Assembly (NCBI GenBank): GCA_964387845.1
Contig: CAYLXA010000004.1
Coordinates: 128,001-192,000 of the forward strand
Direction of reading: 5' to 3'
Length of the DNA: 64,000 bases
From: an uncultured bacterium
Lineage (GTDB): Bacteria > Omnitrophota > Omnitrophia > Omnitrophales > Abzuiibacteriaceae
Part shown: piece by piece, positions 1 to 64,000 of the stretch
Position numbering within the stretch: the first letter of the stretch is position 1
Layout: the number at the start of each line of letters is the position of its first letter
Program-made: the position numbers and the translations under genes
The notes under the pieces: model-generated
What the model was told of the DNA's origin: nothing
Database searches by the model: none
The model's input: only the letters and a program-made list of their open reading frames with translations

Positions 1-538
1 GATGGGCAAGCCATACGATTTTTTTGGGGTGGCGGACCAAATAGGCTGGAAATTTGGTTGCGATAACCGCGTCAACTCGTCTCCGGGTATTGATCCGCAC
101 TTTTAAAACAAGCCACAAAATAACATCGATGAGAGTGGACAGGCGGGAAGGGCCGAAACATTGGTGGGGAAAAGTGCACAATTCGGCTTTGAAGCCAGCT
201 TGGTTGAGGTGTAAAACCAGCGCTTCCGCAAGCTCCTCGGCGCCGCCCCGCACGGAAATGACCTGAGGATGAAGAACAACAACTCGAGGAGAGGATGGCC
301 CTGAAAATAATTCAAGATAATGAAGCCATGACTTGGGAAATTGAAAACGCGTCCACGCATTTGGATGAAGAAGTTGTGCCCATAAAAACCAGTAACGTAA
401 CCGGCAAAAGAAAAAAGAGTGTGATAATAGGCGAGTCAAAAGATTGGCAAAATGCCGCCGGTTCCCATCGCGTTGAGCGTTGCGCAATTCCGCTTCATAA
501 TCAATCAGTTCTGGATTTGAGCGGTGAAGTTCTGCCAT
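1..538 (-). CDS. hypothetical protein, 5' part only (ORF runs off left edge); possibly a GT-B glycosyltransferase N-terminal region
   Basis: Hand translation of the minus strand from ATG at 536-538 gives about 179 stop-free codons (MAELHRSNPELIDYEAELRNAQRDG...RVDAVIATKFPAYLVRHPKKIVWLAH) reaching position 1. It is absent from the ORF track because it has no stop inside the window. It sits beside the polysaccharide locus and no SD was seen. Confidence 0.35.
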   Translation of the reverse strand, partial: MAELHRSNPELIDYEAELRNAQRDGNRRHFANLLTRLLSHSFFFCRLRYWFLWAQLLHPNAWTRFQFPKSWLHYLELFSGPSSPRVVVLHPQVISVRGGAEELAEALVLHLNQAGFKAELCTFPHQCFGPSRLSTLIDVILWLVLKVRINTRRRVDAVIATKFPAYLVRHPKKIVWLAH

Positions 539-602
539 GAGATCACAGAAGCGCGTAGAATGCTGGGTTTAGAAAAATCAGCTGAGTGCATTGTGGCATT
601 TT

Positions 603-1649
603 TTAATTTTTACAAAAAAAATTAAACCGATTTTTAAAATTTGAATATATTTTGTTAACCTTTGCAAAAATCCGCGCTTTTATTCCCATGTTTTCAATAC
701 GGTTTTTCATGTATTCTACATGAGTTTTGAGATTTTTCAGATGCAGGAAGTAGTATTGAGTTGTTCCAATCAACGTTAGAAGCTCTATTTCATCCGGGAC
801 AGGTGATTTATTTTCCGGAAGTATTCTACCCCTCTCGTTCGCGGTTAACCATTTCAACAAATCCTGATCGAAGTCGCGGGCCTCAATTAAATCCGGGTTC
901 ACTTTTTTCGATCGGTAGAAGTTTTTCTCAATTACTTGGCTGCTTTTCTGAATATCGTGATTCGTTTTAATGCCCTCATTATTTAAGAATGTGTCTATTT
1001 TTTGGGCGCTCGCTTCAGCGTTTTGCAAAAGTTCATGATGATTCATGATCAGGCATGGCAATCCTTGGGCAACTTGGAGTGCCGAGCGCAAACAAATAGA
1101 CCAGAGCCGAAATGAGAATTTGTGCGGAATTAAAGAGGTCTTATTAAGCGAATCACCAAATTCAACAGGGTCTCGCCAGAGCAAGATGCAAACAGGTTCA
1201 AAATATTTCTGCCACACTGGCAAGGTAAAAGAAAAACGTGCATCTTTAATTGCTATCGGTGCTTTGATGCTGCTAAACATATTTTGAATTTTTTTAATCG
1301 GATCTAAGGCATTTTCAGAAAAGCTTTTACTGGGAGACACGGGGCCTCGGCAGGATGTCCAGCCCCAGTCTTTTGTTGCCGAATCAATTTCTTCATTCGT
1401 CATTCCGATTTGTTGGAATAATTGAGAAAGGGTATTTGGAAGCGATTCGTGAATGATGGTTTCGTTTATTTCAAGGACCGAATTTAATTCAAAATATCCT
1501 CTCGGATTATGCACATCTCCCTTTTTTAATTGATCAGTATCGCCCAAGGAAATACCCAAGCCTGTTAGCACTTCCATGAGCGCGGATGAGCCGCTTCGGG
1601 GCAAGCCCAAAACAAAGATTATTTTTTGCTTTTGACCCGATGTATTCAT
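603..1649 (-). CDS. sulfotransferase family protein
   Basis: The N-terminal P-loop-like PAPS 5'-phosphosulfate motif (KIIFVLGLPRSGSS) and a downstream RDP motif (LLWRDPVE) are typical of bacterial Sulfotransfer-family enzymes. 348 aa with no predicted TM segment. Confidence 0.75.
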   Translation of the reverse strand: MNTSGQKQKIIFVLGLPRSGSSALMEVLTGLGISLGDTDQLKKGDVHNPRGYFELNSVLEINETIIHESLPNTLSQLFQQIGMTNEEIDSATKDWGWTSCRGPVSPSKSFSENALDPIKKIQNMFSSIKAPIAIKDARFSFTLPVWQKYFEPVCILLWRDPVEFGDSLNKTSLIPHKFSFRLWSICLRSALQVAQGLPCLIMNHHELLQNAEASAQKIDTFLNNEGIKTNHDIQKSSQVIEKNFYRSKKVNPDLIEARDFDQDLLKWLTANERGRILPENKSPVPDEIELLTLIGTTQYYFLHLKNLKTHVEYMKNRIENMGIKARIFAKVNKIYSNFKNRFNFFCKN

Positions 1650-1652
1650 TTT

Positions 1653-2777
1653 TTAAATCAGGCCTTTCAATCTTAACTCTTGAGTTGCAATGCCAAATCT
1701 GTCATCCGCCTTTTGAGATTGAGACCATTCAATAAGCTCTTGCATTCCCCGCGCAAAGTTCCAAGCCGGTTTAAAACCGAGCGTTTTCGTGATTTTTGAG
1801 ATATCGGAAAAACAGTGGCGAATATCGCCAGGCCGGAATTTCTTGGTGATTTCAGGGTCAATATTTTTACCCAGAAGGTTGGAAAGTTGCTGCGCGATTT
1901 CAAGAACAGAAATAGCTTTTCCGGTCCCGACATTGAAGGGCTGATAGTCAGCTTTGCTGCTTTCCAGCGCCAGGAGATTGGCGTTTGCAATGTCGTGGAC
2001 CGATACGAAATCGCGGGTCTGCAAACCGTCCTCGTAAATCACAGGGCGATTGCCATTTTTAAGACGGCTCAAAAAAATTGCAGCGACACCGGTGTAAGGA
2101 TTTGACAATGACTGGCGGGGGCCGTAAACATTGAAATAGCGAAGCGCTACCGCCGGAATTTTGTAGGTTTGGCCAATATTGAGAACCATTTCTTCCTGCG
2201 CTTTTTTTGTGAGCGCATAAATTGACGTGCAATCAAACGGTTTAGATTCAGATGTTCCAATCGGCTTGAGATTGCCCCCGCATTTTTGGCAAGGGACCTC
2301 CCAATTTCCAGATGTCATCGCTTTGTCGTCGCGGGCACCAGCAACGGCAGGGCCGCATTTGGGGCATTGGTAAGCTCCTTCGCCGTAGCAGCTCATAGAG
2401 CTCGCGACAATTATTTTTCTGATTCTGTCCCGATACTGATTGACGATTAAATCGAGCAGGTTGGCGGTTCCGCCAATATTAACATCGGTATAATGTTTGA
2501 CCTGATATTGAGATTGGCCGACACCTACCGCAGCAGCCTGATGGCATACAGCATCAATGCCGGCCAGTGCTTTTTTGAGCGATTCCGTGTCGTCAATATT
2601 ACCGCGGACATATTCAGCATTTGTATTGGCCCAGGCGGGCAGTTCCCCCGAATTGTGAACTTGAGGATCCAGATTGTCTAAAACTCTGACGTGGTAGCCC
2701 TTTGAAACCAAAAGGTCAACTATATGAGATCCAATAAAACCGCATCCGCCTGTTATTAGTATGTTTTTAACCGCCAC
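1653..2777 (-). CDS. NAD-dependent epimerase/dehydratase (extended SDR) with Cys4 zinc-ribbon insertion
   Basis: A Rossmann GxxGxxG (ILITGGCGFIGSHIV) and catalytic YxxxK (YALTK) are present. A roughly 40-aa insert CPKCG...CQKCGG lies between the Ser and YxxxK regions. Confidence 0.8.
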   Translation of the reverse strand: MAVKNILITGGCGFIGSHIVDLLVSKGYHVRVLDNLDPQVHNSGELPAWANTNAEYVRGNIDDTESLKKALAGIDAVCHQAAAVGVGQSQYQVKHYTDVNIGGTANLLDLIVNQYRDRIRKIIVASSMSCYGEGAYQCPKCGPAVAGARDDKAMTSGNWEVPCQKCGGNLKPIGTSESKPFDCTSIYALTKKAQEEMVLNIGQTYKIPAVALRYFNVYGPRQSLSNPYTGVAAIFLSRLKNGNRPVIYEDGLQTRDFVSVHDIANANLLALESSKADYQPFNVGTGKAISVLEIAQQLSNLLGKNIDPEITKKFRPGDIRHCFSDISKITKTLGFKPAWNFARGMQELIEWSQSQKADDRFGIATQELRLKGLI

Positions 2778-2789
2778 AGAGCCCCGCTT

Positions 2790-3830
2790 CTAGTGTTTGA
2801 ATAATCGGCGATTTTGATGTGCCCAGTCCACCAAACGTCCCACGCCCGTTTCGGGAGAAACGGATGGCTGCCAACCGATTAGTTTTTTAGCTTGTTGAAT
2901 GTTCGAAATGTATACTTTTTGGTCTGATGGACGCCAGTCGGAGAAGCGGATTTTGAGCCGGCCGGTTTTGGTTTGAAGCAAATCAAGCAATTCCAACAGC
3001 GAGAGCGTGAATTTAGAGCCTCCGCCGATGTTTAAAACCACGTGACGCTGCTTGCTTTTTAAAAACAAATCGTAGGCATGAATCAAATCGTCTACCCAAA
3101 GCACGTCGCGCACCTGCTTGCCGTTTCCATAAATAGTAATCGGCTGGCCGGTGAGCGCAGCAATGGCGAACCAGGATACCCAGCCCTGATCCTCAACGCC
3201 GAACTGCCGGGTTCCGTAAATACACGACATTCGGAAAACGCCGACTTTAAGTCCGTAAAGCCGCGCATAATCCTGCGCGTAAAGATCGGCTGTCAACTTT
3301 GAACATCCATAAGGCGTATGCTTGCACAAATCAACACCAAAATTTTCAGGGACGCCGTTTCGAAATTTCCCCGAGAAAACATAGCGGGTTTTTAGCTCCT
3401 TTATTCCGATCGTATTCACATTCTCGCCATATACTTTATTGGTCGAGCAAACCACGACAGCAGGTTTTGATTTGGATTGACGCGCTGCCTCCAGGACATG
3501 GAATGTGCCTGTGGCATTTACCCGAAAATCGGTGATCGGATCGAGGACAGATGAGGTGACGGCAGTTTGTCCTGCTGTATGAATAATGGCATCCGCATTT
3601 CTTGCAAGAGACTTAACGGTATCAAAATCTAAAATACTGCCTCGAACTCGTTTGATATTGGAAAACCGCGATAAATATTCCCAATTATAAGCAGCGCCCG
3701 TTTTTTTCTTTTTCATCAATTTTTCGCGTGAAAGATTATCGAGAGCTACGACAGAATGCTTTCTTTTTGCGTAATATTCGCACACGTGGCTTCCGACAAA
3801 TCCGCTGCCGCCTGTTACCAGAATTTTCAT
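2790..3830 (-). CDS. NAD-dependent epimerase/dehydratase (CDP-paratose 2-epimerase/Tyv-like SDR)
   Basis: MKILVTGGSGFVGSH...LDNLSR are Rossmann motifs. The start is placed at the internal ATG (MKIL) at 3830, abutting the upstream gene, because the 14-codon N-terminal extension of the track ORF lacks support. Confidence 0.75.
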   Translation of the reverse strand: MKILVTGGSGFVGSHVCEYYAKRKHSVVALDNLSREKLMKKKKTGAAYNWEYLSRFSNIKRVRGSILDFDTVKSLARNADAIIHTAGQTAVTSSVLDPITDFRVNATGTFHVLEAARQSKSKPAVVVCSTNKVYGENVNTIGIKELKTRYVFSGKFRNGVPENFGVDLCKHTPYGCSKLTADLYAQDYARLYGLKVGVFRMSCIYGTRQFGVEDQGWVSWFAIAALTGQPITIYGNGKQVRDVLWVDDLIHAYDLFLKSKQRHVVLNIGGGSKFTLSLLELLDLLQTKTGRLKIRFSDWRPSDQKVYISNIQQAKKLIGWQPSVSPETGVGRLVDWAHQNRRLFKH

Positions 3831-4597
3831 TTGGCTTCCTTCATTTTCTGAAAATTTGCATAAGCAGCACAAGTCGTTTCAATTGAGTTGTCCATAACTA
3901 ATTTCCCATTTTGAATTAAAAGCCCGCGCTTACAGTGTTTCTTTAGTTGTTCAGCCGAATGGGAAATTAAAATCAGCGTTCTGCCGGATTTTTTGATTTC
4001 CTCAAACTTGGCGTGGCATTTAGACTGAAAATGCTGGTCGCCGACTGCTAAAATTTCATCTGCAAGCAGAATATCAAAATTGGAATGAATGGCAACCGAA
4101 AAACCAAGCCGGACGTACATGCCGGAGGAATATTGCTTGATCGGGGAGTCTATGAATTGTTCGAGTTCTGAAAAAGCTACGATCTCGTCAATTTTTTGGG
4201 TAATTTCTTGTTTGGACATGCCAAGGATGACGCCATTTAAGAAAACATTCTCGCGTCCCGTCAGTTCCGGATGAAAACCGGCACCCACTTCAATCAAAGG
4301 CGCAATCCGCGCCGCCGCTAATACTTTTCCGCGCGTCGGTTTTGTTACATTGGCGATTAATTTCAGCACCGTTGTTTTTCCGGCACCGTTGGGGCCTAAA
4401 ATTCCGACCGATTCGCCCGGTTGAACGGCAAACGAAACATCACGGAGAGCAAAGAACCTCTCGTCCCGGACCGGGTTCCCGAGCAAGGTTTTCCACGCCC
4501 GGTCAATCCACCGGTTCATGCTGGTAGAAAGCGCCGAAAAGTTTTCACGCCTCAAACGATATTCTTTATCTACATGGTCAAATGTAATGACGGCCAT
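3827..4597 (-). CDS. ABC transporter ATP-binding protein, polysaccharide/O-antigen-type exporter (Wzt/TagH-like)
   Basis: Walker A GPNGAGKTT, an ABC signature (YSSGM) and Walker B LLADE are present. The start codon overlaps the stop of the Wzm-like permease. Confidence 0.8.
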   Translation of the reverse strand: MAVITFDHVDKEYRLRRENFSALSTSMNRWIDRAWKTLLGNPVRDERFFALRDVSFAVQPGESVGILGPNGAGKTTVLKLIANVTKPTRGKVLAAARIAPLIEVGAGFHPELTGRENVFLNGVILGMSKQEITQKIDEIVAFSELEQFIDSPIKQYSSGMYVRLGFSVAIHSNFDILLADEILAVGDQHFQSKCHAKFEEIKKSGRTLILISHSAEQLKKHCKRGLLIQNGKLVMDNSIETTCAAYANFQKMKEAK

Positions 4598-5379
4598 TAG
4601 ACGTAGTCCGCAAAATGAGGTTCTAGTTTTTTAAAAATCAAATAAGCCGCAACGAAGATGATCACGGAAATTACGGCCGAAACCGCCAAAAAATACCAAT
4701 TCGGCTCAATGCCGCGGACCAAAACACAGCGATAACCGTGAACGATGCCGGCCATCGGGTTCAAAATCAGAATTTGCTGCAAGTGCGGGCGGATATTTTC
4801 CAGCGGATAAATCACCGGCGTTGCGAACATCCAAATTTGCACGATATTGGCCAAAGCATTTCGCACATCGCGATAGAAAACATTAAGCGATGCAAACAGC
4901 AGTGTAATTGCAATTGTTAATAGAAGCTGCAGGCAACAAATGAACGGAAGTAAAAAAATCCATCCCGAAATTTGAATTTTGAAAACAAACATCAGCGCAG
5001 CAAGCAGGATAAATGAAATCAAGAAATCAAAAAAGCAGGCCAAAATGGACACGAGAGGGAAAATCACTCTGGGAAAATAAATTTTCCGGACCAGATCGCC
5101 ATTGGAGACGATGCTTGGAATCGCGGTAGTCAATGAATTGGCGAAAAACATCCATGGAATAAATCCGGCCAGAAAGAATACGGGATAAGGAATGTCGCCT
5201 GTGGGCATTTTGACAATTTTGGTGAATATTGCGGTGAATAAAATCACCATGACGGCGGGCTGGAACAGTGCCCACAGAATACCGAGAGCAGACTGTTTAT
5301 AACGGACCTTAATTTCGCGTCCGGTTAACAGTTCGATTAACTCCCGATATCGAACGATGTCTTTTGCTAAATGAAGCAT
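4597..5379 (-). CDS. ABC-2 type transporter permease (Wzm-like)
   Basis: A 260-aa protein with six hydrophobic segments, typical ABC-2 architecture, translationally coupled to the ATPase. Confidence 0.8.
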   Translation of the reverse strand: MLHLAKDIVRYRELIELLTGREIKVRYKQSALGILWALFQPAVMVILFTAIFTKIVKMPTGDIPYPVFFLAGFIPWMFFANSLTTAIPSIVSNGDLVRKIYFPRVIFPLVSILACFFDFLISFILLAALMFVFKIQISGWIFLLPFICCLQLLLTIAITLLFASLNVFYRDVRNALANIVQIWMFATPVIYPLENIRPHLQQILILNPMAGIVHGYRCVLVRGIEPNWYFLAVSAVISVIIFVAAYLIFKKLEPHFADYV

Positions 5380-5380
5380 A

Positions 5381-6526
5381 TTAATTTAACGCAGATTTTA
5401 GAATTGCCGACAAATCCCGGCTAAGGCAATTCAGGTTCGCATTTTGCTGATAAATTTGGTAGCCTTTTTCAGCTATTTTATCGGCAAGTTTGGGGTCGTT
5501 TTTCAAGGTAATAATCGCATGCGCAAGCTCCCCGGCATCGCCCGGGGTGACAAAATAAATGCTATCCATGTCGGTCAGCAGTTCTTCAACAGCTTTGGCG
5601 CGTCCCGTGACGACCGGTTTTTTGACGGCGAGAGCTTCGAAAATTTTATTCGGAATTACGCGGTTGCGTTTTTCTGAAGTTCCAAAAACGCCCAGGCATA
5701 AGTCGCTTTCCTGCAGCAGAGAAGGGACCTGGGCATAATCCATCCAGCCCCGAAGGCGCACATTGGCCATGTTGAGCTCTTTCACCTTTGCCTGCATTTC
5801 GTAGTAAAGCTGGCCGGTTCCGACAAGGTCAAAAGTAATATCGCGCTCTGTTTCCAATATTTTTGCCGCACCCAATATGACGTCGACGCCATGGAACGGC
5901 GTAAATTTCCCGCAGAAAACGACTCGGTAAAATTGGTCACGGCGTTTTGGCGCCGAAGGTTGAAATAGAGTGTCGTCAGCACCGATCCACAGCCGCGCGA
6001 AACGCTTTTCGGGAATCTGGAAATTATGCGAAAAATAGTCTATATGCTGCCGAGTATCCAAAATAATTTTATTGGCAAATTTGCAAGCAGTTTGATCAAT
6101 TTCCCGAATCAGTGCGGCAAACAGCGATTTTTCCGAGATGAGTTTTCGGTCGTTCACGATTGTATCGTATAAAGAAATGAAAGCGTCAAATACGATCCTC
6201 TTGCGGCGCAGAAACGTCAGCCATTTAACGGCTAGAACGTCGAGATGGCCCGGAAAGCCGATCAGCACCAAATCATGATTTTGGATAAACAGGTACCGCC
6301 ACATCAATTGAAGATTGGTAATCAAGATCTTAACGATCCGCCGAATCATTTTCCAGATACTTTTAAACTCTCCGGTTTTATGTTCTTCCGAATCCCATAA
6401 AGGTGCGTGGCACTCGATCACTTCGATTTGAGCTGCTTGCATGGTTTTCAGGAGTGTCTGATTTCGGGGATAATTTCGCTCGTAAGTCCCAAAAAAACAA
6501 ACGCGCATATTATTCCGATTCTTCAA
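5381..6526 (-). CDS. glycosyltransferase family 4 (GT-B, retaining)
   Basis: A 381-aa protein with a C-terminal GT1/GT4-like region (E..G.PVV..R motif neighbourhood). The start may instead be the second Met (MRVCFFG, about 6508). Confidence 0.7.
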   Translation of the reverse strand: MKNRNNMRVCFFGTYERNYPRNQTLLKTMQAAQIEVIECHAPLWDSEEHKTGEFKSIWKMIRRIVKILITNLQLMWRYLFIQNHDLVLIGFPGHLDVLAVKWLTFLRRKRIVFDAFISLYDTIVNDRKLISEKSLFAALIREIDQTACKFANKIILDTRQHIDYFSHNFQIPEKRFARLWIGADDTLFQPSAPKRRDQFYRVVFCGKFTPFHGVDVILGAAKILETERDITFDLVGTGQLYYEMQAKVKELNMANVRLRGWMDYAQVPSLLQESDLCLGVFGTSEKRNRVIPNKIFEALAVKKPVVTGRAKAVEELLTDMDSIYFVTPGDAGELAHAIITLKNDPKLADKIAEKGYQIYQQNANLNCLSRDLSAILKSALN

Positions 6527-7448
6527 GAACCGAATACTCGATTTCGCTCTTTTTTTGGCCGAGCGTGATCATTTCTGCCAATAGCCCAGTCGAGAAAAAT
6601 TGAATGCCGACAATGGTCAGCAAAACACCGAGGAAAAGAAGCGGATAGCGGCTTTGGATATTGCCGTAAACAACACGCAAATAGAAAATGTAGTAGTTAA
6701 TCGAAAGGCCGAGAATGGTTAGAGTCAAGCCGATGGTTCCGAAAAAGTGGGATGGTTTTTTAGTGAACCTTGTCAAAAAAGTAACGGTCAATAAGTCCAA
6801 AAGGCCGTGAATGATGCGCTCGGAGCCGTACCGCGACCTTCCGTATTTGCGCGGGCGGTGATTGACCTTAATTTCGGCAATCCTGAAGCCGCGCTGAGCC
6901 GCAAGCAAGGGAATGTAGCGGTGAAGTTCGCCGTAAATATGCAGTTCCTTCGTGACAGCTTTCCGATATGCTTTGAAGCCGCAATTAAAATCATGAATCC
7001 GGATACCGCTGACTTGCGAAGTGATCATGTTGTAAATTCTTGACATCACGACTCTTAAGGCCGGATCTTTGCGCCTGTGTTTCCAGCCGGAAACCACATC
7101 GAAACCTTCATTGATTTTTTCAATCATGTTTGAAATTTCAGCCGGGTCATCTTGCAGGTCGCCGTCCATCGTAATCACGATGTCGCCAATGGCGGCTTTA
7201 AAGCCGGCCGAAAGCGCAGCGGCTTTTCCGAAACGGGTGCGTAGGCGAATCCATTTGATATTGGAATCTTTCTGGCGCGCCTGCCGGATGGCGTCGATCG
7301 TTGCGTCTTTACTGCCGTCATCGATAAAAATAATTTCGTATGACGATCGAAGCGGTTGAAGGACTGTGCGAATTTCACCAGCAAGTTCAGGAATGCTGGC
7401 GGCTTCGTTGTGGACCGGAACAATAATCGATAAATTGAGTGATTTCAT
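6510..7448 (-). CDS. GT2 polyprenyl-phosphate sugar synthase (GtrB/ArnC/DPM1-like) with C-terminal TM helices
   Basis: SIIVPVHNE...FIDDGSKD...DGDLQDDP (DXD) are GT-A motifs, and there are two C-terminal TM segments. The start is set at MKSLNLSII (ATG at 7448) rather than the longer track ORF. Confidence 0.8.
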   Translation of the reverse strand: MKSLNLSIIVPVHNEAASIPELAGEIRTVLQPLRSSYEIIFIDDGSKDATIDAIRQARQKDSNIKWIRLRTRFGKAAALSAGFKAAIGDIVITMDGDLQDDPAEISNMIEKINEGFDVVSGWKHRRKDPALRVVMSRIYNMITSQVSGIRIHDFNCGFKAYRKAVTKELHIYGELHRYIPLLAAQRGFRIAEIKVNHRPRKYGRSRYGSERIIHGLLDLLTVTFLTRFTKKPSHFFGTIGLTLTILGLSINYYIFYLRVVYGNIQSRYPLLFLGVLLTIVGIQFFSTGLLAEMITLGQKKSEIEYSVLEESE

Positions 7449-7501
7449 ATGCTGACGGTTTCCTTTATATATCGGCTCAATTTGACGATGATAAAGCAGG
7501 T

Positions 7502-8905
7502 ATGGCGAACATTTTAAGTGAAAAAAAGCTTTCCGGAAAGTTGATTCTTGCACTCATTTTTACGGCTTGCGCCTTGCTCGTGCGGTTTGGCGGTTTGACG
7601 GAACGCCCGGTTTGGTATGACGAAGCCATCACGATTTTTAACGCCCAATCGAGTTTTGAAAGCATTTGGCAGCGGTTTGCCCACGGCAGCAATCCGCCGT
7701 TTGCTTATTTTTTTTATCACGTCTGGCAGAATTTATTCGGCACATCACAACTCAGTTATGAACTTGTATCCGTTGTTTTTGGCACGCTATCGGTTTTCTT
7801 GATTTTCAAAACTGGAAAGCTTCTGTTTGATACCGAAACCGGACTGATTGCCGCCGTCCTGATCGCTTTTTCGTCCTATCATGTCTTTGTTTCGCAGCAA
7901 ATCCGCGGCTACGCGATGGCCTGTTTTTTTGCCTTGTTGTCGATTTATGCTTTGTTCAAATTTTTTAAGTTTTCAAAGCAGCGGGATTTTGTCTTGTGGC
8001 TTGTCTCCGCGGTTTTGATGATGTCGACCCATTTTTATACCGGCTTTCTTTTTGCGGTTGAGGTTTTGGCGTGGCGCATTGCATCAAGCAAGGTTAAGAA
8101 CGGTATTTTATTCTACGCTTGCGGCGGTGCGCTTATTCTATTGGCTGCCATTGCCGGCATTCAGCTCATCCGGATTTTAAACATTTTTCCGTTTTATCCC
8201 CGGCCGCACGCCAGGCTTGGTGATTTAATGCTGGTCTTGCAGAGTGTTTTCTTTTTATCAAAACCGCTTGTGATTGCGTCGGTGCTGCTGGTGATTTGGC
8301 GTTTCAAAGATTTTCGCGGTAACGGCCGGCTTCAGTTTTTGCTGGCATGGTTTGCGGTTTCGCTGGCGGTTCCTTTTGCGATTTCAAGATTTGTGCCGTC
8401 ATTTTTTTACGTACGCTATTACATTTTTACGCATTTGGCGTGGGTTTTGATGACGGCCTTTGCAATCCGTCAAATTCCGCGCGGTACGGTCCGGCTTCTT
8501 GCGGTTGCGGCGTTTGTATTTTTCCTAAGCTTTATGATTGCGGATTATTATCAAGAATCGCGCGAAAAATCAAAGTTTAAAACCGCCATTGAAATGATTG
8601 CCCAAGACTACCGGGAAGGTGACGTAATCGTGCATGAAAACGGCTGGACATTCGGGACTTCTTATTATTATCACAGCGGGAAATTGCCTGAATTTTATTT
8701 GACTGATGAATTTGCGGTGCCGACGCTTGAGCGCTTTAAGATTTCGCCCGAAAAAATCCAAAACTACAAGCGCATGTGGCTTGTCCTGGAGCGGCCCGAA
8801 AGCGTTCCGATTATTGAGTCTTTTCCGTGGTATCAAAATCTGCTAAAACAGATGGTGAAACAGATGCCGGAATTTCAGCTCTATCTGTTTGATTTAAACA
8901 GGTAA
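7502..8905 (+). CDS. GT-C family membrane glycosyltransferase (ArnT/PMT-like, GT39/GT83-type)
   Basis: An N-terminal multi-TM region with a DE motif in the first loop (WYDEAI) and a C-terminal soluble domain. It is divergent from the GtrB-like gene. The start is chosen at MANIL (7502) because the 7439 start would overlap the divergent gene. Confidence 0.7.
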   Translation: MANILSEKKLSGKLILALIFTACALLVRFGGLTERPVWYDEAITIFNAQSSFESIWQRFAHGSNPPFAYFFYHVWQNLFGTSQLSYELVSVVFGTLSVFLIFKTGKLLFDTETGLIAAVLIAFSSYHVFVSQQIRGYAMACFFALLSIYALFKFFKFSKQRDFVLWLVSAVLMMSTHFYTGFLFAVEVLAWRIASSKVKNGILFYACGGALILLAAIAGIQLIRILNIFPFYPRPHARLGDLMLVLQSVFFLSKPLVIASVLLVIWRFKDFRGNGRLQFLLAWFAVSLAVPFAISRFVPSFFYVRYYIFTHLAWVLMTAFAIRQIPRGTVRLLAVAAFVFFLSFMIADYYQESREKSKFKTAIEMIAQDYREGDVIVHENGWTFGTSYYYHSGKLPEFYLTDEFAVPTLERFKISPEKIQNYKRMWLVLERPESVPIIESFPWYQNLLKQMVKQMPEFQLYLFDLNR

Positions 8906-8926
8906 AGCTTCTATAATGTCGCCCTT

Positions 8927-9799
8927 ATGCATGCCGGTTTTTTTCGGAAATCTCTCAATTTTATTATCTTAATTGGTGTTCTGGCAGTTGTTGCTCGGCC
9001 ATTAAACGCCGACAGCGAAAAGCCTATCGGGGTGGTTGTCAGCATCGCGCCGCTTGCCGAATTTGTCGAGCAAATCGGGCAGAGCTGGGTTGATGTCACT
9101 GTCATGGTTCCGGCTGCGGTCAATGAACACACCTATGAGCCGGCACCGGATCAACTCAAAGCATTAAGCAAAGCCGGCCTTTATGTGGCGGTTGGTTCCG
9201 GGATTGAATTCGAACTGGCATGGCTTGAGCGTTTTCAGCGGTTGAACCCCGGGCTTCGAATTTGTGATGCTTCTCAAAACGTTCGGCTTATCGCGGAAGA
9301 AGCGCATGGGCATGCGCATTCGGATCCGCACATTTGGCTTTCGCCCAAAAACGCGCAAGTGATGGCGGCAGCGATTTCTGCATGCTTGTCTGAATTTGAT
9401 GTTGAGCACGGGGAAAATTACGAGCAGAATAAAACTCGATTTGCAAGTGAGTTACAGGAGCTTGAAAAGGATCTGGGTAAGGTTTTTTCCGGCATGAAGC
9501 AGCGGGATTTTTTGAGCGCGCATTCGGCGTGGCGGTATTTTGCGCGGGATTTTGGTTTAAACGAAATCGCTATTGAATCTGAAGGGAAGGAACCGAGCGC
9601 TTCGGAAATCTTAAAAATCATAGAAATGGTGAAGCAAAAAAATATCCGCTCCATTTTCACAGCGCCTCAATTTTCAAAACGGTATGCGGAAATGATTGCC
9701 AAAGAAACCGGCGCGCGATTAATCGAGGTAGATCCGTTGAGTGGAAAATATGTTCAAAATTTGCGTCAATTCGCAAATAATTTACAGGAATCATCATGA
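8927..9799 (+). CDS. znuA: zinc/manganese ABC transporter substrate-binding protein (ZnuA/TroA family)
   Basis: A signal peptide, TroA-like fold motifs and a His-rich loop (EEAHGHAHSDPHIW). Confidence 0.8.
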   Translation: MHAGFFRKSLNFIILIGVLAVVARPLNADSEKPIGVVVSIAPLAEFVEQIGQSWVDVTVMVPAAVNEHTYEPAPDQLKALSKAGLYVAVGSGIEFELAWLERFQRLNPGLRICDASQNVRLIAEEAHGHAHSDPHIWLSPKNAQVMAAAISACLSEFDVEHGENYEQNKTRFASELQELEKDLGKVFSGMKQRDFLSAHSAWRYFARDFGLNEIAIESEGKEPSASEILKIIEMVKQKNIRSIFTAPQFSKRYAEMIAKETGARLIEVDPLSGKYVQNLRQFANNLQESS

Positions 9800-10557
9800 G
9801 TCAATTAAAACCGGCAATTCTCGTTAAAAACCTGTGGGTCCAATACGGCCACACCGCTGTGCTGCGCGAAGTGAATCTGGCGCTTAACAATCAGATTTTT
9901 CTAGGCGTGATCGGTCCAAATGGGGGCGGGAAAACAACTTTCTTAAAAACTTTACTCGGATTGGTTTCGCCATCAAAGGGCGAGGTTAGGATTTTTGGTA
10001 AAGAACCGAAGGATGCCCGCGGAATGGTCGGATATGTGGCCCAGAAGAGTCTCCTCGACATTGATTTCCCGATTCGGGCATGGGAGGCTGTTTTGATGGG
10101 TAGATTGTGCCACACGGGCCTTCTGAGGCCGTATTCGCAAGAGGATAAAGAAGCTGCGCTTGAAGCGCTCAAACAAGTTGAGATGCATCAATTTCAAAAC
10201 CGCCACCTGGGAGAACTTTCGGGGGGCCAGTTGCAGCGCATTCTGATTGCGCGCGCATTGGCGTCCAATCCAAAGCTGCTTTTGTTAGATGAGCCCACGA
10301 CCGGCGTTGACAAACCGATGCAGGCAAGCGTGTACGAACTTTTGAGTGAGTTGAAAAAGAAAATGACAATCGTGATGGTTTCGCATGATATCGGCGTTGT
10401 CTCGGCTTATGTCGATAAAATCGCGTGCCTCAGCGGAAAACTCTATTACCATGACTCAAAAGAAATCGTCAAAGAGGAATTGGAAGAAGCATATCATTGC
10501 CCGATTGATTTAATCGGCCACGGCGTTCCGCATCGCGTGGTCGAGGAGCATCATTAA
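9796..10557 (+). CDS. znuC: zinc ABC transporter ATP-binding protein
   Basis: Walker A GPNGGGKTT, LSGGQ and Walker B LLLDEP motifs are present, and the gene overlaps znuA by 4 nt. Confidence 0.8.
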   Translation: MSQLKPAILVKNLWVQYGHTAVLREVNLALNNQIFLGVIGPNGGGKTTFLKTLLGLVSPSKGEVRIFGKEPKDARGMVGYVAQKSLLDIDFPIRAWEAVLMGRLCHTGLLRPYSQEDKEAALEALKQVEMHQFQNRHLGELSGGQLQRILIARALASNPKLLLLDEPTTGVDKPMQASVYELLSELKKKMTIVMVSHDIGVVSAYVDKIACLSGKLYYHDSKEIVKEELEEAYHCPIDLIGHGVPHRVVEEHH

Positions 10558-10564
10558 GGAGATT

Positions 10565-11380
10565 ATGGATATTTTTAATTATGAGTTTATGCGCAATGCC
10601 GTGTTCGCAGCGCTCTTGGCAAGCATTGCTTGCGGTATCATCGGTAGTTTCGTGGTGACCAAACGACTTGTGTTTGTGAGCGGCGGTATTTCACATTCGG
10701 TTTTCGGCGGAATCGGGCTCGGATTCTTTTTGGGCATTAATCCCATGATCACGCTGATTCCGTTTGCGCTTTTATGCGCTCTCGGAATCGGCTGGATTCA
10801 TAAAAAAACAAAACTACCGGCCGATACGGCAATCGGTATTTTTTGGGCGTTCGGAATGGCGCTTGGAATTTTTTTTATCAACCTAACGCCGGGCTATGTG
10901 CCGGATTTGTTCAGTTACTTGTTCGGCAATATATTAACCGTCCCGACATTTGATCTGTTGGTGATTGCCGCACTTGACCTGATCATTGGAATTGTTGTTT
11001 TTTTGTTTTATAAGGAGTTTCTCGCCATTTCATTCGACGAAGAATATGCCGAAGTGTCCGGAATTCCCGTGAACGCGCTTTACATGGTCTTGCTATGCCT
11101 CATTGCTTTAACTGTAGTTGTCTTGATCCGGATCGTTGGAGTTATTTTAGTCATTGCACTCTTGACCATCCCGGCAGCTATTGCTAAGACTTATATTAGA
11201 AGCTTTGCCGGCTTGATTTTGGCGGCTGTGGTTATTGGGACGGTACTTACCATCTCAGGGCTTTGGGCTTCTTATTATCTGAATTTTGCCTCCGGCGCTA
11301 CCATCATCCTCCTCGCTTGTGCGGCTTTTACCGTTTCGGCACTTTTTAGCTGGTTGAAACGCCGATTCTCGGCTGCCTGA
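10565..11380 (+). CDS. znuB: zinc ABC transporter permease
   Basis: A 271-aa polytopic membrane protein of the ABC-3 family, with an SD (aaggagatt) upstream. Confidence 0.8.
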   Translation: MDIFNYEFMRNAVFAALLASIACGIIGSFVVTKRLVFVSGGISHSVFGGIGLGFFLGINPMITLIPFALLCALGIGWIHKKTKLPADTAIGIFWAFGMALGIFFINLTPGYVPDLFSYLFGNILTVPTFDLLVIAALDLIIGIVVFLFYKEFLAISFDEEYAEVSGIPVNALYMVLLCLIALTVVVLIRIVGVILVIALLTIPAAIAKTYIRSFAGLILAAVVIGTVLTISGLWASYYLNFASGATIILLACAAFTVSALFSWLKRRFSAA

Positions 11381-11564
11381 TATTTTTTAGCTATAAAATC
11401 AGTTAAAAAATAGCAGTGGACTTTATCAATAATTTTGCTTATGCTTTTATCAGTAACTGCCGACAATTAGCTATGTCATCGAAGTGACTTTTTTAGAAAT
11501 CAATGACTTATTGTTTTTTAATAAGGAAAACAGAGTAAGTCCCATTTAAAAAAGGAGATTCCGC

Positions 11565-11765
11565 ATGCCATTTAGCGCGTCTAGTAAGAAAACCGGCAAA
11601 ACCTATTATCTGCACTCCAAAGAAGTGACGCTTCGAGGAAACCGTAAGCAAACTATATATTTCTTCGCAGGAGAAGTTCAAGCCGGAGCGGTGGAGAGCC
11701 TTCCTCCCGGTTATGCGATCGGCGAGAACTCAAAGACAGGTCTTCCAGTCTTAAAAAAAGTTTAA
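11565..11765 (+). CDS. small hypothetical protein (66 aa)
   Basis: A strong SD (aaaaggaga) 7 nt upstream of the ATG, an AT-rich promoter-like region upstream and an intrinsic terminator immediately downstream. No recognisable family. Confidence 0.5.
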   Translation: MPFSASSKKTGKTYYLHSKEVTLRGNRKQTIYFFAGEVQAGAVESLPPGYAIGENSKTGLPVLKKV

Positions 11766-11787
11766 TTGAATTTATCTTATTCTGCGA

Positions 11788-11822
11788 AGGGATGAGTCAC
11801 TTAAGCGATTCATCCCTTTTTT
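11788..11822 (+). terminator. rho-independent terminator after small ORF
   Basis: A GC-containing stem (gggatgagtc / gattcatccc, 8 of 10 bp) followed by a T6 run. Confidence 0.5.
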
Positions 11823-11849
11823 GCTTCATAAACCAACGGTTGTAAAAAG

Positions 11850-13076
11850 ATGAAAGTAGTCTCCATTATCTTAGGCGGAGGCCAAGGAAAAAGGCTCTTT
11901 CCGCTTACGCGCGATCGTTCAAAACCTGCTGTCCCAATCGGAGGCAAATACCGCCTCGTTGATATTCCAATCAGTAATTCATTGCATTCAGGAATTAAGC
12001 AAATCTTTGTTTTGACCCAGTTTAATTCCTCCTCGCTCAATAACCACATACTCAATACCTATAAGTTTGATTATTTCAGCCGCGCATCGGTTGCTCTTTT
12101 GGCGGCCGAACAAACACTATCGAGCGCGCAATGGTTCCAAGGGACGGCCGACGCGGTTCGTTGTCACATTCCGCATTATCATTTGGAGCCGGAAGATGAA
12201 GTTTTGATTCTCTCGGGCGATCATTTGTACCGGATGGATTATCAGCCACTGATCGACTTCCACCGCAAAAATCAAGCGGATGTAACGATCTGCACAACCG
12301 GTGTTACCGCGAAGGAAACATTTCATTTCGGGATTTTAAAATCGGACGATTCCGGAAAGATTACGGATTTTGTAGAGAAACCCGCAACCCCTCACGAGCG
12401 AAAAGGTTTTGAAGGGCCGGGAGGGCTTTATTTGGCATCAATGGGTATTTATCTCTTTAAAGCAAAAGCCCTCATCGATGTTTTGGCCGGCACGGAAAAA
12501 GATTTTGGAAAAGAAGTGATTCCGAAGTCGCTTAAAACTTACCGGTCGTTTGCCTTCCTGTTTCAGGATTATTGGCGTGACATCGGAACGATGAGCAGTT
12601 TTTATGAGGCCAATCTTGCGCTGACGCAGCCGAATCCCGAATTTAGTTTTCATGATAAAAAGGGCAATTTTATTTTTACCCATCCAAGATTTTTACCGCC
12701 GTCCGAAATCACAAAATGCAATATCGAAAATGCGCTGATTACCGAAGGCTGTCTAGTAAAGCAAGCTAAAATTCACGACTCAGTCATAGGTTTGCGGACC
12801 TGTATCGGGAAAGACGTGACGGTTTCACGCTCCATTATCATGGGTGCGGATGTTTATGACCAGCATGAGAGAAAATCAAAGTCGGTTCCGATCGGCATCG
12901 GTCAGGGGAGTGTGATTGAGAACGCGATTGTTGATAAAAATGCGAGAATCGGGAAAAAAGTCATTATTCGAAACGATAAGAAAATTGATTCGCTGGACGG
13001 CGATGGTTATTACATTCGAGAGAGTATCGTTATTATTCCCAAGAATGCAGTGATCGAGGATAATACCGTAATTTAA
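11850..13076 (+). CDS. glgC: glucose-1-phosphate adenylyltransferase
   Basis: N-terminal GGGQGKRLFPLT...PAVP is the ADP-glucose pyrophosphorylase signature, and a C-terminal left-handed beta-helix region is present. Confidence 0.9.
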   Translation: MKVVSIILGGGQGKRLFPLTRDRSKPAVPIGGKYRLVDIPISNSLHSGIKQIFVLTQFNSSSLNNHILNTYKFDYFSRASVALLAAEQTLSSAQWFQGTADAVRCHIPHYHLEPEDEVLILSGDHLYRMDYQPLIDFHRKNQADVTICTTGVTAKETFHFGILKSDDSGKITDFVEKPATPHERKGFEGPGGLYLASMGIYLFKAKALIDVLAGTEKDFGKEVIPKSLKTYRSFAFLFQDYWRDIGTMSSFYEANLALTQPNPEFSFHDKKGNFIFTHPRFLPPSEITKCNIENALITEGCLVKQAKIHDSVIGLRTCIGKDVTVSRSIIMGADVYDQHERKSKSVPIGIGQGSVIENAIVDKNARIGKKVIIRNDKKIDSLDGDGYYIRESIVIIPKNAVIEDNTVI

Positions 13077-13096
13077 AAGCATAGCGAAGGGACGCG

Positions 13097-13744
13097 ATGT
13101 CAAATCAAATCCGGAAAATCGTAACAGGATGTTTTATTGTGGCATGTTTGGCTGGTGTTGTGTTTGCGGTGCGCGCCGGTAAAACCAGTCAAGCCGAAAA
13201 ACCGATCAATCCGCGCGCAGAAAAAATCAAAGGCCCACCGGATGCCCCGATTATGCTTTTGGAATTCAGTGATTTTCAGTGCCCGTCCTGCGCGTATGCG
13301 CAAGCCTCTGTCAAAAAACTGATGGATAAATTTCCGGAAATGATTCAAGTTCACGCGTATCATTTTCCGCTTGCGATGCATCGTTACGGAATGGATGCTT
13401 CGATTGCGGCTGAATGTGCGGCGGCACAAAAAGTTTTCTGGCCGTATCACGATAAAATATTTGAAGCGCAGAAAGCATGGTCGTCTGACCCCGATGCGCG
13501 GACGCTCTTTCTGGCTTATGCCAATGAAATGGATATGGACCGCGAAGCATTTAAGTCGTGTTTTATGGATCCCGAAACGCGGCGTAAGGTGGAAGCTGAC
13601 CGTGATGCGGGGATTAAGCTTCAAGTGAGTTCAACGCCCACATTTTTTATCGGGGAAGACCGGCTGGTCGGCGCCAAACAACTCGAAGAGCAGGGCCCGC
13701 AAATCATTCAAAAGAAATTAGAATCATTCGTGCAGAAAAAGTAA
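13097..13744 (+). CDS. DsbA-family thiol:disulfide oxidoreductase (thioredoxin fold, CPSC active site)
   Basis: An N-terminal TM/signal anchor and a CPSC motif in DFQCPSCAY. Confidence 0.75.
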   Translation: MSNQIRKIVTGCFIVACLAGVVFAVRAGKTSQAEKPINPRAEKIKGPPDAPIMLLEFSDFQCPSCAYAQASVKKLMDKFPEMIQVHAYHFPLAMHRYGMDASIAAECAAAQKVFWPYHDKIFEAQKAWSSDPDARTLFLAYANEMDMDREAFKSCFMDPETRRKVEADRDAGIKLQVSSTPTFFIGEDRLVGAKQLEEQGPQIIQKKLESFVQKK

Positions 13745-13750
13745 TCGAAG

Positions 13751-14200
13751 GTGCGCCAGATGCCGAATTTTCTGATTTTCATTTTTAGAGTTTTGTTAGG
13801 CGCAGTTTTTATTTATTCCGGTTTCCACAAGCTCATCCGCCCCATTCAAGAGTTTCAATATTCACTGGAACAGTATCAAGCATTTCCTGCGTGGTCGTAT
13901 TCCCTCATTGCTTATTCGGTTCCTTGGGCAGAGCTGGTCTTGGGTGCTTTTTTGGTATTGGGTTATTGGCGTAAAACCGTAGCACATCTGCTTGCGCTGA
14001 TGACGCTTTCGTTTATAGTCTTGCTGGCATCGACCATCGTGCGCGGTTTGAATTTGGCGAATTGCGGATGCTTCGGCGATGCCATTCACCTAACACCGCC
14101 GCAAACAATCGGAATTGATTCATGCTTATTAATTCTTCTTCTTGTGGTTGCTCGGGCTCAAAAAACCCCGTTTGAGCTGGATACGTGGATGGAGAAGTGA
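13751..14200 (+). CDS. MauE/DoxX-family membrane protein
   Basis: Four TM segments and an NCGCFGD motif. It sits immediately downstream of the DsbA-like gene. Confidence 0.65.
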   Translation: MRQMPNFLIFIFRVLLGAVFIYSGFHKLIRPIQEFQYSLEQYQAFPAWSYSLIAYSVPWAELVLGAFLVLGYWRKTVAHLLALMTLSFIVLLASTIVRGLNLANCGCFGDAIHLTPPQTIGIDSCLLILLLVVARAQKTPFELDTWMEK

Positions 14201-14214
14201 GGGTTGGGTAAAAA

Positions 14215-14287
14215 TGGCCAGAGACGGAATCGAACCGCCGACGCAGGGATTTTCAGTCCCTCGCTCTACCGACTGAGCTATCTGGCC
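14215..14287 (-). tRNA. tRNA-Phe (GAA)
   Basis: A cloverleaf is readable: ggccaga acceptor stem, anticodon loop ctGAAaa, TPsiC arm ggttcgattcc. 73 nt. Confidence 0.9.
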
Positions 14288-14346
14288 GAGATTCTGATGA
14301 TTATCTAAAATTTAAATAGAAATGCAAGCGGAATATTGTTAATTTT

Positions 14347-15306
14347 ATGAAATATGTAATCGGCATCGATATCGGCGGCACCAAAATTTCTCTTGCCCTC
14401 GCCAACCGTTCCGGAAAAATTCTTCACCGCGTGAAGTTTAAAACCAAAAAAGGGCCCGGTACGCGCAAATCGATTCAGGATATTGTTCATTTTGTGGCCG
14501 GGTTGCTGCTTTATCGGAAAATCAAACGCGGGCAGCTGCTCGGGATCGGGATCGGCGTTCCGGGGCCCGTGAATCCGGCAAAACAGAAAATAGAGCGTTC
14601 TCCCAATTTGCCGGGCTGGGACAAAGTTCCGCTTAAAAAAATTCTCGAAAAGCAATTTAAGTGCAGGGTTTTTATTGAGAATGACGCGAATGCGGCAGCG
14701 CTCGGCGAAAAGCATTTCGGTGCCGGAAAAGGAGTCTCCAATTTCATTTACGTGACCGTGAGTACGGGGGTCGGCTGCGGTATTGTTATGAATGGAAAGT
14801 TGGTCGCGGGCGATGCCGGTTCAGCCGGCGAAATCGGACACATGACCATCGTCACGAACGGCGAACTTTGCGGCTGCGGAAAGAGAGGCTGCTTGGAAGC
14901 GTATGCGAGCGGTACAGCAATTGCCAAATATGCGGCAAAGCAGCTTAGAACAAGTCGTCAGTCAATGATTCCGAAATTTTGTGAAGAAAAAGGGGTCATT
15001 ACGGGTCAGGCAGTGTCGCTGGCCGCACTTCACGGAGATAAGCTCGCCATGCAAGTTCGGCGCCGCGCTGCCGATTATCTGGGTGTCGGTCTTGCAAGCG
15101 TGATGAATTTACTCAACCCGAAGCGGATTATTTTGGGGGGCGGTGTGCTCGAATCTACCGCGCATTTTTGGCAGCCCATGATGGCTGCCGTTAAAAGAGA
15201 AGCATGGAAAATTCCGTTTAAGTCTTGTAAGATCGTGAAGACAAAACTTCGCCGCGTAGGCGATTTGGGCGCGGTTGCTGTGGTGCTGGAACGGGGCAGA
15301 AAATAA
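14347..15306 (+). CDS. ROK family glucokinase
   Basis: N-terminal IGIDIGGTK, a ROK signature and a CxCGxxGC zinc motif (CGCGKRGC). Confidence 0.8.
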   Translation: MKYVIGIDIGGTKISLALANRSGKILHRVKFKTKKGPGTRKSIQDIVHFVAGLLLYRKIKRGQLLGIGIGVPGPVNPAKQKIERSPNLPGWDKVPLKKILEKQFKCRVFIENDANAAALGEKHFGAGKGVSNFIYVTVSTGVGCGIVMNGKLVAGDAGSAGEIGHMTIVTNGELCGCGKRGCLEAYASGTAIAKYAAKQLRTSRQSMIPKFCEEKGVITGQAVSLAALHGDKLAMQVRRRAADYLGVGLASVMNLLNPKRIILGGGVLESTAHFWQPMMAAVKREAWKIPFKSCKIVKTKLRRVGDLGAVAVVLERGRK

Positions 15307-15317
15307 TAGAAAGTGCC

Positions 15318-15391
15318 GCGCTCGTAGCTCAATTGGATAGAGCATCAGTCTTCGGAACTGAGGGTTACGTGTTCAAGTCACGTCGAGCGCA
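15318..15391 (+). tRNA. tRNA-Arg (TCG)
   Basis: Acceptor stem gcgctcg / cgagcgc, anticodon loop ctTCGga, T arm gttcaagtc. 74 nt. Confidence 0.85.
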
Positions 15392-15412
15392 AAATTTTAC
15401 TAGAAACGATAA

Positions 15413-16264
15413 ATGAACCAAACTTTTAAGAAAATCCTATCATTTATTTTGATCGCTTCAATGCTCGGCGGCTGCTCATCTTTTGGTAACCGGAAACTTT
15501 CATCAGAAGCGGGAATTGCCTCACAGGATGCCGAAGAAATTGCGATCGGCCGTCAGATTCACGAATCAATTATTGCCCGGATGCCCGTTTATCAAAACGA
15601 AACGGTCAATGCTTATATCCGAACGCTCGGCCAAAGCCTGATTCCGTATGTGCGCCGCAAAAACTTGCCCTATCATTTTAGTGTTTTAAGTGATGACAGA
15701 ATTTTTGCAACATCAGCGCCGGGCGGCTACGTTTATATCACGACCGGGTTTGTCCGGTTCGTCGACAACGAAGCCGAATTGGCGGCTGTGTTGGCGCATG
15801 AGATGGGCGAACTGCAGCGGCGCGACCCCAAACTTTCGCAAGCGATCAAATTGCTTGAAAAGACCATTGCTGCGTCGTCCGTGGTAGCTCCGGTTTTTGG
15901 GAGCATCGGCGCGCTGGCAATGCTGGGCCTTGTCGGCGTTCATTCTATGGTTTCTAACGAACCCAATAAGACGTCAAGGCTGGAGGAAGCCGATGAGCTG
16001 GCGCTTGAGTTTTTGTGGAAGGCGGGACATGACCCACAGGGGTTGATCGATGTCTATTACAAGATCATTGAAGCATCGCCGCAAGACCTGATGTATTTGT
16101 TTGATTATCAACAATCGCGCACGGTTACCATGACGCGCCTGTTGCATGCTGAGAGTTTATTCTCGAAGATGGAAGTCGGGCAAAAAGCGTTTGATGCCCG
16201 CCGCGACCAATTTTTATTAATGACACAAACCCTGCGCGAACAAGTTCCGCAAGTATCAACTTAG
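15413..16264 (+). CDS. M48 family metallopeptidase, lipoprotein
   Basis: A lipobox (LGGCSS) and an HExxH motif (LAHEMGELQ). Confidence 0.75.
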   Translation: MNQTFKKILSFILIASMLGGCSSFGNRKLSSEAGIASQDAEEIAIGRQIHESIIARMPVYQNETVNAYIRTLGQSLIPYVRRKNLPYHFSVLSDDRIFATSAPGGYVYITTGFVRFVDNEAELAAVLAHEMGELQRRDPKLSQAIKLLEKTIAASSVVAPVFGSIGALAMLGLVGVHSMVSNEPNKTSRLEEADELALEFLWKAGHDPQGLIDVYYKIIEASPQDLMYLFDYQQSRTVTMTRLLHAESLFSKMEVGQKAFDARRDQFLLMTQTLREQVPQVST

Positions 16265-16271
16265 GAGAGTC

Positions 16272-17990
16272 ATGGCTTTCAAATCTGCCGAAAAAGCGGT
16301 TAAAAAAGACCAATCCATCCACCTCGGGCCTTTAAAAGATCAGGTCGCGCAAGCCTCGCAAGAGCTGAAGAGCCAAAAGGCAATTGACAGGCTTTGGCAG
16401 AAAGATGCGACGCTTTGGAAAAATGATCCAAAACACATTCAAGTGATTCAAAACCGTTTGGGTTGGCTTTCATCGATTGATTGGCTGCTCGGAGAAACCA
16501 AAACGCTTTTGGATTTCCAGCAGAAAGTCCGTTCGGCCAAGTTTGAGCATGCGGTCCTTTTGGGGATGGGTGGAAGCAGTTTGGCGCCTGAAGTGCTGCG
16601 GCAGACTTTTCAGTCATCGCAAAGCAAGCCGCAATTTATCTTACTCGATAGCACGGATCCGGCACAGGTTCTTGCGGTGCATCGTTTGATCAATCCGCTT
16701 AAAACACTTTTCATTGTTTCCACAAAATCCGGAACCACTCTCGAAACGTTGTCCTTTTACCGCTATTTTTATGAAATCGTCAAACAGTCAAAAGGCGCAA
16801 AAGCCGGTGAAAATTTTGTGGCGATCACGGATCCGGGAACGCCGCTTGAAAAGGAAGCTAAGGCATTGTCTTTCTTTCAAGTTTTCATTAATCCGGCAGA
16901 TATCGGCGGACGCTTTTCCGTGATGTCTTATTTTGGCATGGTGCCTGCTGCGGTGATGGGAATTGATGTCGGAGAGATTTTGAAGCGGATGAAACAGGAG
17001 AAAGAGCGTTCAACCGCCCAAATTTCGCTTGAAGAAAATCCGGGCGCGATGCTGGGTCTCATGATGGCGGAAGCTGCCAAGCGCGGCCGGGACAAAATGA
17101 CGCTGCTGGTTTCTCCTTCCATATCATCCTACGGATTATGGGCGGAGCAATTAATCGCGGAGAGTCTCGGGAAAGACGAAAAAGGCGTTGTGCCGATTTA
17201 TGGCGATTTGCTCGATATTTGGCACAAAAAACATTACGACGACCGCATCTTTGTTTATCTTTCATGCGGAAAGAAAGATCCGAAACTCGAAACCTTGGCG
17301 GGGGAATTTGAACATTCCAACTTACCGGTCATCCGCATTCATTTGGCGGATGAATATGATTTGGGCGCCCAGTTTTATCGCTGGTCGATTGCGACGGCGG
17401 TAGCCGGTATGCGTTTCGGGATCAATCCGTTCGACGAGCCGAACGTTCAGGCTGCGAAAGACATGACGAATGCCAACTTAAAATATTTGGCAGAGAAGGG
17501 CCATTTTCCGGACCTTGAGCCTAAAATTGTCGGGAAATCGATTCGTATCACGGTCGGAAAGTCCGAGCGATCCTTGTACAGTTTGGGCGATTTTCTCAAA
17601 AAAACACAGAAAGGAGATTATCTCGTTTTGGCTGCGTATTTGCCGTACCGGAACACGATCGAGATAGAACTCCAAAAAGTGCGCGAAAAATTAAGCCAGG
17701 CAACTCATATTCCCACGATGTTTGGTTTTGGGCCGCGCTACCTGCATTCAACAGGGCAGCTGCACAAAGGCGGGCCGAATAACTGCGTGGCGATTGTATT
17801 TACGTCAGGCATTGATGAAGATGCTGCAATTCCGGGCCAACCCTTCACATTCGGACAGTTGGAATATGCGCAGGCGCTCGGTGATTTTCAGGCACTGGAA
17901 GCAAAGGGGCGCCGCGTGCTCCATTGCCACGTTACCGGAAAATTAATCGAAGAAGGAATCAAAGAATTTCAGAGCTTGCTAGGTTCATAA
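16272..17990 (+). CDS. pgi: glucose-6-phosphate isomerase (SIS-domain PGI of the transaldolase/PGI-associated type)
   Basis: A 572-aa protein with a conserved ATLWKNDP block and SIS-domain architecture. It is the first gene of the pgi-gnd-zwf-pgl cluster. Confidence 0.7.
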   Translation: MAFKSAEKAVKKDQSIHLGPLKDQVAQASQELKSQKAIDRLWQKDATLWKNDPKHIQVIQNRLGWLSSIDWLLGETKTLLDFQQKVRSAKFEHAVLLGMGGSSLAPEVLRQTFQSSQSKPQFILLDSTDPAQVLAVHRLINPLKTLFIVSTKSGTTLETLSFYRYFYEIVKQSKGAKAGENFVAITDPGTPLEKEAKALSFFQVFINPADIGGRFSVMSYFGMVPAAVMGIDVGEILKRMKQEKERSTAQISLEENPGAMLGLMMAEAAKRGRDKMTLLVSPSISSYGLWAEQLIAESLGKDEKGVVPIYGDLLDIWHKKHYDDRIFVYLSCGKKDPKLETLAGEFEHSNLPVIRIHLADEYDLGAQFYRWSIATAVAGMRFGINPFDEPNVQAAKDMTNANLKYLAEKGHFPDLEPKIVGKSIRITVGKSERSLYSLGDFLKKTQKGDYLVLAAYLPYRNTIEIELQKVREKLSQATHIPTMFGFGPRYLHSTGQLHKGGPNNCVAIVFTSGIDEDAAIPGQPFTFGQLEYAQALGDFQALEAKGRRVLHCHVTGKLIEEGIKEFQSLLGS

Positions 17991-18003
17991 CGGGAGTTTT
18001 CGT

Positions 18004-18900
18004 ATGCAAATCGGAATGATCGGTCTTGGAAAAATGGGAATGAATATGACAAAGCGCCTTCTTCAAGGCGGCCATCAGGTCATTGCATTTACCCGGACCA
18101 AATCGACGGTTGATGAGGCAGTGAAAGCAGGCGCTGCCGGCGCTTCTTCGGTTCAAGATTTAGTCTCGAAGTTGAAAACCCCGAAAGTGGTTTGGCTGAT
18201 GGTTCCCTCCGGAAAGCCGGTTGACGATAATCTGGAACTTTTGAAATCGCTTTTATCGAAAGGCGATATTGTGATCGACGGCGGAAACTCTCAATATACC
18301 GAAACCGAACGCCGCGCCGATTTTCTGAAAGATAAGGGTATTCATTATATGGACGTTGGCACAAGCGGCGGTATTTGGGGCCTTGAAGTCGGCTATTGCC
18401 TTATGATCGGCGGCGATCAAAAGGATTTCAAATATTTAGAGCCGGTTTTTAAGACACTGGCGCCCAAAAACGGCTATGGACATATGGGCCCGCACGGCGC
18501 GGGTCATTTTGTAAAAATGATACACAACGGGATTGAATACGGCCTCATGCAAGCGTACGCGGAGGGTTTCGATATTTTGCATGCTTCCAAATTCAATCTG
18601 GATTTGAAGAAAATTTCCACATTATGGAATCAGGGAAGTGTCGTGCGGTCGTGGCTGCTAGAGCTCGCCGAGCGCGCGTTTGCAAACGATCCAAAGCTCG
18701 AGAAACTGCAGGGCTATGTCGACGATTCCGGCGAAGGACGCTGGACCGTGTCGGAATCCGTCAATACCGGCGTTCCTGCTCCGGTGATTGCCATGTCTTT
18801 ATATATGCGCTTTTTATCGCGGGATAAAAATGCGTTTAGTGCCCGCGTGTTAGCCGCGCTTCGTAATGAGTTCGGCGGGCACGCTGTCAAAAAGTCTTAA
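18004..18900 (+). CDS. gnd: 6-phosphogluconate dehydrogenase, decarboxylating (short-form Gnd/YqeC-like)
   Basis: An N-terminal Rossmann motif IGMIGLGKMGMNM and 6PGDH C-terminal domain motifs. About 298 aa, the short form. Confidence 0.8.
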   Translation: MQIGMIGLGKMGMNMTKRLLQGGHQVIAFTRTKSTVDEAVKAGAAGASSVQDLVSKLKTPKVVWLMVPSGKPVDDNLELLKSLLSKGDIVIDGGNSQYTETERRADFLKDKGIHYMDVGTSGGIWGLEVGYCLMIGGDQKDFKYLEPVFKTLAPKNGYGHMGPHGAGHFVKMIHNGIEYGLMQAYAEGFDILHASKFNLDLKKISTLWNQGSVVRSWLLELAERAFANDPKLEKLQGYVDDSGEGRWTVSESVNTGVPAPVIAMSLYMRFLSRDKNAFSARVLAALRNEFGGHAVKKS

Positions 18901-18905
18901 TCCTG

Positions 18906-20462
18906 ATGCCGATCACTCAAAAATTCCTTTCCGTCACTCCGACCAGCCGCTTCTGCGTCGAAAAAGTGCCGCCGCCGTGCGCGTTGATTATTTTTGGCGC
19001 ATCCGGCGATTTATCCTACCGCAAGCTAATTCCTTCAATTGTTCATCTTCAGGCCATGAAGCTGCTGCCAAAAAAGTTTTTCGCCGTCGGATTTGCCAGG
19101 ACTGAAATGAGCGATGCCTCGTTTCGTGAAGATATCCGGAAGTCCGTTCATTCCGAGTTTCTATCGGAAAACATGCTGAACCAGTTTCATTATCAAACGG
19201 GGCGCTACACGGAGCTGTCAGACTACGTGCGTTTGAAAGAGCGATTGGCAAAATTGAGCGCAGAGCACGGCACCGGCGAACGGTTTATTTTTTATTTATC
19301 GATCCCTCCTTCGCTTTATGTGACCGTGATTGAAAATTTGGTAAAGGCAGGGCTCGTTTCCCGTAAAAAAAACAAAGACAGATGGTCCAGTGTCGTGATT
19401 GAAAAGCCTTTTGGCCGCGACCTGGCATCAGCTCAGGAATTAAGCCGGGCGATCAGCAAGTCTCTTTCCGAGGATCAAATTTACCGGATTGATCATTTTT
19501 TGGGAAAGGAAACCGTTCAGAATATTTTATTGTTCCGCTTTGCCAACAGCATTTTTGAGCCCATTTGGAACCGTGAGCATATCGACCACGTTCAAATCAC
19601 GGCAGCCGAAGAGCTCGGCATTGAACACCGCGCAGGATATTACGATCAAGCCGGAGCGCTTCGTGACATGTTTCAGAACCACATTTTACAGCTCATCGCA
19701 CTCACCGCCATGGAGCCGCCGCGGGATATGAAAGCCGAATCCATCCGCAATGCGCGCGTGCAAGTAATCCGGTCGCTCCGGTCCTTTCACGGAAATCAAA
19801 TCAGCAAGACTGTTGTGCGGGGCCAGTATGCTGCAGGCGAGGTCAGCGGGCAGCGCACGCCGGCTTATCGTGATGAGGAGGGTATCCGGCGCGATTCAAG
19901 AACAGAAACTTTTTCGGCTATGAAATTATTTGTGGATAACAAACGCTGGAAAGGAGTTCCGTTCTACTGCCGAAGCGGCAAGCGCTTAGCGCAGAAAATA
20001 ACGGAAATCGCGATTCAATTTAAACGTCCCCAGAAGTTTCTGTTCAAGCCGCTCATTCAACCGGAAGATGTTGCGGCAAACGTGCTGTCATTCCGGATTC
20101 AGCCGGCCGAGGGAATTTCAGTCTGCTTTCAAGCCAAGCAGCCGGGCCCCAAATTCTGCATGAATTCACTTTCTCTTAATTTTGATTACAAAGAGGCGTT
20201 TGGAATTAATCCGCCCGAAGCTTACGAGCGCTTGCTTCTCGATTGCATGCTGGGCGATCAAACCTTATTTACGCGGCAGGACGACGTAGAGCTTTCTTGG
20301 CGTTTTTTTCAGCCTGTTTTAAAATACTGGTCCAGCCATGCGCCAAACGATTTTCCTAACTATGCTCCCGGCAGCTGGGGGCCCAAGGCCGCTGACGATT
20401 TGATCGAGCGCGACGGCAGGACCTGGAGAAATTTTGAATCCGATGCAGCCCTTGAAGCATGA
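18906..20462 (+). CDS. zwf: glucose-6-phosphate 1-dehydrogenase
   Basis: The G6PD signature DHFLGKE and the NAD(P)-binding GASGDL motif. Confidence 0.9.
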   Translation: MPITQKFLSVTPTSRFCVEKVPPPCALIIFGASGDLSYRKLIPSIVHLQAMKLLPKKFFAVGFARTEMSDASFREDIRKSVHSEFLSENMLNQFHYQTGRYTELSDYVRLKERLAKLSAEHGTGERFIFYLSIPPSLYVTVIENLVKAGLVSRKKNKDRWSSVVIEKPFGRDLASAQELSRAISKSLSEDQIYRIDHFLGKETVQNILLFRFANSIFEPIWNREHIDHVQITAAEELGIEHRAGYYDQAGALRDMFQNHILQLIALTAMEPPRDMKAESIRNARVQVIRSLRSFHGNQISKTVVRGQYAAGEVSGQRTPAYRDEEGIRRDSRTETFSAMKLFVDNKRWKGVPFYCRSGKRLAQKITEIAIQFKRPQKFLFKPLIQPEDVAANVLSFRIQPAEGISVCFQAKQPGPKFCMNSLSLNFDYKEAFGINPPEAYERLLLDCMLGDQTLFTRQDDVELSWRFFQPVLKYWSSHAPNDFPNYAPGSWGPKAADDLIERDGRTWRNFESDAALEA

Positions 20463-21171
20463 AATCGTTTATTTTGAGTCTCGGGAGGAATTTAACACCG
20501 CGTGCGCGTTGCGAATCGCCGAGTGCGCAGCGGCTTACGTAAAAAGAAACGGCAAATGCACTCTCGTCTTATCGGGCGGCAATACGCCCTGCGCAATCTA
20601 CGGTTTGCTTGCAACAAAATTTCGAAATCAATTTCCGTGGGATAAAACCTTTTTCTTTTTCGGGGATGAGCGCGTGGTGCCGCCGGATCACGCCGACAGC
20701 AATTTTAAAATGGCATCTGAAAACCTGTTCTCGAAAATCCCGGTCGATCAAAAAAATATCTATCGATTCGAAACCGAAAAATTCAATCCGGAGAAAGCAG
20801 CTCAGTCTTATGAAGCAAAAATCAGGAATTTCTTTCATTTGGCTGACGGCCAACTTCCAGATTTTGACCTGGTTTTGCTCGGCCTCGGTACAGACGGCCA
20901 TACGGCATCGCTTTTTCCGAATTCGAGGGCTCTTTCGGAGTCTAAGCGGCTCGTGGTATCTGATTATGTGGAGAAATTGGCGGCGCACCGGCTTACCATG
21001 ACGCCCGTCGTGTTTAATCGTTCACACCATGTTTTTTTTCTGGTATCCGGAAAAGAGAAAAAGTCGATGGCCGAAAAAATAATTTCGGCGAAACACCCTG
21101 TATCCGAACTTCCTGCCACGTTCATCAGGCCGCGGCAGGGTCCGGTTACATGGTTTATAAATCAATCTTGA
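20434..21171 (+). CDS. pgl: 6-phosphogluconolactonase
   Basis: A conserved LSGG.TP block (VLSGGNTP) in a roughly 245-aa protein, overlapping the zwf stop. Confidence 0.85.
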   Translation: MNPMQPLKHEIVYFESREEFNTACALRIAECAAAYVKRNGKCTLVLSGGNTPCAIYGLLATKFRNQFPWDKTFFFFGDERVVPPDHADSNFKMASENLFSKIPVDQKNIYRFETEKFNPEKAAQSYEAKIRNFFHLADGQLPDFDLVLLGLGTDGHTASLFPNSRALSESKRLVVSDYVEKLAAHRLTMTPVVFNRSHHVFFLVSGKEKKSMAEKIISAKHPVSELPATFIRPRQGPVTWFINQS

Positions 21172-21225
21172 AATTTTGCGTTTTTTTATTAAAATAATTT
21201 TTCAATTTTACCGACGGAAGGATTT

Positions 21226-21975
21226 ATGATTGACGTACAGTCGCTTGTCATGAAGTACGGCGCTTTCACGGCGCTTGATGGGGTTTCGTTCCGCGCGGAA
21301 ACCGGCGAAATTCTCGGGCTTTTGGGCCCCAATGGTGCCGGCAAAACGACCGTGATGCGGATTTTGACCACTTACCTTCATCCATTTTCCGGTACGGCCA
21401 GAATCGGCGGCCACGATATTGTTGAAAATCCCATCGAAGTCCGCAAAATGACCGGGTACCTGCCGGAAACAGCCCCGCTTTATCAGGATATGCAGGTGGA
21501 CGAGTATTTGGCATTTGTCGGCGCTGCCCGTGGTATTTCAGGCCGAAGATTGTCGGAACGGCTGGATTGGATCCGGGAGTCCTGCGAGCTTCAATTTGTT
21601 TGGAAGCACTGGATTAACGAACTCTCAAAAGGTTATCGTCAGCGCGTCGGCCTGGCGCAAGCGCTGATTCACGATCCCTCGGTTTTAATTTTAGATGAGC
21701 CGACGTCGGGACTTGATCCGCTTCAAATCATCGGGATTCGCAAACTTATTCAAGAACTGGCGAAAAAGAAAACTATTATTTTCTCGACGCATATTCTAAA
21801 CGAAGTCGAAGTGATGGCTGACCGCATCGTGATCTTGAACGAAGGCCGGATTGTCGCGCAAGGAACTCACGCGGAGCTTTCCAGCAAAGCCGGGAAGCCC
21901 GGCGCTGGTAAAATGCCGCTTGAGCAGATTTTCATTTCATTATTATCCAACACGCAAAAACAATTTTCAGAATAA
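21226..21975 (+). CDS. ABC transporter ATP-binding protein (GldA-like)
   Basis: Walker A GPNGAGKTT, LSKGYRQR and Walker B ILDEPTSGLD motifs. Confidence 0.8.
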   Translation: MIDVQSLVMKYGAFTALDGVSFRAETGEILGLLGPNGAGKTTVMRILTTYLHPFSGTARIGGHDIVENPIEVRKMTGYLPETAPLYQDMQVDEYLAFVGAARGISGRRLSERLDWIRESCELQFVWKHWINELSKGYRQRVGLAQALIHDPSVLILDEPTSGLDPLQIIGIRKLIQELAKKKTIIFSTHILNEVEVMADRIVILNEGRIVAQGTHAELSSKAGKPGAGKMPLEQIFISLLSNTQKQFSE

Positions 21976-24491
21976 TGGACATTCGCAACGTCGTAGTCGT
22001 CTGCAAGCGGGAATTGGGCGCTTTTTTTAATTCCGCGATTGCGTATATTTTTCTTATCGTTTTTATCCTGATTTCAACCGGCTTATACATGTCGGATTTC
22101 TTTTTTGCGCTCCGTGCCGACATGCGCTCCTTTTTTAACACGCTTCCGGTTATTCTCTGTATTTTCATTCCGGCAGTGACGATGCGGCTTTGGGCCGAGG
22201 ACCGGCGGGGAAATACGCTCGAGCTTTTGCTGACATTCCCCATGAAAACACACGAACTGGTGCTCGGAAAATTTCTCGCAAGCTTCATCTTTTATTCTGC
22301 GGCGCTTGCGACTACTTTTACGATCCCGATCATGCTTCAATTTGTAGGAACGCCCGATTTCGGACCGATCGCGGCTTCTTACATTGGCGCGCTGCTTGCC
22401 GGCGGTTTTTTTCTTGCGATGGGCATGTTCATTTCGGGGCTTGCTCGGGATCAGATTGTGGCGTTTATCTCATCGCTCTTGATTTGCTTTGCATTTATTT
22501 TGTCCGGCACGGAGCTCACGGCCGCTTCTGTAGACGGCTGGCTGCCCGGCTTCGGCACATTTTTGAAGCTGTATTTTGGCCTTTTGCCGCATTTTGCGAG
22601 TTTTGCGCGCGGCGTTTTAGATTTGAAGGATGTTTTATATTTCGTCATCGGTTCCGTCATTTTTCTGACGCTCAACGGGTTTTGGCTGGAAGGCCGCATG
22701 AGGCCCAAAGCAAAAACCATATTCACTACCGCAACCGTCATCTGCATCGCGATTTTTATTTTATTCAACTGGCTTTTGGGCAGCTATTCGCTTGGCCGGC
22801 TCGATTTAACAAGCGCCAAAATTTATACGGTGTCGCCGGTTTCGAAAAAAATCTTGAAAGAATTAAAAGCGCCCGTGTTTGTGAAATATTACGTTTCGCC
22901 ACAGGAAAAAATGCCGACCCAAATGAAAACATTGGAACAAGAAGTGGTTGACAAGCTTCAGGAATTTAAGATCGCTTCAGAGGGAAAATTTGATTTCAAA
23001 GTGTTTCATTTGGAAGCTGCCAACGTTGCGGCTCCGAAGCAAGAAGGCGAAACCTCGATGGAATCTCAAGCGGAGCAGAAAGGCATTGAGCCCTTTCAAG
23101 TTCAAAGCGTCGAAGCCGATCAGCTTGGCTTACAGTTGGTTTATTCCGCGATGGCGATTGCTTACAAAGAAAAACCCGAGGAAATCCTGCCGCAAATCAT
23201 TCCGAATTCGCTCAACGATCTCGAATATATGCTGATTTCCAAAATTTACCGGATGACTTTGACGGAAATCCCCAGAGTCGCGCTGGTCGCGCCTTACCAA
23301 GAGAGAAACGTGAATCCGCAAGTGATGGCACTCCTTGCGCAATTGGGCGGCGGCCAGATGCCGGAGCAGTACCGCGACGATGAATACCAGTATCTACCGG
23401 CTGCGTTGGAGTATGCCGGATACGATGTGGATAGGATCAAATTGAATAAAGATGAACCTATCCCGCAAGATGTTAAAACCTTGGCCGTGATTGCGCCGGA
23501 AAATTTAAATGACAGGCAGCGTTACGAGATCAATCGCTTTTTGCACGAAGGAGGCTCGGTTTTTCTGGCAATCCAGAATTACATGTTTGATTATCAGCCC
23601 GCCGGGCGCGGCAGTCTGCAGATCGTTCCGAATCCGGTAAGGCCGGAAATTAATCCGCTGCTTCAAAATTGGGGGCTCCAGATTGATGAAAATGTGCTGA
23701 TGGATATTCAATCCGAAATTATTTCGATTTCAGGCGGCATGAACATGGGCCCGTTTGCCGTGTCGGTTCCGGTCAAAACACCGATTCAAATCATGATCGG
23801 AAGCGACGGTATGAACCAAAATTTATCGATCACTTCCAACTTGCCGCCGGTTTTTTATTTGTGGGGAAGCGCGATTCAAGCGGATTCAAAGAAATTAGCC
23901 GAAGCCGGATTTAAATACGATGTTTTGATGAAAACAAGCAAAGAGGCTTGGACTGTGCCCGCACCCAACGGCCCCATGAACCAGCAAAATTTTGAAGCGC
24001 CGGAGTCTGGTTTCAGCGGCCCTTATCCCGTAGCGGTTTGGGTTCGCGGACAATTTCCCAATGCTTATGCCGAGCGCAAAACGCTGCCGATGTGGCCTGA
24101 AGATCTTCCGGCGCCTCCCGAAGGTGAAGCGCCCGCAGATTTGGAAAAGCTCGCGACTTCTGCGCCCGAGCTTGCGCCAAAACCCGGACAGCTTTTTGTC
24201 ATCGGCACTGCCACGATTTTTAAAGAAAACATGATTTCAGGCGGCGGCTTGTCAGGACTTAATTTATTCAGCAATGCCATTGATGCAATGACGCTCAGTG
24301 AAAACCTGACGCAAATTCGAAGCAAGCAAGAGGTTCCGCGCAGCATTGCGAGACCCTCGGCATCCGCCAACATCGGCTGGCGCTTTGCCGTGAGTTATTT
24401 GGTGCCGATCCTTTTGGTTTTAATCGGCTCTTTTAATTTCGTTGCGCGCAAGCACGCCAAACAAACTTATTTGAAAAACATCCGCCGGTAA
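21975..24491 (+). CDS. ABC-2 permease fused to GldG-like domain (GldF/GldG-type fusion)
   Basis: An 838-aa protein with an N-terminal six-TM ABC-2 permease and a large extracytoplasmic GldG-like region ending in a C-terminal TM. It is coupled to the preceding ATPase (the stop and start share a base). Confidence 0.7.
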   Translation: MDIRNVVVVCKRELGAFFNSAIAYIFLIVFILISTGLYMSDFFFALRADMRSFFNTLPVILCIFIPAVTMRLWAEDRRGNTLELLLTFPMKTHELVLGKFLASFIFYSAALATTFTIPIMLQFVGTPDFGPIAASYIGALLAGGFFLAMGMFISGLARDQIVAFISSLLICFAFILSGTELTAASVDGWLPGFGTFLKLYFGLLPHFASFARGVLDLKDVLYFVIGSVIFLTLNGFWLEGRMRPKAKTIFTTATVICIAIFILFNWLLGSYSLGRLDLTSAKIYTVSPVSKKILKELKAPVFVKYYVSPQEKMPTQMKTLEQEVVDKLQEFKIASEGKFDFKVFHLEAANVAAPKQEGETSMESQAEQKGIEPFQVQSVEADQLGLQLVYSAMAIAYKEKPEEILPQIIPNSLNDLEYMLISKIYRMTLTEIPRVALVAPYQERNVNPQVMALLAQLGGGQMPEQYRDDEYQYLPAALEYAGYDVDRIKLNKDEPIPQDVKTLAVIAPENLNDRQRYEINRFLHEGGSVFLAIQNYMFDYQPAGRGSLQIVPNPVRPEINPLLQNWGLQIDENVLMDIQSEIISISGGMNMGPFAVSVPVKTPIQIMIGSDGMNQNLSITSNLPPVFYLWGSAIQADSKKLAEAGFKYDVLMKTSKEAWTVPAPNGPMNQQNFEAPESGFSGPYPVAVWVRGQFPNAYAERKTLPMWPEDLPAPPEGEAPADLEKLATSAPELAPKPGQLFVIGTATIFKENMISGGGLSGLNLFSNAIDAMTLSENLTQIRSKQEVPRSIARPSASANIGWRFAVSYLVPILLVLIGSFNFVARKHAKQTYLKNIRR

Positions 24492-24503
24492 ACTTTCGGT
24501 ATC

Positions 24504-25514
24504 ATGAAACTCAAGCAAATCATCGTTCTCACTTTCATTTTAGCGATTCTCGCAGCCATGATTGTGTGGAAAAATTCCCGGAAATCAGAATTTGTTTACC
24601 AGCAAGAGTCGACAAGCCTGGAAGTTGGTTTAGAACCAGCCCTTGCGACGGCGGTCAGAATCAAAAAGCAAGATTCGGAAATTAATATTGGGAAAGAAGG
24701 TGATGCTTGGAGAGTTGCAAGCCGTTTTAACGCAAAAGCCGACGCCAATAAAGTGCGCCAGCTATTAGAGGTTGTTTCTGATCTGAGCGGAGAATTTCGG
24801 AGTAATGACGCCGCGCTGCTTTCTGATTATGAAATCGAGAACGAGAAAGCTCTGCGGATCGAAATCGTGCAAAATGACGGAAAAAACGCGGTGCTTTTGA
24901 TCGGTCTCGCGAGGCCCGATCAGCGCGGAATTTTTCTTCGCTTAGAAAATTCAAACGCTGTTTATTTATCCAACGATCAGCTGCTTGTCAATATGGGCCT
25001 TTACGGCGATCTTGTGCGCGAAAATCCAAAAGCTGATTTCTGGATTGATTTCAGATTGTTGGATTTAGAAATTGATTCAGTTTCGTCAATCACACTGATT
25101 CAGTCAAAGGATGGAAAAGAAAATATTATTTTCAGCCTTGAAAAAGCCGCGGATGTTCAAAATCCTGCTCTTGCGACGTGGAAAATGAAAGATGCGCCCG
25201 AATCTTTCATGGTGGATGAAAGCAAGGTAAAAACCTATCTGCATAAATTTCAATTTGAACGCGCCAAAGAAATATTGGATCCGGCGGGGCAATATGGGCT
25301 CGAAAACCCTGACTTCAAATTAGTGTTTGGGCTAGCGGACGGTGCTCAAAAAGTAATGGTGTTTAAGAAACAGGGTCCTGAAGCAGGCGACCAGGCCGTT
25401 TCCGTTTTGGGCGAGCCGGACGTTAAATTAATTACCGCCACAGTTTTCAACTCGTTCCAGGCCACCGTAGATTTTTTCAAACAGGAAGAAGTTCAAGAAA
25501 ATCCTTCGCCTTAA
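24504..25514 (+). CDS. DUF4340 domain protein (GldG-associated)
   Basis: An N-terminal TM anchor. DUF4340 genes characteristically follow GldG-like genes. Confidence 0.6.
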   Translation: MKLKQIIVLTFILAILAAMIVWKNSRKSEFVYQQESTSLEVGLEPALATAVRIKKQDSEINIGKEGDAWRVASRFNAKADANKVRQLLEVVSDLSGEFRSNDAALLSDYEIENEKALRIEIVQNDGKNAVLLIGLARPDQRGIFLRLENSNAVYLSNDQLLVNMGLYGDLVRENPKADFWIDFRLLDLEIDSVSSITLIQSKDGKENIIFSLEKAADVQNPALATWKMKDAPESFMVDESKVKTYLHKFQFERAKEILDPAGQYGLENPDFKLVFGLADGAQKVMVFKKQGPEAGDQAVSVLGEPDVKLITATVFNSFQATVDFFKQEEVQENPSP

Positions 25515-25631
25515 ATTTCAATTGTCTGCCTAAAAGTCTCCTGATAAACTACGCACTCTAGTTTTAAGGGGTAAGTGTTAAGTGGTAAGAAAAACTTATC
25601 ACTTACAACTTATCTCTTACTGCTTAATCAT

Positions 25632-25704
25632 GCGCCGATAGCTCAGCTGGTAGAGCAAGTGACTCTTAATCACTGGGTCGTAGGTTCGATCCCTACTCGG
25701 CGCA
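25632..25704 (+). tRNA. tRNA-Lys (CTT)
   Basis: Acceptor stem gcgccga / tcggcgc, anticodon loop ctCTTaa, T arm ggttcgatcc. 73 nt. Confidence 0.9.
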
Positions 25705-26032
25705 TTGTTTTAATTTGGCCTCAAGCTTATATGCAATGAACGAGACTTCTTCGGCGCTCAAACAGTCCTCGGCATCTTTATATTGATTGAAGTGTTGATA
25801 GTTGATGTCTGCGGAACTCGCGGCGAAGAAGTCTCATTCATTGTTTTGTTATCCTTGTGAGGTTAAATCAAAACAATGCGAATAAGGGATCGAAGGGAGC
25901 AGCCGAGCCAAATAAATGGAGATGCGACGTCTAGGAGCATCGACTTCTTTACGAGGCTGCGGCTGACCGACCGAAGGCGAATAGCTGAATAATTTGCAGA
26001 GCAAATTATGAAGCTGCTATGAGCAGGAGGCG

Positions 26033-26051
26033 TCGATCCCTACTCGGCGCA
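26033..26051 (+). repeat. 19-bp exact direct repeat of the tRNA-Lys 3' end (tcgatccctactcggcgca), 328 bp downstream of the gene
   Basis: It is identical to 25686-25704, and the flanks are also similar (cgca-ttgttttaattt versus cgca-gttttattttt). Confidence 0.8.
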
Positions 26052-26081
26052 GTTTTATTTTTGCTGGATGGTGAGTTTGAA

Positions 26082-26163
26082 TGCGACAGGAGGGAGTTGA
26101 ACCCCCACCCCTTACGGGACAAGATCCTAAGTCTTGCGCGTCTGCCAGTTTCGCCACTGTCGC
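26082..26163 (-). tRNA. tRNA-Leu (TAG), class II with long variable arm
   Basis: The reverse complement reads gcgacag tggcgaaactggcag..., with anticodon loop ctTAGga, a variable arm tcccgtaaggggt and T arm ggttcaactcc. 82 nt. Confidence 0.85.
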
Positions 26164-26490
26164 AAATTGAAGAATATTATAGGAAAGTTGCAGTTCACGC
26201 AAGGTTGAACCAGATTGTATGGATGATTTGAAGCAATCTCAAGATAGCCTGCCATCTGAAGATCCAAACAATTCTGCAACCGCTCTTCTGGTCGTTGGTA
26301 TCCTGATCGTTGTTCTGAGTTCTGCCGCCCTTGCTTTTTTCCTGTATTCCAAGATCACCCACGGATCTTGACTGCTTACTGTTTATCCTTGCGGAATATC
26401 TTAAAATCACTATAATAGTCAGGTTCTGCGCTAGTCCTAAATTCATCGTTGTAAATCATTTAGGTCGGATTTGCTTTGTTTCATTTAGTT

Positions 26491-26577
26491 AATATGCGAG
26501 CGTAGCTCAACGGTAGCCCTGATTTACCATAGATGAACAATTGGTTTATTAATCAGAAATCAGGACAACCGTTGAGC
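26491..26577. repeat. Duplicated 26-bp tRNA-Gly 5' fragment (pseudo-tRNA) forming a long imperfect hairpin with an inverted copy
   Basis: 26491-26516 equals 26632-26657 (aatatgcgagcgtagctcaacggtag). 26505-26525 pairs with 26557-26577 at 18 of 21 bp. Confidence 0.7.
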
Positions 26578-26636
26578 TTCTCATTGATTCAATTTAACAG
26601 GCAGTCAGATCAAATATTATGAAGTAAAAGGAATAT

Positions 26637-26711
26637 GCGAGCGTAGCTCAACGGTAGAGCACTTCCTTGCCAAGGAAGATGTTGTGGGTTCAAATCCCAT
26701 CGCTCGCTCCA
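26637..26711 (+). tRNA. tRNA-Gly (GCC), CCA encoded
   Basis: Acceptor stem gcgagcg, anticodon loop ttGCCaa, T arm ggttcaaatcc, and it ends in cca. Confidence 0.9.
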
Positions 26712-26760
26712 ATTTTTTAGATGGTTTATGTTAAATCTTCTCGAAAGGCAAAAACAGGCT

Positions 26761-28041
26761 ATGAGTAAAGTTTCCGTTAAAGATATCAGTTCATGCGAAA
26801 AAGTTTTGACCATCCAGGTCCCCCAAGCGGATGTCCAAAAAGAATACGACCATGTTTACGATCATTTGGGAAAACATGTAAAAGTTCCGGGTTTCCGGCC
26901 GGGAAAAGCACCGAAAGACATTCTGGCGATGCGCTTCAAAAATGAGGCTACTGAGAAAGTCGTTTCAAACCTTATCTCAAATTCCTTGCGCGAAGCGCTC
27001 ACGTCAAAGGAAATTTTTCCGATTGGCTCTCCGGTTGTCCAAAAAGTAAAATTTGAGAAGGACGAACTTTCGTATGAAGCGCTGATTGATATCAAACCCA
27101 AAATCAAATTGGGTAAGTATAAAGGCCTTGAAGCCAAGCAAAAGCCGCTTCAGGTTGAAGAGTCTGAAGTGAATGATATTTTAAAGCGTATTCAGGAAAC
27201 GCACGTACGCCTGACGCCCGTTGCGGACCGCCCGGCGCAGATCGGCGATATTTTGTCTTGCGATTATAAGTTGCTCGTGGATGGCAAAGAAGAGGAACAC
27301 CGGGAAGAAGATGTGATCGAGCTTCGCGAAAAGGATTATTTCGAAGGATTTTCCGGGCAGCTTGTGGGCATCAAGCCGGGCGAGACGCGCGATGTGAAAA
27401 TTAAATTTCCGGAACAGTTCGCGAAAAAGGAATGGATCGGAAAAGAAGGTATTTACCAAGTGACCGCGAAGGAAATCAAAACCAAACAGCTTCCGGAGTT
27501 AAATGATGATTTGGCCAAAGAAGCCGGGGAGTTTGATACGTTGGATGCTTTGAAAAAGAAAATCCGCGATGAATTTGAAGCCAAGAAAAAACAGGAAATT
27601 GAGGAAGAAACCAAAGATCAGCTTCTGAAAGAAGTTTTGAAAAATTCAAAGTTTGAAATTCCGAAGCGCCTTGTCGAAACACGGCTTGAATCTTTGGTTA
27701 AAAAAGGTGTTGAATCAATCAAGTCCCAAGGCATGAAAGAAGAGGATGCGCTCAAGAAGCAAGACGAACTTCGCGAAAAGCTCCGAGAGGCAGCCGATCG
27801 CGATGTCCGGCTGTCTTTCATTTTGCACGAAATTACGACAAGCGAAAAAATCACGGCAGCTCCGGATGATTTCAAGGCACGCTACGCCTCAATTTCCGAG
27901 TGGGTCCGCCAGCCGCTTGCGGAAGTCGAGAAATATTACGAATCGCATCCGGAACAGAAAGAGTCGCTCGAAATCCAGATCATCAATGAGAAAGCGGTTC
28001 AGCTCATTCGCGATCAGGCGAACATTAAAATAACGTCTTAA
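26761..28041 (+). CDS. tig: trigger factor
   Basis: The TF N-terminal ribosome-binding region (GFRPGKAP) and an FKBP-like PPIase middle domain. The start is at MSKVS rather than the longer track ORF that begins inside the tRNA-Gly flank. Confidence 0.9.
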
Positions 28042-28070
28042 TCAGAAATCCCAATCGACAGGAGGAAGTC

Positions 28071-28676
28071 ATGAGTTATTTGGTGCCGATGGTCATTGAG
28101 CAGACGGGGCGCGGCGAGCGTGCTTACGATATTTATTCACGGCTGTTAAAAGACCGGATTGTGTTTATCGGCACGCCGATTGATGATTTGGTCGCCAACA
28201 TCATCATTGCGCAGATTTTGTTCCTCCAAATGGATGATCCGACGAAAGACATTAATGTTTACGTTAACTCGCCGGGCGGATCGGTGACAGCAGGCCTTGC
28301 GATTTACGACACAATGCAGTTTGTAAAATGCAACGTCGCCACTTACTGCGTCGGCCAGGCTGCCAGCATGGGCGCTCTTCTTTTGACGGCCGGCACGAAG
28401 GGCCGGCGTTTCGCGCTTCCGAATTCGCGCGTGATGATTCACCAGCCGTGGGGCGGCGCGCAGGGAACCGCGAGCGATATTCATATCCAAGCGACCGAGA
28501 TTCTGAAAATGAAAAAGAATTTGAATGAAATCCTGGCCAAGCATACCGGCCAGCCCTTGGAGAAAATTGAAAGAGATACAGACCGCGATCATTTTCTCTC
28601 AGCCGAAGAAGCAAAGGCTTACGGCCTTGTGGATGAAGTGATTACCACTGCACCGGGCAATCCCGGCAAAAAATAA
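28071..28676 (+). CDS. clpP: ATP-dependent Clp protease proteolytic subunit
   Basis: The catalytic triad context (GQAASMGA with Ser, HQP with His) is present, and an SD (ggagg) lies upstream. Confidence 0.9.
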
Positions 28677-28689
28677 CCTTACGGGAAAA

Positions 28690-29853
28690 ATGCCGAATCG
28701 TCATATCTTATTGACGCCTGGACCGACACCGCTTCCTCCGGAAGTTCTGAAAGTCCTGAGCGAGCCGATTTCTTATCACCGGACGCCTCAAGCCCGAAAA
28801 ATGATCGGCGAAGCTACCGCAATGCTGAAAGAATTATTTCAGACGAGCGCGGATGTGTTCACTATCACAAGTTCCGGCACCGGCGCAATGGAAGCGAGCA
28901 TGGTTAATTTTCTTTCACCAGGCGATAAGATCATTACGGCGCATGCCGGAAAATTCGGCGAGCGGTGGGCGAAGCTGGCGAATCACTATGGGTTTCAGGC
29001 AATCGAAATCAAGGCGCCTTACGGTTCTGCCGTTAAGCCGCAGGAAATCGAAAAAGCGCTTCGCGAAAATCCGGATGTCAAAGCGGTTTACATCACGCTC
29101 TGCGAAACCTCAACAGGCGTTAATCATGATGTCCAGGCCGTCGGAAAAATGGTTTCCAAAACGAAAGCCATCTTGATCGTGGATGCAATCAGCGGTTTTT
29201 TGGCAGATCCTTTGGAACAGGATGCCTGGGGGATTGATGTGGTGGTGACCGGTTCTCAAAAAGGCTTGATGGTGCCTCCCGGCTTGAGTTTTTTCAGTGT
29301 CAGCAAAAAGGCGTGGGCGCTTTATGAATCGTCTAAAACCAAAAAATTTTATTTGGACCTGAAACTTTATCAAAAGGCAATGGCCGATTCCGATACGCCG
29401 TTTACGCCGGCGATTACGCTCATTGCTGCTCTTCACAAAGCACTAGAAATCATCAAAAAGAAGGGTCTTAAGAAACATTTGGAAGAAACGGCACATCTTG
29501 CGGATGCGACACGCGCCGCCATGAGCGCTCTGGGGCTTGAGTTGTTCGCCAAAGAGCGGATTTCAAATGTAGCCACGGCTGTCATTGTTCCGGAAGGTGT
29601 TGATGGCGGGAAGCTTGTTAAAACCATGAGGGACGAACACGGCGTCACAATCGCGGGTGGCCAGGGAGAAATGAAGGGCAAAATTTTCAGAATAGCGCAC
29701 ATGGGCCATATTGGCGAGCAAGATTTGATCACGGGAATCGAAGTGCTTTGCACGGTCCTCAATCAATTAAAGTACACCTGCGATGCCAAAAAGGCTGTGG
29801 CAGCGTTTCGTGCGGCGTTAAAAGACAAAAAAACGTCCAAAATCGGTGTTTAA
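28690..29853 (+). CDS. class V pyridoxal-phosphate aminotransferase (phosphoserine / serine-glyoxylate aminotransferase type)
   Basis: An aminotransferase class V fold with a PLP Lys region (SGSQKGLMVPPG). It sits immediately upstream of serA, suggesting a SerC role. Confidence 0.7.
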   Translation: MPNRHILLTPGPTPLPPEVLKVLSEPISYHRTPQARKMIGEATAMLKELFQTSADVFTITSSGTGAMEASMVNFLSPGDKIITAHAGKFGERWAKLANHYGFQAIEIKAPYGSAVKPQEIEKALRENPDVKAVYITLCETSTGVNHDVQAVGKMVSKTKAILIVDAISGFLADPLEQDAWGIDVVVTGSQKGLMVPPGLSFFSVSKKAWALYESSKTKKFYLDLKLYQKAMADSDTPFTPAITLIAALHKALEIIKKKGLKKHLEETAHLADATRAAMSALGLELFAKERISNVATAVIVPEGVDGGKLVKTMRDEHGVTIAGGQGEMKGKIFRIAHMGHIGEQDLITGIEVLCTVLNQLKYTCDAKKAVAAFRAALKDKKTSKIGV

Positions 29854-29865
29854 AAGGAAACAAAT

Positions 29866-33533
<3,668 letters not shown>

Positions 33534-33541
<8 letters not shown>

Positions 33542-34328
33542 ACTTTCGCAGCTGGCTAAGAGGTTGTTTATTTCAGCGGTTCTCAGCGCTATTTCACTTT
33601 ACGCGATTTTCGGAGCGCCAAACTGGTTCTTTGTCATTATCGTAGAGGCTTTTGTCATCCTGAGCATGTTGGAGTATTTCAATTTAGCAGAGAAGGCAGG
33701 GCTTCAGATTAACCGCTATTTGGGGCTTGTGTTTGCGGTTTTATTTCCACTATCGTATTCACGGCCTGCGGAATCGCTTATTTTCATGGTCGCCGTGCTC
33801 TGTATTTTTATTTTTAATTTCCATCGCCGCTTGAAAGATCAGGCGCTCATGAACACGGCAGTTACCCTATTCGGATTGCTTTATGTGGCATGGTTTTTTT
33901 CATTTATGACTAAGTTGAAATGGCTTGAACACGGCAGTCTTTGGATTTTTTATACGCTTTTGGTCGTGAAAGTCGGTGATGCGGGCGCATATTTTATCGG
34001 AAAAAAATTCGGAACGCACAAACTTATTCCGCACATCAGCCCGAACAAATCAATTGAAGGTGCCGTGGCCGGATTGGCGGTATCCGTGATTTGTTCGGTG
34101 CTTTCGAAAAGCTATTTACCGCACATTGATGTTTCCGCGCTCTTTTATCTTGGAATTATTATCGGTGTTTTGGCTCAATTGGGCGATTTAGCCGAGAGTT
34201 TGATTAAGCGCGGCGTGGGCGTCAAGGATTCCGGCAATTGGCCGGGCCTTGGCGGTATCTTAGATGTCATAGACAGTCTTTTATTCACAACGCCGGCTGT
34301 TTATTACTTTGTGCGGATGTTTCAATAA
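33534..34328 (+). CDS. cdsA: phosphatidate cytidylyltransferase
   Basis: A polytopic membrane protein carrying the CDS signature region (SxxKRxxGVKDSG), in the conserved uppS-cdsA-dxr-rseP order. Confidence 0.8.
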
Positions 34329-34343
34329 ATTTGGCAACACGCT

Positions 34344-35507
34344 ATGAAAAAAAACTGTAAACCCATTTCGATTATCGGCTCAACTGGGTCTATCGGGCAA
34401 AGTACGATCCGGGTTTTGAAGGCTCATCCTGGAAAATTCAGGATTACAGGCTTGGCTGCCCGCAGCAATGCCGAAGCTCTTTTTGAGCAAGCTGCCGAAT
34501 TCCGGCCTCAGGTTGTCTGTCTTTATGAAACCGAGAAAGCTGCCTGGCTTGAGAAAAAGCTGAGCAAATTAAAAATCAAGTTGGTCACCGGTCCGGAAGG
34601 GCTGTCGGCGGTGAGTTGCCAGCCGGATGTAGAGCAAGTTATTTTTGCCGCGGTTGGGGCGGTCGGTTTGAAATCAATTTTTGATGCGGTGAATGCCGGA
34701 AAAGATGTTGCGGTTGCGAACAAAGAGCCGCTGGTGATGGCAGGCGAGCTTTTAATGCGGCGCGTCAAAGAAAAGAACGTTAATTTTCTGCCGATTGACA
34801 GCGAGCATTCGGGGCTTTGGCAATGTTTGGAAGGCAGGCCGAAAGAAAGTGTGGGTAAATTGTTTCTCACGTCTTCCGGGGGCCCTTTTCTGGATAAATC
34901 AATTTCGCTTAAGAATGTGACGCCGGAGAAAGCACTCAAGCATCCAAAGTGGAAAATGGGGCCCAAGATTACGGTTGATTCCGCAACACTGATGAACAAA
35001 GGCCTGGAAGTGATTGAGGCTGCAAATTTATTCGGCGTGCCGGTTGATCAAATCGGCGTTTTAATTCATCCGCAAGCCGTCGTGCATGCCTTGATTGAAT
35101 TTGTGGACGGTTCTATTCTTGCTCAGCTCGGTATTACCGATATGCGGCTCCCGATTCAATACGCGCTCAGCTACCCGTCGCGGCTTGTCAATACGCTTCC
35201 GACGCTTGATTTAACGCAGGAGGCCAATTTTGAATTTAAGAAACCCGACACAAAGCGGTTTCCGTGCCTTCGATTTGGGTACGAAGCGAAGCGTGCCGGC
35301 GGAACGATGCCGGCAGTTTTAAATGCGGCGAATGAAGTGGCCGTTGACAAGTTTTTGAGCCGAGAGATTGGTTTTACGGACATCCCAAAAATAATTGAAA
35401 AAACTTTAGAGCATCACAGGCCTCAAAAAAATCCTTCGCTTGAACAAATCATAGAGGCGGATCTTGGGGCCAGGGAAGAAGCGGAAAGGTTTGCGGCAAC
35501 ATGTTAA
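34344..35507 (+). CDS. dxr: 1-deoxy-D-xylulose 5-phosphate reductoisomerase
   Basis: N-terminal GSTGSIG and conserved DSEHS and LTSSGGPF motifs. Confidence 0.9.
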   Translation: MKKNCKPISIIGSTGSIGQSTIRVLKAHPGKFRITGLAARSNAEALFEQAAEFRPQVVCLYETEKAAWLEKKLSKLKIKLVTGPEGLSAVSCQPDVEQVIFAAVGAVGLKSIFDAVNAGKDVAVANKEPLVMAGELLMRRVKEKNVNFLPIDSEHSGLWQCLEGRPKESVGKLFLTSSGGPFLDKSISLKNVTPEKALKHPKWKMGPKITVDSATLMNKGLEVIEAANLFGVPVDQIGVLIHPQAVVHALIEFVDGSILAQLGITDMRLPIQYALSYPSRLVNTLPTLDLTQEANFEFKKPDTKRFPCLRFGYEAKRAGGTMPAVLNAANEVAVDKFLSREIGFTDIPKIIEKTLEHHRPQKNPSLEQIIEADLGAREEAERFAATC

Positions 35508-36592
35508 CACAATTAATTCCTACTTTAATCATTCTCGGTTTTTTAATTTTTGTGCACGAATTGGGGCACTTTCTGGCGTGCCGATGGTCTGGCGTTGCGG
35601 TTGAAAAATTTTCGATCGGATTCGGCCCCGAAATTCTGAAATGGAAGGGAAAAAGCACCGAATACGTCATCTCGATCATCCCGCTCGGCGGATTTGTGAA
35701 GCCGAAAGGCGAGTCATTCAGCGAGCTCAAACAGGGCTCGCTTCAAAAAGGTGATTTTTTGGCAGCGCCAAAATGGAAGCGGCTCGTGATTTTAATGGCC
35801 GGTGTCGCGATGAATTATTTGTTCGCGTTTTTGCTTTTGGTTCCGGTATTCCAAATCGGATTTCCAGTGCTGAAATCAAAAATCGGCGGATTTGTGGAAG
35901 GATACCCGGCCCAAGCAAGCGGATTACGCGTCGGTGATGAAGTAACGGCCGTGAACGGGCAGCCGGTTTCCAATTGGCAGGAGATGACGCTGGCAATTTT
36001 TGATAACGAAAAGCCGAGCTTGGCCTTATCCGTTAAGCGCGGTAGTGAAATAGTTGACGTTGTGATCGAGCCAAAGCAAGATTCGGCACAAGATGTTTTT
36101 GGCGACAAAAAGCAAGTGTCCAGGATCGGCGTTACGCCTTCTAATGAATATGATCCGGTTTCCTTTCCGTTTCTCACATCAGTTCAAAAGGCGTTTGATG
36201 CAACGGTCACAACCACCGTTCTCACGCACAAAGCCATTTGGCGGCTTGTAACAGGCCGGCTTTCCGTAAAAACCTTAAGCGGCCCAATCGGCATTATGGC
36301 GATGGCCGGTGCGGCGAGTGAGATGGGCCTCGTACCGCTTTTACAGCTCACGGCCATGATCAGTATTTCTCTGGCTGTAATCAATTTACTGCCGATTCCG
36401 GCTTTGGACGGTGGCCATATTTTATTTTTATTGGTTGGCTGGGTGCGCGGACGCGAGGTGAGCCATCAGACGCAGGAACGTGTTACACAAATAGGTTTCG
36501 CTTGCCTCATGGCTTTGATGGTTTTCGTGATTTATAACGACCTCATTAATGTCGGCGCATTCGACAAATTAAAAACACTTTTCGGCGGTTAG
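35501..36592 (+). CDS. rseP: RIP zinc metalloprotease (site-2 protease RseP)
   Basis: HExxH in TM1 (HELGHF), a PDZ domain and a C-terminal LDGG motif. Confidence 0.85.
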   Translation: MLTQLIPTLIILGFLIFVHELGHFLACRWSGVAVEKFSIGFGPEILKWKGKSTEYVISIIPLGGFVKPKGESFSELKQGSLQKGDFLAAPKWKRLVILMAGVAMNYLFAFLLLVPVFQIGFPVLKSKIGGFVEGYPAQASGLRVGDEVTAVNGQPVSNWQEMTLAIFDNEKPSLALSVKRGSEIVDVVIEPKQDSAQDVFGDKKQVSRIGVTPSNEYDPVSFPFLTSVQKAFDATVTTTVLTHKAIWRLVTGRLSVKTLSGPIGIMAMAGAASEMGLVPLLQLTAMISISLAVINLLPIPALDGGHILFLLVGWVRGREVSHQTQERVTQIGFACLMALMVFVIYNDLINVGAFDKLKTLFGG

Positions 36593-36594
36593 CC

Positions 36595-38310
36595 ATGCGC
36601 TGGCGGCACACTTTAATCCCAACTCTGCGGCAAATTCCAAAGGAAGCAGAGGCCACGAGCCACCAGCTGCTTCTCAAAGCCGGCTTTATCCATAAACTCT
36701 CTTCAGGCGTCTACAGTTACTTGCCGCTCGGTCTGCGGGTTTTGCAGAAAGTATCGAAAATTATCCGCGAGGAAATGGCGCATGCCGGATCTGACGAGCT
36801 TTTGATGCCCTCGCTTCATCCTGCCGAGCTTTGGAAGAAAACAGGCCGCTACGATGCGCTCGGTGGTGATAAAATTTCGTTCAAGAACCGTTCCGAACAG
36901 GAATTTGTTCTCGGCCCGACGCACGAAGAAGTGATCACCGATTTGGTGGCTTCCTATATACAATCCCACAATCAGCTTCCGGTTTCGCTTTATCAAATTC
37001 AAACCAAGTTCCGCGATGAATTAAGGCCGCGGTTCGGCATCGTTCGGACCAAAGAATTCATCATGAAAGACGCTTACAGTTTTCACGCATCCGAAGAGGA
37101 TTTGGACAAAACATATGACAAAATGTATGAAGCGTACAAACGGATTTATGCGCGTTCGGGTCTCAGTTTTGAAGTGGTCGGCGCGGATACGGGGATTATG
37201 GGCGGTAAAGTATCGCACGAATTTATGGTGAGAAGCCCTTACGGCGAAGACCATATCGCGATTTGTGCCAAGTGCAAAACCGCGACCAGCCGCGATATTG
37301 CCATGCGGAAAGTGGATGAAAAGGCCTCGGTAAAACAATCAGATCAAAAACCGATCGAAATTTTTGATACGCCGAATTTAAGAACGATTCAGGAAATCTC
37401 CGGTAGATTTTCAATTCCGGCAGACAAAATTGTAAAGACCATTTTGTATTATGCCGACGGAAAACCGGTTGCGGCACTCGTTTCCGGATCAAGCGATGTG
37501 AATGAATCGAAGCTTAGAAAAGTACTCAGCGCCGGCCAGCTTACGCTTGCAACGGCAGAACAAATCCGAGAACTGACCGGATCGCCCGTCGGATTCAGCG
37601 GTCCTGCCGGACTGAAAAATGTACAAATTGTAGCGGACGGCGATGTTGCTTTGATGAGCAATTTTGTAACCGGCGCCAATCAAAAAGACAAACATTGCCG
37701 CAATGTTAATCTGGGCCGCGATTTTAAAGCGGATTTAATCGCGGACATTCGATATGTCAAAGAAGGGGATGTGTGTGCTGCGTGTGGGTCTTCTTATGAA
37801 TTGGTAACCGCGATGGAAATCGGCCACACATTCAAGCTGGGTATTCGCTACAGCAAGGCGCTTTCGGCCAATTTCAAAGATGAAAAAGGCGAAGAAAAAC
37901 CCATGATCATGGGCTGCTACGGTATTGGTGTTAACCGTATCATGGCCGCATCCGTTGATCAACATCATGACGAGAAGGGAATTGTATGGCCAAAAGCCAT
38001 TGCGCCGTTTGACATTGAAATCATTACTGTTAACCAGCAAGATGAAAATTCCGCCAAAGTTGCCGAAGAGTTGCTCAGTTTTCTTGAAAAAGAATCGCTC
38101 AGTGTTTTGTATGACGACCGGGATGAGCGCGCAGGCGTTAAATTTAACGATGCGGACCTTGTCGGAATCCCGGTTCAGGTGGTTGTGAGTGAACGAAATT
38201 TGGCAAAGGGCGAACTGGAAGTGAAAACCCGTTTCGACCGGAAATCTTCGATGGTTAAAAAGTCCGAATTTTTGGATACGGTCCGCCAAATTTTAAAATC
38301 AGTCCCATAA
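36595..38310 (+). CDS. proS: proline--tRNA ligase
   Basis: Class II aaRS motifs, an editing-domain insert and a C-terminal anticodon-binding domain. 571 aa. Confidence 0.9.
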   Translation: MRWRHTLIPTLRQIPKEAEATSHQLLLKAGFIHKLSSGVYSYLPLGLRVLQKVSKIIREEMAHAGSDELLMPSLHPAELWKKTGRYDALGGDKISFKNRSEQEFVLGPTHEEVITDLVASYIQSHNQLPVSLYQIQTKFRDELRPRFGIVRTKEFIMKDAYSFHASEEDLDKTYDKMYEAYKRIYARSGLSFEVVGADTGIMGGKVSHEFMVRSPYGEDHIAICAKCKTATSRDIAMRKVDEKASVKQSDQKPIEIFDTPNLRTIQEISGRFSIPADKIVKTILYYADGKPVAALVSGSSDVNESKLRKVLSAGQLTLATAEQIRELTGSPVGFSGPAGLKNVQIVADGDVALMSNFVTGANQKDKHCRNVNLGRDFKADLIADIRYVKEGDVCAACGSSYELVTAMEIGHTFKLGIRYSKALSANFKDEKGEEKPMIMGCYGIGVNRIMAASVDQHHDEKGIVWPKAIAPFDIEIITVNQQDENSAKVAEELLSFLEKESLSVLYDDRDERAGVKFNDADLVGIPVQVVVSERNLAKGELEVKTRFDRKSSMVKKSEFLDTVRQILKSVP

Positions 38311-38381
38311 TTTTCCCAAAAACGCGTTTTTGACTTGTTTTATGCTTGACTTATTATCTGTATTCTTTTAGAGTGTCGAAC

Positions 38382-39713
38382 ATGAGCGAGCCGAAAAATT
38401 TCCAAACCGGACAAAAGGCAAAATTAGTTTTACCCGAAACAACTCTTGAGATGCCGATCATTGAAGGCGTCGAGAAAGAGCGGGCGATCGACATTACCGA
38501 GCTCAGAGCCAAGACTTCCTATATCACGATGGATCACGGTTATATGAACACCGGGTCCTGCACGAGTGCGGTAACATTTATCGACGGCGATAAAGGCATT
38601 TTGCGTTATCGCGGCATTCCCATTGAGCAGCTTGCCGAAAAGGCTACATTTGTTGAAGTGGCTTATCTCTTAATCCACGGCGAGCTTCCGACCCAGGCAG
38701 AACTGAATGATTTTAGGAGTCTTTTGACCCGTCATTCTATGATCCATGAGGATATGAAGCGCTTTTTTGACGGATATCCGAGCTCGGCGCATCCGATGGC
38801 GATGCTTTCTGCGATGGTTTGCTCGCTTTCTGCGTATTACCCCGAGACGCTTAGTAAGAATCACAGCCGGGAAGAGTTTAATGTAACTGCAACCCGCCTC
38901 ATTGCCAAAGTACGCACAATCGCTGCATTTTCTTATAAAAAATCGATAGGACAGCCCTTTGTGTATCCGCAGGATAAACTGACGTATTGCGCCAATTTCC
39001 TCAACATGATGTTTGCGGTTCCAAACCGCGAATATGTGATTGATGAAATGCTTGTCGAAGCGTTAAATTTATTGCTCATCTTGCATGCCGATCACGAACA
39101 GAATTGCAGCACATCGACCGTCCGGCTGGCCGGAAGCAGCCAGGCAAATATTTTCGCTTCCATTTCGGCCGGTATTTGCGCATTGTGGGGCCCTTTGCAT
39201 GGCGGCGCCAACCAGGCCGTGATTGAAATGCTGCAAGTTATTCAAAAAGACGGCGGCGATATTAAAAAGTGCCTTGAAATGGCCAAAGATAAAAATTCAA
39301 CGTTTCGTTTGATGGGTTTTGGGCACCGGGTTTACAAAAATTTTGACCCGCGCGCGAAAGTGATCAAGAAAATGGCTGACAAGCTCCTTCATAAAATGCA
39401 AATCAAAGATCCGCTTTTAGATATCGCCATGCAGCTCGAAGATGCGGCTCTCAAGGATAGTTATTTTGCGGAGCGCAAGCTATATCCCAATGTGGATTTC
39501 TATAGCGGCATTATTTACCGCGCGCTCGGCATTCCGGTTGATATGTTTACGGTAATGTTTGCGATCGGCCGCCTTCCGGGCTGGATTGCGCATTGGAAAG
39601 AAATGATGGAATCCTCAGATACAAAAATCGGGCGCCCGCGCCAAGTTTATACCGGTTCGACGATCCGTGATTACGTTCCGATTGAGCGCCGGAGCGGTAA
39701 GCCCCGCAAGTAA
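38382..39713 (+). CDS. gltA: citrate synthase
   Basis: A conserved GFGHRVYK catalytic His motif. The start is moved to ATG at 38382 (MSEPKNF) instead of the track's TTG at 38346. Confidence 0.85.
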   Translation: MSEPKNFQTGQKAKLVLPETTLEMPIIEGVEKERAIDITELRAKTSYITMDHGYMNTGSCTSAVTFIDGDKGILRYRGIPIEQLAEKATFVEVAYLLIHGELPTQAELNDFRSLLTRHSMIHEDMKRFFDGYPSSAHPMAMLSAMVCSLSAYYPETLSKNHSREEFNVTATRLIAKVRTIAAFSYKKSIGQPFVYPQDKLTYCANFLNMMFAVPNREYVIDEMLVEALNLLLILHADHEQNCSTSTVRLAGSSQANIFASISAGICALWGPLHGGANQAVIEMLQVIQKDGGDIKKCLEMAKDKNSTFRLMGFGHRVYKNFDPRAKVIKKMADKLLHKMQIKDPLLDIAMQLEDAALKDSYFAERKLYPNVDFYSGIIYRALGIPVDMFTVMFAIGRLPGWIAHWKEMMESSDTKIGRPRQVYTGSTIRDYVPIERRSGKPRK

Positions 39714-39786
39714 TTCCTCTTAGCTCTTCCTTTAAGTCTTTTGGCCAATTTGGCGATACATAATGAAATACTGATGCCAAATTACC

Positions 39787-40581
39787 ATGAAAAAAGCCGC
39801 ACTTTACCTGGTACAGGGACCTCTTAACACAGTCCACAAATTGCTGACAGAGCTCGGTGAAATAACTTTATTCACCAAGACGGCTCTCGTTTCTGCTCTC
39901 ACACCGCCTTACAAGCGCACCATTACGCAATGCCAGATGAACGACATCGGCGTTGGTTCACTGCCGATTGTGACACTGACAGGCCTTTTTATGGGTCTTG
40001 TGCTCGCGCTTCAAAGTATTGTCGAGCTTCGAAACATCGGTGCCACAAGCTATATCGGCCGCGCGATCGGAACGACCGTGATCCGCGAATTGGGCCCTGT
40101 TTTGTCTTCAATGATGGTTGCCGCGCGCGGCGGCTCTGCGATTGCAGCCGAGCTGGCGTCGATGGCGATTGGCGAACAAATCGATGCGCTGCGGGCAGAA
40201 GGAAGTGATCCCGTTAAAAAGCTCGTAGAGCCGCGTCTTGTGGCTTGCACGCTCATGATGCCGGTTTTGACCACGATCTGTGACCTGGTGGCTTTTGTGG
40301 GAGGATGGCTGGTTGCCCTAACGGTGATCCAGATTTCTTCATTTTTTTATTGGGATACTGTCTTGAGCGTCTTGACCCCGGCCTATATTTTGGGCGGCCT
40401 TGTAAAATCTCTCACATTCGGGTTTATCATCGGAATTGTTGCGTGTTATTCCGGAATGAAGACAAGTTTCGGCGCCACCGGTGTCGGCGAAGCGACCACA
40501 CGGGCCGTTGTGCTGGCATCGATTTCCATTCTGGCCGTCGACTTTTTGTTAACCAAAATTTTCATTGTGACGTGGTGGTGA
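39787..40581 (+). CDS. mlaE: phospholipid ABC transporter permease MlaE
   Basis: An MlaE-family permease in mlaE-mlaF-mlaD order. Confidence 0.8.
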   Translation: MKKAALYLVQGPLNTVHKLLTELGEITLFTKTALVSALTPPYKRTITQCQMNDIGVGSLPIVTLTGLFMGLVLALQSIVELRNIGATSYIGRAIGTTVIRELGPVLSSMMVAARGGSAIAAELASMAIGEQIDALRAEGSDPVKKLVEPRLVACTLMMPVLTTICDLVAFVGGWLVALTVIQISSFFYWDTVLSVLTPAYILGGLVKSLTFGFIIGIVACYSGMKTSFGATGVGEATTRAVVLASISILAVDFLLTKIFIVTWW

Positions 40582-40629
40582 CCATGGCTTTCATTGCAGG
40601 TTGTTTGGTTATTCATCAAAGTCACGGTC

Positions 40630-40659
40630 ATCCTAATTTTCTGATCGGTAAATTAGGAT
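40630..40659 (+). promoter_or_regulatory. intra-operon hairpin (10-bp perfect inverted repeat atcctaattt / aaattaggat, 10-nt loop) 8 nt upstream of mlaF start
   Basis: Read directly from the sequence. There is no downstream T-tract, so it is not a canonical terminator. Confidence 0.3.
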
Positions 40660-40666
40660 TACCGAT

Positions 40667-41434
40667 ATGACCAAAGTCCCAGAGAATTTAGCCGTTGAAA
40701 TGGAAAACGTAACACTCAGTTACGGCGGCGACGATGTTTTGCGGGAAGTGACGCTCAAGATTAAGCCGGGCGAAACCAAAGTCATCTTGGGCCCGAGCGG
40801 CGTCGGGAAAAGCACGATTTTGAAGGCGATTCTCGGAATATTAAAGCCGAAAACGGGCCGAGTCCGTATTTTTGGCGAAGATATTACGGATCTAAGCGAA
40901 CAGCAGCTTGTACGGGTTCGCCGGCGGGTTGCGATGGTGTTTCAGGGTGGCGCGCTTTTTGACTCAATGAGTGTTGGTGAAAATGTCAGCTTCCGCCTTC
41001 GGGAGTTCAACATGGGGACTCCGTCTGAAATCGATGAGCGCGTGAACGAAGTTTTGGATTTCGTTGGCTTGAAGAACGCTAAAAAATTGAACCCCGCACA
41101 GCTTTCGGGCGGCATGAAGAAGCGGGTGGCGATTGCGCGCGGCCTTGCGCCAAATCCTGAAATATTTTTGTTCGATGAGCCGACGGCAGGCCTTGACCCG
41201 CTCAACACTTATAACATTGAGCAGCTGGTGATGCGCCTTAAAAAAACAGGAAAGGCATCCATCGTCATCGTCACGCATGATGTGAAGAGTGCGCTGCTGG
41301 TGGCAGATTCCATTGTAATGGTGCATGAAGGAAAATTTATTTTTGAGGGGACCCCGAAAGATATTCAGCACGAAAAAGATAAGCGGATCCGCTTGTTTTT
41401 GGATCCCGAGAATTGTTTGAAAGCCGAACTGTAA
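40667..41434 (+). CDS. mlaF: phospholipid ABC transporter ATP-binding protein MlaF
   Basis: Walker A GPSGVGKST, LSGGMKKR and Walker B LFDEPTAGLD motifs. Confidence 0.8.
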   Translation: MTKVPENLAVEMENVTLSYGGDDVLREVTLKIKPGETKVILGPSGVGKSTILKAILGILKPKTGRVRIFGEDITDLSEQQLVRVRRRVAMVFQGGALFDSMSVGENVSFRLREFNMGTPSEIDERVNEVLDFVGLKNAKKLNPAQLSGGMKKRVAIARGLAPNPEIFLFDEPTAGLDPLNTYNIEQLVMRLKKTGKASIVIVTHDVKSALLVADSIVMVHEGKFIFEGTPKDIQHEKDKRIRLFLDPENCLKAEL

Positions 41435-41450
41435 ACAAGGAGACAGCAAA

Positions 41451-42095
41451 ATGGATCAGCACGATAAGCGTAACAAAATGAACAGTTTCCGGGTAGGCCT
41501 CATGTCTCTCATTGCCATTGGCGCGGTGATTACGGGAATTATTTTCGCAGGCGGCGATAAGGGGCTTTTATTCGCGAAGCGATCGATTGTAAATGCCAAA
41601 ATGTTCGATGTTGGCGGCCTGAAAACCGGATGCCCCGTTACGATCGGCGGTATGACAATCGGGAAAGTGACCGGCATCCGTTTTGACGAGGTCTGGACAT
41701 CAAAACAAATCGAAGTGACGATGGAGATCCGGCAGGATGTGCGCGGCCGGATTAAAGAGGATTCGGTGCCGAGCATCCGGACGCAAGGCATGCTGGGTGA
41801 CCGCTATATTGAAATTTCAATGGGAAGCGATGAATCGCCGATGCTTCCGGAAGGGCAGCCGATCGTCGGAAAAACGGTGACGGATTTTGATGAAACCATT
41901 TCGCAGGCCCATTCTGTACTGCAGGAATCCGAAACGCTCTTAGTGGCAATTAACGAACAGAAAGGCACGATCGGCCGGTTTGTGCATGATGAACAACTCT
42001 ATACGCGGATTGTTGAGATTGCCGATGAAATCAAAAACCTGGTGCAGGATTTCAAGAAGCAGCCGCGCCGCTATTTAAAGTTTTCCGTCTTTTAA
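41451..42095 (+). CDS. mlaD: MCE-domain periplasmic component MlaD
   Basis: An N-terminal TM anchor followed by an MCE domain, downstream of mlaEF. Confidence 0.75.
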   Translation: MDQHDKRNKMNSFRVGLMSLIAIGAVITGIIFAGGDKGLLFAKRSIVNAKMFDVGGLKTGCPVTIGGMTIGKVTGIRFDEVWTSKQIEVTMEIRQDVRGRIKEDSVPSIRTQGMLGDRYIEISMGSDESPMLPEGQPIVGKTVTDFDETISQAHSVLQESETLLVAINEQKGTIGRFVHDEQLYTRIVEIADEIKNLVQDFKKQPRRYLKFSVF

Positions 42096-43466
42096 CATTT
42101 CCCGAAGGGCTGAGGCGACCTGGGAAAGTGTTTCGCTTGAGGTTGGGTGCGGAAAAACGGTTTCGCTTAAATCTTGAAGCGTGACACCTTTTTTGATCAA
42201 CATTGAGAAAAATCCGATTAATTCCGTTCCATTTCCGCCGACAAGATGAACGCCGAGAATTTTTTGTGTTTTAACATCCGCCACTAATTTTACAAATCCG
42301 TCCATTTCACGTTCTGCCCATGATTTTCCGTTTGAGCCGAGCAACAATTTGTAAGTTTTTGCGCCGCCGCCCGCTTTTTCCTCGGTCAGGCCGATCGACG
42401 CAACCGTCGGATCTGAAAAAATGGCATTGGGGATGAGATTGAAATCCGCTTTTTCTTTTTGATTTGATTTCAGGTTTTTGACAATCAGTTCGGCTTCATA
42501 GATAGACGCATGTGCCAATTTTGGTGCCGGAATCAAATCACCGATGGCATAAACCAACCTAAGGTTGGTCTGAAGATAATCATTTACTTTGACGGATGGC
42601 CCTGAAAACTCAATTCCCAATTCCTGTAAGCCTAAATGGTCTAAGCGCGGCGTCCGTCCGATCAAAACCGCAACTTTTTCGCCCTTTAATTCACCGTGCG
42701 CGGTTGTGACGCGTACAAGCGGCCCCTCCGGTTGAATTTTGAGGACTTGAGCGTTTGTCTGAATTTGAATTCCGCTTTTCTTAAAAATCATTTCGATACG
42801 TTTGCTGACCTCCGAATCTTCAAGGGGGAGAATCCGGTCCAGGGCTTCTAAGATTGTAACTTGCGTGCCAAGCGCGGAATAAAAGGATGCAAATTCAACG
42901 CCAATCGCGCCGCCGCCGATTAAAATAATCGATTTCGGGAGTTCTTCAAGCGCGAGTAAATCATCCGACGATAAAATGGTTTTTCCGTTAAACGGAATGC
43001 CTGCCAGCGGCCGGGGAGCGGAGCCGGTTGCGAGGATAATGTTCGCCGATTCAATTTGTGACGTGCCGGAATCCGACTTGATTTCAATTTGGCCAGCGTC
43101 TTTAAGCCGTGCCGTGCCTTTGATTAAAGAAACTTTGGCCTGCGCAAGCTGCCGCTCGATGTTTTGCCTGAGCGACAGGACAATTTCATTTTTCTGCTTG
43201 ATGATTCTCCGGATGTCGGGGACCGGCTGGAGCGTATTGTCGATTCCAAAAGTATCGGACTTTCTCATCTTGGAGAAAAGCTTGGCCGAAGCAAGCAAAG
43301 CTTTCGACGGGATGCAGCCCCAATTAAGGCAAATGCCGCCCACTTGGTCTTTTTCGATCAGAGCAACCCTGAGGCCTTCGCGCCGTGCGGCCAAAGCTGC
43401 TGCAGTGCCGCCGGGGCCTGCGCCGATGACGGCAATATCAAATTTTTCCATGAAGCGCCTTTTCAA
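42075..43466 (-). CDS. lpdA: dihydrolipoyl dehydrogenase
   Basis: FAD-binding GAGPGG, a redox disulfide GGICLNWGCIPSK and a C-terminal dimerisation domain. Confidence 0.85.
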   Translation of the reverse strand: MKRRFMEKFDIAVIGAGPGGTAAALAARREGLRVALIEKDQVGGICLNWGCIPSKALLASAKLFSKMRKSDTFGIDNTLQPVPDIRRIIKQKNEIVLSLRQNIERQLAQAKVSLIKGTARLKDAGQIEIKSDSGTSQIESANIILATGSAPRPLAGIPFNGKTILSSDDLLALEELPKSIILIGGGAIGVEFASFYSALGTQVTILEALDRILPLEDSEVSKRIEMIFKKSGIQIQTNAQVLKIQPEGPLVRVTTAHGELKGEKVAVLIGRTPRLDHLGLQELGIEFSGPSVKVNDYLQTNLRLVYAIGDLIPAPKLAHASIYEAELIVKNLKSNQKEKADFNLIPNAIFSDPTVASIGLTEEKAGGGAKTYKLLLGSNGKSWAEREMDGFVKLVADVKTQKILGVHLVGGNGTELIGFFSMLIKKGVTLQDLSETVFPHPTSSETLSQVASALREMLKDGKL

Positions 43467-44136
43467 TTAAAACTTTTGGAATCGAGATATCGGCAATTTT
43501 GATTTTTCCGGCATGCGCAGGGCCTTCATTGACATACAAACCCGGCTTGAGGGCTGCCAGCGTAACCGTTGTGTGCGCGCGGATGCATTTTCCCATCACA
43601 TTACCGGTGTCGGCATGAAGGCCGGAAGGTAGATCAATGGATAAGACGCGTTTTTTTGCTTTATTCACAAGATCAACCAACGAAATATAAGGCTCTTCCA
43701 GATTTCTGCTCAACCCCACACCAAAAAGCGCATCAATAATGAGCTTGGAAGATTTTAAGTCTTTCATAAAATTTTTCATCAAATCCGCATCAAATAATTT
43801 GAACGGAATACCCATCGCCGTCATCATTTGATAATTGGCGACCGTATCCGGCTTAAACCGCTCCGGCCTTCCGATGATCCAGATGTTGACCGAAACCCCG
43901 GCATTGGTCAAGTGGCGTGCAGCGGCAAAGCCATCACCGCCATTGTTGCCGGAGCCGCACAAGATCAGCACAGAGCCTTTCTTGCTCATTATTTTTTTCG
44001 CCTCCTCAGCAACGGAACGCCCCGCATTTTCCATTAACAAAAGCGTCGGAATTTTAAATTGCGCGGAGGTTATTTGGTCCAATTTCATGATTGTGCTTGC
44101 CGAAAGCGCAGCCGGCTTGGATTTGCGTTTCATCAA
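43438..44136 (-). CDS. NAD(P)H-hydrate epimerase (YjeF N-terminal domain)
   Basis: A YjeF_N signature (LCGSGNNGGDG). 232 aa, overlapping the lpdA start. Confidence 0.75.
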   Translation of the reverse strand: MMKRKSKPAALSASTIMKLDQITSAQFKIPTLLLMENAGRSVAEEAKKIMSKKGSVLILCGSGNNGGDGFAAARHLTNAGVSVNIWIIGRPERFKPDTVANYQMMTAMGIPFKLFDADLMKNFMKDLKSSKLIIDALFGVGLSRNLEEPYISLVDLVNKAKKRVLSIDLPSGLHADTGNVMGKCIRAHTTVTLAALKPGLYVNEGPAHAGKIKIADISIPKVLIEKALHGKI

Positions 44137-45509
44137 GCAGCCGCAATGAGTTCGCCGATCAAAGTTTTATTCCGGACGGATCTGATTTGGATGTGCTGCC
44201 GTGTGCCGGCCAGCTCTGATGCGCCGTTAAAAACCACGTGGCGCTCGTGCTGGGTCTGGCCAATCATCTGGAGTTCGTCTTTTCGGCTGATGTGACTGAC
44301 CAGTACGCTTTCTCGGGACCCGATCAGCTGCTCGTAATGCTTTTTCGTGATCTCATCCTGAATTGCCAGTAATTCGACATTTCGCTTATTTTTAATATCT
44401 TTCGGCACGTCATCTCTCAATTTATAAGCCGGGGTTCCGGGGCGCGGTGAATATTGAAAAATAAAAGCGCCGTCAAACTCGATTTCACGCACTGCGCGTT
44501 TGGTGGCTTCAAAATCTTCTTCCGTTTCACCGCAAAAGCCGACAATAATGTCGGTTGTGAGTGAAATATCGGGAACAAGTTCGCGAAAGCGGTCGACTTT
44601 GGCTTTAAATTCCGCGTACCGGTGAAGCCGTTTCATTCGTTTTAAAATTGCGTCCGAACCCGATTGCAGGGGAAGGTGAAAGCGTCTAGAAACTTTTTTG
44701 CAGTCGCGGATGGCTTGAAACAGTTCTTCGTGCGCATCTTCCGGATGCGACGTTGTGAATGAAATCAATTCGATTCCTTCAATATCATTCAGCATGCGGA
44801 GAAGTTCGGGAAAAGCCGGACTGTTCGGCAAATCCTTGCCGTATGAATTCACGTTTTGTCCCAGGAGCGTAATTTGTTTATAGCCTTGTTCGGCAAGCCG
44901 GACCGCTTCTCTATAAACCTCCCGAGCTGGCATCGATACTTCAGGCCCGCGCGTTGTTGGGACTATGCAGTAAGTGCAAACTTTGTTGCATCCTGTCATG
45001 ATCGGAAGCCAGGCATTGATTCCATCGCCATATTTGGTGAGCTCCGAATATTCAATCCCCAGACCTTCTTTTTTGATGCGCGCGGTTTGTTGGCGGGTTT
45101 TTCGGACAGTTTCCACGATTTCCGGAAGCTCTTTAATATTCCGAGTTCCGCAGAGAAAATCAAGATGAGGAAATTTTTTAAATAACTTTTCTTTATGTTC
45201 TTCCGCCATGCAGCCCATGAGGCCGACGATCAGATCGGGTTTTTGTTCGGCTTTAAAATCGCGGAGCTCATAGAGATGGCCATAAACGCGGGTTTCCGCA
45301 TGTTCGCGAACCGAGCAGGTATTTAATATGAAGACATCCGAATCTTGATAGGGGTTGGCAGTTTCTTTAATGATCTGAAAGCCGGCATTCTCAAGCGTGC
45401 CCAAGGCGACGTCAGAATCATAAAAGTTCATCTGACATCCGAAGGTCTTAATAAACACGACTGGTTTTTTATCAGTAGATGGCCGTGTTTCTTGCTTTTC
45501 CTGTTCCAA
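44133..45509 (-). CDS. miaB: tRNA-2-methylthio-N6-dimethylallyladenosine synthase
   Basis: An MTTase N-terminal cluster (FGCQMN), a radical-SAM CxxxCxxC (CTYC) and a TRAM domain. It uses an apparent TTG start at 45507-45509 with a strong SD (aaggagg) 5 nt upstream, and that start lies inside the recombinase ORF. Confidence 0.85.
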   Translation of the reverse strand: MEQEKQETRPSTDKKPVVFIKTFGCQMNFYDSDVALGTLENAGFQIIKETANPYQDSDVFILNTCSVREHAETRVYGHLYELRDFKAEQKPDLIVGLMGCMAEEHKEKLFKKFPHLDFLCGTRNIKELPEIVETVRKTRQQTARIKKEGLGIEYSELTKYGDGINAWLPIMTGCNKVCTYCIVPTTRGPEVSMPAREVYREAVRLAEQGYKQITLLGQNVNSYGKDLPNSPAFPELLRMLNDIEGIELISFTTSHPEDAHEELFQAIRDCKKVSRRFHLPLQSGSDAILKRMKRLHRYAEFKAKVDRFRELVPDISLTTDIIVGFCGETEEDFEATKRAVREIEFDGAFIFQYSPRPGTPAYKLRDDVPKDIKNKRNVELLAIQDEITKKHYEQLIGSRESVLVSHISRKDELQMIGQTQHERHVVFNGASELAGTRQHIQIRSVRNKTLIGELIAAA

Positions 45510-47149
45510 GTTTCCTCCTTTCTGCCGGTTTTCTCGTTTGCTCTTCGGTTGGCTAACGCATTTTGATACATGGAGCGAAAAGGTTCATAAAGTTCAAACT
45601 TTTCGATTGATCGATTTTCCACTGGAAGCCTTTTAAAAATGAGCATTAAGAATTCTTTTCGGCTGGCCGGATGTAGATTTTCTTTTACAGATTGCGTAGA
45701 TTTTACGATTTCTTGCGCTTTTTTGACATATTCTTTGGACTTTTCTTTTTCGACTAGCCGGAGTTCCATGCGTTCGACCTTAATGCGAAGTTCACCCTCC
45801 TCATTGCGCAGTTTTTGCATTTTTTGCTTGAAGATGCCGCGATTAATGGTTCCTTCCAAATAAACATCCGTGAGGTCGCTTTGTTTTTGAAGGTATGCTT
45901 GCAAATCTTTTCGCATTGCTTCAAGTTCGTACGTTGCTTCACCAGTCGCTCTATTTCGATATTGGTCTGCTACAAGATTCCGAAGCCGTTCCGTAGTAAC
46001 TTCCTTAGCCGAAAAAAGGACATCCAGAACTTCAAAAACCTGTGATTCCAATATCTCTGACCGCACGTCACCGTTGTGGCATTTGATATTGTAAAGGGCT
46101 CTGCCAGAACAGCGGTAATAAGGTCTCTTTTCGCCGGTTCTGTGATTTTTAACATTGGAAATGCCATTGTAGCGGTTTCCGCACTTGGCGCAGGTGATTA
46201 CACCGGATAGCGGATAGTCGCGGACGCGTCGACGCACAAATCGTCCTTTTCGATTTTGGTCTAAGAGTGCTTGAACTTGATAAAAAATTTCTTCAGAAAC
46301 AATCGCCCAATGATTTCCAGTGGCTTCGATGATTTTGGACGGGTCATTCTTGACATAGCGATAACCATGAAGCGTTTTTTGTTTTCGGTCGTAATGGTGA
46401 GCATTCCAAACTAGTTTTCCAATGTAAATCTTATTTCGAAGCATCTTCCGAACGAGAGAACTATTGAACAAACCGCCTGATCGAGTTTTAATTTCACGTT
46501 TGTAAAGTTCACCGCCAATTTTCTGTGTGGAAAGGCCTGAAAGATACTTCTCGAAGATTTCTTTGACGAGTTTTGCTTCTTCTTCAACGATTTCAAGACG
46601 TTTTGTCGTTTTATCGTAATGGTAACCGTAAGGTGCATAACGGGCGCCTTGCCAATGTCCTTCTTGCACGCCGCGGACCATTCCTGGGAACACGCGTTCA
46701 ATAATCCGGTTTCGCTCAAATTCGGCAAAACTTCCAAGCTGTTGAAGCATGAGTTTGCCGGAGCTTGAGGTAGTATCATAGGGCTCTGTTGCGGATTTAA
46801 ATTCAATATCAAGATTTTCGAGTTCATCCAAGAGGTTCAAAAGGTCTTTCAGACGGCGGCTAAAACGGTCTAGTTTATAAACTAAAACTAAATCAAACTT
46901 CCTTGCTCTCGCGTCTTCCAAAAGTTGATTGAGAGCAGGGCGGTCAAGTGAATAACCGCTATAACCATCGTCTTCGTAAATTTTATTCTTGTCGTCCAGA
47001 AAATGAATTTGCCAATCTTGCTTCTTAGAAAATTCGATAAGAGAATCTCGCTGGATATCCAGAGAATAGCCTTCCCGCGCCTGATCTTCTGTGCTCACGC
47101 GCGTGTAAAGGGCTACTTGGATTTGTTTTTTATCGCTTGAATTGTTCAT
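45428..47149 (-). CDS. large serine recombinase (serine integrase)
   Basis: An N-terminal resolvase catalytic domain (YTRVSTEDQ, with the nucleophile Ser), a recombinase domain, a Cys-rich zinc-ribbon region (CAKCG...YRCSGR...CHN) and a coiled-coil C-terminal region. 573 aa. Confidence 0.9.
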   Translation of the reverse strand: MNNSSDKKQIQVALYTRVSTEDQAREGYSLDIQRDSLIEFSKKQDWQIHFLDDKNKIYEDDGYSGYSLDRPALNQLLEDARARKFDLVLVYKLDRFSRRLKDLLNLLDELENLDIEFKSATEPYDTTSSSGKLMLQQLGSFAEFERNRIIERVFPGMVRGVQEGHWQGARYAPYGYHYDKTTKRLEIVEEEAKLVKEIFEKYLSGLSTQKIGGELYKREIKTRSGGLFNSSLVRKMLRNKIYIGKLVWNAHHYDRKQKTLHGYRYVKNDPSKIIEATGNHWAIVSEEIFYQVQALLDQNRKGRFVRRRVRDYPLSGVITCAKCGNRYNGISNVKNHRTGEKRPYYRCSGRALYNIKCHNGDVRSEILESQVFEVLDVLFSAKEVTTERLRNLVADQYRNRATGEATYELEAMRKDLQAYLQKQSDLTDVYLEGTINRGIFKQKMQKLRNEEGELRIKVERMELRLVEKEKSKEYVKKAQEIVKSTQSVKENLHPASRKEFLMLIFKRLPVENRSIEKFELYEPFRSMYQNALANRRANEKTGRKEETWNRKSKKHGHLLIKNQSCLLRPSDVR

Positions 47150-47425
47150 TTATCTCCGTCTTGAATGAATGGGCAATATTATACATAAAATTATCAGAAT
47201 TACCTGCAATAATTACATGGGTCTTCTTGCGTTTTTGTTATCTTGTTCGATCTCTTTTTGTTTTAATGTTTGTTGCAAACGAGCGCGATCTGCTTGAAGC
47301 AAAATCGTAAAAAATCGGCGCAGCCGGTATTTTTGTTCGTTATCTTCGACGGGTGTTTTGTTTTGAATTTGTATTTGACCTAACTTATTTTTCAGATAGA
47401 GGACCTCCTTTCTGGTTTATTAATT

Positions 47426-48379
47426 TTAATCATTGGAATCGTCATCCCCCTGACCGTCAATTGGGCTCATATTGGCATCGACTTCTTCTTCGCCCCCGCT
47501 GGAATATGGGTCTAGAAAATCGTCGTGATCTTCGTCGGAGTTATGGGGCTTCGGAATCGAAATATACGGCTTGCTCGGTTTCCACTTATTTTTGTCCTTA
47601 GGAACAAAGAAATCCTCAAACCACGCAGGATCAATTTCCTTCAAATCTGTCTTGGTGGATTCTCTAATCAATTGTTTCACGGGAAGCCCGTCTGAACCTG
47701 AAAAGAAAACTGCATCTTTTCTATCCTTCATCAAAGCCTCAAACGTGATGAAGAAAAAACGGTTTGTGGGGTCATGCTTCTTTCTCACTCTTGAAATAAA
47801 CGACTCCGAGCGGCAGATATAAAGCACCGCGTCAAACTTATCGCTGTCATCGTATTGGCTAAAAATACTCTTGTATCTGGCCAGTCTTTTTTCTGTCCGT
47901 TCGTATTCAATGGCATAGAGAGCCTTTTGAGTCATCAAAAACGCATCCGGCACAGAGCCTCTGGGCCTGAATGAGCGGATCACACGTTCTGGAAACCAAG
48001 TCTCAACCCCCAATTCGTAAAAGAGAACCCGGATGTCGGTTAACGCCTTGTCATGCCCAAAATTAGCAAATGCTCTATCCCTTGATATCTTGAGCGCGTA
48101 TTTTGAACCCTGAGACCTGAGCAGTAAAAACGATTTCTGGGTTGGAATATAGATATCCCTTGCTTCGGTGTAGACCTTTTTCTTGGCAATGTATCCCGCT
48201 TTCATCAATTTCAAGATTCTTCTATAACAAGCTCTCTTAGGATTGCAATCTTCAAAGAACACCCTCCCAATCTGATCCAACGTCATAAACTTCATGTGGA
48301 CTAACCACATCAAGAGCTCACTATCTCTCGAATTTAACTGCATGATAAAAATACTCCTTTCTAAAAGAATTACTTTCAC
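47426..48379 (-). CDS. replication-relaxation family protein (plasmid Rep-like)
   Basis: A 317-aa protein with an N-terminal winged-helix-like region and an acidic C-terminal tail. The family assignment is by resemblance, at moderate confidence. It has an apparent GTG start, it is co-oriented with the recombinase, and the repeat-rich non-coding DNA is on its upstream side. Confidence 0.5.
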   Translation of the reverse strand: MKVILLERSIFIMQLNSRDSELLMWLVHMKFMTLDQIGRVFFEDCNPKRACYRRILKLMKAGYIAKKKVYTEARDIYIPTQKSFLLLRSQGSKYALKISRDRAFANFGHDKALTDIRVLFYELGVETWFPERVIRSFRPRGSVPDAFLMTQKALYAIEYERTEKRLARYKSIFSQYDDSDKFDAVLYICRSESFISRVRKKHDPTNRFFFITFEALMKDRKDAVFFSGSDGLPVKQLIRESTKTDLKEIDPAWFEDFFVPKDKNKWKPSKPYISIPKPHNSDEDHDDFLDPYSSGGEEEVDANMSPIDGQGDDDSND

Positions 48380-48399
48380 TGACGAGCACTAGATACAAA

Positions 48400-48472
48400 C
48401 TTTTCCCGACTACTCAATCTCACAAACTCAATCCAAAATAAACCATGGAAGAGAGTGAGTAGTCGGGAAAAG
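48400..48472. repeat. 17-bp perfect inverted repeat (cttttcccgactactca / tgagtagtcgggaaaag) with a 39-bp spacer, just upstream of the rep-relaxation gene
   Basis: Read directly from the sequence. Confidence 0.8.
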
Positions 48473-48584
48473 AAAATGCGCCGAATTGCGAGGCAGTGAA
48501 AGCGCTTACAAAAAATTGCTTAGGGAAACTCAATTTCCCAACCACTTTCCCCAACCAAAAGTGCACCAAAGAACAAAAACACCT

Positions 48585-49030
48585 CTCATTGATGTTGTGC
48601 AAAAACAGGCATTTCGTAACAAAGAAATCCAAAATTCCAGATAAAAAATATTTTTCATGCCCCTTCACCTAAAAAACCAACAAGTCCCCCCATATATAGG
48701 GGGCCAAAAATGGGGGTCTCGCAGAGATTTGCGAAAATATTTTCAATTCCACCTAAAAATAGTTTGAATCCCAACCCTCCGTTCTCAATCACCTAAAACC
48801 CTAAAAGTCCTCCCATTGATGTTGTGCAAAAACAGCACTTTCGACGACAAGAAAATTCAATTAACAGATGGAAAAATATTTTTTATACATTTTTTCTGAG
48901 ACTTTTTAGGTAATCACTTAAAAAAACAACAAGTGCTCCCTATATAAAGGTGCAAAAACAGGGTGTTTTGGTAGAAAATCACGAAAATAGTTTGATCTTC
49001 ACCTAAAATTTTAATTTTAGTCTTTTTTTC
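48585..49030. repeat. two imperfect tandem repeats of about 226 bp containing reiterated cacctaaaa motifs and a 17-bp perfect palindrome (cccccatatataggggg, 48686-48702)
   Basis: The units begin at about 48585 and 48811 (attgatgttgtgcaaaaacag at 48588 and 48814). The cacctaaaa motifs start at about 48666, 48749, 48789 and 48999. Confidence 0.7.
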
Positions 49031-49282
49031 CTGTTTTACATTTGGATCGTAATTTCTCACATAGTGTGTGGCTTAGGCCTATTTCCTCTTGAGTCTTCAC
49101 GATTTTATTGTGAAAGCTCGTGGTTTCGATACCACCAGCTCATACCACCATGTTTAATTTGCTCATTGACCTGGAAAATGATTGAAGATTGAGAGTCGTT
49201 TAACCGCAATCTGGACACCGATCAAGCTTTTGACCTATCACATGGTCAGTCACTTCGGTGCTGGACAGGTTACTAATTTTTT

Positions 49283-49471
49283 TCAACGTTTTTTGCGTTT
49301 CTTTCTCGGCTCTCTCACTGCGGCTGATTCGATCTTCTGAAGGAGATCTTCATTTTCCTGTTCAACTTGTTTCAGCGCCTCACGTAGCCTGAGCATTTCC
49401 TCGATAAGATCATCTTTGGATTCTTCTTGAAGAAAAATTCTATCCCCGTGAAATGGGTTGGCGGCCGTCAT
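49283..49471 (-). CDS. small hypothetical protein (62 aa; coiled-coil with basic C-terminal tail RKKRKKR)
   Basis: An ORF with no convincing SD. Its position at the distal end of the element suggests a small DNA-binding or partition-like protein, but this is weak. Confidence 0.3.
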   Translation of the reverse strand: MTAANPFHGDRIFLQEESKDDLIEEMLRLREALKQVEQENEDLLQKIESAAVREPRKKRKKR

Positions 49472-49573
49472 CGCAGATGTAGGGTCTTAGAAAAAGAATT
49501 AAGATGATTTGTTAGGATTCGCTAAAGGATTGCGTGCGATAAAAACCTGTTGCTTTTTATGATCAGGAGTGTT

Positions 49574-49594
49574 ATATTTCGTATAACGAAATAT
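49574..49594 (+). promoter_or_regulatory. putative MarR operator: 9-bp inverted repeat atatttcgt-ata-acgaaatat followed by ttcgtataat (-10-like) upstream of marR
   Basis: The palindrome overlaps a TATAAT-like box 20-30 nt upstream of the MarR start. Confidence 0.4.
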
Positions 49595-49622
49595 TCGTAT
49601 AATAAAATATATGGGGAGATTT

Positions 49623-50102
49623 ATGAAATTGTTTACCCTGGAAGCTTTTGGAGACCGGATGATTGAGCTGTTCCCGCAGCTGATGCGGGAGATCTCGCAG
49701 TATGAGACTAATTATCTGACCGAAGGAGTGATTACGGTTCCGCAGGTCTGGGTCTTGGATTTTCTGAAAGATGGAAAGTCTGCCCAGATGAACGAACTCG
49801 CCGCGTACATGAAACTTAAGTTTTCGTCCGCGACAGGCCTTGTTGACCGCATGGTCAAGCACCAGCTTGTAAAGCGCGTCCGGAGCGAGACCGACCGGCG
49901 GGTCGTGCTAATATCCATCACTTCCAAAGGTAAGAAAATTTTGCAGGAAATATACAAGCAAAAGCGCAAGGGAATTATGCGATTATTCGGCCGGTTAGGT
50001 TCCGAAGACCGCATGCAGTATATGGAACTTATCGAAAAGCTTGTAAAAGATCTTTCCTCCACCCCTTCTCAGGAAAACCGTTATGCCGACCGTCATCATT
50101 GA
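49623..50102 (+). CDS. MarR family transcriptional regulator
   Basis: A winged-helix MarR fold pattern. The start is at the second ATG (MKLF), which has a ggggaga SD. Confidence 0.8.
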   Translation: MKLFTLEAFGDRMIELFPQLMREISQYETNYLTEGVITVPQVWVLDFLKDGKSAQMNELAAYMKLKFSSATGLVDRMVKHQLVKRVRSETDRRVVLISITSKGKKILQEIYKQKRKGIMRLFGRLGSEDRMQYMELIEKLVKDLSSTPSQENRYADRHH

Positions 50103-50307
50103 AGGCCCCCGATTAAGTTTGGAGGGTAAAAAGGAACTGGTTCAGAAACTGGCCCCGCTCGCGGCTCATGTTTATGACTGGAAAGTTGAAGATGTGGTCG
50201 TGATCATCCGAGAGAATGCGGATGAAAATGTGGCTCGCGGAGGCGTTTTGTTATCGGAGCGGAAAGATCGTGGAATGCAGGCTGTCCATAAAAAGGGGCC
50301 TCAATGA
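50083..50307 (+). CDS. tautomerase superfamily protein (4-oxalocrotonate tautomerase-like, Pro-1)
   Basis: It begins MPTVIIEG and is about 74 aa. It is translationally coupled, overlapping marR by 20 nt and tolC by 4 nt. Confidence 0.6.
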   Translation: MPTVIIEGPRLSLEGKKELVQKLAPLAAHVYDWKVEDVVVIIRENADENVARGGVLLSERKDRGMQAVHKKGPQ

Positions 50308-51740
50308 AAGACTGTCAGAAAAACTATATTGGAGCAGGCTTTTTGAAAGGACAAAAGCGTTTCTTGGGAGCTTTTTTGTGCTTGAGCGTGGCGGGTTTTT
50401 TTATGCACTGTGAAGCGTTTGCCCAAAACGGCTCCTTATCTGCACCGGGCCCCGGGGATTTGAAGGCCGCTCAGAACGTCGATAGTCAAACCCCCTCCTT
50501 GACGCTTGAAGAGTCGTTTCAGCTTGCTTTCAAAAATCATGAAGAGGTTCAAATCGCAATTTTTAGTGAGAAAGAGCAGGGGCTCTTGCCCTGGCGCGCT
50601 TTTTCCGCAATTCTCCCTACCGTGACCGGAAGCGCGGGCGTTACCTATCCAAAAGAGCAAATTGCGTTTGCACAATCTGTTATTGTTGCAGACCCCCTGA
50701 AGGAGGCTGACATTACCGTCAGGCAGCCGTTATTTAACGGACAGACGCTCCCGGCCTACATACGCGCAAGAAACCTTTCGGAAGCCTCATCCGAAAGCAA
50801 ATATTTCGAAATTCGCCGCGTTTTGTTCAATGTGGCACAGGCCTATTTTTCGCTTCTGCAAAATCAAAAGCTGGTTGATGTTGCCGAGGAATCTCTGAGG
50901 CTGGCACAGGAGCAGCTTAGGATTTTGTCTGAACGTTACGAGGCGGGACAAGCACCCAAAAATGATTTTCTGCGCGCCCAGGTTGAAGTGAGCCGTGCCG
51001 AGAGAACTTTAACGGAAAGCCGTAATAACCGGGAACTTGCGGGCAGTACGCTGGCCAGCTTCATTGGTATGCCGGTTCCGGAAATCAAAGAGGCCCGTTT
51101 GGTTGAACCTGAATCTGACCCAACCGTCAGACTCGAAGAAAATGATGAGCTTCAAAAATATATCGAGATTGCCGGAAATCATCGCAATGACCTCAGGAGC
51201 TTAAAAGAACAAGTAGATGCCAAAAAATGGGAAGTCAGGCAGAAATGGGCTGCGTTTCTTCCCAATGCCGACTTGATATTTGAACAATCCTGGCTCGAAC
51301 CCGAAAGTTTTTCGCGGCAGAACAATTTCTGGACAGCCGGATTTCAGTTTACATTTCCTTTTTTTGAAAAAGGAGAGCGAGCGCTAAATGTGAGTGAACA
51401 AAGATACGAACTCAAACAGCTTCGGCTGCGACTCGAAAGGCTTCGAAAAGACATTGCGCTTCAGGTCGAAGAAGCCTGGCGGGCGGCACAGACCACCAAA
51501 GTCAATCTGAACGCGGTTCTCAAAGAAAAAGAGCTTTCCCAGGAAAATTACGATGTGATTCTCAGCCGCTATGAATCCGGACAATCCTCCAGTCTTGATG
51601 TGATCGATGCTTTTGCGGAGCTCACCAATGCAAAAACCATCGCCGTAACGGAACAATATGCTTATCAGCTTTCTCTTCTTAACCTTTTGAAGCAGGCCGG
51701 ACTGTTCGGGCAATCTTATATAGAGCCGCAAAGAAAATGA
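50304..51740 (+). CDS. TolC-family outer membrane efflux protein
   Basis: A signal peptide followed by two OEP repeats. 478 aa. Confidence 0.85.
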   Translation: MKDCQKNYIGAGFLKGQKRFLGAFLCLSVAGFFMHCEAFAQNGSLSAPGPGDLKAAQNVDSQTPSLTLEESFQLAFKNHEEVQIAIFSEKEQGLLPWRAFSAILPTVTGSAGVTYPKEQIAFAQSVIVADPLKEADITVRQPLFNGQTLPAYIRARNLSEASSESKYFEIRRVLFNVAQAYFSLLQNQKLVDVAEESLRLAQEQLRILSERYEAGQAPKNDFLRAQVEVSRAERTLTESRNNRELAGSTLASFIGMPVPEIKEARLVEPESDPTVRLEENDELQKYIEIAGNHRNDLRSLKEQVDAKKWEVRQKWAAFLPNADLIFEQSWLEPESFSRQNNFWTAGFQFTFPFFEKGERALNVSEQRYELKQLRLRLERLRKDIALQVEEAWRAAQTTKVNLNAVLKEKELSQENYDVILSRYESGQSSSLDVIDAFAELTNAKTIAVTEQYAYQLSLLNLLKQAGLFGQSYIEPQRK

Positions 51741-52657
51741 GGAGTCTTTTTGTGAAAAGAAAGTTAAAAAATCAAACAAATGTTTCCATTTTGATTTTTC
51801 CATTGCTATGTTTAGTTTTGGCTTCTGGATGCGGTAAACACAATGGGAAAATGCCGCCAGGCGTGCCTGTCGATGCGATTAAAGTGCAACCGGAAAAGTT
51901 AGAACATATTTTAAAAGTTGTCGGCAATATCAAGGCGCAGGATGAAGCAACTTTGTATTCTAAGGTAGCCGGAAAGCTGATCAAATATGTGGTGAAAGAA
52001 GGGCAGGCGGTAAAAAAAGACGACACCGTAGCTTTGCTCGACCGTGATGAAGTCGGATTCAAATACCAGGAGGCTCCGGTAAAAACGACGCTTGATGGGG
52101 TCGTGGGACGTACTTATTTGGATGCGGGTGCGGATATCCAGTTGAGTACGCCTGTAGCGCTTGTTGTGGATATGCGTCAAGTGCGTATTTTGATACAGGT
52201 GCCCGAACAAGATTTGCCCGATGTGAAGGAAGACCAAACCGCCCATGTTTATGCGGATGCTTTTCCAAAAGATATATTCGAAGGAAAAGTCATTAAAGTG
52301 AGCCCAATTGTGGATCTTCAAACCCGAACAGCGCCCGTTGAAATCGAAGTTCCTAACCCCGAATACCGGTTGAAGCCCGGAATGTTTGCACGTGTTGAAC
52401 TCGTCACGCGAGTTTTCGAGAATGCCGTGATGATTCCTGAGGCGGCCATTGCTTACGAGAGCGGCAAGCCCTCTGTTTTCGTTGTCAAAGACGGTAAAGC
52501 ACAAAGGCGGAGTATTGAGACCGGCATGCGGGAAATTGGAAGAGTTCAAATTACCAAAGGGCTCGAGGGCGGCGAAGTTGTGGTGACAGCCGGCCATCTG
52601 AAGATCCGCGACGGCTCCGAAGTTGCGATCGCTCAGGAACAAACCAACTCTGGGTAA
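51737..52657 (+). CDS. efflux RND transporter periplasmic adaptor subunit
   Basis: A lipobox (LASGCG) and an HlyD/MFP biotinyl-lipoyl plus beta-barrel pattern. Confidence 0.85.
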   Translation: MRSLFVKRKLKNQTNVSILIFPLLCLVLASGCGKHNGKMPPGVPVDAIKVQPEKLEHILKVVGNIKAQDEATLYSKVAGKLIKYVVKEGQAVKKDDTVALLDRDEVGFKYQEAPVKTTLDGVVGRTYLDAGADIQLSTPVALVVDMRQVRILIQVPEQDLPDVKEDQTAHVYADAFPKDIFEGKVIKVSPIVDLQTRTAPVEIEVPNPEYRLKPGMFARVELVTRVFENAVMIPEAAIAYESGKPSVFVVKDGKAQRRSIETGMREIGRVQITKGLEGGEVVVTAGHLKIRDGSEVAIAQEQTNSG

Positions 52658-52707
52658 TTTAAACTTTATTTCTATAGACTACGCCATAGATAAATTAAGG
52701 GAAATAC

Positions 52708-55700
52708 ATGCTATCGAAATTCTTTCTTGACCGGCCGGTTTTTGCGTGGGTGATTGCCATCATTTTGATGGTCTTGGGCTTACTGGCTATTTACCAGCTT
52801 CCGATATCGCAATATCCCCCCATTGCCCCGCCTTCCATTGCCATCACGAGTTTTTATCCGGGCGCTTCAGCCGAAACCGTAGAAAATACCATAACCCAGA
52901 TCATCGAACAAAAAATGACGGGCTTCGAAGAGATGTTGTACATGTCTGCCACAAGCGATTCGGCTGGCGCCTCACGCATAGAACTCACGTTCAAGCCAGG
53001 AACAGATCCGGATTTGGCCTGGGCCAAGGTGCAGAATAAACTCCAGCTGGCTATGGCAAGCCTTCCTGAAGTGGTGCAGCGTTCGGGGGTGACGGTAAGC
53101 AAATCGACGAGGAATTATCTCATCATTATCGGCCTTGTCTCGGAAGATGGCAGTATGGATGACCATGCGCTGCGTGACTATGCTCAATCAAATCTTGAAA
53201 AGGTGCTGGCGCGCGTGCCGGGAGTCGGAGAGGTTGAGACTTTCGGGACCCAGTATGCGATGCGCATCTGGATCAATCCCGATAAGCTGATAGAATACGG
53301 TCTTACGGTTCAAGACGTTGTCCATGCTTTGGATACCTATAACGTAGAAGTGTCGGCCGGTCAGTTCGGCGGACTTCCAGCTGTTGAAGGCCAGCGGCTT
53401 AACGTCTCCATCATTATTCAAAATTTGCTGCAGACCCCCGAGGAATTTGCCTCCATTCCGGTCCGAACCAATCCGGACGGATCGATTATTCGCATCAGGG
53501 ATGTCGGCGGAACTGAACTCGGCACCGAGTTCTACGATATCGTCAATGTATATAACGGCAAACCGGCTGCCGCTATGGCGGTAAGGCAGGCCCCTGGCGC
53601 AAACGCGCTCGATACAGCAGAGGCAGTCAAGGCGAAACTCGAAGAGATGAGCCGCTATTTTCCGCATGGCATGAAGGTGGTTTATCCTTATGACACAACT
53701 CCCTTTGTTGAGGTGGCGATTCATGAGGTTGTCAAAACTCTCTTCGAGGCCATCTTGCTGGTGTTCCTTGTTATGTATCTGTTTATGGGAAATATTCGGG
53801 CAACGTTAATTCCCACGATTGCCGTGCCGGTCGTCCTTTTGGGCACTTTCGCTGTACTGGGACTCTTCGGGTTTTCGATCAACATGCTGACGATGTTCGC
53901 CATGGTCTTGGCAATCGGGCTCCTTGTAGATGATGCGATCGTAGTGGTTGAAAACGTAGAACGCCTGATGTCGGAGGAAGGTCTTTCGCCACGGGATGCC
54001 ACCGCCAAATCAATGGAGCAGATCACAAGCGCTCTGATCGGTATCGGCTTGGTGCTTTCCGCCGTTTTTGGTCCCATGGCTTTTTTCCCGGGTTCAACGG
54101 GAGTCATTTACCGCCAGTTCTCCGTGACGATTATTGCCTCGATGATGCTCTCGGTGGTAGTCGCCTTGATTCTGACACCGGTTCTCTGCGCAGCGCTGCT
54201 GAGACCGGTGCCAAAAGGGCATGAACCGGCAGAAAATGCGATTTGGTTCCTACGTCCCTTTTTTATGAAATTCGACCGCTTTTTCTTCCGGATTCGTGAA
54301 CGCTACATCGCGATTGTAGACCACTCCTTGGCGCATAAACTGCGTTATATCATACTGTACACAGGCATCATAGGCGTGATCGCATTCCTCTTTTTCCGTC
54401 TTCCCACCGGCTATTTACCGGACGAGGACCAGGGAATCCTGCTTGCGCAGATTGTAATGCCGACCGGCTCGACTTTGGAACAAACGAAAGCGGTTACGGA
54501 CAGGGTCCAACAACATTTTGAGCAAAATGAAAAAGATGCCGTGGAATCTTCTATGGCAATAGTGGGTAACGGTTTTTCGGGCAGAGCGCAGAATAACGCG
54601 ATGGTCTTTGTCAAACTCAAGGACTGGAAAGAGCGCGGGCGCAAAGAATTATCGGCAAAGGCCGTGGCGGGAAGAGCAATGGGAGCATTTTCAGCGATTC
54701 GCGAGGCCATTGCTTTTGTTTTTCCTCCGCCTGCCGTCCTTGAACTTGGCTTTGGCCGAGGCTTTGACTTCCAGTTAATCGACAGAGGCGGATTGGGACA
54801 TGAGGCTTTGATGAATGCCCGGAATCAACTGCTCGGCATGGCAGCTCAGGATAAGCGGCTTACGAAAGTGCGCCCGAACGGTATGGAGGATGTCCCTCAA
54901 TTTCGAATCGATGTGGATTGGGAAAAAGCGGGCATGTTGGGAATTCCGATCGCTTCGATCCATAGCACACTCTCGGCAGCTTTTGGCGGGGCCTATGTCA
55001 ATGATTTCATCCAAGGCGGGCGCGTGAAACGCGTGTACATTCAAGCGGATACTCCTTACCGCATGCTGCCGGATGATCTCGAAAAAATTTATGTCCGCAA
55101 CATTTCAGGGCAGATGGTTCCCTTTGCATCTTTTGCATCGACGCGCTGGGCCTCGGGCGCTCCCCGCCTCGAACGCTTTAACGGATTTTCATCCATGAAC
55201 ATCTGGGGAGAGCCTGCGCCAGGCAAAAGTTCCGGTGAGGCGATGCAGGCCATGGAAGAACTTTCCGGAAAACTGCCCAAAGGATTCGGCTATGATTGGG
55301 CAGGTCTGTCGTATCAGGAAAGGATGGCCACGGCTCAGGGACCAATTCTTTACGCGTTCTCCATTCTCGTGATCTTCCTTTGCGTAGCGGCCTTATATGA
55401 GAGTTGGAGTATTCCGTTCGTGAATCTCCTGATGCTGCCGCTCGGAGTATTCGGCGCTTTATTTGCGACTTCCCTGAGAGGCCTGACTAACGACGTTTAC
55501 TTCCAGATTGGTTTCCTTACAACCATGGGACTTTCTACAAAAAACGCCATTCTTATCATTCAGTTCATCAAAGAGCAGATGCAGCAGGGGCTCGGCCTGG
55601 TGGAGGCGACTCTCGCTGCTGTAAAGATCCGCTTCCGTCCGGTTATCATGACATCTCTCGCGTTTTTCTTTGGGACGCTGCCGCTCGCTCTGGCTTCCGG

Positions 55701-55872
55701 GGCAGGCGCGGGCGCGATGAACGCCATCGGCACAGCCGTGACAGGGGGTATGATCTCGGCAACCTTTATTGATCTGGTGTTTATTCCATTATTTTTCGTT
55801 TTGATATCCCGTTTCTTTGGGCGCAAAACAAAAAATACTCAAACTACCGGCGAAGGAACAATTAAGTCGTGA
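52708..55872 (+). CDS. efflux RND transporter permease (AcrB/HAE1 family)
   Basis: A 1054-aa protein with twelve TM segments and two large periplasmic loops, and AcrB family motifs. Confidence 0.9.
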   Translation: MLSKFFLDRPVFAWVIAIILMVLGLLAIYQLPISQYPPIAPPSIAITSFYPGASAETVENTITQIIEQKMTGFEEMLYMSATSDSAGASRIELTFKPGTDPDLAWAKVQNKLQLAMASLPEVVQRSGVTVSKSTRNYLIIIGLVSEDGSMDDHALRDYAQSNLEKVLARVPGVGEVETFGTQYAMRIWINPDKLIEYGLTVQDVVHALDTYNVEVSAGQFGGLPAVEGQRLNVSIIIQNLLQTPEEFASIPVRTNPDGSIIRIRDVGGTELGTEFYDIVNVYNGKPAAAMAVRQAPGANALDTAEAVKAKLEEMSRYFPHGMKVVYPYDTTPFVEVAIHEVVKTLFEAILLVFLVMYLFMGNIRATLIPTIAVPVVLLGTFAVLGLFGFSINMLTMFAMVLAIGLLVDDAIVVVENVERLMSEEGLSPRDATAKSMEQITSALIGIGLVLSAVFGPMAFFPGSTGVIYRQFSVTIIASMMLSVVVALILTPVLCAALLRPVPKGHEPAENAIWFLRPFFMKFDRFFFRIRERYIAIVDHSLAHKLRYIILYTGIIGVIAFLFFRLPTGYLPDEDQGILLAQIVMPTGSTLEQTKAVTDRVQQHFEQNEKDAVESSMAIVGNGFSGRAQNNAMVFVKLKDWKERGRKELSAKAVAGRAMGAFSAIREAIAFVFPPPAVLELGFGRGFDFQLIDRGGLGHEALMNARNQLLGMAAQDKRLTKVRPNGMEDVPQFRIDVDWEKAGMLGIPIASIHSTLSAAFGGAYVNDFIQGGRVKRVYIQADTPYRMLPDDLEKIYVRNISGQMVPFASFASTRWASGAPRLERFNGFSSMNIWGEPAPGKSSGEAMQAMEELSGKLPKGFGYDWAGLSYQERMATAQGPILYAFSILVIFLCVAALYESWSIPFVNLLMLPLGVFGALFATSLRGLTNDVYFQIGFLTTMGLSTKNAILIIQFIKEQMQQGLGLVEATLAAVKIRFRPVIMTSLAFFFGTLPLALASGAGAGAMNAIGTAVTGGMISATFIDLVFIPLFFVLISRFFGRKTKNTQTTGEGTIKS

Positions 55873-56351
55873 AAGCCAGATATGCCAATCAGCATGATTT
55901 TCAAGCCTTTGAAGAAAACCTGACGTTCTTCATGCGTTATTTGTTGGCGCACGGGTTGAAAATACTGGCAAGCTACAAGATCAACCTTGCCCAGTATTTT
56001 ATTCTCTTCGAATTGAGTCATGACACGGCATTGCCCATGTTCTTCTTTGCTGAACATTACCCTCTTTCTAAACCTTCGTTCACAAATAATATCGACAGGC
56101 TTGTTTCACGAGGACTCGTGACACGTATGCGAGGGACCGAGGATAGACGGACGATTTTAGTTTCCATTACGACGAGTGGAAAAAAGCTTATGGGCAACCT
56201 TCAAAGAACGCGGCTCAAATTCTTGCAAAGCTACTTTAATCGTCTGCCCCCGGCCAAGCAGCATGCTTTGACCGAACTTTTAGCGGCTCTCCGGCCGGTT
56301 CATGAAGAATCATGCGCAGGAAAAAGTATTAAAAATATTCTGAAAGAATAA
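55869..56351 (+). CDS. MarR family transcriptional regulator
   Basis: A MarR wHTH pattern. It overlaps the RND gene stop by 4 nt. Confidence 0.75.
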   Translation: MKARYANQHDFQAFEENLTFFMRYLLAHGLKILASYKINLAQYFILFELSHDTALPMFFFAEHYPLSKPSFTNNIDRLVSRGLVTRMRGTEDRRTILVSITTSGKKLMGNLQRTRLKFLQSYFNRLPPAKQHALTELLAALRPVHEESCAGKSIKNILKE

Positions 56352-56356
56352 AACTT

Positions 56357-56587
56357 ATGATTACATGGATCGGTCTTTGCGCTGGAGAAATTTGGAATTG
56401 TTTGGACATGCATGGTGGTAAAGCAGAATTTCATATTCTGTTTTCGGAAATCAATGCGCCACAGGAAACCATTTTGATGGCAATGGGATGGCTTGCCAGA
56501 GAAGGCTACATCATCATTGACGGATCTTTTCCTTCAGGCGTGATCAAACTTAAAGAGCATCCACCCATGCCACTTGCAGAAAAATGA
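56357..56587 (+). CDS. winged helix-turn-helix domain protein (DUF2582-like)
   Basis: A 76-aa protein carrying the MAMGWLAREGYI motif characteristic of DUF2582 wHTH proteins. Confidence 0.55.
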   Translation: MITWIGLCAGEIWNCLDMHGGKAEFHILFSEINAPQETILMAMGWLAREGYIIIDGSFPSGVIKLKEHPPMPLAEK

Positions 56588-56642
56588 TGCCCAATATCAT
56601 GAGAGACTGGCAAATCGTTTGAGGCTGTGAAAGGGGAAGATT

Positions 56643-57032
56643 ATGGGACAAACAAAAAATCAATATATTCCCGGCGTTTGCAATATCGGCACGGCGGAAA
56701 TTAAGAAACGCAAACAAGCGGGATGGATAGGGCTTGCCGCAACTATTGTCCTATGGGGACTCCTTATTTACCTTAATGTTGCACCAGCCTGGCGATTACT
56801 TCTCTTTTTCCCGGCGATGATGTCGGCAATAGGATTTCTCCAGGCCTACATGCATTTCTGCGCCTATTACGGTTTCACTGCTCTTTTTAATTATGGCGAT
56901 TTCGGCAAAAAAGATACTATCCAGCAAGCTGAATTTCGCGTCCAAGATAGACGCAAGGCGTGGCAAATTGTCATTTACTCTGTACTTATCGGTATAGCGG
57001 TCGCTCTTCTGTCATACATGTTTCAGTTATAG
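56643..57032 (+). CDS. hypothetical membrane protein (about three TM segments, two Cys)
   Basis: An SD (aaggggaag) upstream and hydrophobic segments in the sequence. Confidence 0.5.
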   Translation: MGQTKNQYIPGVCNIGTAEIKKRKQAGWIGLAATIVLWGLLIYLNVAPAWRLLLFFPAMMSAIGFLQAYMHFCAYYGFTALFNYGDFGKKDTIQQAEFRVQDRRKAWQIVIYSVLIGIAVALLSYMFQL

Positions 57033-57218
57033 ACCTCTATTGAGCGAAACCAAAAAAAGAGCAAGGAGGGCAGCAACCGCATGAAAATACTCGTTCTTAT
57101 CTTCCGCGCGCTGAAAGAATTTTCTAAAGCGCGGCATAAGGAGGACGAGCAGGTGTCCATCCGGATCTTCGCTGTTCCATGCGAGCAGCTACTCTAAAAT
57201 CAAGGAGGTAAAGAAACC

Positions 57219-57611
57219 ATGCGATACGTAGTGTTATTGGGGAGAATATTCTATTCGTCCATCTTCGTCATGGCCAACCTGTTCCATTTCTCCGGCCAAG
57301 CCATCACGCACGCGGCCGACGAAGGGGTTCCCATGGCGGGGGTCTTGGTTCCCCTGTCGGGGATTATCGGCTTGGCGGGAGGATTCAGCATCCTGCTGGG
57401 CTACAAGGCCAAGTGGGGCGCCTGGCTCCTGGTGCTGTTTCTCGTGCCCGTCACCCTCATGATGCACAAGTTCTGGGCGGTTGCCGACCCGCAGGCCGCC
57501 ATGATGCAACAGGTTATGTTCATGAAGAATGTCTCCATGCTCGGAGCGGCTCTTTTGATCAGCCATTTCGGGGCCGGACCTCTCAGCCTGGACGCCCGCA
57601 AGACAGGTTGA
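57219..57611 (+). CDS. DoxX family membrane protein
   Basis: A DoxX pattern across four TM segments and a strong SD (aaggagg). The gene is conspicuously GC-rich (about 60%) with GC3-rich codons, unlike its neighbours. Confidence 0.75.
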   Translation: MRYVVLLGRIFYSSIFVMANLFHFSGQAITHAADEGVPMAGVLVPLSGIIGLAGGFSILLGYKAKWGAWLLVLFLVPVTLMMHKFWAVADPQAAMMQQVMFMKNVSMLGAALLISHFGAGPLSLDARKTG

Positions 57612-57840
57612 GTTAAAATCCGTAGGCCGCCTTTATTATCTCAACCGCCTGTCGGGTATAGGAAAGCCAAGGGTCAGCCGAACGTCTTAATATGTAGTTT
57701 TAGCGGCTTTGTAGACATGACGGAGATTATACCAAAAGGCGGCCGAGAATAGAAGCCTCTCAACATATTGAAATACAATGACTTAGGAAAAGATTGATTT
57801 TGAGTTTAATCTGTGGTAAATCTGTGTCCCTCGGTGATAT

Positions 57841-58587
57841 ATGCCCAAACAAAAGAAAGTACCCAATCGCGATAAGCTGTTTGACGAAAAGCGCAGCTTG
57901 ATCGAAAACTTCAATTTCGGAAAAGCCACGGCGCAAGTCTTTGATGACATGTTGAACCGGTCCGTGCCTTTTTACGGTGAGATGCAGCGGATGATGGCGG
58001 AGATGGCCGGTGATTTCGCGGTGGAAGGCACAAATCTCTATGATTTGGGCTGCTCGACCTGCACGACATTTCTTCATATTGACCAGAGCGTCAATCCGGG
58101 CGTGACGTTTGTCGGTGTAGATTCTTCTCAGGAAATGCTCGATAAAGCCAAGCAAAAGTTGAAAGCGGCGGGGTTTAAACGCGATTACGAACTCGTTTGC
58201 GCGGATATCAATAAAGGCGTTGAAATCAATAACGCATCGGTTGTCATCATGAACCTGACGCTTCAGTTTGTCCGCCCGCTTTACCGCGAGAAATTGATTC
58301 AAAGCATCGCGCGCGGTCTAAATGACGGCGGCTGCCTGATCTTGATTGAAAAAGTACTTTCCGAATATTCCACGCTGAACCGTCTCTTCATTAAATATTA
58401 TTACGATATGAAGAAACGGAACGGTTACTCGGATCTTGAAATTGCGCAAAAGCGGGAAGCGCTGGAGAATGTCTTGATCCCGTACCATTTTGATGAAAAC
58501 AGGGAACTCTTGCTCAAAAACGGTTTTAAAGGCTGTGACATGTTCTTCCGCTGGTATAACTTTTGCGGCATGGTTGCGCTCAAATAA
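57841..58587 (+). CDS. cmoA: carboxy-S-adenosyl-L-methionine synthase
   Basis: Strongly CmoA-like: RSVPFY, YDLGCS, NGYSDLEIAQKR..LENV and C-terminal FNF...VALK blocks that match E. coli CmoA. Confidence 0.85.
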   Translation: MPKQKKVPNRDKLFDEKRSLIENFNFGKATAQVFDDMLNRSVPFYGEMQRMMAEMAGDFAVEGTNLYDLGCSTCTTFLHIDQSVNPGVTFVGVDSSQEMLDKAKQKLKAAGFKRDYELVCADINKGVEINNASVVIMNLTLQFVRPLYREKLIQSIARGLNDGGCLILIEKVLSEYSTLNRLFIKYYYDMKKRNGYSDLEIAQKREALENVLIPYHFDENRELLLKNGFKGCDMFFRWYNFCGMVALK

Positions 58588-58590
58588 TTC

Positions 58591-59346
58591 ATGCCGGCTC
58601 CGAGCGCGAAAGTCCCCAATCCGGTTTTGCTCAATTCCGGAAATTTCTTTTTTAAATTCCGCAATTTTATTTTCCCAGCTGTTTTTGTTTCTTTGTTTTT
58701 ATTTACACGCCCGGCGCTTTTCCTCAACGACCCGGAACTTGATCGTTTAACCGTTCTGCTGGGAGTTGTGATTGCCTTCGCCGGCCAAATTTTCCGGTTT
58801 ACAGTAATCGGCTTTGCCTACATTAAGCGCGGCGGCAAGGAAGGGAAGGTCTACGCGGATGATTTGGTGATCCAGGGGTTTTATGCGCACGTGCGCAATC
58901 CAATGTATGTCGGAAACTTTCTGATCACTGTCGGAATCGGCATTGTTTACGGTTCTCCCTGGATTTATTTTATCGTGATTCCGTTTTTCACATTTGTCTA
59001 TTTATCGATTGTGACGGCCGAAGAAAATTATCTTCGGCAAAAATTCGGCGCTCAATATGAGCATTACGAAAAGACGGTGAACCGGTTCGTCCCGAATTTT
59101 CAGGGAATTCAAAACACGCTCAAAGATTTTAAATATGATTGGAAAAAGGCGCTCCGGAAAGAATATGGAACGGTTTTTGGAACCATGGCGGGGATCCTCT
59201 TGATTCTGATCTGGAAATACTACGTTGTGTTTGGCTGGAAGGCGGGAAAGGCCACGATCGTGAATTTCGGCCTTCTATTAATTCCCGCCGTCTTATTTTA
59301 TGCGATTGTGCGGTTTTTGAAATTAACCAAACGGCTTCAGTCTTAA
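58591..59346 (+). CDS. isoprenylcysteine carboxyl methyltransferase / phospholipid methyltransferase family (ICMT/PEMT) membrane methyltransferase
   Basis: A polytopic membrane protein with RNPMYVG and the C-terminal EE..L...FG..Y..Y SAM-binding motif. It starts 4 nt after the cmoA stop. Confidence 0.75.
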   Translation: MPAPSAKVPNPVLLNSGNFFFKFRNFIFPAVFVSLFLFTRPALFLNDPELDRLTVLLGVVIAFAGQIFRFTVIGFAYIKRGGKEGKVYADDLVIQGFYAHVRNPMYVGNFLITVGIGIVYGSPWIYFIVIPFFTFVYLSIVTAEENYLRQKFGAQYEHYEKTVNRFVPNFQGIQNTLKDFKYDWKKALRKEYGTVFGTMAGILLILIWKYYVVFGWKAGKATIVNFGLLLIPAVLFYAIVRFLKLTKRLQS

Positions 59347-62063
59347 TCTTTTCCTGCGGTTGCGATTTGCAGTTTCGCGGAATCCAAATACCGCGCAATG
59401 ACTTGACGAACATCTTTAGTCTTCAGCCGTTCAATCTTTTGAATAAACCCTTCTAATTCTTTGAGCGGAATACCCGCTTCATGCAAAGTTAAAATCTGAT
59501 CGGCCATGCCGGAAGAAGAAGCGAGTCCGATCCGGTAAAGCCCGATGATTTCCGTTTTTTTGCCCGCCAAGTCAGCTTCCGGGATTTCATCTTTTGAAAA
59601 TTGATTTAAAACATCCCGAATCGCCCGGACGGCTTCTTGCTTTTTTTCGGGCCGTACTGCCGCGCTGATTTTCCAATAACCATTTAAACGGCGGTCAAAA
59701 CCAGCCAGAGACGAACGAATTTGATAGGCAAGGCCTAATTCCTGCCTGATTTTTTGGAACAGAAGACTTGAAGAGCTGCCGCCCAAGATGAAATTGGCAA
59801 CTTGGAGGGCGGGGAAATCAGCATGGGCGCGCGTTATCGGAACGCCGGCGCCGAATGCCAGTGCAGTGTCGGCGCTTTCGGGAACAATCAGTGCTTGCTC
59901 GGCTTGTGATTCAGGAAAATCAAGTTTAGACGGCGAAATTTTGTTAGAGGTATTCGGCCAATCGCGTAGAGATTTTTGAATTGTTTCTTTTATTTTTTTA
60001 GAATCCAAGTCACCGGCCACTACGATATTTAATTGGTTTCGGCCAAAATGCTCTGCGTGAAATTTCCGGACATCATTGAGCGTTGCTTTCTCCAGCCAAT
60101 CGAGTTTTTCCTGAAGGGCAGTTTCGTGAAGCGGATAACTTCTAGGATAAATCATGCGCATAAGAGCGGCAGCCGCCTGCGTGGCGGCGGAAGACTTTTC
60201 GTTGATGAGGGAAGTTTTGAGCTGTGATTTAACGCGGCTGAAATCCTCCGGGCGGAAGCTTGGCTTGCGTAATTGCTCAAACATCAGCTCGAAAGTTTTT
60301 TCAGTTTCCGCTGTCAAAAATTTTGCTTCAAACGTAAATGCCTCTGAATCGACACCAAAAGAAATCTTGGAACCCATTCTTTCAAGCGCTTTGGACAGCC
60401 CGCCCGGTTCAAAGCCTTCGGTATTTTCAGACAACAGCAATGCGGTCAGTTCCGCCAGAACAGGGTTCGGCGAATAAAACCGGCCGGCGCCGGCAATGGA
60501 TCCCGCAGCATGCGCAATGCCACGGACACCGGTTTCTGCCAGAATAACCGTCGCGTTGTGGATGGTGTATGTCTGCGGCGAGGCAATCGGCTCACGGCGC
60601 AAGGCTTGGGCGTAATGTTTTTGTTGCTTGGTTTTCTTTCCGGATGTTTCAGTTTCTTTGGATAACTCATCCACAACAGGCGGTGCTGATTGCGATTTTT
60701 CTACCGTACTGTCTGTTTCAGTTGCGGGCGTCAGGCAGCCGATGGTGGTTTGGCCGGGAATGAGATATTGGTTTGCAACGCGAAGAATATCATCGGTTGT
60801 GACCGACTCCATCTTGTTTGTATTCGAAAAATAATTGGCCCAATCGCCGCTTCCGACCGCGTTAATCATTTGGCTGATGAAATCAAACGGACTGTCTTGC
60901 GCAAAAAGCCGATCGGAAATCGCCTGTCTTTTTGCAATTTCCAGTTCATCAGCCGTGACGCCGGAGCGTTTTAAATTTTGATAAGTCTGCAAGATCATTT
61001 TTTCTACGGATTCACAGGTCGCGTAAGGGCCCAGCCGCAGAGACATAATGAATAATCCCGGTTCGCGCAGCTCCGAAGTTTCGGATTCGATTTCAAGCGC
61101 CATGCCGGTTTGGACTAATTGCTGATGCAGCCGGCTGGAAGTGCCTCCGGCCAGTATTCTGCTCATCAAATGAAGCGCCGGAATGTCTGGATGTGTCCCT
61201 TCCGGTGATTTTTGAGCAATGTAAAGCCGCTTTTCATTACCGGATTTTTGAATGGCGACCCTGTTTTCGCGAGTCTGCGGCGGTTCTGCTTGTAAATTGC
61301 TTGCCGTGTGAGTGCGCGGCACAGAACCATAATATTTTTGAATGAACGATAAAATTTGACTTTCATCAAAGTCGCCGATCACGGCAATCGTTAAATTATT
61401 AGGCTGATAATGCCGGCCGTAATACCGTTTTAACGTACCGGTATCCATATTTTCAATTGATTCCGGGTAACCAATAATGGCGTAGCGGTACGGATGATTT
61501 TTAAAAGCCGCATTCCAGACAGTCTTTTCCAATTCCATTTTCGCGTTATTCGTTAAGATATTGTACTCGCTCGTGATGATGTCGATCTCGCGCTCAATGG
61601 CTTCATCGGAAAATAGGACATGGCGCATGCGTTCGGATTCAATTTCAAGTGCGAGTTCAACATGCTCGGTTGGGATGATTTCGTAGTAGGTTGTAACATC
61701 GCTGGATGTTTGGGCGTTAATCAAAGCGCCGGCCCGGTGCAGGGAATCCGGAATAGAAGTTCCGGATGCTTCATTGAATTTTTTCGTGCCTCGGAATGTG
61801 AGGTGCTCCAAAAAATGAGCGGTCCCGGCTCTTTGCGGTTCATCCTGCGCAGCGCCTGATCGGTAAATCGAAGCAACAGCGGCCAAACCGGGAAAGGGCG
61901 CGTGGGCCGTGAGCACGCGAAGCCCGTTGGATTTTAGCTCGTACTCCGTGATTCCGTTCAGTTCCTGAATCTTTTTGAAATCACGGCTCGGAAAATACGG
62001 CCAAAGCCACACAAACACAGCAATCAATAGAGCCCCAAGGGCCAAAATCCTGAATCTGTTCAT
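59343..62063 (-). CDS. M16 family zinc peptidase (double insulinase-like, pitrilysin family)
   Basis: An N-terminal signal/TM segment, an HxxEH zinc motif (HFLEHLTFRGT) and two M16 units. 906 aa. Confidence 0.85.
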   Translation of the reverse strand: MNRFRILALGALLIAVFVWLWPYFPSRDFKKIQELNGITEYELKSNGLRVLTAHAPFPGLAAVASIYRSGAAQDEPQRAGTAHFLEHLTFRGTKKFNEASGTSIPDSLHRAGALINAQTSSDVTTYYEIIPTEHVELALEIESERMRHVLFSDEAIEREIDIITSEYNILTNNAKMELEKTVWNAAFKNHPYRYAIIGYPESIENMDTGTLKRYYGRHYQPNNLTIAVIGDFDESQILSFIQKYYGSVPRTHTASNLQAEPPQTRENRVAIQKSGNEKRLYIAQKSPEGTHPDIPALHLMSRILAGGTSSRLHQQLVQTGMALEIESETSELREPGLFIMSLRLGPYATCESVEKMILQTYQNLKRSGVTADELEIAKRQAISDRLFAQDSPFDFISQMINAVGSGDWANYFSNTNKMESVTTDDILRVANQYLIPGQTTIGCLTPATETDSTVEKSQSAPPVVDELSKETETSGKKTKQQKHYAQALRREPIASPQTYTIHNATVILAETGVRGIAHAAGSIAGAGRFYSPNPVLAELTALLLSENTEGFEPGGLSKALERMGSKISFGVDSEAFTFEAKFLTAETEKTFELMFEQLRKPSFRPEDFSRVKSQLKTSLINEKSSAATQAAAALMRMIYPRSYPLHETALQEKLDWLEKATLNDVRKFHAEHFGRNQLNIVVAGDLDSKKIKETIQKSLRDWPNTSNKISPSKLDFPESQAEQALIVPESADTALAFGAGVPITRAHADFPALQVANFILGGSSSSLLFQKIRQELGLAYQIRSSLAGFDRRLNGYWKISAAVRPEKKQEAVRAIRDVLNQFSKDEIPEADLAGKKTEIIGLYRIGLASSSGMADQILTLHEAGIPLKELEGFIQKIERLKTKDVRQVIARYLDSAKLQIATAGKD

Positions 62064-62126
62064 TTTTGCACTATTAACGGCAATAACACCTTATCTATAA
62101 AGAATTTACAGGAAAATTCGATACTA

Positions 62127-62155
62127 TTGACAGCTCAAATGATTTCTGGTGTAAT
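62127..62155 (+). promoter_or_regulatory. sigma70-type promoter for lipA (TTGACA-N17-TGTAAT)
   Basis: A -35 TTGACA at 62127-62132, a 17-nt spacer and a -10 TGTAAT at 62150-62155. The ATG lies 55 nt downstream. Confidence 0.4.
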
Positions 62156-62210
62156 TTGTCAGTTTAAATAAGGTGTTGATGATGTCGCGTTTTGCAGTGA
62201 GTATTTCTGA

Positions 62211-63068
62211 ATGAAGCGTTTCCCAGGTTGGCTCCGAAAAGAACGGCTTCCCAGTTCGGTTCAATACACATCTCGTATTCTCACCGACGAAAAACTCAAC
62301 ACAGTTTGCGAATCCGCCAAGTGCCCGAATCGCATGGAATGTTTCGGGCGCAAAACAGCAACTTTCATGATTTTGGGCGATGTGTGTACGCGCAAATGCG
62401 GATTTTGTTCCATCGAAGCCGGAAAGCCCGTTGATTTTGATGCGCATGAACCGGAGCGGGTTGCGCGCGCGGCGTTCGAATTAGGATTAAAGCACGTGGT
62501 TGTGACATCGGTGGCTCGCGATGATTTGCAAGACGGCGGCGCGCAAAGATTTGCCGATACAATTCGCGCGATTCGAAATTTATTGCCGGAATCGACGATC
62601 GAAGTACTGACGCCTGATTTTAAATTGAATTTTGAATCGATCGACACAGTTTGTAACGCGGGGCCGGATATTTACAATCACAACATCGAAACAGTTGAGC
62701 GGCTCACGCCCGAAGTCAGGTCGCCGCTTGCGAAATACGCAAGGTCGCTTTCGCTTTTGAAATATGTGAAAACCAATTTCCCGCACATCATTACAAAAAG
62801 CGGCATGATGCTGGGTTTGGGCGAAACCAAAGAAGAAGTGATTCAAGCGCTTCGGGATTTGCGCGAGCATCAATGTGATGTGCTAACGATGGGCCAATAT
62901 TTGCAGCCCACGAAAGAAAAATTGGAAGTAAGTGAATTTATTCCGCCGTTTATTTTTGAATTCTATGAACAGCAGGCGCGCGAATTTGGGTTTCGCGAAG
63001 CTTATTGCGGGCCGTTTGTCCGGAGTTCTTACAATGCAGGGGAATTGAGCGAGAAGGTGTTAAATTAA
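62211..63068 (+). CDS. lipA: lipoyl synthase
   Basis: An auxiliary cluster CxxxxCxxxxxC (CPNRMECFGRKTATFMILGDVCTRKC) and radical-SAM CGFC motif. Confidence 0.9.
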   Translation: MKRFPGWLRKERLPSSVQYTSRILTDEKLNTVCESAKCPNRMECFGRKTATFMILGDVCTRKCGFCSIEAGKPVDFDAHEPERVARAAFELGLKHVVVTSVARDDLQDGGAQRFADTIRAIRNLLPESTIEVLTPDFKLNFESIDTVCNAGPDIYNHNIETVERLTPEVRSPLAKYARSLSLLKYVKTNFPHIITKSGMMLGLGETKEEVIQALRDLREHQCDVLTMGQYLQPTKEKLEVSEFIPPFIFEFYEQQAREFGFREAYCGPFVRSSYNAGELSEKVLN

Positions 63069-64000
63069 ATGAAAACCGAAAAACACGAAATTACATTTCA
63101 CGAAGCAAACCGCATGAAACGGCTGCCGCCTTATTTGTTTACGGTGGTAGACGGCTGGAAGCGCGAAGTAAAAGCCGAAGGCATGGACGTTATTGACTTC
63201 AGCATGGGCAATCCCGATTTTGATCCGCCAAAGCATGTGACGGCGGCTTTTCGTGACGCGCTGGAGATGCCGGAAATTCACCGCTATTCCAAATTTGACG
63301 GCGTTGTCGAAACTAAATTCCGAAAAGCAATCAGCAATTGGTATAAGCAGCGTTTCAATGTTGATTTAGATCCCGACACGGAAGTTTTGCCTTGCATCGG
63401 ATCGAAAGAAGGTATCGCGCATTTGTGCCTGGCCTATATGAATAGCGACGATCTGGCGCTTGTGCCTTCGCCGGCGTATCCCGTTCATTTCAACGGCGTC
63501 GTGATGGCGGGCGGCATTCTCTACAACATTCCTATTAAAGAAGAGGAAGGTTATTTGCCCGATTTCTTTTCGCTTCCGAAAGAAACGACCCGGCTTTCAA
63601 AACTTTTGTTCGTGAGCTATCCGCACAATCCGACCGCGGCCACGTGCGGGCTTGATTTTTACGAAAAAATGGCGAAGTGGATCAAAGACAAAAATATTAT
63701 CGTTGCATCCGATCTGGCATATTCCGATTTTGTGTTTGACGGAAAAAGAACACACAGCATTTTGGAAGTTAAGGAAGCGCGCAATTTCGCAATCGAATTT
63801 CACACCATGTCCAAATCTTACAGCATGCCGGGCGCGCGCGTCGGGTTTGCGGTCGGAAACCGCGAAATTTTAGCGGGATTGAATAAAACAAAAAGCTACT
63901 GCGATTTCGGACTTTTCCGCGCGGCACAGGTTGCGGCCACTACCGCGCTGTCGGGCCCGCAGGGTTATGTGAAGAAGATAGTCGGAATCTACAAAAAACG
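63069..64000 (+). CDS. aminotransferase class I/II (alanine/LL-DAP aminotransferase-like), 3' truncated by window edge
   Basis: ATG at 63069 with an open frame to the window end (MKTEKHEITFHEANRMKRLPPYLF...). It is not in the ORF track because no stop falls inside the window. The PLP-binding Lys region SKSYSMPG is present. Confidence 0.75.
   Translation, partial: MKTEKHEITFHEANRMKRLPPYLFTVVDGWKREVKAEGMDVIDFSMGNPDFDPPKHVTAAFRDALEMPEIHRYSKFDGVVETKFRKAISNWYKQRFNVDLDPDTEVLPCIGSKEGIAHLCLAYMNSDDLALVPSPAYPVHFNGVVMAGGILYNIPIKEEEGYLPDFFSLPKETTRLSKLLFVSYPHNPTAATCGLDFYEKMAKWIKDKNIIVASDLAYSDFVFDGKRTHSILEVKEARNFAIEFHTMSKSYSMPGARVGFAVGNREILAGLNKTKSYCDFGLFRAAQVAATTALSGPQGYVKKIVGIYKK

Follow-up and report, generated by a model that had tools for sequence, protein, structure and literature searches.

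TraX of the Enterococcus faecalis plasmid pAD1 binds five direct repeats lying 70-120 bp from nic by means of its N-terminal winged helix, and acts with no covalent intermediate (PMC12857230, a 2025 review). The Pfam family Replic_Relax (PF13814) has a PD-(D/E)XK fold (PMC3424549) and is equated with the MOB_C relaxase class in Coluzzi et al. (2017; PMC5357655), where streptococcal IMEs with a PF13814/MobC-type relaxase are described as dependent on a helper for the mating pore. The Replic_Relax annotation traces to plasmid pUA140, and the experimental data on the family concern relaxation and nicking (CloDF13 MobC, pAD1 TraX). Iteron-type theta origins (P1, pSC101, RK2, F) carry iterons of 17-22 bp placed ~22 bp apart in phased arrays, work with WH1-WH2 RepA-type initiators and usually contain DnaA boxes.

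The repeat array considered here lies in the window (the whole 64 kb stretch of DNA that was analysed, from a candidate-phylum Omnitrophica bacterium) within a low-GC island of ~4 kb that extends from ~45.43 to ~49.5 kb. The GC content of the island is 0.34-0.46 as compared with 0.46-0.55 in the flanks, and that of the array is 0.34. Two genes, both on the minus strand, occupy the island, whose main features are the following.

45428..47149, minus strand: large serine recombinase, 573 aa (Resolvase + Recombinase + Zn_ribbon_recom)
47426..48343, minus strand: gene for a winged-helix and PD-(D/E)XK protein of 305 aa, a distant Replic_Relax / MOB_C relative
48583..49035, minus strand: whole array, composed of partial u0, u1, u2, u3 and the terminal A-box u4 (repeat search, comparison with relatives)
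49036..49600, minus strand: distal low-GC stretch, with a 62-codon ORF at 49283-49471

The recombinase ORF ends within miaB, its final ~27 codons lying over the 5' coding region of that gene, and this overlap marks one end of the element. On the side opposite miaB the host sequence carries marR and an operon for RND efflux, and the distal border of the element is somewhere within 49036-49600; for the distal 575 nt and the 62-codon ORF, a homologue was found in no related locus. The element genes include neither a T4CP nor a T4SS, and the Rfam matches in the window are tRNA genes only, none of them inside the island.

About 20 related elements share a recurrent module: a long stretch of non-coding DNA, then the gene, in some cases a small ORF, and finally a large serine recombinase. 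They come mostly from Omnitrophica and groundwater metagenomes, and the carriers among named genomes are Omnitrophica. The recombinase ORF of five relatives terminates within the 3' end of a tRNA-His gene, which indicates small integrated elements whose recombinase lies at one edge. Searches of the relatives for a duplicated tRNA-His fragment found none, and none of 37 short related contigs had the terminal overlaps of a circular form.

The 305-aa protein falls close to the Pfam Replic_Relax profile (24.3 bits, E = 3.7e-5, against a cut-off of 25.3), which only 4 of 20 homologues match at E <= 0.01, and further below the cut-off of NCBIfam MobC_subf ('MobC family replication-relaxation protein', NF041423; E = 8.7e-11, 41.6 bits against a cut-off of 200). 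Its hhalign comparison with the TraX homologue of pTEF1 (E = 3.7e-4) aligned the H..D, (P/S)ER, D and ExE..K..RY motifs at positions that are invariant in 20 homologues; the PD-(D/E)XK residues D133, E146, E148 and K152 are likewise invariant in this set and align with the pTEF1 TraX motifs. An N-terminal winged-helix DNA-binding domain is present, and the secondary structure of the model fits the alpha-beta-beta-beta-alpha-beta core. Nucleases were absent from the top matches of a fold search with the protein. Homologues are rare, amounting to only 20 clusters at 90% identity among 5.8 billion proteins; a profile search of 1.84 billion representatives returned 15 at E <= 1e-30 and 1727 at E <= 1e-3, and more distant proteins reached by the family profile pass the PF13814 threshold. 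No relative of the protein was found in the viral collection. Only two plasmids were matched, Carboxydocella thermautotrophica pCCELLA01 and Francisella pFPK_1, both mobilizable and typed MOBC by MOB-suite, and these carry the nearest plasmid homologues; in both, a VirD4/TraM-recognition T4CP gene, which the window element lacks, comes next after the relaxase gene. On sequence grounds the protein is likely a peripheral member of the Replic_Relax/MOB_C superfamily, a statement of homology and not of relaxase activity, and it is not an iteron-binding initiator of the RepA type.

Between the array and the gene are ~200 nt of conserved non-coding sequence common to all relatives, which include a two-tier inverted repeat and a pair of short direct repeats.

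48373..48502, no strand: composite inverted repeat, candidate oriT core (repeat search, 20-locus alignment)
48373-48388 / 48487-48502: outer arms of the inverted repeat
48400-48421 / 48451-48472: inner arms of the inverted repeat, loop of 29 nt
48523..48557, minus strand: proximal motif GGTTGGGGAAA-gt-GGTTGGGAAA, 13-nt spacing, among the most conserved columns in 20 loci

Twenty non-identical loci retain the two-tier inverted repeat with compensatory substitutions; pairing holds in 96% of cells, and in 18 of the 37 pairs both sides have changed. None of 500 shuffles reached any of the five measures used, and sliding the partner columns lowered pairing to 37-49%. The inner helix is 99.4% paired and 9 of its 18 pairs covary (G-C/A-T, T-A/C-G/A-T), with 45 cells changed on both sides. 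Since not one change in this helix is one-sided (G-U-type), symmetry at the DNA level is favoured; the pattern in the alignment agrees better with a constraint acting on the two strands of the DNA than with an RNA stem, which is not proof. Folded as single-stranded DNA, 48373-48502 has a z of -5.7. The inverted repeat falls outside the stretch covered by the initial annotation of this DNA, and it is the part of the region most like an origin, one of transfer.

Similar inverted repeats accompany genes of this class elsewhere. In pTEF1 (NC_004669), a relative of pAD1 with its oriT2/TraX, outer arms of 18 nt and inner arms of 25 nt enclose a loop of 27 nt (fold z = -12.5) upstream of the traX homologue, and in both pTEF1 and the window the two-tier inverted repeat is ~130-140 bp long and occupies the non-coding region upstream of the gene. 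Plasmid pCCELLA01 has an inverted repeat with outer arms of 14 nt and inner arms of 19 nt and, as in the window layout, direct repeats (three to four) upstream of the gene. Because the same anatomy is found beside the MOB_C genes of pTEF1 and pCCELLA01, we regard 48373-48502, by analogy, as a well-supported candidate for a MOB_C-type oriT core. All members of the family have the two GGTTGGGGAAA repeats (GGTTGGG(G)AAA; 48534-48557), which are 13 nt apart and ~100-120 bp away from the loop of the hairpin; the second copy forms a small hairpin, which is GGGAAA-N5-TTTCCC in the window and is given as GGGG-N-CCCC for the shared region of the relatives. The pair sits where a TraX site would be, and by this analogy it would be a better counterpart of that site than the array, so that the array may bind something else.

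The array itself is upstream of the minus-strand Replic_Relax-like gene (ATG at 48343) at a distance of 200-650 nt, and the linkage recurs in many independent elements, in keeping with the position upstream of a Rep-like gene that the initial annotation had reported. That annotation described two tandem 226-bp repeats. The direct repeat is real, with a start-to-start spacing of 227 nt (copies at 48576-48802 and 48803-49035) and a z of 10-13, but each 227-nt unit consists of two basic units of 104-126 nt. With the originally proposed borders, global alignment matched 155 of 256 columns (60.5%; 81.6% over ungapped columns; z = 10.4 against shuffles), and slightly shifted borders gave 63.7% identity (z = 12.7), so that self-alignment places the repeat just above the 60% identity named at the outset as the lower limit for related units. 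Tandem Repeats Finder, run on the window, did not report the array because indels separate the copies. The repeats are specific to the element and not a dispersed REP or MITE family, the other outcome that had been named as contrary to the annotation: there are no further copies in the 64 kb window, and the relatives have the motif only in front of the homologous gene. The 22-mer CATTGATGTTGTGCAAAAACAG has exactly two copies, with none elsewhere in the window even when up to three mismatches are allowed, and a 16-mer of the A-box (described below) had only single chance matches in IMG/VR.

Units were defined by reading the minus strand, which is also the coding strand of the relaxase-like gene, and by comparison with one related element, L004 (L numbers denote relatives throughout). 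The components of the array are listed below.

49035-48962, minus strand: partial u0
48961-48836, minus strand: u1, 126 nt
48835-48714, minus strand: u2, 122 nt
48713-48609, minus strand: u3, 105 nt
48608-~48583, minus strand: u4, terminal A-box
48950..48961, minus strand: A-box of u1, cTGTTTTTGCAC then cTTTATATAGGGAGCAC (nhmmer)
48824-48835, minus strand: A-box of u2
48702-48713, minus strand: A-box of u3, variant ccATTTTTGGCC
48597-48608, minus strand: A-box of u4
48666..48674, minus strand: B-box TTTTAGGTG, the reverse complement of cacctaaaa (four found, 0.44 expected)
48750-48758, 48790-48798 and 49000-49008, minus strand: other exact copies of the B-box
48915-48923: degenerate copy of the B-box, CACTTAAAA in plus-strand reading
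48904-48912: inverted copy of the B-box, TTTTAGGTA, inside the second unit of the initial annotation
48641..48656, no strand: C-box, AT palindrome AAAAATATTTTT
~48733-48745 and ~48871-48886: further copies of the C-box
48686..48703: G/C-clamped (AT)n dyad CCCCCCATATATAGGGGG, in the variable slot of u3 (the palindrome of the initial annotation)
48420-48668, minus strand: 82-codon ORF over u3 and u4, overlapping the array

The four to five units of 104-126 nt share one box order, which reads A, B, C along the strand that carries the relaxase-like gene. Each begins with the A-box cTGTTTTTGCAC, followed by a variable slot of ~15 nt with a TA-rich hexamer (TATATA, TATAGT or ATCAAT), a G-rich run (GGGAGG/GGGGGG), ACTTgTTGG, the B-box TTTTAGGTG, the C-box AAAAATATTTTT, and a short hairpin of varying sequence directly before the A-box of the next unit. 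The four nhmmer matches to the A-box in the window are spaced 126, 126 and 101 nt apart and score 12-24 bits. The B-box also occurs in L004, L024 and L008/L016, with the order unchanged. Read on the plus strand it is the motif CACCTAAAA (cacctaaaa), all four exact copies of which lie on that strand within 48666-49008; they had been said to recur in each of the two long repeats, and do so unevenly, the first repeat having three and the second one exact, one degenerate and one inverted copy.

The 17-bp palindrome once described as perfect has 5-bp C/G arms around ATATATA (48687-48703), or may be drawn as an 18-nt hairpin with one G-T pair; its odd length makes a perfect palindrome impossible. 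The dyad CCCCCCATATATAGGGGG is kept in u2 of L024 and has a degenerate copy in u1 of the window (~48937-48953), while other units have ACTATAGT or ATCAAT in its place. As these are non-palindromic in the variable slot, the palindrome is not a conserved feature of the unit.

Arrays of two to five A-boxes are present in about half of the ~20 related elements, always in one orientation and with the A-boxes 82-145 nt apart. By nhmmer there are four copies each in the window, L004, L024 and L034, five in L008/L016, two to three in L012, two in L028 and one in L005. In about half of the relatives no array can be recognised, so the module does not depend on it; one clade without arrays has a single diverged A-box copy (GGACCAAATATAAGGGAGG), placed 200-330 nt ahead of a leader ORF. 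Where the array is present its conservation is high. Between the window and L024 it is the most similar part of the element (80-89% identity); the gene reaches 59-78% and the recombinase ~50%. Units that hold corresponding positions in different elements are 77-90% identical (77% for u1 of the window and u1 of L004, 90% for u3 of the window and u2 of L024), as against 58-63% among the units of the window, and the two unit types (TATATA; ATCAAT/ACTATAGT) keep their order in elements whose proteins are only 60-66% identical. Given that the repeats are element-specific, linked to the Replic_Relax-like gene and under purifying selection, the comparison of sequences leads us to take the array as a genuine cis-acting feature of the element. 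No further A-box was found in the rest of the 64 kb host window, and from one element clade to another the A-box sequence differs, as expected if an element-encoded factor reads the site.

Two other functions for the array itself were considered and rejected. As coding sequence, the 82-codon ORF and the short peptides that follow some of the GGGAGG runs do not hold up, since their frames differ between the window, L004 and L024; the initial annotation had found no supported ORF of at least 60 aa here, and although the 82-codon ORF does overlap the region, its frame is not conserved in the closest relatives, so the statement stands as far as support is concerned. As structured RNA, the array has no Rfam match by gathering or E-value threshold, and its units fold with z between -2.5 and +0.9 over both strands. 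With no conserved frame, no folding beyond that of shuffles, no Rfam match and no sigma-70 site, we infer that the array acts at the level of DNA and not of RNA or protein. The position spectrum of AAA/TTT (A-tract phasing) was noisy against mononucleotide shuffles, a poor control.

Taken together, we give about an even chance to the reading in which the array is an accessory protein-binding array in the MOB_C-type oriT/control region of a ~4 kb integrative and probably mobilizable element. The array would then form the distal, repeat-containing section of a cis-acting region of ~1 kb. Its core would be the inverted repeat at 48373-48502, adjoined by the two short GGTTGGGGAAA repeats, and it is there that the relaxase-like nuclease would nick, by analogy with pAD1/pTEF1. 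The composite A/B/C modules would offer repeated DNA-level sites to an element-specific protein, whether the winged-helix nuclease or another factor. In this capacity the array may build or regulate a nucleoprotein complex both at the transfer origin and at the control region upstream of the relaxase-recombinase operon. Across the family the nuclease keeps its recognition helix and the GGTTGGGGAAA pair is conserved too, whereas the A-box is variable, which hints at a separate reader of the array: the nuclease may read the proximal pair, and the recombinase, a small ORF product or a host factor may read the array.

We are doubtful of a second reading, in which the array is a series of tandem transcription units. 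The A-box and TA-rich hexamer would form a non-canonical promoter and the hairpin plus T-run an end, giving several ~100-nt RNAs in addition to the relaxase mRNA, or else the units would be stacked promoters of the operon. In its favour are the array-less relatives, where one or two A-box motifs (TTTTTGC[AC]C, 3-6 nt, TATAGT/TATATA/TACTAT/TATAAG, then a G-rich stretch) are placed 200-330 nt upstream of the leader-ORF RBS, at the point where a promoter would be expected. Moreover, a small hairpin of varying sequence precedes every A-box T-run, and the palindrome and one other hairpin are weakly terminator-like. The hairpins are, however, weak and AT-rich, and neither the scan nor inspection by eye revealed a sigma-70 -35/-10 pair with correct spacing in the array; the scan found three promoter-like sites against 3.2 expected, none of them in the array, and sigma-54 and extended -10 patterns do not fit the array by eye. 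The leader region of the array-less clade yielded no convincing consensus structure (-7.4 kcal/mol, on a poor alignment of two subclades), and the unit folding and Rfam results given above also weigh against transcribed units. With no sigma-70-like site in the array and units that fold no better than shuffles on either strand, the suggestion that the repeats are duplicated promoters for antisense RNAs, made in the initial annotation, is left without support.

The initial annotation had also proposed a plasmid-type origin with an iteron or DnaA-box-like array. On such an account replication would take place on the excised circle, its initiator would be the Replic_Relax-like protein bound to the boxes, and the AT-rich C-boxes would be the site of unwinding. 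Like the iteron theta origins, the window has AT-rich direct repeats in one orientation upstream of the gene for their presumed binder, which belongs here to a Pfam family with 'replication' in its name (an annotation derived from pUA140) and weakly matches the PHROG 'replication initiation protein' (E = 4.6e-4); the copy number of the units also varies among relatives. In repeat length, spacing, initiator type and DnaA boxes, however, the window matches none of the features of iteron origins. Units of 104-126 nt are about five times too long for iterons of 17-22 bp, the protein has the PD-(D/E)XK nuclease fold of a family studied for relaxation and nicking, and no DnaA box (<=1 mismatch) was found in 45.4-49.6 kb. 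An iteron origin is therefore unlikely, and the lack of circular contigs (0 of 37) and the absence of the array from half of the relatives also count against it.

Somewhat less probable again is a variant in which the modules are long-period origin repeats, ~10-12 helical turns apart, on which the winged-helix PD-(D/E)XK protein or the recombinase polymerises or loops the DNA and so fires the adjacent hairpin, for transfer or for rolling-circle-like replication of an excised 4 kb circle. If this were true, the Omnitrophica islands would be self-contained replicon/transfer units; to our knowledge, the PD-(D/E)XK winged-helix nuclease family is not known to initiate replication. Neutral, function-free tandem duplication of the upstream region is very improbable: unit number and length do vary among relatives, some of which have no units, and L004 u2/u3 and the L034 units (78-84% identical) look recently duplicated, but the array is conserved above the adjacent coding genes and its differentiated unit types hold their order across elements with such divergent proteins.

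Returning to the reading of the array as an accessory part of a MOB_C-type transfer region, these elements define a family of very small integrative elements in Omnitrophica that join a serine recombinase to a MOB_C-like nuclease and to ~1 kb of conserved non-coding DNA, including a candidate oriT with strong comparative support. Horizontal transfer is experimentally hard to study in these bacteria, represented here only by uncultured MAGs and one single-cell genome. The two-tier inverted-repeat anatomy is found in three distant lineages and may thus be general for MOB_C systems. Because the array is conserved above the proteins, it is an unusually clear target for learning what a MOB_C-type relaxosome or its regulator recognises.

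The comparison with pTEF1 extends to several further features. Its TraX homologue has the same winged helix and PD-(D/E)XK domain with aligned motifs, although the window protein is only ~25% identical to it and falls below curated family thresholds. In both systems a small ORF overlaps the start of the relaxase gene. The five to six direct repeats of pTEF1, 12 nt each, lie away from the gene side, and those of the window are likewise distal to the gene, but the former make up one tight block of 12-nt units whereas the latter are composite modules of 104-126 nt. The settings differ as well: pAD1 and pTEF1 are conjugative plasmids of Enterococcus faecalis, whereas the window element is a 4 kb integrated island of an Omnitrophica host, with a serine recombinase and no T4CP. 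The repeats of pCCELLA01, unlike those of the window, have a period of 24-25 nt and lie between the inverted repeat and the gene. In characterised MOB_C systems generally, direct repeats are 12-25 bp apart and near the inverted repeat; the array in the window, with a period of 104-126 nt, starts about 100 bp from the inverted repeat and lies 110-560 bp from the outer arm, and is therefore a mismatch with the known pattern of MOB_C oriT repeats.

As described in Coluzzi et al. (2017; PMC5357655), streptococcal IMEs are likewise small and integrated and pair a site-specific recombinase with a Replic_Relax-type relaxase; compared with what is given there, the window element belongs to another phylum, is much smaller and has a relaxase from a highly diverged clade, and the passage that describes those IMEs mentions no repeat array. 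That combination of genes in an integrative element is thus already known from that source, as are direct repeats beside a MOB_C oriT hairpin (PMC12857230). What is new here is that the protein clade is divergent, the host belongs to Omnitrophica, the element is very small, and the units are composite with a long period, unlike the 12-25-nt repeats of the described systems.

An open reading frame of 80-120 codons precedes the relaxase-like gene, a distant Replic_Relax/MOB_C relative, in most of the related elements compared, as follows:

L031, 4726-5004, leader ORF
L015, 5732-6004, leader ORF
L008, 2067-2366, leader ORF
L025 and others, leader ORF also present

A conserved GAAAGGA-N-ATG, approximately 270 nt ahead of the relaxase-like gene, marks the start of this leader ORF, which spans the conserved inverted repeat that forms the candidate oriT core; its stop codon lies in an ATGA shared with the beginning of the relaxase-like gene. 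Conserved nucleotides within it, GCCTGCCTCGCA, are read in three different frames by three clades. The openness of the frame is conserved while the peptide sequence is not, which suggests translational coupling of the leader ORF to the relaxase-like gene through the hairpin. The leader ORF is absent from the window (region compared, 48420-48668) and from two relatives, L004 and L024.

At the other end of the island, the serine recombinase ORF extends at its 3' end into host sequence, both in the window and in five relatives:

window, 45428-45509, overlap with the first ~27 codons of miaB
L012, 9106-9125, overlap with the 3' end of tRNA-His(gtg)
L024, 7884-7889, overlap with the 3' end of tRNA-His(gtg)
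L031, 8055-8062, overlap with the 3' end of tRNA-His(gtg)
L017 and L032, overlap with the 3' end of tRNA-His(gtg)

Given this run into miaB or tRNA-His(gtg), the att crossover probably falls within the final codons of the recombinase gene, in which case recombinase C-termini would differ between integrated and excised forms. In one lineage (L008-L011) the recombinase is replaced by HTH, Fic and AbiEi/nucleotidyltransferase genes following the relaxase-like gene (L008, 3631-6935), and some members of the family therefore bear toxin-antitoxin or defence-like cargo.

Two contigs carrying the same element from other runs (L002 and L003) both terminate within the array, and the A-box stands at position 16. 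Such ends are expected if repeats break short-read assemblies, and array lengths in the metagenomic relatives may accordingly be underestimated.

Immediately in front of the marR start, at 49578-49610, 2.1 tandem copies of a 16-nt unit (TTCGTATAACAAAATA) form part of a near-palindrome; this repeat is probably the MarR operator of the host efflux operon rather than a piece of the element. DnaA-box-like 9-mers (TTATCCACA, ≤1 mismatch) number 21 in the whole window against 10.5 expected, a count reached by 0 of 100 shuffles; they are scattered across the window, with none of the 21 inside the island.

Two plasmids offer comparisons with the transfer-origin region:

pTEF1 (L058), 19658-19735, 12-nt direct repeats, (C)CTTTAGG(C/T)ATAC, beside a traX homologue
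pCCELLA01 (L060), 2677-2826 and 2876-2954, two-tier inverted repeat and direct repeats

The pTEF1 repeats have TTTAGG(T) in common with the window B-box TTTTAGGTG and are oppositely oriented relative to the gene, and the likeness may be due to chance. Ahead of its Replic_Relax gene, the second, unrelated MOB_C plasmid, pCCELLA01, carries the same two-tier inverted repeat together with direct repeats, an arrangement that may represent the general anatomy of MOB_C transfer origins.

Follow-up and report, generated by a model that had tools for sequence, protein, structure and literature searches.

A tautomerase-fold gene embedded in a MarR-associated RND efflux operon carried on an integrative element of an uncultivated Omnitrophota bacterium

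Why should a gene for a small tautomerase-like protein be embedded among the genes of a tripartite RND pump, and does the whole unit belong to the integrated element next to it? These questions are raised by an efflux operon of an uncultivated Omnitrophota bacterium, which we analysed within a 64-kb stretch of its DNA (hereafter the window). The six open reading frames named in the initial annotation (MarR1, a 74-aa tautomerase, a TolC-type OMF, an MFP, a 1054-aa RND permease and MarR2) were recovered on the plus strand at the positions it had given, and the profile matches agree with each assignment (Table 1). Its gene list stopped short, as the cluster runs on into a DUF2582 gene that is kept after MarR2 in all Omnitrophota copies of the operon.

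Table 1. Features of the island, its target gene and the efflux operon, in window coordinates.
Feature	Position	Strand	Remarks
miaB (tRNA methylthiotransferase), target gene	44133-45509	-	homologues named MiaB
Large serine recombinase, 573 aa	45428-47149	-	Resolvase + Recombinase + Zn_ribbon_recom; PHROG 95 integrase 1e-121
Direct repeat (att core) ATTAAGACCTTCGGATG	45436-45452	-	codons I-K-T-F-G-C of functional miaB
Replic_Relax-like protein, 317 aa	47426-48379	-	weak: 24.3 bits vs GA 25.3; PHROG replication initiation, weak
Iteron-like direct repeats: 80-nt pair and GTGCAAAAACAGG three times	48576-48962	n/a	AT-rich, ORF-poor, GC 0.38
Putative promoter TTGCTT, 17 nt, TGtTATATT	49550-49610	+	putative function
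Putative operator array TTCGT-ATA-ACGAA-ATA-TTCGT	49578-49598		overlaps putative -10
MarR1	49623-50102 (alternative start 49611)	+	PF01047 41.3 bits vs GA 24.6
74-aa 4-OT-fold protein, efflux-linked clade	50083-50307	+	PF01361 Tautomerase 32.0 bits vs GA 22
TolC-type OMF with signal peptide	50304-51740 (alternative TTG start 50343)	+	PF02321 171 bits
MFP, hairpin-less BesA type	51752-52657 (alternative start 51737)	+	TIGR01730 193 bits vs 94.9
AcrB-like HAE-1 RND permease, 1054 aa	52708-55872	+	TIGR00915 HAE1 1542 bits vs 940
MarR2, GTG start	55869-56351	+	PF01047 40.8 bits vs GA 24.6
DUF2582 winged-helix protein	56357-56587	+	5 nt 3' of MarR2
129-aa membrane protein, island cargo	56643-57032	+	absent from sister genome
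DoxX-family protein, island cargo	57219-57611	+	absent from sister genome
Direct repeat, second copy ATTAAGACGTTCGGCTG	57675-57691	-	
Stranded original miaB 5' end	57674-57731	-	14-codon ORF MSTKPLKLHIKTFG and stop, 57718-57674

The 74-aa frame overlaps the MarR1 stop by 20 nt and the OMF start by 4 nt (ATGA, unless the OMF begins at its alternative TTG), and MarR2 overlaps the RND stop by 4 nt (GTGA), all as previously described. Depending on the choice of start codon, the OMF and MFP genes overlap by 4 nt or lie 11 nt apart. The earlier statement that every junction spans 0-20 nt holds for these but not for the MFP-to-RND spacer, an AT-rich, unstructured stretch of 50 nt. No terminator-like site above chance level was detected within the operon, which together with co-orientation, tight packing and a conserved palindromic putative operator at the promoter supports the proposed single polycistronic unit: the genes from MarR1 to MarR2 form one co-oriented, tightly packed block that is probably co-transcribed. 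At least three further Omnitrophota lineages share this gene order at 83-90% nucleotide identity and all operon genes, including the 74-aa ORF, are under purifying selection (dN/dS 0.05-0.41), placing the arrangement beyond chance.

The pump itself is of a familiar kind. The RND permease passes the HAE-1 family cutoff, scores ~1330 bits (1332) against E. coli AcrB and 1283 bits against MexB, and contains the proton-relay motifs LLVDDAIVV, STKNAIL and RFRPVIMTS (VDDAIV at 407, KNAIL at 945, RFRPVIMTS at 975), which we take to be the counterparts of AcrB D407/D408/K940/R971. The OMF carries two PF02321 repeats (171 bits against a GA of 22) and falls under the TIGR01844 subfamily cutoff (161 against 225). 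The adaptor assignment of the MFP stands and can be narrowed to the hairpin-less BesA type, since its best PDB match is BesA (4KKS), with residues 43-298 aligned contiguously and without a hairpin insertion.

The two MarR proteins share 30% identity, and neither reaches an NCBIfam equivalog cutoff (best match HpaR, 50 against 121). The putative -10 is overlapped by a perfect 9-nt inverted repeat and by a TTCGT/ACGAA array, both of which are kept in orthologous loci; DNA homology with the other Omnitrophota operons starts at 49569, and the sequence upstream of the array diverges. This pattern suggests that the palindromic array may serve as the operator. In one related Omnitrophota locus (L005), which holds two copies of the tautomerase-like gene, both overlap a MarR gene, and a regulator-linked role would fit this too.

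The 74-aa ORF is a real gene, because its dN/dS of 0.12-0.29 lies inside the range of its neighbours. An AF2 monomer model built from a 60-sequence alignment (pLDDT 86) has predicted secondary structure E3-8, H13-31, E39-44 and a C-terminal hairpin. In Foldseek, the best match was DmpI of Archaeoglobus fulgidus (3M20; TM 0.92, rmsd 1.1 Å), and each of the 17 matches at E <= 0.001 was a 4-OT family structure, as was the entire top 30; TomN was among the matches. Structure prediction thereby bears out the superfamily membership proposed earlier, and we confidently predict a true tautomerase-superfamily fold, with a single beta-alpha-beta unit and Pro-1. The N-terminus reads MPTVIIEG, placing a putative catalytic proline right after the initiator Met.

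In 4-OT, Arg-11 and Arg-39 bind the dicarboxylate substrate, and the Pro-1 pocket is shaped by positions 33, 45, 50 and the 51-56 hairpin (PMC4786785). In the 74-aa protein, Pro-9 and Val-39 align to the two arginines. 2-Hydroxymuconate and phenylenolpyruvate, which had been suggested as assay substrates, are thus doubtful, because the protein lacks both arginines and has a remodelled Pro-1 pocket. We also rejected assignment as a canonical 4-oxalocrotonate tautomerase or DmpI equivalog (EC 5.3.2.6), given the lost arginines and scores below the equivalog cutoffs: 64 bits for NF041920 DmpI, just below its cutoff of 70, 40.6 against 56.9 for TIGR00013 and 27 against 80 for NF001966. A meta-cleavage pathway setting was discarded as well, the neighbours being solely regulators and efflux components.

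The protein sits in a small, rare clade recognisable by Trp-33 together with an 'ENxDxNVARGG' motif, its own clade residues being Pro-1, Trp-33, E44-N45, D47, N49 and A51-R52-G53-G54. Across 60 clade proteins, Pro-1 (P2), Trp-33, Asn-45, Asn-49, Ala-51, Arg-52 and Gly-53 are each conserved in at least 90% and Gly-54 is invariant; from Trp-33 onward, these signature residues are not found in non-clade relatives. The gene-neighbourhood survey advocated in the initial annotation, with clade loci retrieved by the clade's own motifs (MPTV[IT][IV]EGP and RENx[DN]ENVA) and therefore sampled with bias, placed the gene within a tripartite efflux operon, or next to one, for 28 of 33 distinct clade sequences spanning at least five phyla. 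A pump-gene neighbour was found for 0/30 full-length non-clade relatives (Fisher p ~5e-12, with samples that are not phylogenetically independent). One more clade copy, truncated, adjoins an MFS gene (L083), and four further independent clade loci all lie in efflux operons (4/4). A tautomerase in an RND operon had been called atypical; this is accurate for tautomerases generally, whereas members of this clade as a rule lie in an efflux setting, in different phyla and with different pump classes. We found no literature on an association of the clade with efflux operons. The organisms with these loci are all uncultivated.

The clade loci display at least eight gene orders, with RND or DHA2-MFS (EmrAB-type) pumps and MarR or TetR regulators, mostly TetR outside Omnitrophota. 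The commonest architecture is TetR-MFP-CytKin2-Taut-MFS; L006 has the order MarR-OMF-MFP-MFS, and the transporter of L012 reaches 465 bits for TIGR00711 (cutoff 230). At the level of gene neighbourhoods, the clade travels with tripartite pumps of several classes in several phyla, and the tautomerase-like gene is tied to the pump, not to MarR. A PF13189 P-loop protein is often part of the clade's efflux operons and accompanies most non-Omnitrophota members; it is missing from the operon described here, which could mean that the Omnitrophota have a reduced form of the system, or a different one. Some members have no visible pump neighbour (L013, L041/L081, L052 and L056), and decayed copies (L026, L081 and L083) suggest that the gene is dispensable.

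These neighbourhoods also bear on what the protein does. It could act as a regulatory enzyme, making or destroying the MarR effector and so tuning pump induction rather than detoxifying, as might be read from the 20-nt overlap with MarR1 in every Omnitrophota copy, the overlap of the duplicated L005 copy with MarR2, and the position directly behind a TetR gene in L015, L090 and L013. We nevertheless consider this unlikely, for the gene lies away from the regulator in the TetR-MFP-CytKin2-Taut-MFS, RND-OMF-Taut and OMF-Taut-MFP-MFS arrangements, and the pump association persists whether the regulator is of the MarR or the TetR family. Somewhat less credence still goes to the export of a self-made metabolite, in which the tautomerase-like protein, elsewhere together with the PF13189 P-loop and radical SAM enzymes, would perform a tailoring or biosynthetic step. 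The CytKin2-Taut pair does recur, radical SAM genes adjoin several loci (L041/L081, L045, L092/93), and 4-OT homologues are known in biosynthesis, TomN among them. However, the Omnitrophota island holds no biosynthetic genes, the radical SAM neighbours follow no consistent pattern and belong to differing subfamilies, and MarR/TetR regulators with AcrB/EmrB pumps of the multidrug type typify xenobiotic responses.

We then considered the origin of the operon, which had been raised as possible cargo of the integrated element. It lies on a 12.2-kb island, marked by a GC dip: in the closest genome, with L097 and L098 syntenic on both flanks, ~90 bp takes the place of positions 45447-57671. The island is bounded by a 17-nt direct repeat that occurs just twice in the 64 kb (chance expectation 0) and whose copy at 45436-45452 aligns with the empty site in L097. 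The present 5' end of miaB is supplied by the island, comprising an SD AAGGAGG and a TTG at 45509 (MEQEKQETRPSTDKKPVVF), and overlaps the 3' end of the recombinase gene; the stranded original 5' end retains a TGgTATAAT box at 57734-57726. The repeats at 48576-48962 are a putative origin of the element. In L005, homologues of the Replic_Relax-like protein adjoin a recombinase, linking the same operon to a different pair of serine recombinase and Replic_Relax protein. Furthermore, the operon block is 83-90% identical at the nucleotide level in three genomic contexts that are unrelated, their flanking sequences having nothing in common with the window. With direct repeats at its ends, a serine recombinase at one of them and absence from the closest genome, the island carries the whole operon as cargo of an integrative element.

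The converse, that the operon is ancestral, that L097 deleted the 12-kb segment and that the recombinase module adjoins it without being related to it, is improbable. It draws on L097, where a duplicate of the miaB N-terminus lies ~100 nt ahead of the real start and looks like the scar of a lost element. The segment is, however, bounded by repeats of the target codons with the recombinase abutting one, while the original promoter and first 14 miaB codons are stranded at the other; the unrelated contexts of the operon block and the separate recombinase pair of L005 argue in the same direction, and the segment would be accessory even if it had been deleted.

Taken as a whole, we find it fairly probable that the island encodes an inducible tripartite efflux system with a tautomerase-like enzyme, borne on a mobile element. 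Expression of its TolC-type channel, hairpin-less BesA-like adaptor and proton-driven, AcrB-like RND pump would be repressed by MarR1, and probably by MarR2 and the DUF2582 protein, through binding to the TTCGT/ACGAA array overlapping the -10, until a small-molecule effector lifts repression. The 4-OT-fold enzyme, presumably cytoplasmic and probably a hexamer, would be translated from the same message right behind MarR1 and act via its N-terminal proline in a remodelled pocket with Trp-33, Asn-45 and Arg-52 instead of Arg-11/Arg-39. The compound that induces the operon or is exported by it is most likely an enolic, aromatic or alpha,beta-unsaturated carbonyl acid, and whatever share of it enters the cytoplasm would most likely be isomerised, hydrated or otherwise neutralised by the enzyme, yielding a two-tier 'pump plus enzyme' defence. 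The element itself is inserted into miaB at its conserved IKTFGC codons and provides the gene with a replacement 5' end. A possible coupling of catalysis to export gains strength from the co-occurrence of clade and pump. Since RND pumps take up substrates chiefly on the periplasmic side or from the outer leaflet, export would not mechanistically need an enzyme in the cytoplasm. That the small hexamer is instead a non-catalytic accessory with a structural Pro-1, binding substrate or docking on the transporter or adaptor (as chaperone or gate), would suit the lost catalytic arginines and the conserved basic C-terminal tail GRPRRSPQAHRS of the Terriglobia group, a possible docking peptide, but is very improbable given that Pro-1 and the polar pocket residues N45, D47, N49 and R52 are conserved as expected of an active site, that the gene does not keep one place with respect to OMF, MFP and transporter, and that the partner RND and MFS pumps have unrelated cytoplasmic faces.

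Comparison with known systems helps to place each part. The enzyme shares its length class, beta-alpha-beta fold, N-terminal Pro, short beta1 with an 'EGP/YGP' turn and an above-threshold PF01361 match with DmpI (3M20) and the canonical 4-OT of Pseudomonas putida mt-2, from which it differs by the clade-specific Trp-33, Asn-45, Asp-47, Asn-49 and Arg-52 and by an efflux rather than aromatic meta-cleavage setting. The island resembles large-serine-recombinase elements that restore the end of their target gene, having a Resolvase/Recombinase/Zn-ribbon recombinase at its edge, short direct repeats at both ends within the target ORF and a supplied replacement 5' end. It is very small, contains no phage or conjugation genes, targets the miaB IKTFGC codons and carries a Replic_Relax gene and iteron-like repeats, like an integrated plasmid.

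As in AcrAB-TolC, or MexAB-OprM with its MarR-family repressor MexR, an HAE-1 permease above cutoff with TM4 VDDAIV and TM10 KNAIL motifs is encoded with OMF and MFP genes beside a MarR-type regulator. In contrast to those systems, the order here is regulator-enzyme-OMF-MFP-RND-regulator, two MarR paralogues and a DUF2582 wHTH protein are present, the adaptor lacks the alpha-hairpin, a cytoplasmic tautomerase-fold gene is embedded, and the unit is borne on an integrative element. BesABC of Borrelia burgdorferi likewise has a hairpin-less adaptor that works alongside a TolC-like channel and an AcrB-like pump; it belongs to another phylum, its adaptor is similar by 79 bits only, and it is not known to include tautomerase or MarR genes. 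Outside Omnitrophota, most clade relatives lie in EmrA/EmrB-type operons, recalling EmrRAB (MarR-type EmrR/MprA, EmrA adaptor, EmrB DHA2), although the pump here is RND, not MFS, and we know of no tautomerase or PF13189 gene in the classical emrRAB operon. Enzyme genes whose role is unclear are embedded in other RND operons too, such as Stenotrophomonas smeU1VWU2X, with short-chain dehydrogenases, and Burkholderia ceo/bpeEF, with the lipase-like gene llpE. The shared concept is a soluble enzyme gene co-transcribed inside an RND efflux operon. The enzyme families differ, however, and those cases are genus-restricted, whereas the tautomerase-like clade described here follows pumps across phyla and transporter superfamilies.

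The window encodes a complete tripartite efflux system, comprising an AcrB-like RND permease, a periplasmic adaptor (MFP) and a TolC-type outer membrane factor (OMF), together with two MarR genes and a 74-aa tautomerase-fold ORF (hereafter Taut). The initial annotation had listed six of the genes accurately and overlooked a DUF2582 winged-helix gene at the distal end; its statement that every junction measures 0-20 nt holds except between MFP and RND, which are separated by a 50-nt AT-rich spacer with no significant structure. Taut overlaps MarR1 by 20 nt and the OMF gene by an ATGA, RND and MarR2 share a GTGA, the MarR2/DUF2582 gap is +5 nt, and the alternative MFP starts place the OMF/MFP junction at -4 or +11 nt. 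Because the first 13 OMF codons are poorly conserved, a TTG at 50343 is a possible OMF start. Consensus promoter and terminator scans inside the operon gave matches that were not above chance, and an Rfam scan of the window returned tRNAs only, all outside the operon region.

Positions of features in the window and in loci from other genomes (L numbers)
Feature	Sequence	Position	Strand	Basis
Serine recombinase	window	45428-47149	-	domains
17-nt direct repeats	window	45436-45452 and 57675-57691		junction alignment, pattern search
Iteron-like direct repeats	window	48576-48962
TTCGT/ACGAA array	window	49578-49598
MarR1	window	49611 or 49623-50102	+	family score
Taut, 74 aa	window	50083-50307	+	family score
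TolC-type OMF	window	50304-51740	+	family score
MFP periplasmic adaptor	window	51737 or 51752-52657	+	family score
AcrB-like RND permease, 1054 aa	window	52708-55872	+	family score
MarR2, GTG start	window	55869-56351	+	family score
DUF2582 winged-helix gene	window	56357-56587	+	family score
DoxX-family membrane protein	window	57219-57611
Far island end	window	57734-57674	-
72-nt tandem repeats	L005	1-380
MFS transporter and second Taut	L005	8612-10216
Upstream ORF, 38 aa	L097	9880-10060
PF13189 protein beside Taut	L006	9334-9987
PF13189 protein beside Taut	L012	8341-8964
Taut with basic tail	L012	9001-9234
PF13189 protein beside Taut	L038	541-1203
PF13189 protein beside Taut	L095	10927-11571
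Radical SAM-PF13189-Taut trio	L041	1401-3575
Radical SAM-PF13189-Taut trio	L081	433-5284

Taut passes the PF01361 threshold and falls under every NCBIfam equivalog cutoff (DmpI 64 vs 70); among solved structures, the closest in sequence is A. fulgidus DmpI (PDB 3M20). The tautomerase fold proposed from sequence was confirmed by an AlphaFold model built from a 60-sequence alignment (pLDDT 86), which shows a beta-alpha-beta unit and a C-terminal hairpin, and by Foldseek, which ranked 3M20 first (TM 0.92, rmsd 1.1 A) and returned 4-OT family structures for all of the top 30. A Pro directly after Met is retained. In P. putida 4-OT, Arg-11 and Arg-39 bind the natural substrate through its carboxylates, the Pro-1 pocket is shaped by Met-45 and Phe-50 together with the 51-56 hairpin, and position 33 (Ala) is a hot spot for activity (PMC4786785). 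The two arginines align to Pro-9 and Val-39 of Taut, making 2-hydroxymuconate, a substrate suggested in the initial annotation, unlikely, and the pocket positions are occupied by Trp-33, Asn-45, Val-50 and Arg-52. Taut is thus a member of the 4-OT fold family and not a canonical 4-oxalocrotonate tautomerase.

Next, we scanned genomes with an alignment of clade members only, i.e. Taut and its Trp-33/ARGG relatives, and obtained 17 loci in species-representative genomes and 61 in metagenome contigs. The proteins split by motif into the clade, with Tyr/Phe-x-Trp at 31-33 and 'ENxDxN[VI]ARGG', and a non-clade group without the Trp and with 'ENPPENVGxxG', whose members include archaea, Actinomycetota and others. 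Neighbours were screened with the pump proteins of the window and of the first matches, and key cases were confirmed with Pfam and NCBIfam. A tripartite-pump gene was adjacent on the contig for 28 of 33 distinct clade sequences and for none of 30 full-length non-clade sequences (Fisher p ~5e-12, with loci that are not phylogenetically independent); the sole nominal non-clade case with a pump (L083) is a truncated clade copy. Four further diverse clade proteins on long contigs all lay in efflux operons (4/4).

Gene orders around clade members
Order	Where found
MarR-Taut-OMF-MFP-RND-MarR-DUF2582	Omnitrophota
TetR-MFP(EmrA)-PF13189-Taut-MFS(EmrB)	about 20 loci, including one Terriglobia MAG
MarR-OMF-MFP-MFS-PF13189-Taut	L006
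OMF-MFP-MFS-PF13189-Taut (core shared with L006)	L026; no MarR detected, Taut decayed
TetR-OMF-Taut-MFP-MFS-PF13189	L095/96
RND-OMF-Taut	L053; OMF-Taut on short contigs L049 and L051
MFP-RND-OMF-...-TetR-Taut	Verrucomicrobiia L015, L090
RND-Taut-aldehyde dehydrogenase-Usp	Methylomirabilota L014
OMF-PF13189-Taut	L038

Exceptions to the pump context were an Aquificota locus (L013; TetR, methyltransferase, Taut), L041/L081 (radical SAM, PF13189 and Taut beside a squalene-hopene cyclase), L052 and L056. Besides L026, decayed Taut copies occur in L081, where the gene is frameshifted, and L083. The L041 and L081 trios belong to one lineage, and we set aside a hopanoid link of PF13189-Taut, which would rest on this lineage only; a hopanoid-transport preprint is silent on these genes. 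The clade's constant partner is the pump, not one regulator or transporter class. A tautomerase in an RND operon, earlier called atypical, is not peculiar to this locus, and the efflux context is strikingly consistent across the clade.

Outside Omnitrophota, the usual partner of Taut in efflux operons is a PF13189 'cytidylate kinase-like' P-loop protein, found beside it in L006, L012, L038 and L095 and at about 20 metagenome loci; it matched no NCBIfam model, and a literature search on it returned nothing. Terriglobia-type Taut proteins (e.g. in L012, L032 and L035) carry a conserved basic C-terminal tail, GRPRRSPQAHRSxSDExK; the Omnitrophota copies lack this tail, which might serve for docking. 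When a profile was run against 1.84 billion 50%-identity representatives, 810 matches came back, with the clade signature in only ~7-10 of the best 150, and the clade is therefore rare. The papers searched contained nothing on a link between this tautomerase clade and efflux, and a global tautomerase-superfamily survey leaves efflux, transporters and MarR unmentioned; the clade is small and undescribed.

Upstream of MarR1, a perfect 9-nt inverted repeat (ATATTTCGT/ACGAAATAT) falls inside a TTCGT-ATA-ACGAA-ATA-TTCGT array that overlaps a TGtTATATT extended -10 and is kept in orthologous loci; the sequence further upstream is not kept, and a search for a second operator copy elsewhere in the operon found none. 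MarR1 and MarR2 are paralogues (30% identity) and most closely resemble HpaR, the homoprotocatechuate regulator, at sub-threshold scores. The standard MarR mechanism is repression by occlusion and release by ligand, and by analogy we infer MarR repression at the palindromic array that is relieved by ligand.

Efflux operons are usually described as a pump plus its regulator. Here, Taut would be co-translated with MarR1 and the OMF and, in the cytoplasm, would act catalytically on whichever compound class both induces the operon and leaves through the pump, so that pump and enzyme would form a two-tier defence; its substrate would probably be an enolic, aromatic or unsaturated carbonyl acid rather than 2-hydroxymuconate. 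More broadly, the Trp-33/ARGG clade may be an unrecognised dedicated partner of RND and DHA2-MFS tripartite pumps, joined in most lineages by the PF13189 protein. In such 'enzyme-coupled efflux', a Pro-1 catalyst in the cytoplasm would modify a specific class of toxic metabolite, or pass it on, for the pump to expel, and the module would move between distant bacteria on small serine-recombinase elements. We put this forward tentatively, as a proposal with somewhat less than an even chance of being right. If true, the tracking of pumps by one soluble enzyme family across phyla, transporter superfamilies and regulator types would suggest that 'multidrug' pumps have a specific class of natural substrates, and the tautomerase superfamily would gain a functional subgroup that is new and clearly recognisable from its genomic context.

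Three rival explanations concern the role of the enzyme. Taut might process the effector and so serve the regulators, as its overlap with MarR1 would allow; across the clade, the regulators vary between MarR and TetR. It might also catalyse a tailoring step on an endogenous metabolite that the pump exports. A non-catalytic accessory would be compatible with the altered pocket and sits less easily with the retained Pro-1.

A fourth rival concerns the origin of the operon. Homologues of the 74-aa protein carry the name Candidatus Omnitrophota, and the whole cluster recurs in the UBA2337 lineage (L001-L004, L010, L029; 90.4% nt identity over 49569-56723) and in HK-STAS-OMNI-5 (L005/L011), with a truncated form in L007 (both about 83-84%). 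In HK-STAS-OMNI-5, an MFS gene has been inserted ahead of MarR2 along with a recent duplicate of Taut; in L005, where they follow the RND gene, the two Taut copies share 93% nt identity over 160 nt, and the second again overlaps the MarR gene. DNA homology begins exactly at 49569 in every comparison, and the 64-kb window outside 49569-56723 gave no match to the orthologous loci. The pairwise dN/dS of Taut, 0.12-0.29 (0.05-0.41 for its neighbours), marks it as protein-coding and subject to purifying selection. Synonymous divergence along 49623-56587 is a mosaic in comparisons with L001/L005 (dS vs L005 of 1.59 for RND and 0.21 for MFP); such strong differences indicate recombination between lineages within the block.

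The operon is carried by a 12.2-kb island in miaB, together with a serine recombinase (Resolvase, Recombinase and Zn-ribbon domains; PHROG integrase), a weak Replic_Relax homologue next to it, orf62, the DUF2582 gene, a 129-aa membrane protein and DoxX. After the Replic_Relax gene comes an AT-rich, ORF-poor stretch (GC 0.38-0.43 vs about 0.47 elsewhere in the window) with iteron-like repeats, an 80-nt pair (71% identity) and GTGCAAAAACAGG three times, which suggest a plasmid-type origin inside the integrated element. In other genomes, DoxX shows no linkage to the operon. DoxX-like proteins of Bacillus are members of MarR-type quinone-stress regulons, and this co-cargo would match a theme of aromatic or electrophile stress.

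The closest homologue of the window miaB in the protein collection (89% identical; next best 65%) sits on a collinear 377-kb contig of a sister genome (L097; also L098), which aligns to 34206-45446 (75% nt identity) and 57672-59361 (78%) and has only about 90 bp in place of 45447-57671. The methyltransferase/PEMT/M16 genes directly before miaB in L097 lie right of DoxX in the window. Both island ends carry a 17-nt direct repeat, ATTAAGACSTTCGGMTG, encoding IKTFGC of MiaB (two matches in the window, none expected by chance). The far end retains a TGgTATAAT box and a stranded 14-codon ORF (MSTKPLKLHIKTFG and stop); at the near end the island supplies AAGGAGG, a TTG start at 45509 and a new MiaB N-terminus (MEQEKQETRPSTDKKPVVFIKTFGCQMN...), overlapping the recombinase 3' end. 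This documents an integration strategy of insertion in the conserved miaB IKTFGC codons with replacement of the gene's 5' end. In L097, an upstream ORF ~100 nt ahead of the real miaB start repeats the MiaB N-terminus (MLTKPLKLHIKTFGC...) and resembles a scar left at the same att site by an earlier integration, in which case the site would be a hot spot that elements enter repeatedly.

The L005 operon adjoins two Replic_Relax homologues and, reading into dnaJ, a serine recombinase unlike that of the window (28% identity), and the block has therefore been taken up by such elements more than once. Its flanks also include a toxin-antitoxin pair adjoined by a giant repetitive protein, annotated with 6889 residues and a NUDIX match, whose gene ends in 72-nt tandem repeats (at least 4 copies). 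In L005, a search for repeats marking the ends of an island turned up only local operator-like ones close to dnaJ, an exact look-up of the window recombinase returned the same context only and no independent boundary, and PADLOC gave no defence-system matches on island ORFs. The suspicion that the operon might be cargo is borne out by L097, syntenic on both sides without 45447-57671, and by the repeats at the island ends; to judge from these alignments, the operon is genuinely mobile cargo, and context differences together with the sister genome point to horizontal transfer of the block. An ancestral rather than acquired operon is an unlikely rival; the sister genome lacks the operon, which is thus not conserved in all relatives, the pattern named in the initial annotation as the mark of a core operon. 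The island thus illustrates a spread route for an efflux module in Omnitrophota, an uncultivated phylum.

The pump itself is ordinary: RND is closely related to AcrB and MexB (1332 and 1283 bits), with TM4 and TM10 motifs retained. The MFP has only about 301-306 aa, and its best PDB match, BesA-type 4KKS, aligned without a hairpin insertion; the channel it is paired with is TolC-type and full-length. For an AcrB-like pump, a hairpin-less adaptor is an unusual partner, and the combination is relevant to tripartite pump assembly.

Follow-up and report, generated by a model that had tools for sequence, protein, structure and literature searches.

What does a gene for a carboxy-SAM (Cx-SAM) synthase do next to a gene for a membrane methyltransferase? 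Cx-SAM was long believed to be exclusive to one tRNA modification. The question is raised by a two-gene locus in the 64-kb stretch of DNA analysed here (the window), which originates from an uncultured bacterium of the Omnitrophota. A cmoA-family gene (57841..58587, plus strand; 248 amino acids), whose product is predicted to be a prephenate-dependent Cx-SAM synthase of a distinct ICMT-linked clade, is followed on the plus strand by a gene (58591..59346; 251 amino acids) for a polytopic, LmtA-like membrane transferase with the ICMT fold, for which we predict Cx-SAM-dependent carboxymethyltransferase activity. The cmoA stop codon TAA ends at 58587 and the ATG of the ICMT-like gene begins at 58591, leaving an intergenic spacer of 3 nt (58588..58590, plus strand; TAA-TTC-ATG) that fits co-transcription and translational coupling. 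Gaps of 0–3 nt or overlaps between the two genes are common in many homologous loci. An earlier interpretation made without database searches, the sequence-only reading, had described the same two open reading frames as an 'unambiguous CmoA' and, 4 nt downstream, a member of the ICMT/phospholipid methyltransferase family with characteristic motifs. Both frames and both family calls held, and the distance of 4 nt differs from ours only in the way of counting.

The identity of the first protein as a CmoA family member is established. It passes the TIGR00740 equivalog cutoff of NCBIfam (233 bits versus 193.3), aligns with E. coli CmoA over its full length (35% identity across 241 aligned residues with 2 gaps) and matches the solved CmoA structures 1im8 and 4gek in the PDB with E-values of about 1e-47; the narrower E. 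coli-type model NF011995 (PRK15451) was missed with 164 bits against a cutoff of 285. The ICMT-linked CmoAs, about 37% identical to the E. coli protein and 35–38% identical to characterised CmoAs, constitute a clade distinct from enterobacterial CmoA. Against TIGR00740, partner CmoAs from Omnitrophota, Methylobacter and Methylocaldum score 234–262 bits, and those outside the phylum of the window 213–262 bits overall. According to Byrne et al. (2013), the Cx-SAM carboxylate forms a salt bridge with Arg199, a residue specific to the CmoA family that ordinary methyltransferases do not conserve. The window protein retains this arginine among the cofactor contacts reported by these authors (Y39, D62, S66, D89, D117, N132, E164 and R199) and carries Ser in place of N90. 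Conservation of Arg199 also holds across the clade, where the residue is present in 74 of 76 ICMT-linked CmoAs, and Y39, D89, F137 and E164 are found in all 76; N90 and N132 are variable. The partner CmoAs of Bdellovibrionales have lost Arg199, showing that the coupling can be rewired. It is likely that the window protein is a CmoA-type Cx-SAM synthase converting SAM and prephenate to Cx-SAM and phenylpyruvate. Catalysis as such is inferred, however, and is supported only indirectly by the chorismate mutase fusions and neighbours and the shikimate-pathway genes described below.

The identity of the second protein is equally well established at the level of fold and superfamily. Its best Pfam match is PEMT (PF04191; 45.1 bits versus a cutoff of 25), and it just missed Pfam ICMT (PF04140) with 23.6 bits versus a gathering threshold of 24. 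The motifs RNPMYVG (residues 102–108) and EE..L...FG..Y..Y (residues 144–159) are present, and sequence searches of the PDB retrieved the ICMT entries 5v7p and 4a2n. An AlphaFold model (pLDDT 86.6, pTM 0.83) returned 5vg9, 4a2n and 5v7p, all ICMT entries, as the top three Foldseek matches, each with a probability of 1.00 over about 170 aligned columns. As the E-values were only about 0.02–0.03 and the TM-scores 0.31–0.52, the structural match is limited to the core. The closest characterised relative is neither eukaryotic ICMT nor PEMT, with which the protein had been compared from sequence alone, but Leptospira LmtA. LmtA_Leptospira (TIGR04571) is the best NCBIfam match (90.2 bits versus a cutoff of 325) and aligns over the full length, residues 15–249 corresponding to model positions 9–247 of 252. 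Ten other representatives of the family score 45–125 bits against the same model, and the window protein reaches only 21 bits with the MddA model (cutoff 270).

Across 130 divergent representatives of this family, R24, R69, R80-G-G, R102-N-P-x-Y and E144-E145 are near-invariant (at least 96%). R69, conserved at 97%, aligns with the anion-binding R173 of Tribolium ICMT. ICMT proper binds the substrate carboxylate through two arginines (Tribolium R173 and R246), and only the R173 equivalent is kept here; position 140, which corresponds to R246, is occupied by I, M, L or V throughout the 130 sequences, without a single Arg, so that the two-arginine site is incomplete. R80 has no conserved counterpart in Tribolium ICMT, and the alignment to solved ICMTs does not reach R24. 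One of R24, R69 and R80 may bind the extra carboxylate of Cx-SAM, but this is inferred from conservation and could not be placed structurally.

The association of the two genes is no local accident. Among species-representative genomes in GTDB, 80 loci encoding the ICMT-like protein were inspected, and 77 of them have an adjacent CmoA gene, which is co-directional and immediately upstream in 73 cases and divergent in four. Two of the three remaining loci have no upstream sequence and were excluded. This leaves 78 evaluable genomes, from more than 12 phyla, and all but one of them (77) show the adjacency. The exception, L048, is an orphan ICMT-like gene without CmoA within 10 kb. The reverse test started from CmoAs of the clade. 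Of 58 evaluable metagenome loci, 54 had the ICMT-like gene as the next gene downstream, the other four being in-clade CmoAs without an ICMT-like partner. This cross-phylum adjacency is far beyond chance, and a lack of conservation in relatives, which would have refuted the sequence-only reading, can be excluded. All-against-all clustering of the neighbourhoods in the 80 loci revealed no third conserved gene, only the two genes and antisense shadow ORFs. The distance matrices of CmoA and the ICMT-like protein correlate (r = 0.63, Mantel p ≤ 0.001). Together with the finding that in the closest relative the pair lies in a different upstream context and keeps its own leader, this correlation makes co-inheritance of the pair likely. 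The ICMT-like family comprises 280 representative clusters (E ≤ 1e-30) and 352 species-level matches, and the pair is carried, for instance, by the cultured Methylobacter marinus A45 and by the complete genomes CP114561.1 (Ca. Manganitrophus), NZ_CP197401.1 (Methylobacter) and CM132195.1 (Methylocaldum). All host phyla are diderms, which gives a weak hint about the acceptor.

The strongest new evidence for a Cx-SAM-linked membrane enzyme comes from chorismate mutase. Five mutually divergent representatives of the ICMT-like family (P0199, P0187, P0243, P0192 and P0211) carry a C-terminal chorismate mutase domain (Pfam CM_2, 56–66 bits versus a cutoff of 27). The surroundings of three of the fusion genes were inspected, and in each case the next gene downstream encodes a CmoA that scores 213–220 bits with TIGR00740 and contains R199. 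Since chorismate mutase makes prephenate, the co-substrate of CmoA, the fusion ties the membrane enzyme to CmoA. In two further loci (L075 and L063), cmoA is directly preceded by a separate gene for an AroQ chorismate mutase, and other shikimate genes flanking the pair encode DAHP synthase (two loci), chorismate synthase and EPSP synthase. The genetic linkage to prephenate supply is thus shown. We had considered the DAHP_synth_1 neighbours as KdsA, which would have pointed to LPS, but they are true DAHP synthases. Direct CmoA-ICMT fusions were not found among the long family members; these are either fused to chorismate mutase, tandem duplications of the ICMT-like part or, in one case, fused to an OmpA domain.

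Upstream of the pair, a conserved non-coding leader (57672..57840, plus strand) is a candidate promoter or 5′ UTR of the two-gene unit. Nucleotide homology to the closest relative (L087/L004), which lacks the 12.2-kb island immediately before this leader, picks up again at 57672. Within 57672..57840 no match to the sigma-70 consensus was detected, and a scan for promoters and terminators gave nothing above shuffled background. The genes upstream of the leader in the window (DoxX, a small membrane protein, DUF2582, MarR and an RND pump) were rejected as functional context because they reside on the island, which contains a serine recombinase and is absent from the closest relative.

The sequence-only reading had further claimed that the membrane enzyme stands in the place of cmoB. 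This held within limits. E. coli CmoB, used as a tblastn query, gave no CmoB-like match in the 64-kb window (best E-value 0.58), in the 80 GTDB loci, whose flanks reached up to 10 kb, or in 70 metagenome loci. The absence is therefore confined to the window and the flanks of about 150 loci and does not extend to the rest of the genomes, and with this limit it remains possible that the ICMT-linked CmoA also, or instead, serves tRNA modification. The core inference of that reading, a Cx-SAM-linked reaction on a membrane-embedded substrate, is supported by the two-way synteny, the conserved Arg199 and the chorismate mutase fusions, while the transfer itself and its acceptor remain inferred.

We consider it likely, with a probability of roughly 0.68, that the locus is a cassette of a Cx-SAM synthase and a membrane carboxymethyltransferase. 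The cassette would be self-contained, bicistronic and horizontally mobile. Its first gene would provide a soluble CmoA-type enzyme that forms Cx-SAM from SAM and prephenate, and its second an integral-membrane, ICMT-fold transferase with the active site on the cytoplasmic face, which would move the carboxymethyl group (-CH2-COO-) from Cx-SAM onto a membrane-embedded acceptor and release SAH. It would resemble the four characterised Cx-SAM cascades, in each of which a CmoA homolog is encoded beside a methyltransferase-fold enzyme turned carboxymethyl transferase. For the membrane enzyme, Cx-SAM as the cofactor in place of SAM is inferred and has no biochemical evidence behind it. Use of Cx-SAM by an ICMT-fold enzyme is without precedent, which speaks against the cassette. 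The closest characterised relatives (LmtA, ICMT, PEMT and MddA) all use plain SAM. We found no prior description of the CmoA/ICMT-like pairing in the literature searched.

The acceptor is likewise inferred. An anionic envelope lipid modified before export is the most likely class. By analogy with LmtA, a phosphate of lipid A or Kdo2-lipid A is the leading candidate, but a weak one. ArnT-like GT-C, ArnC-like GT2 and OmpR-type two-component genes recur near the pair in only about 7 of 80 loci (less than 10%), and since the ArnT-like matches (96–115 bits versus a cutoff of 567) and the ArnC-like match (98 versus 529) are far below their cutoffs, the support for lipid A is poor. Other conceivable acceptors are the head-group amine of a phospholipid, a lipidated carboxylate, a small thiol and lipids of the polyprenyl, hopanoid or quinone type. 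We lean, by a narrow margin, towards a bolder inference in which the protein would be the first integral-membrane, ICMT-fold, Cx-SAM-dependent carboxymethyltransferase and, with its dedicated CmoA, would carboxymethylate an envelope lipid. Lipid A might in this way acquire a carboxymethyl phosphoester, or a phospholipid, hopanoid or polyprenyl lipid might be carboxymethylated at N or O. 'Methylcarbamate' amino-bacteriohopanepolyols have been tentatively assigned in Methylobacter, based on mass spectra only. As methylcarbamate and N-carboxymethyl groups are isomers and M. marinus A45 has the pair, these lipids could be related products, although this is speculative.

Three other explanations have to be weighed against the cassette. 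The ICMT-like enzyme might be an ordinary SAM methyltransferase acting downstream of Cx-SAM chemistry, for instance by esterifying a carboxymethyl or carboxyl group of a lipid, while an unlinked enzyme carries out the carboxymethylation. In support of this, carboxyl O-methylation is the classical activity of ICMT-family enzymes, all characterised relatives depend on SAM, and CmoM, which methylates the Cx-SAM-derived carboxylate of cmo5U, sets a precedent. We regard this as unlikely, however, as the 80 loci offer no third conserved gene as a candidate for carboxymethyl transfer, as the layout of two genes plus chorismate mutase fusions is most simply understood as a donor synthase and its consumer, and as one of the two arginines with which ICMT binds a carboxylate (Tribolium R246) has given way to a residue that is always hydrophobic.

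Less support remains for the other two. If cmoA served canonical cmo5U formation in tRNA together with a distant cmoB, the ICMT-like gene would be merely a neighbour with an unrelated SAM-dependent function. The passed CmoA equivalog model and the lack of a genome-wide cmoB search leave room for this, but an adjacency of 93–99% over more than 12 phyla without any other conserved neighbour is not expected of unrelated genes. Moreover, it is the ICMT-like protein itself that is fused to chorismate mutase, the clade has diverged from E. coli CmoA to the point that NF011995 is missed, and no cmoB lies nearby in about 150 loci, whereas cmoA and cmoB overlap in E. coli. This explanation is very unlikely. 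The same applies to the proposal that the CmoA-like clade does not make Cx-SAM at all but is a diverged class-I methyltransferase or the producer of another prephenate-derived SAM derivative, working in sequence with the membrane methyltransferase on a shared lipid. The low identity to characterised CmoAs, the variability of N90 and N132 and the loss of Arg199 in Bdellovibrionales are in its favour. Arg199, E164, Y39, D89 and F137 are nevertheless essentially invariant and the TIGR00740 cutoff is passed, and the linkage to chorismate mutase and the shikimate pathway specifically implies the use of prephenate, which is CmoA chemistry.

If the cassette reading is correct, a membrane-embedded consumer would extend Cx-SAM chemistry into lipid and envelope biology. 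Three later uses of the cofactor, in a peptide, a nucleotide antibiotic and phage DNA, were each notable discoveries. With the cassette, bacteria of at least 350 species from more than 12 phyla would possess a membrane-lipid modification of a new class. The modification is predicted for environmentally important groups, among them methanotrophs, Omnitrophota, Planctomycetota, Verrucomicrobiota, Nitrospirota and Desulfobacterota. The reading would also assign a function to a family currently annotated only as 'isoprenylcysteine carboxylmethyltransferase family protein'. In contrast to the neutral methyl group resulting from methylation, the modification would provide the envelope with a carboxylate handle, with possible effects on surface charge and resistance to cationic peptides and possible consequences for biomarker interpretation and tools for enzymatic bio-alkylation. 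The predicted mass shift of the lipid, +58.005 Da (C2H2O2), is detectable by mass spectrometry. Direct tests of the hypothesis are feasible: Cx-SAM is already produced in E. coli, and M. marinus A45, M. luteus and Methylocaldum are culturable hosts of the pair.

Among the known membrane enzymes, LmtA, the lipid A Kdo2 1-phosphate O-methyltransferase of Leptospira interrogans, comes closest, as it belongs to the best-matching curated family and shares the ICMT-type membrane architecture, with the C-terminal extension. If the analogy holds, the window protein would O-alkylate an anionic group of a lipid in the inner membrane. The protein is no LmtA ortholog, however, as judged by its score far below the family cutoff, and its family is defined by the pairing with CmoA. 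ICMT/Ste14 (4a2n, 5v7p) shares the fold and an aligned cofactor core (R-x-P-x-Y, EE and FG..Y..Y) as well as the R173 equivalent. It differs from the window family, which has RNPxY in place of RHPxY, a hydrophobic residue at the R246 position, the extra near-invariant R24, an R80-G-G loop and a C-terminal extension of about 80 residues. Phospholipid N-methyltransferases of the PEMT/PmtA type and the methanethiol S-methyltransferase MddA belong to the same superfamily, so that the fold alkylates N, S and O. Their specific family cutoffs are not met by the ICMT-like protein, and to our knowledge neither family is linked to CmoA.

With CmoA/CmoB, which generates cmo5U34 in E. coli tRNA, the locus shares a Cx-SAM synthase gene placed immediately upstream of the gene for the cofactor-consuming transferase, probably with co-translation; cmoA and cmoB of E. 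coli overlap by 4 nt. In contrast to CmoB, a soluble Rossmann-fold protein, the partner in the window is a polytopic membrane protein with the ICMT fold, and no similarity between the two was detected. For a partner that is embedded in the membrane and not CmoB-like, the presumed acceptor is a membrane molecule and not tRNA. A CmoA homolog combined with a carboxymethyl transferase other than CmoB is known from TglE/TglF (3-thiaglutamate), MccS/MccB-CTD (microcin C of B. amyloliquefaciens) and the phage CmoA/CmoX pair (5-carboxymethylcytosine in DNA). The 'unexplored use' of Cx-SAM that had been suggested for the locus thus held only in part, since these systems were already known and only the membrane-embedded ICMT-fold partner is new. 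TglF, MccB-CTD and CmoX have soluble class-I or DNA C5-methyltransferase folds and act on peptide, nucleotide or DNA; none is membrane-embedded or has the ICMT fold. CmoB and CmoX bind the carboxylate of the cofactor via Lys or Arg, and according to a review the residues of CmoB are conserved in TglF. The known Cx-SAM users are all encoded beside a CmoA homolog, a hallmark of this functional kind that the ICMT-like gene meets in both directions of the synteny test. By inference, the ICMT-like protein is likely to be the fifth type of Cx-SAM partner after CmoB, TglF, MccB and phage CmoX, and the first to be embedded in the membrane.

The cmoA-family gene (57841..58587, + strand, 248 aa) and the ICMT-like gene (58591..59346, + strand, 251 aa) are separated by only 3 nt, read in the sequence as TAA-TTC-ATG, and the placement of both in the sequence-only reading held, coordinates included. 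The first product passes TIGR00740, the curated CmoA equivalog model (233 bits, cutoff 193.3), aligns with E. coli CmoA over 241 residues at 35% identity with two gaps, and also aligns with the solved CmoA structures 1im8 and 4gek. It does not meet the cutoff of 285 bits set for NF011995, a narrower E. coli-type model (164 bits). The second product matches Pfam PEMT with 45 bits and is marginal for Pfam ICMT (23.6 bits, cutoff 24). Its top curated family is Leptospira LmtA, matched over the full length with 90 bits against a cutoff of 325; LmtA is a lipid A 1-phosphate O-methyltransferase. The cofactor-binding core of both solved ICMTs aligns with the protein, and its AlphaFold model (pLDDT 86.6, pTM 0.83) has three ICMT entries as the top three PDB fold matches. 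No CmoB-like sequence was found anywhere in the 64-kb window. The nearest relatives of both cassette genes are from Omnitrophota.

In the closest relative, in which the two cassette proteins share 93% and 84% amino-acid identity with ours, a different gene precedes the cassette and the two sequences are homologous again from 169 nt upstream of cmoA, which delimits a self-contained unit. This otherwise collinear relative lacks a 12.2-kb segment of the window (45447-57671), at the start of which lies a large serine recombinase gene with Resolvase, Recombinase and Zn_ribbon domains (45428..47149, − strand). The segment also carries an OEP-MFP-RND efflux system (50304..55872), a MarR gene, a second MarR, a DUF2582 winged-helix gene, a small membrane protein and DoxX, and GC content falls to 0.41-0.42 at 46-50 kb of the window. 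It is probably an integrated island, and the genes just upstream of cmoA are therefore not part of the cassette. A 180-aa antisense ORF over cmoA (57760-58302, − strand) was rejected as a shadow ORF; such antisense ORFs recur in 66 loci merely because the sense strand is conserved. Downstream, the ICMT-like gene converges with an M16 peptidase gene (59343..62063, − strand, 906 aa). Their stops overlap by 4 nt (59343-59346), and a scan of the junction gave no terminator-like site.

The ICMT-like family is large and well conserved, with 303 matches in a word-indexed search and 280 representative clusters at E ≤ 1e-30 in an exhaustive profile search. When the family alignment was run against a single genome from each GTDB species, it gave 352 species-level matches, from which the best 80 loci were taken. 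These come from Omnitrophota, Verrucomicrobiota, Planctomycetota, Lentisphaerota, Methylococcales, Desulfobacterota and other 'delta' groups, Nitrospirota (Ca. Manganitrophus), Binatia, Acidobacteriota, KSB1, Calditrichota, Hydrogenedentota, Spirochaetales, Bdellovibrionales and one alphaproteobacterium. A CmoA-like gene adjoins the ICMT-like gene in 77 of the 80, directly upstream and co-directional in 73 and divergent in four (three Methylobacter, one KSB1). Two of the remaining three have less than 400 nt of upstream sequence, which leaves L048 as the only locus with genuinely no CmoA gene within 10 kb. In the reverse test, with the window CmoA as query against JGI metagenome contigs, 54 in-clade loci had the ICMT-like gene directly downstream, nine were truncated and four had no partner, i.e. 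54 of 58 evaluable loci. Clustering of all neighbourhood ORFs returned cmoA and the ICMT-like gene as the only conserved genes; the next-largest clusters were antisense or alternate-frame shadows of these two. CmoB was absent from the flanks of every GTDB and metagenome locus. Pairwise distances among the CmoAs also correlate with those among the ICMT-like proteins (r = 0.63, Mantel p ≤ 0.001).

Five metagenome loci (L117, L118, L119, L122 and L126) carry an in-clade CmoA, 61-69% identical to that of the window, without an ICMT-like partner. Judged by eye, one of the neighbours resembles a CmoI/CmcI-type methyltransferase in L117 and L119, and a flippase-like fragment is a neighbour in L126. 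These loci may be glycan clusters, and may represent a further use of carboxy-SAM (Cx-SAM).

Byrne et al. described the cofactor contacts of E. coli CmoA and drew attention to Arg199, which forms a salt bridge with the carboxymethyl carboxylate and is a conserved residue of the CmoA family that ordinary methyltransferases do not share. Of 76 ICMT-linked CmoAs, 74 have Arg199 and all have Y39, D89, F137 and E164. Sampled partners from Omnitrophota, Methylobacter and Methylocaldum exceed the TIGR00740 cutoff. Identity is about 64% within the ICMT-linked clade, across phyla, versus about 37% to E. coli CmoA, indicating a distinct, horizontally spread CmoA lineage. The Arg199 exceptions are two Bdellovibrionales partners (L032, L064; 30% identity) with Ser at this position; the Bdellovibrionales CmoA-like partner reaches 154.6 bits with TIGR00740, under the 193.3 cutoff. 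Possibly this pair is a rewired system with different cofactor chemistry. Upstream in L064, one ORF joins a prephenate-dehydratase-like part to a true DAHP synthase.

Prephenate, the product of chorismate mutase, is the carboxyl donor in the conversion of SAM to Cx-SAM by CmoA, as established in the Cx-SAM literature. Among the 150 best ICMT-like representatives, five mutually divergent proteins (P0199, P0187, P0243, P0192 and P0211) combine an N-terminal ICMT-like domain with a C-terminal chorismate mutase domain (Pfam CM_2, 56-66 bits, cutoff 27). In all three contexts examined, a CmoA gene directly follows the fusion gene (213-220 bits, above the CmoA cutoff), and these CmoAs keep every cofactor contact, Arg199 included. 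In two Acidobacteriota loci a stand-alone AroQ chorismate mutase gene lies directly upstream of cmoA, so that chorismate mutase, CmoA and the ICMT-like protein are encoded in one operon of three genes. Among 126 genes directly flanking the pair there were two DAHP synthases, one chorismate synthase and one EPSP synthase; by a rough estimate, chance alone would give about 0.3 genes of the shikimate pathway. The possibility that the DAHP synthase neighbours are KdsA was rejected on verification. Thus, the membrane enzyme itself, and not just its neighbour, is tied to prephenate supply. The fusion also puts the C-terminus of the ICMT-like protein in the cytoplasm; from the helix order in the model, we infer that the conserved R-G-G loop, the motifs R-N-P-x-Y and EE and the basic stretch at the C-terminus lie on this side too.

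We consider it likely (probability approx. 0.68) that the cassette encodes a Cx-SAM synthase and a membrane carboxymethyltransferase. Synteny across phyla and the fusion of ICMT-like proteins to chorismate mutase support the Cx-SAM-linked membrane reaction suggested by the sequence-only reading; Cx-SAM use, carboxymethyl transfer and the acceptor remain inferred, without biochemical evidence. None of three rival explanations is excluded biochemically. The membrane enzyme might use ordinary SAM and, like CmoM, methylate a carboxylate that derives from Cx-SAM, but no third conserved gene is present to carry out the carboxymethyl transfer, and we regard this as unlikely. Still less credible is that cmoA serves a distant cmoB and its ICMT-like neighbour is unrelated; the synteny across phyla and the fusions both contradict this. 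Also hard to sustain is the proposal that the ICMT-linked CmoA clade does not make Cx-SAM, given the conserved Arg199 and E164 and the prephenate linkage.

According to the favoured carboxymethyltransferase model, the cassette CmoA would make Cx-SAM and the ICMT-fold enzyme would move the carboxymethyl group onto a membrane-embedded nucleophile in the cytoplasmic leaflet. An anionic lipid of the envelope, for instance lipid A phosphate, is a tentative choice of acceptor, inferred from three weak hints: LmtA is the best characterised relative; genes of the ArnT-like GT-C, ArnC-like GT2 and OmpR/histidine-kinase types turn up repeatedly, in about 7 of 80 loci, PMT_2 being the commonest immediate neighbour (5 of 126 flanking genes); and all host phyla are diderms. 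However, the ArnT-like and ArnC-like genes fall far short of the family cutoffs, and fewer than 10% of loci have such neighbours. PEMT and MddA enzymes, which methylate N and S respectively, belong to the ICMT superfamily as well, so the acceptor could still be the amine of a head group, a thiol or some other lipid.

One fusion gene and its CmoA are followed downstream by a gene for a FabZ/FabA-like (ApeI-like) dehydratase (L157, 3118-3867), a single case that might hint at a lipid or polyene link. Among the family members P0121 (507 aa), P0260 (604 aa), P0254 (357 aa) and P0246 (442 aa), three have two tandem ICMT-like domains and one has a C-terminal OmpA-type peptidoglycan-binding domain, again suggesting an envelope role. 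The pair is divergent in the Methylobacter loci L043 (M. marinus A45), L044 and L062. 'Methylcarbamate' amino-bacteriohopanepolyols were reported from all Methylobacter tested, M. marinus A45 included, the structures being tentative and derived from mass spectra only (PMC5100885). A methylcarbamate is isomeric with an N-carboxymethyl group, each adding C2H2O2; a link to the cassette is conceivable but purely speculative. In Methylocaldum sp. MU1018 (L002, L003), a gene for an Rce1-like intramembrane protease (CPBP family, PF02517) lies about 630 nt upstream of cmoA, recalling, in this lineage only, the eukaryotic Rce1/ICMT pair of CAAX processing.

CmoB and CmoX read the Cx-SAM carboxylate with Lys or Arg, and the carboxylate-reading residues of CmoB are reported in a review to be conserved in TglF. 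In the ICMT-like family, Tribolium ICMT R173 corresponds to R69 (97% conserved), whereas R246, the second canonical carboxylate-binding arginine, is always replaced by a hydrophobic residue. R24 and R80 are further near-invariant arginines, the latter in an I-K-R-G-G-K loop of invariant sequence and low model confidence. In the absence of coordinates placing them, conservation suggests that one of R24, R69 and R80 is the likely carboxylate reader.

The full-text literature searched does not mention CmoA together with isoprenylcysteine, or with ICMT, Ste14, PEMT or phospholipid methyltransferase, and the Cx-SAM literature searched, since 2022, contains no report of a lipid or membrane-protein acceptor. 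Within these limits, the CmoA/ICMT-like pairing appears to be undescribed. Its organization is like that of all characterised Cx-SAM systems, namely CmoA/CmoB, TglE/TglF, MccS/MccB-CTD and phage CmoA/CmoX, with a methyltransferase-fold Cx-SAM user encoded beside a CmoA homolog. The CmoA-partnered carboxymethyl-transfer cascade is already known from these systems; with transfer and acceptor inferred, the cassette probably extends it to a transferase fold and an acceptor class that are both new.
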